64,000 nt of DNA, from assembly GCF_964194025.1 (NCBI RefSeq), contig NC_134480.1, forward strand, positions 33,666,001 to 33,730,000, read 5' to 3'. Shown in pieces: positions 1 through 64,000 of the stretch. The stretch comes from Convolutriloba macropyga. Taxonomy: Eukaryota. Positions within the stretch are counted from its first letter, which is position 1. The number at the start of each line of letters is the position of its first letter. Position numbers and translations under genes: made by a program. The notes under the pieces were generated by a model. It did no database searches and was not told where the DNA came from. It saw nothing but the letters and a program-made list of their open reading frames with translations.

Positions 1-13800: not shown

Positions 13801-16800
13801 TTCTCATGATGCGTCAGAGTTGATCCGTCGATAGGTTGTTTGCCCGGTGGAAATGATCTGACGGATCATGAGAAGCGTGATATAAAACAAAATTTTCACC
13901 GGGAAAACAACCTATCTTCAGCTTTCCCTCCAGATTACATATCAAATGTTTTTCCACCATTGACGGCTAATACATCCAAGGCGATTCCGGCAGCTCAAAA
14001 ACAGAAGTTTAGCACTACAAGTTTAATATTTGAAATATTTTCGCATGCATTATTTATGTTGTTCGTAACTTTTTCTGCAAATTGTTTTTTCTTCGGCGAA
14101 CCAAAGAAATGCTTGTCCGAGAGTGTTCCTCAAGTTGCCCAATTGCTAAATGGAAAGTAGAATTCCATTTCTAGTGTCATTAACGCGATGGAGCCCTTTT
14201 GACATATGGACTGAGACGTTTTGGTCTCTGAACTGTCGTGGCAACTCATTTGTTTGAGAAATGACACTTGTCAAAACCGCGTGGGTTGATGTCACATATC
14301 AAGGCCTGTTTCATTACCACTGCCAACAGATGAAGTTCTCGTGCAACCTAGTTGGCCGTGCCCGCTTTACGCGAATTATTGTATAAGTAGAACGTAAGAC
14401 TTAAGTGCAGCAATTTTAATCAAGAGACATTAGGTATAATAATTCCTAAGCCAGAAGCCAGAAAGTTTTTCAAAACGAATCAGTGAAAGTCCATTGTTTC
14501 AAATCAATCGAGACAATAATTGAAACTATTAAGACGCCAAAAGGGCCAAATTTTCCCCCAAAAAATGAAAGTTACATAGTATATGCTTCAGTCAAGAGGG
14601 GATTTTTCTGAACATACTATGCAAGAAATTGTCAGATCACAACACTTCAAAGACAGGAGGTAAGAAAACACAAATTCTATTCTGACTAATTTTTTTTAAA
14701 ATGAAGCAGTGCAGAATCTCGCAGATCATTACCACTGGGAAAAAATATCCTAGCGTAAATCCTCAGCTTCTGAAAATTACATGTCAAATGTTTCTGCTCC
14801 GCTGATAGCTAATATATATATAAGGTCAATTCTTCGTTGTCAAAAATAAAACTTAGCAGAAAACCTCCATCGTTTCATGTTAGAGCCGCTATTTGAGAGT
14901 GTTCTTCAAAATGCACAGTTGCTAATTTGACAGGCGAGTTCCGTCTCTAGTGTCATTCACTTGATAGAGAATTTTTGACATAATGACAGGGGTATTTAAT
15001 TACTAATGCCTTTCGCTGAAGCTCTCCTGCAACCTGGTCAGTCTTGATGGTGGTACGTTAATTCATCCTTCGCTTTTTGTCGCGCTTCTCATGATCCGTT
15101 AGATCGATTCCACTGGGGAGAAAATGATCCTATCGTAAAGCTCCAGCTTGTCCTAAAGTTACATGTCAATTGTTTCGGCACCGCTGACGGCTAATACATC
15201 TAAGGGCAATTCTTCCTTGTCAAAACTAAAATTTAGCAGAAGAGGTCCATCGGTTTTGCTCAAAAGAGACAGTAAAAAATGATTAAAGAGCAAACAGCTT
15301 TGAAATATTGTAAAATAAAAAATAAGCGTAACTTTTTCCGAAAAATGAAAGTTACGTAGTATATGTGCTTCAGTCAGGAGGGGATTTTCCTGAACATACA
15401 AAGCAAGAAAGTGTCAAATCACAACATTTCAAAGACAAAGTAGGAAAACACAAATATAATTCTGACCAATTTTTTAAAATGAAGCAGTGCAGGGAAAAAA
15501 TGTCAGTTAACAAAATCTCTGGTCGACAAAATGTCTGATCCAATTAAATTCATAAATATTCGAAACCTTTTTACAGTAAAAAGAAATTTAAACACGGCCT
15601 TACTTCATGTTGTTACGTTAATTTTTCTGGATTTTTTTGCAAACTGTTGCCTCCTTTTTGGCCGGACAAAAAGGCGCTGTCACAGAGTGTTCCTCGAGTT
15701 GTCCGGTTGGTAATTTGACAGTCGAATTTGTCTCTAGTGTCATTCATGTGAAGGAGACCTTTGTCTCATATTGACAAGACATTTTTACCTCTGGATTGCC
15801 GCTGCTACTCTGTTGTCTGTGAATTGACATTTGTCAAACCCGCTTCAAATGGGATACTACATATGACGGCCTATTTCATTATCCTTGCCATCAGCTAACT
15901 AGCTGCAACCTGGCCAGGCGTGATGGCGGTACGTAATCGCATCCTGTGCTTTTTGTTGCTATTTTCATGATCCGTCAGATCAATTCCACTGGAAAGAAAA
16001 TCATCCTATCGTAAATCCTCTGTTTGTCCTAAAAATTAAATGTCAAATATTTTTGCACAGCTGACAGCCAATACATCCATGCGCAATTCTTCCTTGTCAA
16101 AACTAGAAGTTTAGCTTTAACAGTTACATTTTTAATTTTGCAGTAATCAAAACCTTGAACACTGCATTATTTCATGCTCTTACGCTTACATTTCGCTTTT
16201 TGCTATTTATCGGTTATTTTTTGGCTAACCGGAAAGCCGCTATTCCGGAGTGTTCAAGTGTCCCAGTTGCTAATTAGACCGACGAATTCCATATCCAATG
16301 TCATTCACGTGATAGAGCACTTTTGGCATACCGACGACGACGTTTTTGCCTCTGAACTGTCGCGGCAACGGATTGTTTGAGAACTGACCCTCGTTAAACC
16401 GGCTTGGATTGGGATGTCACATATCGCGAGCTATTTCTTTACCACTGCCAACCGCTGCAGCTCTCGTGCAAGCTAGATGGCCGTGCCTGCTTTACGTAAT
16501 TGCATTTTTTTATGGGTGTGGCACTTCTTGTGCTTCGTCAGATGATTTCGACCGTGAAAGAAATCACCCTATCAGGGATCTAGGTTTTCCTAAACATAAC
16601 ATATCAAATGCTTTCGCACCGTTGACCGCTAATACATCATTGGTCAGTTCTTTTTTGTCAAAACTAAAACTAAGACGTCCATCAGACTCAACGAAAAAAT
16701 TGATTGAGGAACAGCCACGAAATATTGTAAAAGTAAAAAAAGAAACCGACATGTGCGGTAATTGTACCCAAAGGACACATTAGGTATAACAATTGATGAG

Positions 16801-18843
16801 ACAAAAGCCGAAAAATTTAGTCAAATCTAAAAAAAATTAAGCAGAAAACTTACCTTGAGGCAAAAAATCAGGAATTTATTTTCCCAAAAATGAAAATTAA
16901 GCTGTATAGGCGTTTCAGTCAGAAGGGGATTGTTCTGAACAAACCAAGCCAGAAGTTGTCAAATGACAACACTTCAAAAACGGCAGGTAAATTAACAAAC
17001 ATCATTCCAAAAATTTTTTCAAGTTGAAGCAATGCGGGGCAATTGACAAAACCGCTCGTCGGGAGTAACCTAATTTAATTGTTTAGTATTTGGAGTAATT
17101 TAGTTTTTCCATAGTAAACAAAAAATTTAAACTGCTGTACTGCATGTTGTTACGCTAATATTTCCTGACTTTTTTGCAAATTGATGGTTTTTTTATGGCC
17201 GACAAAAGGGCCGCTCTTTGAATGTGTTCTTCAAGTTGCCCAGTTGCTAATTTGACTGGCTATTTCCATCTCTAGTTTCATTCGCGCGATGGAGCAATTT
17301 TGACATACGACGAAGACGTTTTTTTTTGCTTCTGAACTGTCTTAGAATTGACACTTGTTAATCATGGGTGAAATAGGATTTCACGTCACGGCCTCTTTCA
17401 TTACCCTTCCCAACAGATAAGTTCTCTTGCAATCTCATCGGCCGTGATGGCGTTACGTAGTTGCAGCCTTTATTTATCACGCTTATGATCCTTCAAATCT
17501 TTTCCATTGAAGAAAAATGTCCTGAAAATAACATGTCAAATAATTTTGCACCGCTGACGGCTTATACAGCTAAGGTCAATTCTTCCTTGTCAAAACTAAA
17601 GCTCAGCAGAAGAGATCCATCGGTTTTGCTCAAAAGAAACAGTAGAATAGAATGACTACGGAACCAACAGCCTTGAAATAATTTACAAATAAAAAGTAGG
17701 CGCGGTAGTTGTACTCAACAGGCGAGTTCCATCTCTACTTTCATTCATGCGATGGAGCCCTTTTGATATACCGACAAAGCCGTTTTTGTTTGGGAAATGT
17801 CTGAGAAATGACACTTGTCAATCACGAGGGGAGTGGGATGCCACATCACGGCCTGTTTCCTACTGTTTCCTACAAAAAATGATCAGGCGACAAGAGGAAC
17901 AAAATTTTGTCGAAACTAAAAATTAAGCTGAATAGATCAATCACTTTTACGCTGAGAATACAGATTAAATGAATCAGATTGGGGATAAATGAATCAGAAA
18001 AGAAGTCAATTGAGCAGATTTTTTATATCATTTTCAAAATCATTGGAGAGAAAAAAGACCGGACGTTTTGTTGAATCTAAGAATTAAGAAGCTTTAGCGC
18101 ATGTTTTTTTAAAACACAACAGACAAAATGAATGAGGAGCAGAAGGCCTGGAATATTTTTTTTCGAAAACCTTAAGCGCATCAAATGTGCTCAAAGAGAC
18201 GCTAGGCACTAATGATAGAGACGCAAAAGGCGGCAAAATCTTGTGATTATAGGCAGCCTGGGTGCAGTTTTACTAACAAGACCTTACATTTAATGAGTGA
18301 GAAACCCAGAAAATTTTCTGAAAACTTAAAATAATTAACATAGGTACGTCAGTTTTACTTAAGAGGTTAAGTAAAACGATTGAGCAAAAAGCTGAGATTT
18401 TTTTTTCAAAATAACTAAGCAGCTTTAGTTTTAGACTAGACAATATTGACGGAAATTTTTTTCAAAACCAAAAATATTGCCAGCTTAGGTGCATCAGTTT
18501 TGCTGAAAAGAGACACTACATAATTTGATTGAGGAGAAAGAGAACTTTCGATGTTTAAAATTAAGCAGCATAGGTTTGTCAGTTTTACTCTAACGATACA
18601 ACAGAAATTGATCCAGGAGGCAAAACACAGGCAATTTTGTCAAAATAAAACTCAAGCTGAAAATGTTTATCGTTTTTTTTTTCGAAAGAGGCAATACAAA
18701 ATGATTCATAGGTGAACGGGCAGCGTCTTTTGTCAAATCTAAACATTTAGCAGAAATGTATCAGTTTTACTTGAAAAAAGACCTGAGATGAAATCTTTGA
18801 GCTGCAAAAGCGAGGATATTGTGTTGAGGTAAAATTTGGCAAG
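7870..18843. repeat. Large degenerate modular repeat mosaic; resumes at ~32244-32865 beyond the LTR element
   Basis: Recurrent modules such as TGACGGCTAATACATC, TTCTTCCTTGTCAAAACTA, CTTCATGTTGTTACGC, CTTCTCATGATCCGTCAGATC and AAAATTAAGCAG...GTGCATCAGTTTTACTC occur many times in the same orientation. Segment ~7915-9450 has a diverged copy at ~10555-11830. No long ORFs. Confidence 0.8.
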
Positions 18844-18848
18844 GTTAT

Positions 18849-19084
18849 TATTATAAAGTGCTGCTTTCTATATTATTATTTTGTTTTACCTCTAGTATCT
18901 TCAGAGTAAAATGCGGGTTCAAAGCCTTATATTCAACTAACTGTTTTTTACTCTTTCCAACTCTTTCAATAAAATTCAATCAGGAGGAATACAACATTAA
19001 GGGGTTTCATCCAATAGAATTATAGCATTATTTTATATCATTCAAATATTCCTTCCAATCATGGGAGGAATGAAATTCCTCATA
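18849..19084 (-). repeat. 3' LTR (236 bp)
   Basis: By eye identical to 32003-32238 except at the first + strand base (T versus A). Preceded on the element strand by the polypurine tract. Confidence 0.95.
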
Positions 19085-19099
19085 CTCCGGCTTCTCTTC
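19085..19099 (-). promoter_or_regulatory. Polypurine tract (plus-strand primer)
   Basis: Minus strand GAAGAGAAGCCGGAG directly abuts the 3' LTR start TATGAGG. Confidence 0.8.
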
Positions 19100-19280
19100 A
19101 AAGTTTTGAGTCCGCTATTTTTTTTTACAAAGACATTGAATAAATTGTTAAGCCGCCACAGCTTTTTCATGCAAGTCATGAAGGAACAATATGAGCGTTA
19201 GAGATTCGATTTTTTCAGAGTTTTACCTCGTCATGGGTTCGAAATAATCTAAGTCATACTGAGTTTTTCAGTTTTGAAGT

Positions 19281-19556
19281 ATGCCTGCTTTTGTCATTGT
19301 CAGTTTGTTGTGTGTGTGGAGTGTGTTTTCCTGCTTTATAATACCAAAGCCAATGAATGCAACTATTGAGTGTTGCCATGACGGTGTTCATTTCCGCGTG
19401 GATGGGAAAATTGTTTCAAGCCTGCCATATTTGATTGAAGAATGCCATCAATCAATCAATTCAACCGCAATTTCCTTCAATTGCGCGCAGCGCCAATTCG
19501 TCTTGTCAGTTGGGATTTTGATGTTGTCTATTCTACTTCAATCGCTTTTCAATTAG
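19281..19556 (+). CDS. Element-encoded antisense small secreted/membrane-anchored protein (91 aa)
   Basis: ATG start, N-terminal hydrophobic signal-like stretch (MPAFVIVSLLCVWSVFSC), Cys-containing core with sequons NAT and NST, and a C-terminal hydrophobic segment (FVLSVGILMLSILLQSLFN). No family recognised. Confidence 0.5.
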   Translation: MPAFVIVSLLCVWSVFSCFIIPKPMNATIECCHDGVHFRVDGKIVSSLPYLIEECHQSINSTAISFNCAQRQFVLSVGILMLSILLQSLFN

Positions 19557-19991
19557 GCTGATGAGCCTCAAGACTGAAAACATTTTGATACTGAAAACAT
19601 CTTGTTTTATTTGTTTATCTACTTGGACTGCTTAACTTCTCCATCATGCTGTCTCTTTTGACTGTTAATTGAATGCTCTGAAAGGCTCCAAGTTTCTTCT
19701 TTTTCTGTTCTAGAGGCCATTAATTCCATTCAATTTACATATTTAACTAAGTTTTTGCGAAGATTAATTGTTTTTTTCTCAATATTCCTGCTCATCGCAT
19801 CAGCTGGCATTTTTTATCGATTGTTTTTCTGTCAATACGAGAAATTGAAGAGTTGTAAGATCATAATTAACGTTTCAGATGGCGTCAATCGCTGTCGTTT
19901 TTTCCCAATTAGCTGAATTAATCTTACTGCTTTTCGAACAACTATTGACGTCAGCAGTATTGCTTACGTAATTACTGAATAAACTACGGCA

Positions 19992-21128
19992 ATGGATAAT
20001 ACAAGGTGAGCGCTAATACTAATGAAGCAATAACTATGAGTATGCAGAGGTAGAAACAGGTTTTTTTTTTGTAGGTTTTCGATTGAGTCATGCGAGGTCG
20101 TGCGAAAGTTTCAAGGGCAATATTGGTCAATCGAGAAAATCGAAAGTTTAGGTTGGCAACAGGTGCGGAATGTTGATGGGGCAGATATCCAAACATGGGT
20201 GGATTTGGGAATACGTGCAAATTCTAAATATCCTAATATTTGTACTGAGAATGGTTGGCCACGCTTTCCTCTCGAGATTAAGAACGAACGGTTCTTCAAT
20301 ATTTGCCCCAATTTTTGCAGACATTTAAGAAGTTCTTCGGAGTGGTCAGATGTTATTAATGACTATCAATCACAAAATAAAATAACGAAGTATTGCAATA
20401 TTTCACCTTCATATTTTGCATCTTCTGGTTGCACTTTTAGTATCGGGGGTGTGATTGATTTTTCGCTCCCTGCGGGGCTACTGTTAACAAAGACAGATGG
20501 TATGGTTCAAGAAGGCGAATGGTTCACTCAGCCACACATTGAGATAGGAGGGGACGATAGTATATCTAAAGTTCCTTTTGGTGACAAACTTTTCGTTATA
20601 TGTGAGCGAGGAGCCGCCTCGGCCAATTTTGATCGTCTTATCACTACACCTCAAGATTTTATTCAATTTTTATTGAAGGGTCCACAGAATACAACTGACA
20701 AGAATACAGTAAGATTCTATTTCCCTAAAAGTTCGTCGTTTTTGTGTCAGCCCGCTCTCTGCTGTCATGCAGTGCTGACTCGATCTGGTCGTTCTTTTGT
20801 GTGTGGTTGGGAAGCCACTATTTTAGACGATCGCAGTCGGTGTTCGGATGTACTGCGATTTTATTGCTACGGCTCGCGACGTGATTTTATTCGCAGTATG
20901 GTTTCGAGAGAGGGAATTGAAAAGACCATAGAATATCTCCGTTTGAAAATCGCAAGTGACACGGATATTTTAAATGACGCGCTGGAGCATTTACTATCGT
21001 TCGAGAATTCGGGTGTTGTTGTCCACTCGGAAAAAAAATCTATCGCTGGTCGGCCACGTGTATCGAAAAAGAAGAAACTTGCCTTGCGTCTTCCTTGTGT
21101 TAAAGCAAAGAAGGGAAAGGAATCCTAA
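19992..21128 (+). CDS. Element-encoded antisense JmjC-domain Fe(II)/2-oxoglutarate dioxygenase (KDM2/KDM7-like); predicted join(19992..20005,20075..21128), 355 aa
   Basis: The ORF 20100-21128 contains WFTQPHIEIGGDDSISKVPFGDKLFVI and LCQPALCCHAVLT, matching KDM2/KDM7 [27 protein letters not shown] and FIPTGWIHAVLT. It lacks a 5' ATG, but a GT-AG intron at 20006-20074 joins ATG 19992 in frame. Basic C-terminus; AATAAA at 21208-21213. Confidence 0.8.
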
Positions 21129-21361
21129 CAATAGGTAAGTTGATGCTTCCATATTTTTTTGTCGATGAATAATGTTTCGTTTCTCTCAAACGCGCGTTTT
21201 ATGACAAAATAAAATTTTGAATTCTTCGGCACAATTATTTGATGAATTGTGTCTTTTGCTTGGAATTCGAAGTTCAAGGCAATAAAAGATTTTGCAGGGG
21301 GTTGATAATAATTAATAGCTGATGCTCTATGACGACCGTAAAAGCAAGGAATTTGCTTCAT
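21125..21361 (-). CDS. Element accessory ORF, 78 aa, unknown function
   Basis: ATG-started ORF whose stop overlaps the JmjC stop. Pattern similarity to the neighbouring ORF at 21539-21883. Confidence 0.45.
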   Translation of the reverse strand: MKQIPCFYGRHRASAINYYQPPAKSFIALNFEFQAKDTIHQIIVPKNSKFYFVIKRAFERNETLFIDKKIWKHQLTYC

Positions 21362-21538
21362 TGTGCTTTAAATAGCAGATTTATGTGTCAAAGAAATTTT
21401 AAGTTCGAATAAAATAACTGATCATACGAAAGTTTCAAATAATTTACCAGACGATAATGTTAATGTTTTTGGTAGTTTAATTATCTTGTTTGGTATCAAT
21501 TACATAGGGTAACAAAGCTGTGTAGCGGTTTTTTGAAG

Positions 21539-21883
21539 TTAAGTGTTTATGTCTTCCAAATCGATATCCACACTTTTTTCACCGTAAGCAAATGCCCATA
21601 AAATCTGGCCTCCATATAAGGAGCTGGGATAAATATAAACGGTTTTTCTCCCGTACACAACTGGTGAAAGTAGATATAAAATTATATATTCACAATTTCT
21701 GGGAATTTCTAGATCAGTTAGTAAGGCATTTTGTCCTCGATGTTTTATTTGAATATACTGAAGAGCTGGTTGAAATGGGATTGGCTCGAGGTTTAGGGTT
21801 GTATTCCATGAGATAATCCGGTCGAGTTGCTTTCTGATGAGACTTTTTGCTTTTCTGTTATGAATAGGGTTTTCAACATTCAT
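21539..21883 (-). CDS. Element accessory ORF, 114 aa from the first ATG (frame open to 21967), unknown function
   Basis: Long open frame in very AT-rich DNA with globular-looking composition. Co-oriented with its neighbours and with gag/pol/env. Confidence 0.5.
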   Translation of the reverse strand: MNVENPIHNRKAKSLIRKQLDRIISWNTTLNLEPIPFQPALQYIQIKHRGQNALLTDLEIPRNCEYIILYLLSPVVYGRKTVYIYPSSLYGGQILWAFAYGEKSVDIDLEDINT

Positions 21884-22059
21884 TCTTTCAGATTTTATGA
21901 ATCTTTTGCTGTAAGTAATGTGGGCGAAAGAGGAATTGTTTAATGTATTGATAACAATGCTGAACAAATTGTTTTAAAGGATAAGAACAACAAAGGGTGT
22001 TTACAATGATTAAGTTAAGAGTTGGCTATTAAGAGATTTCCTGTTGTAATCAAACTTCT

Positions 22060-22368
22060 CTAAGAATCGACAGTGCAAGGATTGTTCAAAATGTCCAGAT
22101 TTATTTCTTCGGAATGGCGCAATTGATGAAGCATAGCTAAGCAATGTGGTTGACTGACAGGTTTCCAGCAAATCATTAGTTTTTGTTTTTCCTGCGTTTC
22201 TACAAAGAAGGCTATTATTTTTTCAGATTCTGATGTGTAACATTTAACAATTTTTGTTACCCGATTTGCATAAATTAGAGTGTCCTGGTCCAGGAAGTAA
22301 ATATTAAATGATCTCCAACTAGTTAAATGCTTTCGCAACGAAAGTTGTTCAGTTGTAAGGAAAGCCAT
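22060..22368 (-). CDS. Element accessory ORF, 102 aa (MAFLTTEQLS...), unknown function
   Basis: ATG at 22368. First of three tandem sense ORFs downstream of env. Confidence 0.45.
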   Translation of the reverse strand: MAFLTTEQLSLRKHLTSWRSFNIYFLDQDTLIYANRVTKIVKCYTSESEKIIAFFVETQEKQKLMICWKPVSQPHCLAMLHQLRHSEEINLDILNNPCTVDS

Positions 22369-23319
22369 CGTTAACAAATTTTTTTTTTTAAAAGAAAACT
22401 CAAATTAGTGAGGTTTTTGCGTGAAAGAGAATTATAATTTTAACATCGAAGTGTGGGAATACTAATGAATGTTGAGACTTTTTTGGTGTAGATGTATTGA
22501 AACTATGACACGGAATTTCTTTTTTTCGGAATATTGTTTTTCAGTTGTTAAGATACGGAACTGTTCAAGAATAATTCAACGATAAAAATTTTCAATTATT
22601 TGTGTGTAATTTTTCGCACTTCTAAATTTAAGGGAATGTATTAGCCAATGAGAAGAGAGAACGGTCATAAATTAAAAGAAGGAAATAAAAATAATGGTGT
22701 TTCCAAAAACAAATAAAAGCGTGCATGGTGAACGTTTTCATTTCCTGTTTGTGATATTCGCTGAAAAGTAACAACTGACTGTAACTGGAAATAAGAATAA
22801 TTTCCCCGGCTCTATCTGGAACTTTTTAGTTGTTTCAAGTAATCGAATAGGTGAAGGAGACAATAATACAACTTTCTGTGTAACAGTTTTTCCTAAAAGT
22901 TATTTGGTGCTGAGAAATCGTTCTTTAAGACTCGTAAATTTTAAGAAAAATAATAGCGGCATTGTTACTCAAATAATACAAATAATGACTTGATACAACC
23001 CAGAGAGAGAAAATTCTCATGACGAGTCAACTACACGTGAAGTAAACTACTTTTGTGTACATCAATTTTTTTTTTATTATTTTTTTTAAGAAAAGGCATA
23101 AGTAAGGGTATGCACGAGAGTGTTCCAGAAGTTGAAATAAAGGGAAAGTTTAATACTTTTCAGGATTGAATTCCTGCCGGTTTTCAACCCCAAAAATGCG
23201 TTTGGTGCAATAAAATTTGAAAATTTTTTGAAGGCATAGGACTTAGCCATTTTTTTTTTTGCAATTTGTGTTTTGTTTTTGATAATTTTTTATGAATAAT
23301 ATGGATATTTCTGGTTCAA

Positions 23320-25689
23320 TTAAGCGGTTCCAATTTTTATTGTGTTCATTGGGTAGTCACTGTACTGTGGGATATTTGTAGATTGGTCGGGTATTGCTGA
23401 ATAAACGGGTTGAGTCGAACATTGTCTTGGAGCGGACGTTTGCTGATCTGCTTTCAATTTTCGGATATAACTTCTCAAAAATGTGTATGGGTTTTTGGGA
23501 ACAGCCGGTTGTTCGTCAGTTGTACTTTCGAGATTCTGTCCAGTCATTTCTACTGGGAGAATCAAAGAACATTTGTGAAGGGGATGTTCAGGGTGATCTT
23601 GTAAATATTCGTAATCATGCATTGATACAACTTGGACGGGTTTTGTTTTTATTTTTCGACCCTCGTGGGTTATTCGGAATGGAAAGCGGCGATGCAGCTT
23701 AGACCATTTGTGTAGGAGGTGACTGTATCCAAGATGGAGGCAAATACTGAATAAGAACGACAGAAAACCGAATAACAGCGACATTTTCCAAGGTATATAT
23801 TGTTCAAATTTTTCCGAAAATTTTGGTTTCATTATCGTCAACTTTCTGATTATTGGCTCCGCTATTTGTCTAACTGCTTCGTTAGATCGTGTCATTGGTA
23901 GGTATTGCAACTGTGGCTGTGCTTCGATCAACAGTTGTTTTTTCGCTTCTGTCATTGAAGAAAAATGCGGCAACTCTTCCAAAGGAGGTAAAAGGGAAAA
24001 CATTGTTGATAACGGGTCCGGCAACTTCACATCAATTCGGAGCTTCGGCTCATGTTCACAGGACGAGAGGTCACTTCTGAGGTGAATTATCTCTCCCTGG
24101 AGTTGCTGTCCACAGGCAAATGTTATAATGCAGACGCGGCATCCCATATGTTCTCTTTTTCACAGTGGGTTACTTCCAATTGTTGATGTTTCGACCAGGC
24201 GATAATTATCTTTAGCGGACATTATCATCCACCTGCCAAATCCAAGGTTTATTGCCTGCTCCGTCAAGGGGAGGTCGACCAAATCCACTTGACAATTTCT
24301 TAGTGCTAGCGTTTCATCATCGTGATAATAAAGAGTTGCTAAACAACTTGATTTCGATGTCTCGGTTGGGATTGCCTTTGAACATACAGCATATCTCGAG
24401 GATCCTATGCATGAGTCGAGTTCGTCATCGGTGAGAAGTGCCACTTCCTTGTAGTCTGATGATATTCCAATATACTTTGTTTCTAGTCGAAAGATGTAAG
24501 CTCTTCCGGTTTGTCCGTCTGGCATCGGCATTGGAATTGCTTTAATTACATTCATTGCTGTTGTGCTTGAAGCCATAGGAATGGCGAGTGTTAGAAGTAG
24601 TCCAGCGTCGGTAGCTCTCACGTTAGTGATCAATTTTGTCTCATAGTAAGAGAGCATGTCTTGTGAAGGTATTGCCAAAGTTAGTCTGTCTTGTTTTCCT
24701 GATTCCATCAGTTGTACTATTTGGAGAACTTTGTAGAGTTGTTCTCTTGGAATTAGGGACATCGGTAGGAACGAGTTTTTGAGAGGTGTCAGTGAGTTCA
24801 ATAAGTTAACACGAAAAGCATATAATGCAGCCCTGTATGATTTGATATTTGTGAATATAACCTGGAAGAGGTTGCTCAACATTAGTGCATGGTGGTTTGT
24901 TTGTTCCCGAACATAGAGAAATTGTACGCAGTTCCGCATGTGGTGAGTGTTTTGTCTGAGGACCGCAAACTGTTTTTCGGCCATTTCCCAATTCTCATTT
25001 TGTGTTTGAATGATCTGATCTTGAGCTCTTTTGATGTCTTTAAGTTCTCCTGCTACAACGTAAAATTTGTCATTAGTTTTCGTCGCAATTTGTTGAATGT
25101 CGGTTGACAGTTGGTTCATATGTTGTATAGCCAGTTTCAGGTTTTCTCTGTTTTCACCGATTCTCTTATCGCATCCTCCAAACACAGATTTTATAACGCA
25201 AAGTACTTTGTCGCCTGCTCCAAGTCCAAGTCCCAATACTGATGCTGCGGCAGCTGCTGCTAATGCTACACCTCGTTTCCTTCTGCTTTCGAAATTGAAT
25301 TGATTGTCTGTCTCGTATCGTAGGAGTTTGTCAAGCTCACCTTTCAGTGTTGCTATATCAAGTTGTGCTGCCACATTTTCGTTTGCTACCTGTTGTGCAA
25401 TCCAGCGTAGTCCGTGTGTGTTCTCTGTCATGTTGGTGTAATTGAGGGGGCATCCATAGTTATCTTTTGTCCAAAGTTGTTCAATTTCGTTCGTAAGGTT
25501 AGCCAGTCGTCCATCAACTTTCTGGTCATACTGGGGAAATGGGACCAAAAGATCAAGTTTAACGAATCTTTCTGTTTGTAGTATTCTTTGATAAAGGTTG
25601 AAAATGACACCTTTTCGGGTTTCGGTCGCTTTTTGTTGGTAAGTGAAATAAATGGTAACAGTAAGAATTAAAATGGACAAAAGTTTCAT
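23320..25689 (-). CDS. env: Env-like class I fusion glycoprotein (paramyxovirus/baculovirus F-like), ~789 codons, interrupted by one in-frame TGA at 24160-24162
   Basis: Signal peptide MKLLSILILTVTIYF; furin site RRKR followed by the fusion peptide GVALAAAAAASVLGLGLGAG; heptad-repeat region; Cys-rich region; TM helix MSLLFGFLSFLFSICLHLGY. The 509-aa and 275-aa ORFs share one frame: ...NPL-TGA-KREH-MGCRVC... Confidence 0.9.
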
Positions 25690-25766
25690 AGTTGGTTAAG
25701 ACAATAAGATAAGAGTAATAATATTAATGGTTGGAAAAGGTTTATTGTAGTTGCACTTTGTTTTCT

Positions 25767-28700
25767 TTATTTTTTTTTATTAAAAGAAAATTCTTGGTGC
25801 AGTTTACCGTCCAAAATTTGCCTGTTTAGTTCTAGCGGCACTACATAGCGTTTTTTATCTTGCTTTAGTGGAAACCGTGTTAATGGTACAATACTTTTAT
25901 GTGTGCTGGTACCTACAACACCTGGCGGGGGCTCGAAGACTTGTATGTCGTGATGGTTCGCTTCTTGCGATGCTGTTCGGTGGTTTTCGTCAGAGCTTGT
26001 TGTGCTGACACTCTGTTGATCTCGGGTTGGAACTGTGTTGAATTCTCCTGGTGCTGCTGGCCATTCTGAGTCGCTAAAGGGGTCTGCCAAATTTGATAGT
26101 TCTTCGTCTGTTATGTAACCTTCAGTTGTTGCGTTGTCTCCAATTTGGCTCACGGGGGGTGTGAGTGATTCTGTGATGAGTTCTTCGTCATCAGAATGTG
26201 GTCCCATTGTTATTGTAAGTTCAGGTTGGTGGTTTGGGAGTATGGTCGTTACGGATACTTCTGGCTGGGCATCGTCATCTTCGATCAGCTGAAGAAGATT
26301 ATACGGCGAGTACTGTCTCGCTAGCTCAAATCGTTCTCCGGATCTTAGGTTGTAATTTCGATCAGAACCTAATCTAGCGTTATTTGACAATGTGTTTGCT
26401 GGTACTTCCGTCAAATCTGTGTTCTGAGGAGGTAGAATGTTAGCAGTGTCTATTGACTCAGGTGATGTATGCGAGGTTTCGGTGTTTGTTTGACCTTCGA
26501 CAACAAAAACGTCATCATTCAGCTCAACAATGTTTTGTGACGGTCGCAGTAGAGTTGCTGGGTCACTAGTATTGTAGTGTACTAGTTCGTTCGAGTTTTC
26601 ATTAATCCTAACATGTCTTGGGGCGTCATTTTCTGATTGGGCTCGTACAAGGACACGTGCTATATGTCTTTCAAGCTGTGTATCAAAAATTTCAGGTTCA
26701 TTATCTTCATCGTTTACTTCCGCTGGCTCAAAAAGAAGAGGGTTAACTGTCTCGATATCTGGCACGACGAAGTTGGGTTTTATTGGACGAAGACGAATTC
26801 GATGACAGCAATATGTTTTATGTGTTCCAGTTTGACGCACAATATAATTGCTATTTGTCAAGACTTGTTCAACTCTGTATAGTGCTTTCCATTTGACTTT
26901 GTTTTTGTGCATTATCGAAGACTGGTGGACTGCTGTTGGGTCTAACATCAGACAATAGTCATGTAGCTCCAGTGGGGCTGCGCCTGCTTTTCTATCGTAA
27001 TATTGTCTGTACCTGTTGTAAGTAGACATCAAGTTCTCTTTTACTTTCGCGAATTGCTCTAGGGTTGCGTCTTGTAACTGTCTCAGACTCTCGAAGCTTG
27101 GCTTGTATGTTCTGAATTGTCTGTTATGGAAACGCAAGTCTAGCGGCGTGTTAGGTGGTCTTCCGTGAAACAGATCGGACGGTGTACATCCGATCGAAGC
27201 ATTGTATGTTGTATTATGAACGAAAATTGCGAGATCCAAATGGTTGTGCCAATTCTCACCGTATGAGTTTCTGTGCATTTTTAGAAATTGTTTGAGGGGG
27301 CCGTGGTTCCTCTCAAGTAGTCCTATTGTTTGTGCGTGTTTGATTGTGGCGTGTTTCAGTTCTATTTGTAGCGTTTTGCACAGCTCCCTCAGCAGTTGAG
27401 ATGTGAATGCCGTGCCGAGGTCCGTTACTAGCATTGTGGGAATGTACGAATGTTTTAGTATAATTGAAACCAATGCTTTGCAGACTGAGTAAGCATCAGT
27501 TTTCCGTAGGGGAACAGCAAACATGTATTTGGAAAAGACATCTATGGCCGTTAGAATATAGCAATATATTTTGCCGGGCAGTTTGCCTACAAGATCTATC
27601 TGTAACATATCCTCGGGAAAGATTTGGGTCGCTGATATTGGTTGCAAAGGTGGTCGGAGGGCTGATGTGGGAGCTGGTTTGTGTTGAAGACATGTGAGAC
27701 AGTTTTTGATGTAGTCGGTTATCACTTCAGAGAATCCAGGAAAGTAGAATCTCCTTCGAAACTCTTTGATAGTAATCGAGATTCCAAGGTGACCTCGATA
27801 GGGACTATTGTGTACTCTGTAAAGAACTTCGGCTCGCAGTTGTTGAGGTACGCAATACTGCAAGAGTGCCACACGTCCTGTCTGGTCGAAGAATTTTCTG
27901 TAGAGCACGCCTTGTTGTATTGTTAATCTTGGTGACTGCTTCAAGTACTTCGTCAGGTCGAATGATAGGTATGATCGGTCCGTGGGGTATTGATTAGTTT
28001 GAATCCATTGAAAGACTACTCGAATGTTACTATCCTGTTGCTGTTCGTTCGCTAAGTCAACTGGTATACATCGATCCGACAGGTCAAAGTCGTCAACAGG
28101 GTTTTCCATCACAACGCTGTTTACTTGTATTGGTTCGACATCGTACATGCCTCCCCAGCTTCTACCTTCTAAATTTTGATATTTTGATTTAATATCTGGG
28201 TTACTCGATGAAGTGAGGGAAAGAAATGAGTTGTCTGGTGTTTTAGATAAAACATCAACATCAATTTTATGGACTGGTAGTTTTTCAGCAATGCGCAGTT
28301 GCATTTTTTCTTCTGGATTTATGTGAATCCGTGAGAGATAGTCCGCTGCTAGATTGGTTTTTCCTGGGACGTGTCCCAGAATAAAATTGAAACTAAGCAC
28401 ATGATCAACTGCTGTCCAAAGAGGGGATGGTATTGTTTTAGCTTGGAAGAAGCGTGTCAATGCTCGGTTGTCAGTCAGAATGAGTATGGGTTGGGTTGCT
28501 CCCCAGACAATGTGACCAAAAGTGTCCAAAGCGTAATGAACTGCCGCGAACTCCTTCGCGTAGATTGACAACTTAAGGAAGGAGGGAGGGAAAATTCGTG
28601 AACCAAAACAGACTGGTGCGTATTGAAATTGATTCTCAATCTGGCAGTAATCTTTTATCATTAGAACGTACCCTGCTGCATAGAATGAAGCATCTGCCAT

Positions 28701-30830
28701 AATGACATATTGGTCATTTTGTCTAGGCAAACGGAGGCTCAGTTGGCATGCGTGTTTGAGATTGGTTTTGAGTGTATGGAGAATTTCTTCATGCTCATCT
28801 GTCGTTTTGAAATCAGTTTCGTTCCTGAGAAGTTGGTAGAAGGGCAGTAGTTTCTCTGCTAGTTCCGGAATGAACTCTTTGTAGAATTGGAAGAATCCGA
28901 TCATGCGTTTTGTTTGTTTTGTGTTTGTGGGCATTTTTAAGCTTCTGAGGAATTTTTCTATCTTCCATTCAATTGGTGATATTCCTTCGCCCGATATAGT
29001 CTTTCCCAAAAATACTATACGCGTTACTCCAAATTGGCATTTTTCAGTAGATAATTTCAATCCTGATTTTTCTAGACATTCAAAGACAGCTCTCAGATTC
29101 TCAATCATTTCTTCAACTGTGCAAGATGCTGTTGCAATGTCGTCTACATATTGTGTACATTTGTCTGCGGTAATCACTGAGTCTAGAGTTTCCCTCATAA
29201 AAGAGCTGAATGCACTTACTGATCTACTGAGGCCTTGAGCAAGTCGTAAAAATGCCCAGGTTCGACTGGCAAAGTTGAACGCTAGAAGTTGTACAGATTG
29301 TTGGTCTGCCATGCGTAATGTAAAGTATCCCTGACTTCCGTCCATCTTGCAGAACAAATTTTTGCCTGCGAAGTGGGAACTGGCATCCATCAGGGTTGAG
29401 ATTGGGAAATTGTTTTGATGATAATCATTTCTGAGCAGATGGTTTATTCTTCGAAGATCTATTAGTAATCTGAGTTTTCCAGATGGTTTTCGTTGCGCAA
29501 ATATGGGTGAAGAATATTTTGAAAATGGCAGGGTAGTTATTATTCCGTAATATTGTAGCAATGCTAATTCGAGTAGGAGCTCTTCTTTCAAATGGATTGG
29601 AGTTGGCGGACTTTGAGTATATACAGGACGGTTATGCTCCGGTGTTAATTTTATTAGAAAGTCGTTGTTAACTCCGATATTCAGTCTGTGTCTCGCAAAA
29701 ATTTTGTTATAATCGACGAGGAGATCTTCTAATTGTTTTTTCGACTTTTCGTCCAGTACAGATTCTGTCCAATTGAAGCTTTCGATGAATTGTTTTCGAC
29801 TTTCTTCATCTTGTTTGGGGTCCAATGACTCTGCTTTTTTGAATTCAATCAGTGAATTGTATATTCGTTTTTCAAGTCCAACAAGTTTGTCTGGGTCATT
29901 ACATGTCTCAGGCGTAGGGAACCAGAATTTGTTAATTTGTTTTTCAGGAGGCTGGTTATATTTGTTTTTCATCTCAATGCTATTTAGAATTAGCTGCTGC
30001 TTGCGCTTTGTGTAGTTTTTGAGAAGTTCAGGCTCTAGAGGCATAATATAAGATGCTTGCTCAGCTGTTAATACAGTGAACTCACCAATTTTTGTTCCTG
30101 CTTTTAGGTGGACTGGCGCATCAATAATATTAATGACAAATAGGAAGAGGTTGTTGTTCGTATCAGCCTGCACAAGGGCGTTACTGAAGACTAATCCAGA
30201 TTTTGTTTCGAAGCGGCGGGACGGTTCAAATACGCCGCAAGCGCTATCTGGTAGATGCTCATTTGTGATTATTGGTTGACAACGAACTGTTTGCGCCTTT
30301 TGTGCTTCAACAGTTGCATCTTCTGCTATAATGATTTGATAGTGATGTTTTGTGTTGACTCTTTTCGTTGACTCTTGTTCATAGATATGATTAAGCTCGA
30401 AAGTGAAATCTGGGAATTGAAGTATTCGTTTTCTACAGTTAATGGTCACATTATATGCGTTGAAGAAAGTGGCACCTAGGATTACTCCGTTGAGGGATTT
30501 GAAAATCATAAATCTGTCTTGGAGATTAAATGGTCCTAACGTGAATCGAATTTTTGCTTGAAAAAGTATTGTTACTTCTTCTTTTGTTGCTACTACTGCT
30601 TTCGAAGGAGGAGCTGGAAGCTTCTCTCTCACATTTTTAGTGTTTTCTGCAATTTTTTCAAAAATATGAAGGGGCATGCCACTGGCGAAAGCGCCAGTAT
30701 CTACTATCGCTTTATATAAAAGGTGATTAAAATGAATAGAGATTAGAAAAAGTGATGAAGTTTCTTCGTCGGAGTTCATGCTTACATCGACGGTTTGTAG
30801 GGATTGCTGTGGCGGCGAAACTAGTTTTTT
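25767..30830 (-). CDS. pol: Pol polyprotein (aspartic protease, RT, RNase H, integrase), expressed as Gag-Pol by -1 frameshift
   Basis: AIVDTGA (protease), LRLLIDLRRIN and QYVDD (RT), MADASFYAAG (RNase H), H-x6-H...CLTC zinc finger with QIDLVG / VTDLG / LLERNHG (integrase DDE). Uninterrupted 1670 aa from ATG 30779, and the frame stays open up to the slippery site. Confidence 0.97.
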   Translation of the reverse strand, partial: KKLVSPPQQSLQTVDVSMNSDEETSSLFLISIHFNHLLYKAIVDTGAFASGMPLHIFEKIAENTKNVREKLPAPPSKAVVATKEEVTILFQAKIRFTLGPFNLQDRFMIFKSLNGVILGATFFNAYNVTINCRKRILQFPDFTFELNHIYEQESTKRVNTKHHYQIIIAEDATVEAQKAQTVRCQPIITNEHLPDSACGVFEPSRRFETKSGLVFSNALVQADTNNNLFLFVINIIDAPVHLKAGTKIGEFTVLTAEQASYIMPLEPELLKNYTKRKQQLILNSIEMKNKYNQPPEKQINKFWFPTPETCNDPDKLVGLEKRIYNSLIEFKKAESLDPKQDEESRKQFIESFNWTESVLDEKSKKQLEDLLVDYNKIFARHRLNIGVNNDFLIKLTPEHNRPVYTQSPPTPIHLKEELLLELALLQYYGIITTLPFSKYSSPIFAQRKPSGKLRLLIDLRRINHLLRNDYHQNNFPISTLMDASSHFAGKNLFCKMDGSQGYFTLRMADQQSVQLLAFNFASRTWAFLRLAQGLSRSVSAFSSFMRETLDSVITADKCTQYVDDIATASCTVEEMIENLRAVFECLEKSGLKLSTEKCQFGVTRIVFLGKTISGEGISPIEWKIEKFLRSLKMPTNTKQTKRMIGFFQFYKEFIPELAEKLLPFYQLLRNETDFKTTDEHEEILHTLKTNLKHACQLSLRLPRQNDQYVIMADASFYAAGYVLMIKDYCQIENQFQYAPVCFGSRIFPPSFLKLSIYAKEFAAVHYALDTFGHIVWGATQPILILTDNRALTRFFQAKTIPSPLWTAVDHVLSFNFILGHVPGKTNLAADYLSRIHINPEEKMQLRIAEKLPVHKIDVDVLSKTPDNSFLSLTSSSNPDIKSKYQNLEGRSWGGMYDVEPIQVNSVVMENPVDDFDLSDRCIPVDLANEQQQDSNIRVVFQWIQTNQYPTDRSYLSFDLTKYLKQSPRLTIQQGVLYRKFFDQTGRVALLQYCVPQQLRAEVLYRVHNSPYRGHLGISITIKEFRRRFYFPGFSEVITDYIKNCLTCLQHKPAPTSALRPPLQPISATQIFPEDMLQIDLVGKLPGKIYCYILTAIDVFSKYMFAVPLRKTDAYSVCKALVSIILKHSYIPTMLVTDLGTAFTSQLLRELCKTLQIELKHATIKHAQTIGLLERNHGPLKQFLKMHRNSYGENWHNHLDLAIFVHNTTYNASIGCTPSDLFHGRPPNTPLDLRFHNRQFRTYKPSFESLRQLQDATLEQFAKVKENLMSTYNRYRQYYDRKAGAAPLELHDYCLMLDPTAVHQSSIMHKNKVKWKALYRVEQVLTNSNYIVRQTGTHKTYCCHRIRLRPIKPNFVVPDIETVNPLLFEPAEVNDEDNEPEIFDTQLERHIARVLVRAQSENDAPRHVRINENSNELVHYNTSDPATLLRPSQNIVELNDDVFVVEGQTNTETSHTSPESIDTANILPPQNTDLTEVPANTLSNNARLGSDRNYNLRSGERFELARQYSPYNLLQLIEDDDAQPEVSVTTILPNHQPELTITMGPHSDDEELITESLTPPVSQIGDNATTEGYITDEELSNLADPFSDSEWPAAPGEFNTVPTRDQQSVSTTSSDENHRTASQEANHHDIQVFEPPPGVVGTSTHKSIVPLTRFPLKQDKKRYVVPLELNRQILDGKLHQEFSFNKKK

Positions 30831-31819
30831 GATTGGCGGAAAGGCAGATTTGCTCCCCTGTTTGGCGGTTGTCTATGCCAACAGTCTTTTTGCATATGTC
30901 CTGCTTTTCCACACTGACGGCAAATGATGCGTCCTGGTGTTTGCGATCGGTTTCGAGATTGATTCTGAATGCCTCCTCGTGTGTAGCCTCTACCTCGATA
31001 CGCTCCTCGAGTGTTGTAGTTCGAATTCCCTCGGGTTTGTCTCGGATAATTATTTTGTGGATTCCAAAAATGTTGGCTTTGATCATAGTTCTGTGAATCA
31101 TAGTTTTGTTGATTTTGTTGCACAAATTGTTGCTGCAATTGATCTTGTTTAGCTTCAATTTGAGCTATTGCATTCATCAAATCTGATGTTGAGTTCTGAG
31201 AAATTTCAATTTCATTAAACGCTGTTAATGGTTCTACTTCGGGTTGCAGTTTGTCTGCGCGAAGTCGGCGTTTGATTATTTTGCAAAGGTCTGTGACATT
31301 AGAATCCTCGTCTTCTTTCAGTAAAGCTTTTTTGTATTTAAAGGGCATGCCTTGAATGAACTGTTCTCTAACCTTTCTGGTCCGCTCATCTGATCTGTCA
31401 ATTGCTGCTACTCCTGTCGATGCGGGTACATCTACAATTGATAGTTCAGCCAACCTCTGCAAATCTGTCAAAAAATCATCTGCGTCTTCTTTCGCTGGAT
31501 CAAATTTCCTGTTGTTCAATTCGAATTCGAAGTTGCGCCGTTTATCTGCTCCTGCATAGCGATTCCTTAAGCATCGCAAAGACTGTTCTAGGTCGTCTTG
31601 TTGAGCTTGGGTCAAGCCCAGATAGAAACTCAAAGCTGTACCCCAAAGGTGAAGATGGAGATATCGACATTGCTGGCTATCCGCTGTTGGAATTCTTGCT
31701 ACTGCTAGGCTTGCGCGAAACAAACTTTCGAACTGATTCCAGTTTTCTTTTGGTGTACCGCCAAAAGGTTTGAGTTGAATGTGAGGTGCACTCGTTGGTG
31801 GAGGTGGTGGTGTGGTCAT
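30821..31819 (-). CDS. gag: Gag (332 aa) with CCHC zinc knuckle
   Basis: First ATG at 31819 (MTTPPPPP). Capsid-like LKPFGG..ENW..F and VREQFIQGM segments, Gln/Asn/RG-rich region, and CRQCGKAGHMQKDC knuckle. Confidence 0.93.
   Translation of the reverse strand: MTTPPPPPTSAPHIQLKPFGGTPKENWNQFESLFRASLAVARIPTADSQQCRYLHLHLWGTALSFYLGLTQAQQDDLEQSLRCLRNRYAGADKRRNFEFELNNRKFDPAKEDADDFLTDLQRLAELSIVDVPASTGVAAIDRSDERTRKVREQFIQGMPFKYKKALLKEDEDSNVTDLCKIIKRRLRADKLQPEVEPLTAFNEIEISQNSTSDLMNAIAQIEAKQDQLQQQFVQQNQQNYDSQNYDQSQHFWNPQNNYPRQTRGNSNYNTRGAYRGRGYTRGGIQNQSRNRSQTPGRIICRQCGKAGHMQKDCWHRQPPNRGANLPFRQSKN
30824..30830 (-). promoter_or_regulatory. -1 ribosomal frameshift slippery heptamer A_AAA_AAC
   Basis: Gag ends TCA AAA AAC TAG. 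The -1 frame reads AAA AAA CTA GTT TCG CCG...AGC ATG AAC straight into pol without a stop. Confidence 0.85.
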
Positions 31820-31984
31820 TATCAAAAAAAAGTATTTTTCTAGGGAAAGCAAAGTGCAATGTGTACGTCAAAGTAGAATTTGTAAAAGTCAAAGATTTTT
31901 CGAAAAATAAGTTTGAATGGAAAGGAATTAATTTTGAGATTAGTTTTCCAATTGAATTTTGTTTTCCGATTTAAAAGAGAAGGC

Positions 31985-32002
31985 TTTAGAACCTTGTCAC
32001 CA
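31985..32002 (-). promoter_or_regulatory. Primer-binding site
   Basis: TGGTGACAAGGTTC... begins immediately after the 5' LTR; TGG is complementary to the tRNA CCA end. The primer tRNA is not determined. Confidence 0.7.
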
Positions 32003-32238
32003 AATTATAAAGTGCTGCTTTCTATATTATTATTTTGTTTTACCTCTAGTATCTTCAGAGTAAAATGCGGGTTCAAAGCCTTATATTCAACTAACTGTTT
32101 TTTACTCTTTCCAACTCTTTCAATAAAATTCAATCAGGAGGAATACAACATTAAGGGGTTTCATCCAATAGAATTATAGCATTATTTTATATCATTCAAA
32201 TATTCCTTCCAATCATGGGAGGAATGAAATTCCTCATA
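32003..32238 (-). repeat. 5' LTR (236 bp)
   Basis: Direct repeat of 18849-19084. Followed on the element strand by the PBS and flanked outside by the GTTAT TSD. Confidence 0.95.
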
Positions 32239-33459
32239 GTTATCGTCCTCAACGAACAAACCACGATGTCCAACGAAGAAGAAATGACAAAACTTCACAA
32301 CTGGAGTGGAATAAACAGACATCAATTGACTTTTTTTGAAAACAAAGCATTGAAGGACAACAAGTGGATCTTAAAAAGATTTTTGATCGGGGGTTACCTA
32401 ATTACATTGTTGAAGAATTGTTACAATTTAATTATTTTTTAGCCAAAATTTTGGACGCTGCCTTACTTTCTGTTGTTACGCTATTGTTTCTTGATTTTTT
32501 GCAAATTGCTGGTTTTTTCGGCCAATCAGAGAGCCGGTGTCAGAGAGTACTCTTCCAGTTGCCCAGTTGCTAATTGGACAGTCAAACGCCTTATCCATTG
32601 TCCTTCACGCGATGGAATCATTTTGACTTGTGGACTTTTTGCCTCTGCAGCAGTGAAGCTCTTGTGTAACCGGGTTAGGCATGATGATGGCTTTACGTAA
32701 TTGCATCATTCGTTTTATGTTCTTCTCTTGATCCGTCAGATCATTTCTACCGAGGAAGAAACTCATGCTGTCGTCAGCCCTCAGCATGTCCTGAACACTC
32801 CACGTAAATTGTATTTGCAGCGTTGATGGCTGATACATCTACTGCCATTGCTCTCTTGTCAAAATGGTACAGAAGGGATTAGCTAACAGTAATATCCTTT
32901 TGTTGTTTGCGGTCGGACGTTGGAAATAGTAGCGGAAGCTGAATCCCTCTCGGATATTGAAGTTACTAAAACCTGCTTTTAGATGCATGTTGAATACAAC
33001 CTTCAGTTACGTACTGGCCAGTTTTTTTTAAAGAGAACTGAAAAGTGGTTATGAATTTAAATATAGGTCAGCGCAATTAATAGCCAACTAACACTTTCAG
33101 TAAACGAAAGGAGATTCAACCTGTCAAAACAACTCAATCTGAACGATTAAATTATAGAATCTTAAAAAAAATAACGTTTTAGCAATAGGCAAGCAGTTAC
33201 GTGAGACGAGTGCGCAAACAGAGGCTTGACTTCATAGGAAATTCTAGAAAACTTTCCCTGCAGTTTCTTATTTGCCAATAGACTTTATAAAGTAAATTTA
33301 ATTATTGAAAAATCAAGGTGCAAGTCATTGAGTTTTTTCATTGATCATCTTTGAATATAATGTTGGTCATTGGTATCAGTACATTGAAAATTAATTGCCG
33401 TTCGAAGATCCTTTTTCGATTGTTCAAAAAGTTCGGGCCAAAGAGTTTGGTCATTTCAG

Positions 33460-33643
33460 GCGCGTGAACTTTGAGAAGAATCCGTTTGAGAAGGAGTCAA
33501 TGGGCTACAGAGAGTACCACGCAACACTGTGTGAACAAAATGCGCTTAAATCTTGGGAGCGGAATAACAGCAGACTTAAACAGTTCGTCAGCTGCGAATC
33601 ATCAGATCTGCAAAAGCTGGCTGACCAATGCGTTTCTGAGAAG
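33460..33643 (+). CDS. WDR81: WDR81-like exon (N-terminal region)
   Basis: catttcag| acceptor and AAG|gtttgg donor. Encodes [17 protein letters not shown]; phase 0 into the next exon. Confidence 0.6.
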
Positions 33644-36600
33644 GTTTGGTTCTCTCGTTATCTTGTCAAATTCAAAAGTACTTGCTTAACAATAATGAGG
33701 TACTAGGAAGAAATGAATCGATAGATTCCAGGTACAGTTTTTGATCTTGTATTTGTGAGGTCAACAGCAATATATATTATTCATTTAACTTCAAAAATAG
33801 AATTATTGGTAACTCTCTACATGTGATCGGATAGAGGCTCAGATTGCTGCTGTATTGTTCAAATTTTTTTCACTTGACGTCATTGCGACTTTTGTTGAAT
33901 ATACGTTCAAGCTCATTTAAACATAAGTGACATGAGTCTGGTCACTGTACTTGCTTGATAGACACCCTCAAATTATTTGCTTTCTGGGGTTATGGCAGAA
34001 ATTGATCTGGTCATCTTTTCTTTGGTCATCTGTTTTTCTGATCACCTTTTTAGGCAGTAAACAATACTATCAGAGACGTGCTTGTGGAGATATACAACAG
34101 ATGTACCATTGAATGTCCTCTTAACACGCAGGACAGAAAAGGAACAGCTGACCAGTCTAAATTACAGGTATAACTATCATATAATTGCGATCGTACCCTT
34201 CTGCAATCTACAAATTAAAAAAATCAAATATTTAAACTGGAAATGAGACGTGGCTAACTTTAACATGGGTTAAAATTTTCTATATACAAAAATGTCATAT
34301 ACCGAAGATCTCTTGACCTTGGCAAGAACATACGACATTATCATAATGTAATTTATGCATCTCTAATTGCATTTTTGATCCAGGGTGCGGACAATGTTGT
34401 TGGAAAACACGAGTTGGAGCTACAGATGCCAGTTGCAACGTCTGTCCACTCCAACATCCTACCAGCATTCTCAATTTTGGAATTCGATTCGCAGTTCATC
34501 ATTCTTCTTGAGTTCAGCGACTTCTCACTGAAAGACATTCTAGAATATTCGCCTGCTTTGGTCGAACCGTTTGAGCAGAAACACTTTCTCTTCTATCAGA
34601 TTCTATCAGCTGGAAAATTTCTTCAGGAATTGAAGATATCAATTGGTGATTTGAAGACGGCTGATTTCTTCATCGACAATAATACGTGGATTCAATTGAG
34701 TTAGTTTCTAAGAATACGGTTAAATTTTTTGTTATGAAAAGGTGTTCAATGACATTTAAGGTCATAAATATAATCATGTATAGATTACGTACGTGACTCT
34801 GCTTGAAATCACTGAGAATTTGTCGGAATTTATAATGACTTCAACAGTAACGTAACCGTACTTAAAACACGCAAATGGCACGTTTTGAAATAATGAAAGT
34901 CTGCAGTGCCAGAAATTATTCCCGAAGTTCCTAAATACATAGCCAGAAGTTGTCTTCGTGAAATATCTCCATTTTAAACCGTGGACGTTAAGTGCTTTAA
35001 GCAAGATTTCGTGAGTCTATAGAAGTCACTTCGAAATTCTGGCTTAACATCTCGAACTGCTGCGAGGTTCTCGATTTACACCACAAGTTCTCAGTGACTT
35101 CAAGCAGAGGCACGTGGCCTATACTTAAAACACGAAATCTGCTAGCTTGAAAATCGCAGAATTTCATTGAAGTCAATTTTTGGCTATGCATAAAGGATCT
35201 TCTGGCATTTTAGCTTCTGGCGCTATAGACGTTCGGCATTTTAAAACTTGCGCGTGCGTGTTCTAACAATTTGTAAAATCCTGATCCTGAATCATAGTGA
35301 ATGTCCACTTTCCAATTATGTACATCGCTTTAAATTGTGGAAAGAAATAATTAATTTGTAACTGATACTAGTGTAGTTGAGCTTTTCTTCTCCGAGAAAT
35401 AAAAGTAGCATAATTTTGTTTGTTTCAGTCCCGAATTTCGATTCCTCTTTTTCCGAAGTTTTTCAAAGCTTCGACAAGGACTTGGCGGTTCGTGAATCAA
35501 AACGTTTAGTATCCGAAATGCAGTTGTGTGAGGCTACACAAGCTTGGGTCATGGGTGCTCTGAGCAACTTAGACTATCTAATGATACTTAACGCAGCAGC
35601 GGGAAGACAAATGAACGAACCCAATAATCACCCTATTATGCCCTGGGTTACTGACTTCAAAGATATGTCTCCGAGGAGAAATCTAAAGTTCTCTAAATAC
35701 AGATTAAACAAAGGTGACGCGCAACTTGACTTCAGCTTCAGTTCTACAAAAATGCTTAAAACTGGATTTGAAAGCTCTTTGACTATTGATACGGAATCCA
35801 CGTTCATCACGGCACCTCATCATGTTACCCATTTCTTCTCAGACATCACATACTATGTGTACAAAGCAAGGATTACACCTGTTGAGGTTCTTTGCAAGCA
35901 CGTACGACCTCACTGGGTTCCGCAGGAGTATCCCGGATCTCTGGAAAGGTTGTACGACTGGAGCCCTGATGAATGCATCCCTGAGTTTTTCTTGGACCCG
36001 TCAGTTTTCAAGTCAATTCATGCGGATATGGAAGATATGACTTTGCCCGCTTGGTCTAACGGTGACGGGGAGTTATTCGTTAAGCAGCACAGAGCTATTC
36101 TGGAAAGTGATGAAGTATCGGAGAGGCTGCATTATTGGATTGACATTACTTTTGGACATCAGGTTAATATTAACACATCATTGCAATTTTTTGAAGTCAA
36201 AGTTGTGACCTGTCGTTGATAACTTGTCTTGGCTGTGTGTGAATTCTGCTGGAGTAAGGTAATTGTGTCATAGTTTCACATTCGAGCAATGAATTGTAGT
36301 GAAGTATCATAAAATTAGTTGGTGTCCTTTTGCTGAGTTTGATTTTTTTTGCTAGGTTTATTTGGATCTGCCGCTAAGGACGTGGAAACAGGAAAATTTT
36401 TTTAAGGTGATCTTTGTATTCCGTAATATAGCATGGTGGCAATAATTGTACATTATTAATTGCTCTCGAACGAAGTTTGAAGCAATTATTGTACGTGTTG
36501 GTCTTTTGTATAGCTGCGAAGCTGTAAGCTGAGCGGAGCTATATTGCGGTGCTCTTGGTTTTTACAATCCAAAGAATTTGAATTGTATTTCGGCGCTGTC

Positions 36601-39600
36601 TTTTTACGACTCGAAGAGGAGTATTGGTTTTCTCTCGATTATTTTACGACTCGAAAAGGAGTATTGTTTTTCTCTCGGTCTTTTTTTTTACAGTAAGTAG
36701 ATTTGTTCACGCGGCGTTTTGACCTAAAAGCAAAAGTGAGAAAAGCTGTCTTGGTGAACAGACTTTCGCTAAGCGAGAGAAGTTCTTTGATCATGCGCTT
36801 CGTTTAGTGAATGGCTTTTTGACTTTGAAAAGTAGTTTTTGACTGAATGGCACATATAGATAACCGTTTTTAGCCGTTTTTTGGACTAAGTGGCCCAATT
36901 TTTTTGCCTTTAATTTGGTTTCTTATAGAAATGAAGTTTATCCGCATGAATAAACCCTGTTGAGGTTCTCTGCAAGCCCGTACGACCTCACTGGGTTCCG
37001 CAGGAGTACCCCGGATCTCTGGAAAGGTTGTACGACTGGAGCCCTGATGAATGCATCCCTGAGTTTTTCTTGGACCCGTCAGTTTTCAGGTCAATTCATG
37101 CGGATATGGAAGACATGACTTAGCCCGCTTGGTCTAACGGTGACGGGGAGTTATTCGTTAAGCAGCACAGAGCTATTCTGGAAAGTGATGAAGTATCGGA
37201 GAGGCTGCATTATTGGATTGACATTACTTTTGGACATCAGGTTAATATTAACACATCATTGCAATTTTTTGAAGTCAAAGTTGTGACCTGTCGTTGATAA
37301 CTTGTCTTGGCTGTGTGTGAATTCTGCTGGAGTAAGGTAATTGTGTCATAGTTTCACATTCGAGCAATGAATTGTAGTGAAGTATCATAAAATTAGTTGG
37401 TGTCCTTTTGCTGAGTTTGATTTTTTTTGCTAGGTTTATTTAGATCTGCCGCTAAGGACGTGGAAACAGGAAAATTTTTTTAAGGTGATCTTTGTATTCC
37501 GTAATATAGCATGGTGGCAATAATTGTACATTATTAATTGCTCTCGAACGAAGTTTGAAGCAATTATTGTACGTGTTGGTCTTTTGTATAGCTGCGAAGC
37601 TGTAAGCTGAGCGGAGCTATATTGCGGTGCTCTTGGTTTTACAATCCAAAGAATTTGAATTGTATTTCGGCGCTTTCTTTTTACGACTCGAAGAGGAGTA
37701 TTGGTTTTCTCTCGATTATTTTACGACTCGAAAAGGAGTATTGTTTTTCTCTCGGTCTTTTTTTTTACAGTAAGTAGATTTGTTCACGCGGCGTTTTGAC
37801 CTAAAAGCAAAAGTGAGAAAAGCTGTCTTGGTGAACAGACTTTCGCTAAGCGAGAGAAGTTCTTTGATCATGCGCTTCGTTTAGTGAATGACTTTTTGAC
37901 TTTGAAAAGTAGTTTTTGACTGAATGGCACATATAGATAACCGTTTTTAGCCGTTTTTTGGACTAAGTGGCCCAATTTTTTTGCCTTTAATTTGGTTTCT
38001 TATAGAAATGAAGTTTATTCGATACTATATTGAAATGTCAACCTCGGAAATTGATTCACAGTGTTTTGCAGAGCCTGAAAATGCGTTTCAAGTTGAAAAA
38101 TGGCACATATTTCTTGATTTTTTAGTTAATTCTCGGCTTTTTTCTATTAATTTCTTCATTTTTGGATCTTTTAACCGTCTTTTTGTCAAAAGTCAGTTAA
38201 TATGACAACTTCTCTTTGATAATTCATATACTCAACGCCTCTTTCTACCTCGAAGTAATTTTGTTTTATAAAATTTACATATGCTAATCCGATGTTGGTA
38301 ATTTTTTCCGATTTTCGTCAGTTTTTTGTTTGTATTTTGGTTGCAATTGCTAGAAATAGTCTTTTTGTTCAACATGATTAGTTATCGTTTTTATGTCTTG
38401 AATGCTGAACAATGAAATGTATTCGTTTTTTCTTGAATTTTTGATTGATTTTTAACTTTCAAAAATCAAGAATGTGTTTTTGTTACGGTGTTCCTTACAT
38501 TGTGCCCATGTTCTTCACATTCTAGTTATTATCATTCTACTTTATCCTGCATTTATTTTCGGTACATTGATTTTTTCAGCTGTTAAAAATGATTGATTTC
38601 AGCTTTTTCTTAGATTTTCGTCATTTCTTTGGTTTGCATTTGATTTCATTCAACATAAGGCAGTAATGAGAGTTTGATAGCAAGCCATTTCCACAATTTC
38701 CACTTAAAACTGTTTACTGCAACTTTCTTCCGGCCTTGGTATTAATTTAAACGATTTTTTGCCTTTGAATATTCTTCTGCTGCTTATGTCTTTTCTATGA
38801 TCAATTTAGTTTTTGAATTAGTATGCAATCATATTGTCTAGCATATGTACAACAATGAACAAATGTGTGTTGTTTTTTGTCTCAATTGCAGTCATTAAAA
38901 GTGTTATTGTAGGTGTAGTTTGTATTGTATGGGGGTGCTGTCTTTTTCTTTAAGATTTGATAACATTTTTGCAACTTTTTGATGTCAATGAGAACTCGGA
39001 TTAGTATAGGGAGCAAAAAAGTTTAATAGGTTTGAAAGACGAGAAAAGTAGCGAGAATTTGGTGTTTGAGCAATATTTAGGTTTTTGAGAGTAAATTTAT
39101 TTTCACTTGCGACTGTTTTTAATTGCTCTCAAACGAAGTTTGTAGCAATTATATTAGTCCTGTCGGTCTTTTTTATGCGATTTTTCGCTTGACCGTTTTT
39201 CGTCTCACGCTTTTGACTTTTCGTTCTCAAAAACGGAATAAACAGGTAGCGCCCAGCGGGAATTAAGTGCTCTTAGAGCCTTTCAGCTCTGTTTCAGCTC
39301 AAACTGTTTTGGAGACTCATACTTATACTTATGGTGTGAAGGGCGGCTCTTAGAGGTTGAAGACACCCCCACTGTTGACCCACCTATTGCCCCCACCCCC
39401 CCCCCCACCGAGCTGTTGCCCCCCCCCACCCAGTGTCGCCCCCACACCCAGTGTTGCCCCACCCAATCAGCCCCGGGCACAATTCCCCCGCCCTCCCGTG
39501 GCTAGCTACTGACGAACAACCGCTTGCTAAAAACGCAAATTTATACTATTTGCCAATTTTTTTCAAGCTTTTTGAAAATTTTTGACATCTTTTGATTTTT

Positions 39601-42600
39601 ATCAGCCCTAGTTGTCAAGGAACCTCCTTTAGGATTTAAAAATAGGTTACTGTGTAGTTTCTAGTTGTAATGTAATGGTTTCAACATTTTACCATCACGA
39701 ATTTTAGCTTTTTTTTTACAAATCGTACAATTTTTTTCGAATTTTTTGACATTTTTTTCCTTATTCAGGTCTTTCCAGACCCAGGGGACAGAAAACATCC
39801 TATAGGGTTTGATAATAAGTTTTTGACAAATTTTTAATGGTAATGGAATAGTTTTTCAACTTTTTAATGTCACAAATTTTAGTAATTTTTTCATAACTTG
39901 CTTTTTTCAAGCTTTTTTGGAATTTTTTGTCGTTTTTTAGATATTTTAGCCTTAAGAGCCAGGGAACCTCCTTCTTGATTTTTTAGTTAATTCTCGGCTT
40001 TTTTCTATTAATTTCTTCATTTTTGGATCTTTTAACCGTCTTTTTGTCAAAAGTCAGTTAATATGACAACTTCTCTTTGATAATTCATATAATCAACGCC
40101 TCTTTCTACCTCGAAGTAATTTTGTTTTATAAAATTTACATATGCTAATCCGATGTTGGTAATTTTTTCCGATTTTCGTCAGTTTTTTGTTTGTATTTTG
40201 GTTGCAATTGCTAGAAATAGTCTTTTTGTTCAACATGATTAGTTATCGTTTTTATGTCTTGAATGCTGAACAATGAAATGTATTCGTTTTTTCTTGAATT
40301 TTTGATTGATTTTTAACTTTCAAAAATCAAGAATGTGTTTTTGTTACGGTGTTCCTTACATTGTGCCCATGTTCTTCACATTCTAGTTATTATCATTCTA
40401 CTTTATCCTGCATTTATTTTCGGTACATTGATTTTTTCAGCTGTTAAAATTGATTGATTTCAGCTTTTTCTTAGATTTTCGTCATTTCTTTGGTTTGCAT
40501 TTGATTTCATTCAACATAAGGCAGTAATGAGAGTTTGATAGCAAGCCATTTCCACAATTTCCACTTAAAACTGTTTACTGCAACTTTCTTCCGGCCTTGG
40601 TATTAATTTAAACGATTTTTTGCCTTTGAATATTCTTCTGCTGCTTATGTCTTTTCTATGATCAATTTAGTTTTTGAATTAGTATGCAATCATATTGTCT
40701 AGCATATGTACAACAATGAACAAGTGTGTGTTGTTTTTTGTCTCAATTGCAGTCATTAAAAGTGTTATTGTAGGTGTAGTTTGTATTGTATGGGGGTGCT
40801 GTCTTTTTCTTTAAGATTTGATAACATTTTTGCAACTTTTTGATGTCAATGAGAACTCGGATTAGTATAGGGAGCAAAAAAGTTTAATAGGTTTGAAAGA
40901 CGAGAAAAGTAGCGAGAATTTGGTGTTTGAGCAATATTTAGGTTTTTGAGAGTAAATTTATTTTCACTTGCGACTGTTTTTAATTGCTCTCAAACGAAGT
41001 TTGTAGCAATTATATTAGTCCTGTCGGTCTTTTTTATGCGATTTTTCGCTTGACCGTTTTTCGTCTCACGCTTTTGACTTTTCGTTCTCAAAAACGGGAT
41101 AAACAGGTAGCGCCCAGCGGGAATTAAGTGCTCTTAGAGCCTTTCAGCTCTGTTTCAGCTCAAACTGTTTTGGAGACTCATACTTATACTTATGGTGTGA
41201 AGGGCGGCTCTTAGAGGTTGAAGACACCCCCACTGTTGACCCACCTATTGCCCCCCACCCCCCCCACCGAGCTGTTGCCCCCCCCACCCAGTGTCGCCCC
41301 CACACCCAGTGTTGCCCCACCCAATCAGCCCCGGGCACAATTCCCCCGCCCTCCCGTGGCTAGCTACTGACGAACAACCGCTTGCTAAAAACGCAAATTT
41401 ATACTATTTGCCAATTTTTTTCAAGCTTTTTGAAAATTTTTGACATCTTTTGATTTTTATCAGCCCTAGTTGTCAAGGAACCTCCTTTAGGATTTAAAAA
41501 TAGGTTACTGTGTAGTTTCTAGTGGTAATGTAATGGTTTCAACATTTTACCATCACGAATTTTAGCTTTTTTTTTACAAATCGTACAATTTTTTTCAAAT
41601 TTTTTGACATTTTTTTCCTTATTCAGGTCTTTCCAGACCCAGGGGACAGAAAACATCCTATAGGGTTTGATAATAAGTTTTTGACAAATTTTTAATGGTA
41701 ATGGAATAGTTTTTCAACTTTTTAATGTCACAAATTTTAGTAATTTTTTCATAACTTGCTTTTTTCAAGCTTTTTTGGAATTTTTTGTCGTTTTTTAGAT
41801 ATTTTAGCCTTAAGAGCCAGGGAACCTCCTCTAGGGTTTGAAAATAGGTTTCTGAATAATTTTTAGATTAAATGGAATTTCTTGCAATATTTAATTAAAC
41901 ATCACGAATTTTAGTATTTTTGATATTTTTTTTGCCATTTTTTCAAATTTTTTAATATATTTAGTCATTATTCAGATTTAATATTCAGCCTCAAGGGTCA
42001 AAAAAGCCTCCGCTAGGGTTTGATAATAAGTTATTGATAATAAGATAATAAAATTTTTGGTGGTAATGGATTAATTTTTAACTTTTTAATATCAAGTTTT
42101 AGCAATTTTTTTCAACTTGCAGTTTGAAGTTTTTTGAATTTTTTTGTCTTTTTTATTTTCTCTAGCCTGAAGGGCCACGGAACTTCCTCTAGGGTTTGAT
42201 AATACATTACTGCATATCTTATAGATGTAATGGAATGTTCTTCAAGATTTTAATATCACGAATTTATGCAAATTTTAAAAATCTTTACAATTTTTTCATG
42301 TTTTTGAATTTTTCCGGCAACAGAGGCCCGGGGACCTCCTCCAAGGTTTGATAATAAGCTGCTGCATAGTTTCTAGAGTTAATGGGATTGTGATCAACTT
42401 TTTTATGACTCAAGTTTTAGTAATTTTTAATAACTTTAAAACTTTAAGTTTTAAAGTAATAAAAATTTAACTTTTCAGTTTTTCGGAAAATTTTTGTTTC
42501 AAGCGTATGGATCTTTATGAGCCAGTGAAACTATCTGAGGCATGAAACAGGGATACTGGATAGTCTCTTGAGACAATGATATGGTTCTTAAGATATTAAT

Positions 42601-45600
42601 GTCTTGAGTTTTAGCAAGATTTTGTTAAAATTTGCAATTTTTTCCAAATTTTTTCAATATTTTTGTCCTTTTCTGAGTTTATCGACCTTTACTGGCCAAC
42701 AAAACTTTTTCAAGTCTCCTAGATGGGTTACTTGACAGAACTTTCGAGACAAAAAATGGTTTTGATTTTTTGATTGCGGAGTTCAGAACTTTCTTGTTTA
42801 TAATTTTGCCTTCTTCAATTTTTTTCTATATGATTTATTTATTAACAAGGTTAGAAAACTAGAAGTTGCTGTGTCGAATCCAATCATGGAAGATATTCCT
42901 GTCTCCTTCTCTCTCTTTCGGTTGGGGTTCCTTTCCTTCTCTTTCTCGTTCACGTTTTATCTCTCTCTCTCTCTCTCTTTTTGTTGATTCCGCACTTCAG
43001 CTGCTGTTATGTGGCGTAATGTCACCATCTCTGATCCTCAGTATCAATGAGTTATTGTTGAAATGTTTTTTTATCATAAATGATATAACAGGCACTTTTA
43101 GGAAACCATTGTTAATTGCTCTCAAAAGCAATTTGTAGCAGATATATTAATCCTGTTTGTCTTTTTATGCAGTTTTTCGCTTGGCCGATTTTTCATCTGA
43201 CTAAATTGACTTTCGTATTCAGAAACGGGATTAAGAGGTAGCACCCTGAGGACACTAAATTGTGGCTAGCTGTTGACGAAGCCAACCGGTTGTTTGAGAG
43301 CAATTCTCCCGACGTGAGTCGGTTATGTTATAAAATTTTGCTGCATTTTGTTTTCCTTGGTGACAGTGGTTTAAGTTTCACCAATTTTTAGAGCAGACCT
43401 GGAGAGGTAGTTAATGGTTTAATACAAAAGGTAGTGGCTTCCGCTGCAATTATGGTTTTGTTAGTGAAGTTTTGACGCTTCGAGTCGCTTCCGGAATTCT
43501 TCCGGCTATGTTTTTTTTACAGGAAGTTGATTTGTTCACGCGGCATTTTGACCTAAAAGCGAAAGTGAGAAAAGCTGTCTTGGTGAAGATTTTCGCTAAG
43601 CGAGAGAAGTTTTTTGGTCATGCGCTGCGTTGAGTGAATGACTTTTTGACTTTGAAAAATAGTTTTGACTGAATGGCACATATAGATAACCGTTTTTAGC
43701 CGTTTTTTCGTCTAAGTGGCCCAGTTTTTTTTGCTTGTAGTTTGTTTTTTTGAAATAATTTTTATTCGATAATATATTGAAATGTAAACCTCGGAAATTG
43801 ATACCACAGTGTTTTGCAGAGTCTGAAAATGCGTTTCAATTTCAAACTTGGCACATATATCTTTATTTTTATTTATTTTTTTGGCCTTTTTTTATTAATA
43901 TCTTCATTTTTGGATCTTTCAGCCGTCTTTTCGTCAAAAATCAGTTAATATGGCAACTACCATTTATAATTCATTTACTCAACGCCTCTTTCTACCTCGA
44001 TGTAATTTTGTTTTATAAAATTGTACATATGCTAATCCGATTTTGGTAGTATTTTTTTCTAATTTCTGTCAGTTTTTTGTTTATATTTTGTTTGTAATTA
44101 CTAGAAATAGTATTTTTATTCAATATAAGGGACCTTAATTTCGTTTCAATAAAAATTCATTCATTTTTTGGCGTTAAGTTCTGTAAGATTATTTTCATAA
44201 ATGCAGTCTTAAAAGTTTTTTTTTACCTTTTTTTTTGCAAAATGTTCCAATTTTTCGTATGTTTGAATTCTGCTTTTTTTATTCTGTTCAGGAGGATGGA
44301 TTTTTTCTTGGATGACTCGTTGTCTTTTCGATGTCTCGAATGTTGAACAATGAAATGTATTCCTTTTTCTTGACTTTTTAATTTGATTTTTAACTTTCGA
44401 AAATCAAGAAAGTCTTTTTGTTGCGGTGTTCCTTAGATTGTGCCCATGTTCTTAACATTCTAGTTAGTATCATTCTATCTTTATCCTGGCACCTACTTTT
44501 ATTTTCGTTATATTGATTTTTTTAGCTTTTTCTTAGATTTTCATCATTTCTTTGGTTTTCAATTGATTTCATGCAACATTAGGCGGTACTGAGAGTTTGA
44601 TTGCAAGCTTTTTCCAAAATTTCTACCTATGACTATTTACTGCAACTTCCTTCCAGCCTTGGTATTAATTTAAACGATTTTTTGCCTTTGAATATTCTTC
44701 TGCTGCCTATGTCTTTTCTATTATAAATTTAATTTTTGAATTTGTATGAAATCATGTTGTCTAGCATATGTACAACAAGGAACAGGTGTGTGTTGTTTTT
44801 TGTCTTAATTGCAGTGATTAGATGTGTAATTATAAATGTTTTCTGATTCTTAAATTTGAGCTGTTTTTTTTGAAAAGATTTAACTTAATTTCTAAGATTA
44901 TTATCTGCCCTTTGCTTTCGCGATCTTTTTCAGATTAGAATCATGAATTATTTGAAGGCTATTGATAACCTTGTCAGCTTTTTCAGACTATCAGTTTTTT
45001 GACCACATTATTTATTTTGGATTTTTTAACCTTAACAAAAGTTTTCAATAATATAAAATTTTGCTGGATTTTGTTTCTTGTTGACATTGGTTTAAGTTTA
45101 ACCAATTTTTAGAGCAGACCTGGAGAAGTAGTTAATGGTTTAATACAAAAGGTAGTGGCTTCTGCTGCATTTTTGTTTTTGGTTAGTGAAGTTTTGACGC
45201 TTCGAGTTGCTTCCGGAATTCTTCCGGCTATGTTTTTTTTAAGATCTGTTCACACATTTTCATGATTTTTGAAGTCAAATTGGAGTAGTGATTTTGGTCA
45301 CGCCGAAACTGGAAATGGAGCAAAAAAGCGAGTGGTTTTGCGGCGTGGATTTTTTTGCTCTAATTTTAAAGTAGAGTGAGAAAACGGTGTTTGAACAAAA
45401 ATTCGTTTTCTCACTACGTGGTTTTTGTTCACATACGTCAATTTCACTTTGATTTTTACTGTGTTTCGATTTTTTGGATCGGATTTTTTCTAAATGATTT
45501 TCCCAATCCATTTGTAGTTCATTCTAGGCCTAGTTTTTTGTTTGAACCAGATCGCCGTTCTCGCTAGTGCTTTTCTTTGTTCACATGCGTCTTTTATCTG

Positions 45601-48600
45601 ATTTTTTTTAGGAATGGTTTTTCCAATTTACTCATAGTTCGTTCTAGGTCTAGTGTTTTGTTTATTCAATGAAAATTCTTTGAATTGTATGTCAGGACTT
45701 GTCCTGCTATGTTTCTTTAAGATTCGCTTTACCTTTTGTTCACGTTTTTCGTTTTGCATGAGTCCCGATTTTCACGTTTGACTTCTCACTTACTTCACTC
45801 ACTGTTTCAACTGAATGGATTTTAAGTTCCTTCACGCATTGAATCACGCATTTTCTGTTTTTTTTCTTATTTTTATCTGATTTAAAATGGTTTTCTCAAT
45901 TCACTCATAGTCCATTCTAGGTGTAGTTTTTCTGTTTAGTCAATGAAAATTCTTCGAATTGTACGTCAGGACTTGTCCTGCTATGTTTTTTTTAAGATTC
46001 GCTTTACCTTTTGTTCACGTTTTTCGTTTTGCATGAGTCCCGATTTTCACGCTTGACTTCTGACTTACTTCACTCACTGTTTCAACTGAATGGATTTTAA
46101 GTTCCTTCACGCATTGAATCACGCATTTTCTGTTTTTTTCTTATTTTTATCTGATTTAAAATGGTTTTCTCAATTCACTCATAGTCCATTCTAGGTCTAG
46201 TTTTTCTGTTTAGTCAATGAAAATTCTTTGAATTGTACGTCAGGACTTGTCCTGCTATGTTTTTTAAAGATTTGCTTTACCTTTTGTTCACGTTTTTCAT
46301 TTCGCATGAGTCCCGATTTTCACGTTTGACTTCTCACTTACTTCACTCACTGTTTCAACTGAATGGATTTTAAGTTCCTTCACGCATTGAATCACGCATT
46401 TTCTGTTTTTTTTTCTTATTTTTATCTGATTTAAAATGTTTTTCTCAATTCACTCATAGTCCATTCTATGTCTAGTTTTTCTGTTTAGTCAATGAAAATT
46501 CTTTGAATTGTACGTCAGGACTTGTCCTGCTATGTTTTTTTGTTTCCTCGTCTGACGCTTTTTCGTTTTACATTTGTTCACGCAGCAAAGCCGAAAAAGT
46601 CATTTTTTCTGAATGACTATTTTCTCCCTCTAACGGCGTTTGCGCGCGTGACGTCATTTCTCACTCTCTTTAGCAAAAGTTTTTGCGTGATTAGATTTTG
46701 ATTACAAGTGACTTACCTCACTCAATAAAATGGCTTTTGCACTTTAAAACTTAAGTTTAATTTGAATTTTTTTAAGGTCAAAGGAACTCATATGTGCAGT
46801 AAAGGCCCCTATTAAGGGGCTTCTGCGGGATGAATTTTAACAAGCTTTATTAATTTATCGCTGAATAATTTTTACCTAGCTTTTTGAGCGGCGTCGATTT
46901 TTTTTCCGATTTTGATCTGTCCCTGTTTCTATCTCTATTATACGGCACGCAGGTCTATTCTTTCGCAGCTATTCCGGCAATCTGACGGCTATGTTATGCA
47001 AGTTTTTCGCTTGACCATTTTGACTTTTGCACCCCCCACTTTTTGCGTTTTAAGCGATCTAAGTTTTTCTCTCGTTCAACATTTCGAATTTTTCACTTTT
47101 TTAATATTTATTGTCATTATTCAAGTTCTCACAGCCTCATGAGCCAGGAAACCTCCGATGGTGTTTGATAACAGGTTACTGGAAAATTTTTATTGGCCAG
47201 GGAATGTTTTTGAACATTTTAATATCACACATTTTAGCAATGTTTGATAAAACTTGCAATTTTTTTAAATGTCATTTTTAGGTTATCATTTGGTTATCAA
47301 TATTTTAATGTCACGAGTTATAGCTATTTTTTGATAAAATTTATTTTCCAAATTTTCTTAAAATTCCAAATTTCCACATTTATCGAGCTTTACGAGCCAG
47401 TGGAACTATTCAAAGCTTGAAATAGGGTACTTTGATAGTCTATGGAAACAATGAAATGGTTCTGAAGATTTTTTGTTATTACGGATTTTAGCAAGATTTT
47501 GTTAAAATTTGCAATTGTTTTTATTTTTTTTGTCATTTTCCGAGTTTAACGATCTTTACTGGCCAACGAATTTTTTTGATGTCTTGCAGATGGGTTACAA
47601 GGCAGACCTCCAGAGACAAAAAATTAAGAAACTTTCTTTAAATTTTCCACTTTTCAGTTTTTTTGAAGCATTTGTCGTTTTTCTGGTATATCTAAATTTA
47701 GTGGTTAATAAACTCTTTCAGGTCTTGTGTGCGAGTTAATAAGCATTATTAAATTGTATCATATTTAGCCTCCAGGGTAAAAGCTTCAAGAGTTTTCGCA
47801 GTAATAATTTTTCGTTTAGTTTGTTTGATTATTTTAGCTTCTCAACTTTTGAGAGTCTTTTTGATCTATTTGGCTGGGATTGATCAATTGATCTGCTGGT
47901 TAGGTACATTAGTTCTCAGATTTTCATTGAATTTTTTGGATTGTATTTTAGGACTTGTCCTGTTATGTTTTTTATTTCGTCAAGATTTTTCTTACAACCA
48001 TATGACGTCACAACGACTTCAAATCTGCTTTTTGTTCATTCGCTCATGCAATTTCAACTGAAGTGCGTGCGTGACGTCATTTTTCACTCTTAGTGAAGCG
48101 ATTTTTTTCGTTCATTCGCGTTATTAAATTTTTGGTCACACGACTTACCTCACTCTCAAAAATGACTTCCTCACTCTGAAATTGACTTTTACTTTAATTC
48201 AAAGAGATAAGGTCAAGTGAATGTGTTGCCACTCTAAATGAGGTTATTTAGAGTGAGCGGCTAAAAAAGGCAGCAGTAACTTATACAGATTCTTAATGAA
48301 AATATAACATCTCATCCTTTAATGAAAAGTGTAATTCTTTTTTACTGTTTTGTTTTTAGACTGCAGATCCACGAATCTATTGCGGCTATTCTCTGGCAAT
48401 GTGCCAGCTGTGTTTATAGTGGTATATAGTAACCTCTTATCACGTAATTTGAAGGTGTATAATATTGAATTTGATCAAAATGATTCTGACCTTGTGATCT
48501 CTATTTCAGCTGACTGGAACATCGGCAATGAACAGTAAAAACCTAGTGCTTCAAATGGTAGACAACCATACGCATCCAATGAATAGTGGCCCTTTGCAAC

Positions 48601-51600
48601 TGTTCAACGTTGCCCACCCTCCAAAGATGGTCCAGTTACCTATGGATCATATTGGAAACCCAGAGGCAGACCAGACGTTTGCAAAAGATATCTCTCCAAG
48701 ACACAGTGGTGACGTCAATGGAGGTAGTATCCGCTCGCATAGGAAGTCAAAGAACAAGCGAAATGCTCAGAAACAGGAAATTGTTAATCCAATCGCAGTT
48801 GTCGAATCGCTAGGGATGTTCACAAATCGCCTCAACCCTATCGGTCAACAGAAGATGAAGTCGCTAAGTGTGAACCAGGCTCACATGTCAAGAACCGCAG
48901 CTCTGGTACTGACAAATCTAAAGAACTCAACTGATATTCTGGATAAAGATATGAAGGTTTTGACCTTTTTGTGGTGCCATCTTTGGCTTTCGAGAAAGCT
49001 CTGCTTTGAAGCTGACCAGACTGTAGATCACACTTTGGTTACTTGCTCCAAAATCATTGAACAGAGATACACTTTACTTTCAAGGTGAGATTGATGCTAG
49101 GTTACAACAGCTAAGAGCCGCCAATCGTTCCGATTCAGTAGTCCTTTTTACAAAATTTAGCAAGTATCGGCACAATTTTAATTGCTAATTACAGGTTTTT
49201 TGAGTTGTAATGGCGAATTCGCCTTAAATCAGTGTGCACTTTGCTTAAGTTAATAAGCTCAGATACGGTTCGGCGGTGTAATAGTTAATGGGGTACCATA
49301 AGTTTTAATTTTTCGCATTGATGTTATAAAACTGCTACTTAATTTCATTGTGATGCGGTTGAACCCCACCCTGTTTGATTTAATCTCACGAAATGTTATC
49401 TCAATGATATAAACTTTAGAAGAGAATGAGGCATCGCAAAAAAAACGAAGTACTTTTTGATCTATTAATTGCCATGCGTGGACTTCCAGTGTTTGCATTA
49501 TTTTCTAGTCTTGACGATCCAATTATCTGTTTCAGGTGTTTCACGTCGTACTATGAAGAGTTCATGCGTGACAGAACCAGAGATCTAAGACTCACACCAG
49601 CGATACTATTACAACCTCATTGTCATGTTATAAAATTCCCAACTGGGTTGGAATTGTGCTTTAAGATATGCAAACTGTGCTCAGTCCTTCAGTGTACAGA
49701 GAACCCTGAGGTTGAAAATGCACATTTGTTTCAAACGTTATCGAAGCTCATAGGAATGTTGGATTCGCAAGCTACAGTTAACCTGTTCGCAGTTTGCTTA
49801 CCGTTTGTTCAAACCTTGACTGAGAACGAGACAACGAGGTCTTTGGCCATTTATCAGATTATGCCAGTAGCATGTAAGCCTCTTTCGCGGAGAAGAAATC
49901 AAGAGACCTTTTTGAGACTGGTGATCAAATGTTACGATGAAGAGAGAGTGTCGCCTCATTTGGAAAAGGTTACTTGATATTCCATTCCTGCAACAACCCC
50001 CCCCTCTCCTCTGAGGTAGGTCCTGAGATTCTTGCGATTGAGCTGCTAAGACATCTCGTATTACTAATTTTGCGAAGTTGTAGAGTTTAAATGGCATGCT
50101 AGCTTCAAATTTACTAGATTGGCTTTAACGGAGACGTTAAATAGCACCAATATTTCACAGATAAAACTGGTTTTTATTTTCTAGTTGTACTCGTGGCACT
50201 TTGTCCAGTCTCTTATTCGATTATTTGGACTCTCAGTATTCACCAGACGCCTCCTCAAGTATTTCGTTGAAGTGATGGCCGGATCCAAAGAAGCAACTTT
50301 GCTCAACTCCGTTGAAGAACCCAAAGCGGAGGATGATGATTTCCGGGTCCGCGGTTCTCAAGTAATTCTGGATGTTCCTGATGTCCATGAAGCCATTAAC
50401 GTTGCCAACTTGAGCATAGAGCAAAGTCAGAATGACCAAAATAGCTCTAATGATAAAGTTGACTCACTGTCCGAATCCGACAGGGAATCGAAATCATTAT
50501 CAAAGTCAAATTCAATTGATTCATCACTGGACGCCGAATTGGCATCGAAACGTGATAAACCCTTGAATTCAAACCCGATTTTGATTCGGGGTGCTTCCTG
50601 GAATGTTTGCAACACTCCAAGTCCCTCAGCATCACTTGACAAAACAGAGTTGCAAGATACATACAGTCAAGCTGATTTTGAGGACTCACGAGACGTCGTC
50701 AGCGCCAACTTCGGATCTCCGATACAGACTGGAAAGGAAGCAGGAACCCGGTACTCGTTTACAGACTCGATGCAAATGTCCTACTCCCGACATCGAAGAG
50801 CAACTTCCAGAGAAATGAAGCTAACTGATTCAATGAGTCCATCAGCAACTGGTAAAAATTTAGCGAGACAAACAGTTTCGGCTTCACAATTGCCTATTTA
50901 TGAAGAAACATCTCCGAGCATGGAGAAAGATCCATTGTCTGTAATGGCGCTTGAAAGTTGTGTTCATGTTACATCTGCACTTGGACCAAGAATTGCTGCT
51001 AAGACGCTGCTGGATTTGGTGCTGAATCAAGTAATTCACTGGTTTGAAGTGTCTCGGTTGAGCATTGATAATTCATCTGGTTAGTTTGAAGCTGGTATTT
51101 TTGTGCTCACTTTTATTGATCTCAAGGTTTTCGGTCAAGTAAAAATCTAGTTAAACAAAGCGATTATTGACTATGATTGGTGTTGTTTTGAATAGCCTTG
51201 GAGCTATAGCGAGGGTGTTATTCGTCTCATTGTTCTTTTAAATAGCCGCGTCAGCAATTCCAGGCGGCTATTATTGCGCTCCTAATTTTTTTAAATTCGT
51301 CTAACAGATTTTTGTTTCGTCTTACCCTGACTTCTTGGAATTGACTTTAAAGACTTCTATTGCTTTGCCGTTAAAATTTGTGTTCGTGACGTCATTTCTG
51401 CTTTTAGGTTAATTGCGTGACTTACCTTAATCAAAAAATGGCTTCTGAACTCACTTATGGAACTTTAAATTTTTTGAACATTTACTAATTCAAGGTCAAT
51501 AGTGTGCGTCTAAGTAGTGCCAAACTTATATACCCTAATTCCTGAGTAAGAGTCTTGAGTTTTAATATCGAATATTAATTTTGAAAAAGCTCAATTAGGG

Positions 51601-54600
51601 CTTTTTCCATGTAGAACAAATGTGTCTCATAAAAATGACAGGCCGAATCTAACGCAAAAAGTCTAGTGGTCTATTAAAAAGCTAGTTGTCGATCTGTCAA
51701 TCTTATTTCTTTAGTTGTTTCAATTCATGGTAGGCCACAAGAGTGTATCGTGGCTATTTTTCGGCAATCTGCCGGCTTTGTTTTTTTTTTTAAAAAAACA
51801 GGTCTCATCAGTCTTTTTCGCGGCTATTTTCCGGCAATCTGCCGGAGATGTCGATAGTGATGTCACAAGTGTTCTCACGACTTCTTTTCACTTCCAAAAC
51901 CTCAAAATGGTATTGGCTCCAAATAGTTTCATATGCAAATTACATGCGAAATACCCCGAACGTAATATCAACAAAAGAAGCTACTGATTGTGAAGTAATG
52001 CCTTAGATTTGACATGGTTGGTTATCTTGGAGAATTTTTTTGACCAGCTTTCTGAGGCTTAAAATTTTTTCTCCTCAATTTATTTGGTAGCAATTTGTTC
52101 GACGGCAATTTGTTTGACATCCGTTGCTTGTTATTTTCATTTGCTCTCGAACGAAGTTTGAGTCATTTATTGTAAACGTTTTGGTCTTTTTATGCACAAA
52201 ATTTTCGCTCGATCGATTTGACTTTTCGATTGACTTTTGCGCCCTTCGACTTCCTTTTTCGTTTTGCGTGATTTAAATTTTGCTCTCATTTAAAGTGTTA
52301 GCAGCTGAACTCAATCGGCGGCAGTTCACTGAAATTCTAATGAAAAGCCGGCCAAAATTGGTTAAATTTTTTCACTTTAAATTTTATTAGAAGTTGTATA
52401 TAATAGCCTGAAGCCATCCTTAGTGAATTTAGTTAACCTCTCCCCGATTGAAGCAGGTTTGCGCTCTAACTAGTCGTTCGAGAACAATTTTCCGACGTTA
52501 GTCAATTATGCGATACCAAAATTTTTAGGAGTGCGCTCCCGCCCGCTTGGTTTCTCGAACCGTTTTTTACACCCCATTGAGACTGTGGGTGCCTGAGTGT
52601 AAGCTAGAATCTCATAAAGCCAACTCTCTGTCCAATCTGTGGAAAGAATTGTCTGACAAAAGCTGTTCAGGAGCATTTCAATTTCTGCAAAACTCTCAAA
52701 CGTACATGTCTTTCTCCATTACCTGTTGCTTTTCCCTTCAGCATAGATTACAGATATTTTCATTCAAACTAATACGAAAGTATTATTCTACTTCTCAATA
52801 AAAGAGCCGTTTCTGAAATCCTAGTCTGGCCAACAAAGTTCGTGGCTTTTTGTATTGAGAAACTGGTAAAATCAAAGGGCCTTTTTTTAAGTCTTTCAAC
52901 AGTTCGTTCTTACTCCTCTCTTAAGTACGATTTGCCGAATGTGCCGAGGAGACTCTAGTTGGCGGTTTGAAGAGCAATTATTGGAGTTATAGACCCCCAC
53001 AAGCACGCCGCAACATCCCTCAAACCCTGTTGTGTATGCCCAAATTCACGGAGTTAATAACATTAGTTAGCTTCGTTACGTTTTATGTTACCTAACTAAT
53101 TGTTTGAGATTTTGTCTAGGGGCAAAGAGAATTTATGCTTCAAATTGATTCCCATCCGCTTGTCTGTTTTTTTAATATTTGAAATAATTTGAATGGTGTT
53201 GGGGGCTGTCGTTTTTTTCGTTTTATTCAAGATCTCTCCCTAAATTATCATGATATTTGAAGTCAAATTGGAAAGTGGTTTTGGTCATGCCGAAACAGGA
53301 AGTCGAACGAAGAAGCTAGTCGTTTTTTGGTTCGAATTTTAACACTCTAATTTTAAAATAGAGTGAGTAAACGGTGTTTAAACTAAAATTTTCTTTTTCG
53401 TTAGTAGTTTGTTCGCATTTGCCAATTTGATTTCGATGTTTAATGTTTTTTCGAATTTTTTGATCGGTTTTGTAATAGTTTTTCCAATCCAATCATAGTC
53501 CGTTCAGTGTCTTTTTTTTGTCTAGTCAATGAAAATTTTTTGAATTGTATGTGAGCATGTGTCCTGATGTTTTTTTTAATTCGATAAAGGAATATTTGTT
53601 TTTCTTTAATTACTTTAGAGATTTTTTTCAACATTTTGCTCAAAGTCTCTTTGCCTTCTCGTTGCTAGTTTTTGTCTTCGTTCATTCTGCTTAATCTGCA
53701 TTTAAACAGGAGTTAATCATTAAGATGAACTGAGTCAATCTCGGAAAGCGGAATCAAAACTCAAAAGGGATAAAACTATAAATGCCACTCTTAGAATATA
53801 TTTTAGATATAATTTTAGGTACAATGAAATTCAAAAGGCGAAATATAGAGACAGACAAAATATGGACAATCTTCCAGTTATTGTATTGTAAGCTGGATGT
53901 GCTTTCCAGTATTAATACTAATTTATATCTTTTTGAGACTTATTGTTTTTCATGGAACTTTGGCTGTCATTCGCGTATTTCGCTTTTAGTTGTTTAATTG
54001 GGTTTTCTGGAATTTTATTCATTAAGGAGAAGTAGAGAACTGCTGAAATTAATAATATTAAAAGAACTTTTTCGAAACATAAAGGGGTGAGAGTTTAACT
54101 TCCAACTTGCTCTGAAACAAAGTTGTTGGCATTGGTTTTGTTTTTCTGTTTTATATTTGTTTTATACTTTTTTAAATTTTACGACTCAAAATGGTATTAG
54201 TCTTTTCAAGTTTTGTTCACAGCTGGTAAAATGTTGTGACCTTTGACCTATTTTGAATTCTTTGTTTTGCAGCGGTAATTTGTGCTTTGGGACGTCGAGT
54301 GTTAAAATTAAGGGTACGTTTAGTTCATAATATATGAAAGTTAGTAACTGCCAGTGTTAACTGAGGTGAAAACGTCATTAATTAGTTTCGTGTTCGATTT
54401 GGATTTTCCTCGTTTTTGGTTTTTTATCGGACTGTTATGGGAATTGTTTGTTTTTTTTTGTTCTATGCAATTTGTCTGGTCCATTTGATTTTGTAACGAG
54501 AGAAATGGGATCAAATGCTAAAGCTTGAAGGCATAAGTTGATGTTAAGTTCTGATCTCGAGAATTATATAATAGTTGCCGCGGCCATTCATGAGTCTCGA

Positions 54601-57600
54601 GATAAAACTATCACATCCGAACACGGGATCATTATACTCAAGCAAGTGCTCTCTATAGTAATGAACTAATAATTTTTTTAATTACGTCAAGCCTTTTCTT
54701 TATGTTAAAGTTTGAGAGCTCCCACATTTGGCTCTTTTAATGTCGCCTCTTGTGCACTGAGACTTAAAGCTATTCCGATGCAAACCTGTGAGGATTTTTG
54801 ATTGGCCATTTTCAATTTTCAATAATTTTTTTGCCCGTCAAACGAACATAACGAATATAGAGTCGAAATCTCCAACCGATCCGTCGTTTAGCATCCCCGC
54901 ATACTGTACCTCAAACATACAGTGTAGACGAAAATTAGAGTGCAGATTTTTTGTTATAGATTCACTTGAACGGGTCTTCCGTTGTCTCACTGAAATCATA
55001 ATTGTGTATGGCGAAGAAGTGATTGTAACAAAGATATTCTCATTCACAAACGACCACCTCAATGGCTCCGTGTCACTTCAATCCTCCCGAAGATTATCAT
55101 CATTGCTAGCCGCATTGCATGTATTGCAGTTATCTGTTGCCTTGATGACGGACCCATTTTTGGTGAAGAATTTGAACACCCTCAATATCTTTTTGATTAA
55201 ATCTATGAATATATTCTTGTCCCCAAACTCTGATTTGATTGGTCGAAACGACGCTCCTCGTTTTTTGATGGCGTCATCTTGGATTAAAATTTTGGTCGAA
55301 ATCTGCGAGCGTGTTGGACGTGAAATGATTTTGAGTTACCTTATGAAGACAATTTTTGCTCTGTTCTCGAATTTGGAGAACTTCTACATGAGATCTTCGA
55401 CGTCTCCTAAAATTGCAAGTAGTTTTGAGATGTCACCACAGAAGAAAACGCTTTCAAGTGATTCGAGCTGCTTGTCTGAGGATTTTTATACCGACGTTGC
55501 AGTGAGCCAGGAATCCATCAAGTTTGGAACTCCTCAGCGCTACTCAGCTCTTGTCAATGCAAATGTACGTTGATATGGTTCAGGGACTTATCCCCCCAAC
55601 AAAAGTTTATTCACTTAGCTACGCTGTTTTCTAAAAATTGTGGGATCTGTTCTGTTCCCCCCCCCCCAGCTTATTAAGCATGAATTTTTTATAACCCCCA
55701 GGCGCACGTGCTATTTTCTTGCATAGTAACGTGCTATATAACAACACATAATTCATAATTGGGGGTCATAAAAAACACTGGGGGGGGGGGGGGGGGGGGG
55801 GCTGAAACAGAATAGATCCAAATTTTGAACAGTGTGTGATTTAAGCGTAAATACATTGATTGAAACTTTGACCTTAGTTAAATCCAAGTTTAGTATAAAA
55901 TCTTGTGCTAAATTCATGTATGCTTAGTTTAAATGACGATTCTTAAAAACGAATGTCCCGGTCGATATAACTTTTTACCGCAAATTTTTTAATCGTTTCA
56001 TCAGCTTTTCGCTTTGTATTATTGTTTAAAACTAAATTAGCATTTTGTTGTTTGCCTTATTGTTCCGACCCTCTTGAGGGGGGAGGAACTATATACTCAA
56101 CTGGGTTTTTTTTTTTTGTTCAGTGAATTTTCGCCGCTCGATATATTCATCGTAGAGAGTTGAGACTGGTATCATTAGAAAGCTCGTTCAGCGTAGAATA
56201 TGGAATTAAAAAGATTTTTTTAATTTTCGTTTTCTACAGGGAGTTATCGAGGCTTAAACTTCTGAGAAAAGAAGAGTGAATTCACGTTGTTTTTATTCAC
56301 ATTTTCCGGAATTTTTGCCTAAATTTTCGTCAATTTTGCTAAAATTTGTTATAATTTTTAAGAATAGTGTCGTTGATTTCATTTTTGAAGACGAACAAGC
56401 ATTTTTGATTGTTTTGATTTAATTTTTTGGTCAAAAAATCTGGATAAACATTTCAAAATTTAGCCTTTTTCATCAACAACAGCACGAAATAAGCTACTTT
56501 AGTCCACTTTGATTAAATTTGCCTACAGTACACCCCCAAACAACACTCATACAATCTTTGTAGACTCAGAGGGGGGCTATTTCTACTTCAGAGTCCGCAG
56601 AGAGTGCCTTGTAGTTAAAACTTTGCCGTTTTTTGCTAACTTTACTCGTTGATTATCAAAAATGCAAAATTTATTTTGAGTTTCAACTCAGAAATTATCT
56701 ATATCTACAATATTTGAAAAATCAATTGTTCTTAACGGACAATAAGTATTAACAGGGGTAGTTTTGGGCCATTCTTGGACTGTTACAATCCAAAAAAAAA
56801 TCGGGTTGTAATCAGTCGGTCTTTTTTTTTAAAAAAAAGACTTTTTTTTAATAATAAAGAACAGAACATATCAAATCAAAGCTCAGGAGTGATAGGTCCA
56901 ACCAATTCGCTTGCGAAACAGCTCCAGGCTAATTCATTTAGTTTTTTAATTGAAAGTTTATGGTGGTTTTTTTTTAAAAATAATTGACTTTTCAATAAAT
57001 AATGGCTTAATTAACTTTTCCTCTATTTTTTTCTTAATTTGTTCAACTTCCAGCTTAGTGTCAGCAAAAAAAGACTGCTTCTTCTTTCTACTGAGTTAAC
57101 ATTTATTCTCGGTTGCAGTTTTAAGCCTGAAATTATTGTTTTCTGGCTTTGATACTACAAGATTTTAGATTTTTGTTTGTTTTGATATTTGCCAGTTTTT
57201 CATGTTTTCTAATTTTGTCACATTATCACATTATTGACAGTTCTCATGTCACCTTATTAGCATTCAAATTAAAACACAATTGAACATATTAAAATCTTGA
57301 AAGATATAAATCATCGTTTTAATGGCCTCGACGCCTCTTTCTTGAAGAAATCAATTGAATTTTTTAATTTTGTCTTAACTGTCATTTATACTTTGTCGTT
57401 TCGGTCGTATGAAATTTCCTGTTTAGTGATAGCTTTCATTGGCTTTTCATGGAAGAATAGAAAAACCGATATTCTGATATTAGCAGATAGCTGATGGCTT
57501 TTATGACTTTCAAACCCATCGTTTTCCAAAATTAAAAAATAATTTTTTAACTTCGCAATTTTGTTCTTTTTATGTTTCTTTTTGTTACCTAATCTCGTTA

Positions 57601-59201
57601 GTTGATTACAGGTCAAATATGACATTATGGGTGTCAAGGGAATAAAAGGGATTAGTGTCCAAAAATCTTTTTTTTAAAGATTTTGTTATGACCTTACTGG
57701 CTTCGACACCGCTTTTTCACAAAAAAAAATTAAATTAATTTGATTTTTGTCATATTTGACGTTCTTTTTGTAGATGCAAGAAATATTCTGGATAATTAAA
57801 GGTCTCGAGGGTTTCTTTTTCATGAAAAAACGACGATATTTAAATAGTTCTTTTTGTAATTAATGCCTTTCATGACATTGAATGTAATTTTGTTTCGAAA
57901 AAAAAATTAAAAGTATTACATACTTTAGCACTCCGCTTTTTTGTCTACTTGTTACCTAGTCTTACTAATGAATGGCCACGTACTACATTATAACTGTTTG
58001 AAGAAGGCGCAATCAAATATATTTTGAGTGCCAAAATTTGGCTTGACGGTTTTGACAGCGTTTTCTGGCAAGTTTCAATTTAAATTTTGTTTGTTCTTTG
58101 TTGTTCTTTTTAGCCGCTCTAAAAATTGAATAAGGTCAGGTCCTAATGCCCTTCTATAGAAGCAGTGGTAATCGCAAATTTGTGGTAATATTAATTTATT
58201 CCTAATGGTATTTATTACTTTGAAGTTAATTGTTTCAAAAAAAAAAGTTAATTTTTTTTACTTTTCTGTTTTTGTTCTTTTTTGTATAATTATTACCCAA
58301 CCTTTCTATGGACTGGTCGCATATGTTTTGTGGTGATTTTTAAGTTATTTTTGTTTAGTTTCAGGTTTATCTGACGGTATGTTGACTTTGTTATTAAATT
58401 TAGTTTTTAAGAGGGACATAAATTTTTTGATATAATTAATGTTTGTTGTTGTTGTTGTTTGATTTTGCTGTTCGTTTTGACTCGCTCTCTTAATATTGAC
58501 ATATTACAGCAATCTAATGCATCAATTTTTACTCCACTGAGTTATTTGTTTTGGAGGTTATCTTATCGTTCATACGGAATTTTTTGAAAAAGACTTGGGC
58601 TTTTTTGGGATTCGCAAAAAATAATTTTTGGGTTTTTCTATCTGTTCCTCATTTGGTCGCCCATCCACAAAATTGTGGATGGGCGGGGTCGGAACCTTAT
58701 GTGCCATTGCACATTACCGAGCCGCCTTGTTTTCATATTCACTATCAAACTATATTATCGTAAAAGCGAAACACGGATCTTTTTGACGAGCTTTCTGTTG
58801 CCGTGTTGGTATGATATCTGCATTTTTGGACTTCCAACAAACTTCACTGTCTAATTTTGTTCAGGGTGATATCAAATACGCGCCACCCGAACTTTTCACG
58901 TACTCAAACATGGCCGTCGATATTGACGAAGATTTCTCAGACTGCTTCGACTCTCGCCTTCTAGCCTCTCTTTACATCCCGCTATGTCGACTTTTGGGCA
59001 ATCTATACATGGAGAAACGAATGGGGCAATTTCCCAGTGTCAGGAGTGTGGCTGAACAGCTTGGGGATCTGTCGAGTGAAGGAAGCAGTTTTGGTAGTGA
59101 ACTGGACCAGGAGGAGTTAACCAATAACGCAGTTGGTGTGGGAGGAAGGAACGGCGATTATTTGAACACGTCCAATGGAGGAATTCAGTTCGACGTGTCG
59201 C
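33460..59201 (+). CDS. WDR81: Host WDR81-like gene (kinase-like/BEACH/WD40 family), partial: nine exons; first exon(s) not located, WD40 exons beyond the window
   Basis: Exons 33460-33643, 34054-34167, 34384-34699, 35429-36162, 48510-49084, 49536-49968, 50185-51079, 54960-55564 and 58865-59201 have AG/GT boundaries with mutually compatible phases. WDR81-type motifs: [60 protein letters not shown]. Confidence 0.9.
34054..34167 (+). CDS. WDR81: WDR81-like exon (38 codons)
   Basis: tttttag| acceptor and CAG|gtataa donor. Open frame [17 protein letters not shown]... Confidence 0.65.
34384..34699 (+). CDS. WDR81: WDR81-like exon (kinase-like region)
   Basis: gatccag| acceptor and A|gttagt donor. 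Encodes [12 protein letters not shown]...FLFYQIL; phase 1 matches the next exon. Confidence 0.8.
35429..36162 (+). CDS. WDR81: WDR81-like exon (BEACH domain)
   Basis: tttcag| acceptor and CAG|gttaat donor. Encodes [28 protein letters not shown] and [20 protein letters not shown]. Confidence 0.93.
35878..38018 (+). repeat. Tandem duplication (~1.08 kb period) of the BEACH exon 3' part plus intron
   Basis: 35878-36941 is repeated at 36956-~38018 with few differences; a 14-nt filler sits at the junction. Confidence 0.9.
36956..37240 (+). pseudogene. Duplicated partial BEACH exon with premature stop
   Basis: Copy of 35878-36162 with TTG>TAG at 37121-37123. It keeps the donor site but lacks the original acceptor. 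Confidence 0.85.
38111..41830 (+). repeat. Near-identical tandem duplication, ~1.86 kb x 2
   Basis: 38111-39971 is repeated at 39972-41830, differing by scattered substitutions and poly-C lengths. Confidence 0.9.
41400..42800 (+). repeat. Degenerate ~170-190 bp tandem repeat (also 39540-39970 and ~47100-47700)
   Basis: Recurrent GGAACCTCCTCTAGGGTTTGATAATA(A/G)GTTACTG...ATCACGAATTTTAG modules. Confidence 0.65.
43112..43330 (+). mobile_element. Helentron-associated (HINE/DINE-1-like) non-autonomous element
   Basis: 5' AATTGCTCTCAAA (43114-43126) pairs with subterminal TTTGAGAGCAATT (43293-43305), followed by the hairpin CCGAC-gtga-GTCGG (43309-43322). The same 5' end recurs at ~1231, 36457, 37535, 39119, 40980, 52140 and 59631. 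Confidence 0.65.
45590..46540 (+). repeat. Tandem repeat, ~274-bp unit x ~3.4
   Basis: GAATTGTA(C/T)GTCAGGACTTGTCCTGCTATG recurs at 45682, 45956, 46230 and 46505. Confidence 0.9.
48510..49084 (+). CDS. WDR81: WDR81-like exon (BEACH C-terminal part)
   Basis: tttcag|CTG ACT GGA continues [17 protein letters not shown]...[11 protein letters not shown]. Donor AG|gtgaga. Confidence 0.88.
49536..49968 (+). CDS. WDR81: WDR81-like exon
   Basis: tttcag| acceptor in phase 2 matching the previous donor; AAG|gttact donor. Encodes LTPAILLQP. Confidence 0.8.
50185..51079 (+). CDS. WDR81: WDR81-like exon
   Basis: ttttctag| acceptor. Encodes [19 protein letters not shown], a Ser-rich linker and [10 protein letters not shown]. 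Donor G|gttagt, phase 1. Confidence 0.82.
52139..52512 (+). mobile_element. HINE-like element copy
   Basis: TTGCTCTCGAAC 5' end, GTTCGAGAACAATT subterminal inverted repeat (52476-52489) and a degenerate CCGAC-gtta-GTC hairpin. Confidence 0.5.
54960..55564 (+). CDS. WDR81: WDR81-like exon
   Basis: ttgttatag| acceptor in phase 1. Encodes [16 protein letters not shown] and ICERVGREM. Donor AAT|gtacgt. Confidence 0.82.
55643..55819. mobile_element. MITE related to 2538-2700
   Basis: GGATCTGTTCTGTT(C)nAG ... CT(G)n..AACAGAATAGATCC ends, shared internal CCCCCAG..GCACGTGC motif, and 8-bp flanks AAATTGTG / AAATTTTG (7/8 match). Confidence 0.7.
58865..59201 (+). CDS. WDR81: WDR81-like exon (last visible in the window)
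   Basis: tttgttcag| acceptor in phase 0. Encodes [12 protein letters not shown]. Donor C|gtaagg. Confidence 0.8.
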
Positions 59202-59630
59202 GTAAGGATTATCTTTTTCATACCAAACGCTAACTGCCGGTAGATTTTTTTTAGATCCCCCGCCCCTGTGTGATGGTGGTTACTCGATACGTCGGAGAAT
59301 CGAGCTACTCTGCTCTCTTCACTGACGCTGTGTTGGCGGTGTTTGTAAGAAGCTAGTATTATAGTTGCTTTTGGCACGATATACCTGGCTACCCACTTGT
59401 TCGTCGGTCTGCAAGAGGAACGTGCAATATTATAAATTGAGGTATATGACTAAGCTATGGCTGCGATAGCGGTTACTAAGCGGAGCTATTATGAGCCTTC
59501 TCTTGTTTGAGTATTAGTGGTTTGCAGGTTTTTTGAACCGGAAGTACTGTGTTCAAGCCAGTTTTGACTGAAAGCGAAAAGTGAGTAAAACTGCTGTGTG
59601 AACCAATTTTTGCTTAACGAGGGTATTTTC

Positions 59631-60335
59631 AATTGCTCTTAGACAAAGTTTGTAGCATTTATATAAGTCCTGTGGTCTTTTTAATGCGATTTTTTACTGG
59701 ACCGAGTTCTCTGGACCCACCCTTTAAACTTTTCGTTCTCCGAAACGGGATAAACAGGTAAAGTTCGGAGGGATTGAAGTAGCTGAGCAGCTCTCTTAGA
59801 GCCTTCCTAGTCTCTAATTATGCGATTCACCGAAACTGTTTTGAGGAGACAACTTCAAGTGTGAAGGGCGGCTGTTAATTTTAAAAGTTTGACCTCCTCA
59901 GTCAACCTATTGCTCAATTTGGCGGATCCCAAAAATTGACAATAAAATGTCTGCTTTTTTTAGACTTTGCAAAAAAAAAACAAATTTTTTTGCATCTTAG
60001 CCTTTTTCCGCCGAGCTTTTTGTCTGCCATTTTTTTGACAAACTCTCAAAACTCAGTGGTCGGGGAACCAATAATTTTTCATCGGTAATGTTTTCCAGAA
60101 ATACTCTTTTGTTGTGTGATTGGTGGGGGGGGGTGGAAAATCATTCCCCATGCTTCTAACCTGCCCAAATTGTTACACTAAGTCAGTGCGCAAGGACGTA
60201 ATGGCTTACACAAATAAAAATAAAAAATTCAAAAATGAACTTTTGAATTTTCTCCACCTTTCGCTAAAGGACTGTCAAAGCCAACCGCTCGCCGGTCGTT
60301 TGCGAGCAATTCGCCCGACGTTCGTCGGTTATGTT
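59631..60335 (+). mobile_element. HINE-like element copy (long internal region)
   Basis: AATTGCTCT 5' end, GTTTGCGAGCAATT (60298-60311), then the hairpin CCGAC-gttc-GTCGG (60315-60328) and TTATGTT. Confidence 0.6.
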
Positions 60336-60653
60336 TATTGGTCTTCAGTACTCCCAAAATGGGTTTTTTGGTTGGTATCTAGATAATTGCGGATATGTTT
60401 TTTGAGACCTATATTTTCGAGACAATTATTAGCCCAATTTGGTTGGTCATTCTATATCCATTCTAGAAATTTTGGCCTTTTTTCAACGTAACCAGATATA
60501 TAAAAAAAAGAATTTATTTCTTGGACATGATTGAATATATGCAGCTATTGGATACATTTCTCATGAAACAAGTGGACTTGCACGGAATCTTGCTGATTCT
60601 CTATTGCAGCAATCCCCATATTTAACTAAGAAACATTGACATTTTCAATTTTA

Positions 60654-63579
60654 CTACATTTCAAACATATAATTTACTAGCTCTTGGTTGTTAATAAGGT
60701 AAGAATCCTTTAACTTATGGTATATATTTTTTAATTCATCACGCGTACTTTTTTCTACGTTTCCAGGTAGCAGATTTAATTCCCTGAGCTTATTATACAG
60801 TTTAGCAGCACGATATTTGATCGAAAATTTTTCAAGTTTTCTCTTGCAGCAAGGTATATTGAGTAATCTTAGCTCGGATTGCCTCGTATTCCTCCTTTTT
60901 TTATTAAATTGAAACATTTCGTTACAATAATTCTCAGAATAAAAATTGCAAATCGATTTAAGAACAAATTTAAGGAGCTCGTAAATATGTAGCTCGTAGA
61001 CTGAGAGAAATCCATGTTTAAGAAACATATCACTGCAACTGTCTGATTTTCGTCGAAAGGATATAAACTTTAACACCTTTTTCTGCAACATAAACAATGG
61101 TAGTAAAGAAGAGTAGCTGCAACAACCATATACAAGAACGCCATATTGAATAATGGGAATCACGTTGCTCGAATAATAGCTTATAAGTTGCAATCTAGGA
61201 ACAAAATGTCTCATTTTAGATACAATTCCACATTGCTTGCTTAGTTTTTTCTTTACATGCTCAATATGGCTAATAAAGGAAAGCTTTGCATCAATTCTAA
61301 CACCAAGATACTTGCACATAGAGTGAGTTTGGACAACTTGATCATCAAACAGATATTCACTTGAATCTATTTTGGAACCAGCAACCAGCATTTTCATTAA
61401 GATAGTCTTTTCAAGGTTAAGTACCAGTTTATTTGATTTCAACCAGTTATTTATCTTCGCAAGTTCGAGACTAATTTCAGCACGGCTGTTTCCTATGGAT
61501 GTAATATTAGTGCCGTCAGCAAACAGCAGGACATTAAGATTACAATTTTGAGGGAGATGGTTAATATATATTAGAAAGAGTAGAGGTCCCAGAGTTGAAC
61601 CTTGTGGTACCCCACAGTTTGAAATTTCCCAATCAGATGACACGTTGTTTAAAAAGCTCTCTGTCTCCTATTTGTTAAATACGATTCAAACCACATTGAG
61701 CATTTCCCCCTGATACCATATCTTTCCAGTTTTTTTAGCAGTAGATTATGATTTATAGTATCGAAAGCTTTCTTCAAGTCCAAAAAGAACGAATTAATAG
61801 CGTTCTCTTTTCCAGAATGACGAATTTTTTCGTTAAGTTCTACGAGCGCATCAATCGTGCTATGCTTGTCTCGAAAACCGAATTGATACTTTGAGAGAAT
61901 TCCTAGTTTTTCGAAATAGCCATATACTCTATTAAAAACTACTTTCTCAAAAATTTTGCTCCAAATCATGAGTAGTGAAATTGGGCGATAGTTATTTTCC
62001 TCCAATTTTGAGCCATCTTTAAATAAAGGAACAATCTTGGCTGTTTTCAGGCTATCTGGAAAAAGGCCTTCGTTGAATGACCGGTTAATCAAATTTGTAA
62101 TTACATTTAAGGTGGCTGGCATTGAGGCTTTTACAATACTGTTACATATTAGGTCATCTCCCGAGGACGACTTATTTTGTAAGCTTCGGTAAACGGATTC
62201 AACTTCACGCTTTGTTGTTGGGAAAAAGAACATGGAGTGAATGCAATTTGGGATATCAACATCATGTGCGGCAGTTAAATGATTGCTAAGTCCTTCACCA
62301 ACGTTTGCAAAGAATTTATTAAAGACATCTGCATTGTTTTTAATTGATAGGAGCTTATAATTTTGTCTACAAGTGTTCAAAAGCGGGGATCATTAAACGT
62401 TTTGGATTTTCCGTTGATGTCATTCAGAAGTTTGTACGTTCTCCTCGAGTCTGTTTGGCAAGCTTGAAACTTATTTTGATAGTACTGCTTTTTTGATTTT
62501 TTGTATTCTTTTTCAAAAGTCAAACGCCACTTTTTAAATTCTTGAAGCTTGGCTTGGTTATGGCAGTCTTTCTTCCACTTTCTATGTGCTTGGTTCCGTT
62601 TTGACCTGATTTTAAGCAAAGATTTATTGAGCCATTTTGGCAGCAGATTTTTCTTGGGTGGGAAATTGCAGATTGGGGCAAATCTATCAGTGACTTTAAG
62701 AAAAGTTTCATTAAAAACATTGAAAGCTTCTGAGCAAGTTGTAGCACTCAGCAATTTTCCACTACACTCCGATATTTCCACCCGGAGAGTTTCTACGTAG
62801 TTTTCTACAGTGCTCGGATTTTTCAGAAAAGCTGTGTTTCGAAACGTAGTTTTACCTTCAGGTTCCAAACAAAGTCCGCATGTTAGAATAATTGGATCGT
62901 GGTCTGAAAAAGTTTGATTTTTTAGAATTTCACAGTTTAACAGATTAATATTTTGATACACGAAATGATCGAGACAAGTGGAACTGGTATCCGTTTCCCT
63001 GGTTGCTGATTTTGCAAAAATTTCATAACCATTAGATGATATACAATTCAGATAGTTTTTTGACAAAGCATTCTCTTGTAATGTATCAATGTTAAAATCA
63101 CCACATATGATTAAAGGAAATGAAGGGGATTGGTTGGCTTCTAGAAAAGTGTTAAGATTATCAACAAATTTCATTTTGTTTTCCCTAGGTTTGTTATAAA
63201 TCACCGCAAGATTTAGTTTTGCCCCAGAGAATTCTATTTCAGCAAAGACAGACTCTTCAAAGTTTATTGATTTTTCTTTCAGAATTTTGCATGAACTTGT
63301 GGTTTGAATCATTACACCACCTCCCCTGGATGTTCTACTCTTCTGGATATGGGATCTAAAACCCGGTAACAGATATTGTTTTATTTCATCATCGTCACAC
63401 AACCAGGTTTCAGTTAGGCAGATAATGTGAGGCAGCTTATCTAAGCTAAAAATAAGAGATTCAAGATCTAGTAGGGGTTTTTTTAATGATCTTACATTGA
63501 GATGAAAAATTATTAAATCTTTCCTTTGCGTGTTAATTTCAGTTTCGTTAAATACCTCTTCTTTCTTTTTACGTTTCAC
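60654..63579 (-). pseudogene. LINE ORF2 (APE endonuclease + RT), frameshifted near 62380 and 61650
   Basis: HLNVRSL, CLTETWL, GDFNID, LDHF, SDHD (endonuclease); [27 protein letters not shown] (RT). The catalytic motif reads FADG instead of FADD. Confidence 0.92.
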
Positions 63580-64000
63580 GAAAGGGCTGATTCGTCCGTT
63601 CTGTATCTGGATTTTGAGGTGGCTTGAAGCACTGTTGGATGTTGATTAAACAATAATTGAGGAACAAACCACCTTCAAATAAGTTGTTGATTCTGTACAT
63701 ATTTCCGTCCATCCACCTGTAGTGTATGACCCCATCACGTATGAACGATGACGAGATCCGTTCGTCACCTTTCATTAATATGAGAAAATTAAGCCTGGGT
63801 TTACTTGCATCTTCAAGTATTGTAACATTGTAGAAAGAGGGGCTTTCTTCTAAGGCACGTTTGTTTTTAAGAACTTCGATTTTCTTGATGCGTCTAGTAA
63901 ATTTTACAATGATTGGTCTGTTCTTGTATCGAGAAGGAAGTCGATGAGCAATTGATATGTCAGTAGCATCAACGTTAACATTTAGGTCAGCTGTTACATC
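63569..64000 (-). CDS. LINE ORF1 (L1-ORF1p-like RRM/CTD region), partial
   Basis: The frame is open from the window end and reads ...TDISIAHRLPSRYKNRPIIVKFTRRIKK...VTILEDASKPR...FIRDGVIHYR. Confidence 0.8.
   Translation of the reverse strand, partial: DVTADLNVNVDATDISIAHRLPSRYKNRPIIVKFTRRIKKIEVLKNKRALEESPSFYNVTILEDASKPRLNFLILMKGDERISSSFIRDGVIHYRWMDGNMYRINNLFEGGLFLNYCLINIQQCFKPPQNPDTERTNQPFRET

Follow-up and report, generated by a model that had tools for sequence, protein, structure and literature searches.

The window analyzed here, 64,000 nt of the Convolutriloba macropyga genome (NC_134480.1:33,666,001-33,730,000), contains a 13,390-bp element at 18849..32238 whose sense strand is the minus strand. 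Its features are listed in Table 1. The hallmarks of Ty3/gypsy elements are present: two LTRs, a TSD in the 4-6 bp range, a PPT, and a PBS, the last only a 7-nt match; the termini are TAT...ATA. The motif TGG(T/C)GA(C/T)A is found after the 5' LTR in most relatives. LTR bases 18850-19084 are identical to 32004-32238 at 235 of 235 positions, while the terminal bases 18849 and 32003 differ. The domain order of pol is protease-RT-RNase H-integrase, as in Ty3/gypsy (Metaviridae), with Pfam matches to RVT_1 (430-594), RT_RNaseH (660-782), Integrase_H2C2 (977-1035) and rve (1055-1144), and with a protease motif, DTG, read directly in the sequence. The pol frame is -1 relative to gag, and a heptamer, A-AAA-AAC, precedes the gag stop.

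Table 1. Features of the element, in window coordinates.
Feature	Position	Strand	Remarks
TSD GTTAT, left copy	18844..18848	.	flanks element
3' LTR, 236 bp	18849..19084	-	termini TAT...ATA instead of TG...CA
PPT-like tract GAAGAGAAGCCGGAG	19085..19099	-	purine run next to 3' LTR
Antisense gene M, 91 aa	19281..19556	+	C-x-CC-x-C ectodomain between two hydrophobic ends
JmjC predicted first coding exon	19992..20005	+	ATG; AG|GTGAG donor keeps exon 2 in frame
JmjC predicted intron, 69 nt, GT-AG	20006..20074	+	CTAAT branch-like site, poly-T tract
JmjC main exon	20075..21128	+	predicted JmjC-fold dioxygenase, HxE...H metal triad, basic C-terminal tail
Sense accessory ORF, 78 aa	21125..21361	-	no known family; 26 matches in G000
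Sense accessory ORF, 114 aa	21539..21883	-	no known family; 21 matches in G000
Sense accessory ORF, 102 aa	22060..22368	-	small beta-sheet-plus-helix family, common to distant gypsy lineages
env, 789 codons, single frame	23320..25689	-	in-frame TGA at 24160-24162
pol	25767..30872	-	open: protease motif, weak dUTPase-like region, RT (YVDD), RNase H, integrase
gag, 332 aa	30821..31819	-	open; CCHC zinc knuckle
PBS-like TGGTGAC	31996..32002	-	7-nt match to tRNA-Trp 3' end
5' LTR	32003..32238	-	235 bases shared with 3' LTR
TSD GTTAT, right copy	32239..32243	.	flanks element

The env product has a signal peptide, an RRKR furin site, a fusion-peptide-like stretch and a transmembrane segment. It has no Pfam match, and its best PDB match is a "fusion protein" at E 0.049. 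The TGA codon that interrupts it is not a stop in any of the seven closest other copies, and programmed readthrough is ruled out, since the stop is private to the window copy. The open gag and pol of the first-pass annotation stand; env is broken by this premature codon. Present in multiple copies and with gag, pol and env all intact, the family shows this trait of errantiviruses in the broad sense (PMC13524379); env of the window copy has its private stop. The recent insertion proposed earlier is borne out by the matching LTR bases, the GTTAT duplication and the open gag and pol frames. The element is a young copy of an env-bearing LTR retrotransposon of Ty3/gypsy type.

A five-gene accessory block

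The 4.2-kb block between env and the PPT holds three sense and two antisense ORFs. The stops of the JmjC frame (plus strand) and the 78-aa ORF (minus strand) overlap in CTAA at 21125-21128; this layout is present exactly as first annotated. The convergent overlap is a detail of this family, and the same stops lie 0.4-0.7 kb apart in sister families. Five other full-length copies of the block occur at 97-100%, in addition to split and older copies, and all close copies carry it. Neither terminal repeats nor a TSD occur at its ends. A nested insertion is thereby ruled out, as other copies share the block and it lacks a TSD or terminal repeats of its own. Absence elsewhere, TIRs or a TSD of the block itself, and unconserved ORFs had been named beforehand as signs against a heritable accessory cassette; none was found, and the cassette stands.

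In DNA alignments, dN/dS for the five accessory ORFs is 0.2-0.55, compared to 0.25-0.45 for pol; values derived from protein hits are biased low, and are not used. Individual ranges are 0.36-0.52 for M, 0.25-0.47 for JmjC, 0.22-0.52 for the 78-aa ORF and 0.23-0.49 for the 114-aa ORF, with 0.41 to 1.10 for non-coding control stretches. Among near copies, another frame scored lower than the ORF frame for the 102-aa and 91-aa genes. The five accessory ORFs are under purifying selection.

For the 102-aa ORF, 150 of 603 candidates were scored, and all 150 matched. A structure model of its product (pLDDT 86) has no clear fold match in three structure libraries, with a best Z of 5.1. A chromo-like fold is unsupported, as chromo and chromo-shadow domains are not among the matches listed in the three libraries. 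The small sense ORFs do not form a single family; only the 102-aa ORF is linked significantly to others, and the 114-aa and 78-aa ORFs are not. Further frames of 70 aa (20196-19984), 74 aa (21592-21816), 84 codons and 73 codons were taken as non-genes. The 70-aa frame varies in length or disappears between copies, and the 74- and 84-codon frames have dN/dS of 1.25 and 0.94 among mid-distance copies.

The antisense genes and their distribution

By hydropathy, the hydrophobic N-terminus of M is a predicted signal peptide and its hydrophobic C-terminus a predicted membrane anchor. Its four Cys residues are invariant in 12 of 12 aligned proteins; Atlas returned no usable match. An acceptor-like site precedes its ATG. 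Seven of the nine listed loci, a tenth entry with wrong coordinates having been left out, have such a site no more than 25 nt from the M start; the figure is 1 of 18 for sense starts and 122 of 1465 for background ATGs.

The JmjC gene probably encodes 355 aa with a predicted intron, rather than the 208 aa of the ATG frame, because homology starts about 140 codons before the first in-frame ATG and because an intron is predicted. All nine copies with 89% identity or more share the prediction, at 66-69 nt; intron length varies from 65 to 69 nt and the frame of exon 2 is constant. Of eight distant JmjC starts, only three have an acceptor-like site ahead of them. Contigs from four runs of unknown kind give even coverage of the block and no joint at the predicted intron, and are uninformative on expression.

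Identity between families is 31-36%. The most strongly conserved alignment positions include the metal ligands and the Thr and Lys that bind 2-oxoglutarate. HxE...H is kept in 25 of 27 genomic JmjC ORFs, a metal ligand being lost in the other two. H154 and E156 occur in 14 of 15 members and H231, T151 and K171 in all 15, and 51 of the 59 motif-bearing homologs from outside keep HxE/D. The tail is basic and NLS-like, with GRP/RGR motifs. No named protein or taxon came up in homolog searches.

The protein is predicted to have a JmjC double-stranded beta-helix fold (model pLDDT 79.7). The best Foldseek matches are KDM7A, PHF8, PHF2 and KDM2A, with E from 3e-8, and KDM7/KDM2-group enzymes make up the first 16 matches listed. 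In VIA, the first 17 matches are all JmjC proteins (Z 11.1-14.0). There ceKDM7A (Z 14.0, rmsd 3.9, 253 aligned) is tied with JMJD6 (13.8), PHF2 (13.5), JMJD5 (13.4) and FIH (13.1), at 8-13% identity, and because of this tie the fold does not fix the substrate. Atlas matches include JMJD6-family clusters. The best PDB sequence match is again ceKDM7A, E 0.061, with T-x-x-H-x-E-x-GG, G-E-K and HAVLT in register. The protein thus shares with KDM7A, PHF8 and KDM2 the predicted fold and the motifs T-x-x-H-x-[DE]-x-GG, G-x-K and HAV-x-T, but differs in having Glu, not Asp, as the second metal ligand, in being only 11-14% identical, and in lacking PHD, CXXC or any other reader domain in Pfam scans, so that no domain accounts for its targeting. 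At the curated cut-off, the Pfam JmjC model matches 0 of 15 members; similar cargo invisible to Pfam may therefore be overlooked in other genomes.

All 20 distant JmjC loci that were fetched lie antisense within elements with pol and env, and 16 of these elements have LTR pairs 97.2-100% identical. The JmjC gene follows env in 11 and sits between pol and env in 9. This second layout puts the module head-to-head with env, some 3 kb distant from the 3' LTR, a placement that suggests an internal promoter; inward transcription from the 3' LTR, proposed earlier, does not hold as a general rule. An antisense start within the LTR is possible for the window copy. M is usually found ahead of JmjC, and two JmjC elements lack it. 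Among ten relatives picked by RT, JmjC occurs in four, M in eight and neither in two, one of which has identical LTRs. The module is optional for transposition, as young elements lacking JmjC, M or both exist.

JmjC and M together form a module common to many families, a wider distribution than the first pass had read from this one copy. Families that share only about 45% identity in pol have homologous genes in the same orientation, and an unrelated metagenome set shows the order env/M-like/JmjC in L254 and M-like/JmjC in L256. JmjC-bearing families are abundant and young. JmjC clades broadly track RT clades, the RT tree covering G000 elements only; an apparent conflict between the two trees vanished with more taxa (support 86).

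Proposed role and comparison with known elements

We read the locus, with a probability of roughly one half, as a young env-bearing Ty3/gypsy-type copy with an inherited five-gene block, whose antisense JmjC protein is likely an Fe/2-oxoglutarate histone demethylase countering host silencing; it is this anti-silencing activity that we infer. A promoter immediately before M, which would be internal in the second layout and either internal or LTR-borne in the window copy, would drive a separate, spliced antisense transcript, and antisense orientation would let the packaged genome retain the intron. The JmjC protein would be carried into the nucleus by its basic tail and would there strip repressive histone methyl marks; like the KDM7 group, it would act on methyl-lysine of the H3K9/H3K27 type. 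A cell-surface role is proposed for M, and binding to host factors for the small sense proteins. More tentatively, and at somewhat under even odds, this may extend to a clade of env-bearing retrotransposons, in which a histone demethylase on a spliced, position-shifting antisense module erases heterochromatin from element copies; the small surface protein and the family of small sense proteins would then serve as an accessory kit like that of a virus.

It is possible, though rather unlikely, that the JmjC protein is an active dioxygenase acting on something other than histones, hydroxylating or demethylating RNA, a host defence or splicing factor, or Gag/Env, on the pattern of JMJD6, JMJD5, TYW5 or FIH. 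The VIA tie with KDM7, the JMJD6-family clusters in Atlas, the missing chromatin reader domain and the company of a predicted membrane protein all suit such an enzyme; the KDM7/KDM2-group proteins that fill the first 16 Foldseek matches listed, the ceKDM7A motifs in register and the NLS-like tail with its GRP/RGR motifs favor the histone. Fission-yeast Epe1 reportedly acts without catalysis, in a decoy- or scaffold-like manner. A similar non-catalytic JmjC protein, binding methylated histones or silencing factors, would fit the fast divergence between families and the two members of 27 without a metal ligand, yet appears improbable given the conservation of the metal and 2-oxoglutarate residues, which extends, for HxE/D, to most outside homologs with the motif.

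A shade less probable still is that the antisense unit is mainly self-limiting, with convergent transcription damping the element and the proteins serving superinfection exclusion or host benefit. The window copy is indeed convergent with overlapping stops, and M looks like a small surface protein and outnumbers JmjC among RT-picked relatives, but the second layout is head-to-head with env, and JmjC families are abundant and young. That the block arose by nested insertion, or represents a passive host fragment with chance ORFs, is highly improbable. Low dN/dS is sometimes seen in non-coding controls too, and the arms of a 17-bp inverted repeat occupy 19689-19705 and 21065-21081, but the right arm is inside JmjC coding sequence, all close copies carry the block, the block ends are bare, and homologous genes keep their orientation in families with distant pol and in the metagenome set. 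For JmjC, M and the 102-aa ORF this explanation is refuted.

Known systems offer partial parallels. HTLV-1 hbz, of the Retroviridae, encodes a bZIP protein and is transcribed from a 3' LTR promoter; the window element is instead Ty3/gypsy-type, its antisense product has a predicted enzyme fold, and the module also lies about 3 kb from the LTR in relatives. Both are LTR elements with an antisense protein-coding gene close to their 3' end (PMC11963269), the window gene being predicted to be spliced. To treat antisense genes as a trait of complex retroviruses, as was done at first, is too narrow. Plant Retand/Grande/RIRE2 gypsy elements have conserved antisense ORFs in a 2.9-6.6 kb region before the 3' LTR, and the Grande antisense gene has its own promoter, according to a title cited there (PMC11963269). 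These resemble the window element in the position of the antisense ORFs, but encode a TRP28 domain of unknown function and are described without env or enzyme.

The "ancient errantiviruses" of Chary and Hayashi (PMC13524379), Ty3/gypsy elements with a paramyxovirus-F-type env, are similar in gag-pol-env order, in their many near-identical young copies, and in an env that combines a furin site with a fusion-peptide-like stretch and a transmembrane segment. The window element adds five genes, two of them antisense, and a movable module; the terms JmjC, antisense and accessory do not occur in the main text of that paper. Orchid Gypsy elements carry an AlkB m6A demethylase, with RNA substrate shown in vitro and a proposed role in countering host control (PMC9289625), and so provide a precedent for a 2-oxoglutarate dioxygenase in gypsy elements. 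Both are cases of an LTR retrotransposon in which a 2-oxoglutarate/Fe dioxygenase, a predicted one in the window element, has become fixed with its HxD/E...H triad intact. The orchid enzyme, in a plant host, has the AlkB fold and was captured recently near host genes, whereas the JmjC protein is deeply diverged with no close cellular homolog found, antisense, and in an env-bearing element (PMC9289625). Bdelloid rotifer LTR elements (PMC5408684) and Oikopleura Tor (PMC4402516) likewise have enzymatic and small membrane ORFs swapped between distant retroelements. The rotifer cargo is GDSL and DEDDy, with no JmjC in the text and an F-type env in one lineage (PMC5408684); Tor elements have internal promoters, and the passages covered describe no antisense genes (PMC4402516).

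A JmjC gene in an LTR element was not found described in the literature, as covered by titles and the starts of abstracts, few of them from subscription journals. Env-bearing gypsy elements have been described as gag-pol-env only; this clade adds an accessory kit comparable to that of complex viruses and under selection across many young families. A transposon-borne JmjC enzyme, if true, would make it testable whether LTR elements enzymatically undo host silencing or merely evade it, and natural near-identical elements with and without the module provide a built-in comparison.

Structure and inheritance of the accessory block

The element is an env-bearing Ty3/gypsy-type retrotransposon whose 4.2-kb block between env and the 3' LTR encodes three sense ORFs (102, 114 and 78 aa) and two antisense genes, a JmjC gene and a 91-aa gene, M, for a cysteine-rich predicted membrane protein. 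Near-identical LTRs, a target site duplication (TSD) and open gag and pol had been claimed in the first-pass annotation, and all are borne out: the two LTRs run 235 bases without difference, GTTAT flanks both sides, and both frames are open. There is a primer site of 7 nt resembling tRNA-Trp, and also a purine-rich tract. Pol contains RT, RNase H and integrase in Ty3/gypsy order, with a weak dUTPase-like region; it lies in the -1 frame, and an A-AAA-AAC heptamer ahead of the gag stop is presumably the frameshift site. Env forms a single frame of 789 codons that encodes a signal segment, an RRKR site, a fusion-peptide-like stretch and a transmembrane segment, and it is interrupted in the window copy. 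Programmed readthrough at the interrupting codon was rejected, since it is not a stop in any of the seven closest other copies.

Locations of the element, its neighbors and related loci
Feature	Location	Strand	Remarks
Element	window 32238-18849	-	inserted inside array of degenerate repeats
M	window 19281-19556	+	91 aa
Block DNA query	window 19085-23320		
Env interruption	window 24160-24162		
Degenerate dispersed repeats	window 9500-17800, 32513-32875		
Host gene exons	window 33500-59233	+	kinase-like and BEACH domains; probably WDR81-like; starts about 1.3 kb from 5' LTR, head-to-head with element
Non-LTR retrotransposon-like frames	window 60654-63645	-	
Non-LTR retrotransposon-like frames	window 4330-5864	+	RT match, 4330-4812
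tRNA-Trp	window 2982-3053		
Decayed tandem array (L070 and neighbors)	G000:C16:47052000-47068500		JmjC and 78-aa ORF segment amplified at least 7 times; LTR matches either side, 23 kb apart
Periodic JmjC matches	G000:C6:30432305-30445584		4 matches, 4.1-kb period, 3 of equal score
Longer antisense cassette, one family	L234:4140-8980; also L239		M, 277-aa ORF with second cupin-like motif, basic 90-aa ORF, 496-aa JmjC
Family without JmjC	L242:6930-8660		M; antisense ORFs, 103 and 132 aa

A DNA search with the block against the 1.18-Gb eukaryotic assembly containing the window (G000), probably an animal's, produced 45 matches, drawn from 25 of 26 candidates and with the window copy itself among them. 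Five further full-length copies carry the block at 97-100%, and older or split copies match down to about 65%; no terminal repeats bounding the block were found at its ends. The earlier view of the block as part of the element, not a nested insertion, thus stands. Of nine family elements with both LTRs in view, the window copy included, most show TSDs of 5 bp, or of 6 bp overlapping a terminal base. At L041-L042, part of a sister-family element is nested, in opposite orientation, in pol of a copy of the window element's family.

From DNA alignments to near, mid and far copies, which are not independent, dN/dS was 0.55, 0.43 and 0.33 for the 102-aa ORF, 0.23, 0.49 and 0.39 for the 114-aa ORF, 0.22, 0.52 and 0.28 for the 78-aa ORF, 0.47, 0.40 and 0.25 for JmjC, and 0.36, 0.52 and 0.52 for M, against 0.25, 0.45 and 0.43 for pol and 0.41-1.10 for non-coding controls. 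Given this non-independence, the range of the controls, and another frame scoring lower than the ORF frame in near copies for two small ORFs, JmjC has the firmest selection signal and M the weakest. The block is very probably a real, selected accessory cassette.

The antisense JmjC/M module in other elements

Of 701 candidates for the JmjC query, 124 yielded 130 matches, mostly at 33-41% identity and mostly stop-free. In each of the 20 distant loci fetched, picked across subgroups, JmjC is antisense within an element that has pol and env; gag is in view in 19. LTR pairs are simple and 97.2-100% identical in 16, three elements lie in tandem arrays, and one has no pair in view. JmjC follows env in 11 and lies between pol and env in nine. 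M homologs, with four invariant cysteines and hydrophobic at both start and end, occur upstream of JmjC in both layouts; two of 20 elements mapped for this have JmjC without M.

Among ten relatives picked by RT, selected by eye away from known JmjC matches, four have JmjC, eight have M (two weak, E 0.016) and two have neither. One of the latter has identical LTRs and an RT nearly identical to that of a module-bearing element; elements can therefore lose the module. In quick trees built without outgroup or AU test, JmjC clades roughly follow RT and env clades. At L101-L108, RT and env are near-identical between elements and JmjC alleles clearly different, a sequence pattern that suggests cassette exchange between backbones. 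In L242 the 103-aa ORF has no Pfam match; its pattern resembles that of an integrase zinc-binding helix.

With a limit of E 0.001, 353 unannotated matches to the JmjC family were counted in a set of 1.84 billion representatives. Relatives at 31-32% are encoded at four metagenome loci. One of these, L254, combines env with an M-like ORF and JmjC in the pol-env layout; another, L256, has an M-like ORF and JmjC. The M-like calls rest on cysteine pattern and position, with weak M profile scores.

In its backbone the element matches the env-bearing Ty3/gypsy elements described in PMC13524379; the words JmjC, antisense and accessory do not occur in the main text of that paper. Antisense ORFs have a precedent in Retand elements of plants (PMC11963269), gypsy elements of orchids carry a dioxygenase (PMC9289625), and Tor elements have internal promoters (PMC4402516). 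We found no JmjC-bearing LTR element in the open-access literature searched, judging by titles and the openings of abstracts.

Possible expression and function of the antisense genes

In the window copy 197 bases separate the start of M from the 3' LTR and no plus-strand TATA was found between them, so a 3'-LTR start is possible there. In the pol-env layout M and env are head-to-head, the start of M being separated from env by about 0.5-0.7 kb and from the 3' LTR by about 3 kb; upstream of M, some families have sites that are TATA-like and GTAAG donor-like. An acceptor-like site lies ahead of the start of M in 7/9 loci, versus 1/18 sense starts and 8% of ATGs in the background. The simplest common reading of these signals would be that the antisense genes are expressed as a spliced unit from a promoter of their own.

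JmjC is 208 aa from the in-frame ATG, or 355 aa with a predicted 69-nt intron spliced (upstream ATG, AG|GTGAG donor, CTAAT site, poly-T acceptor). This intron, 65-69 nt long, is present in all nine copies with an identity of 89% or more and in 10/21 of all segments examined. Its antisense placement fits, because an intron antisense to the packaged RNA can survive in a retroelement.

A Pfam scan of the gene found no JmjC match. Atlas features indicate JmjC, and the profile's top PDB match is C. elegans KDM7A (E 0.061, motifs in register). With the structural model (pLDDT 79.7), Foldseek matched KDM7A, PHF8, PHF2 and KDM2A (from 3e-8). We consider it most likely, at a probability of about 0.5, that JmjC acts in the nucleus as a methyl-lysine demethylase and that the element is less strongly silenced as a result. 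VIA gave Z 14.0 to KDM7A, tied with PHF2 and also with JMJD6, JMJD5 and FIH, ties that lend some weight to a non-histone substrate, a possible though less probable reading. A non-catalytic role is improbable: the triad H154-E156-H231 is conserved, as are T151 and K171, and HxE/D is kept in 25/27 genomic JmjC ORFs and in 51/59 outside homologs showing the motif. A self-limiting role appears slightly more doubtful still than a non-catalytic one.

The small sense ORFs

The 114- and 78-aa proteins were found in close relatives only, and no link to the 102-aa family was found. In a far gypsy lineage whose pol is about 25% identical, the 102-aa family forms tandem triplets ahead of a Monjiviricetes-type fusion gene; in elements of the pol-env layout the family occurs ahead of gag. 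The model of the 102-aa protein is confident (pLDDT 86); a fold search gave no clear match (best Z 5.1). Distant retroelements sharing such cargo are reported in rotifers (PMC5408684). Sister families have three different small ORFs at the position of the window element's. An abundant far gypsy lineage (L220-L229) showed no JmjC within 20-kb stretches of six copies; it has a 902-aa Monjiviricetes-type fusion gene surrounded by five proteins of the 102-aa family, and its pol is followed by an antisense ORF some 128 aa long.
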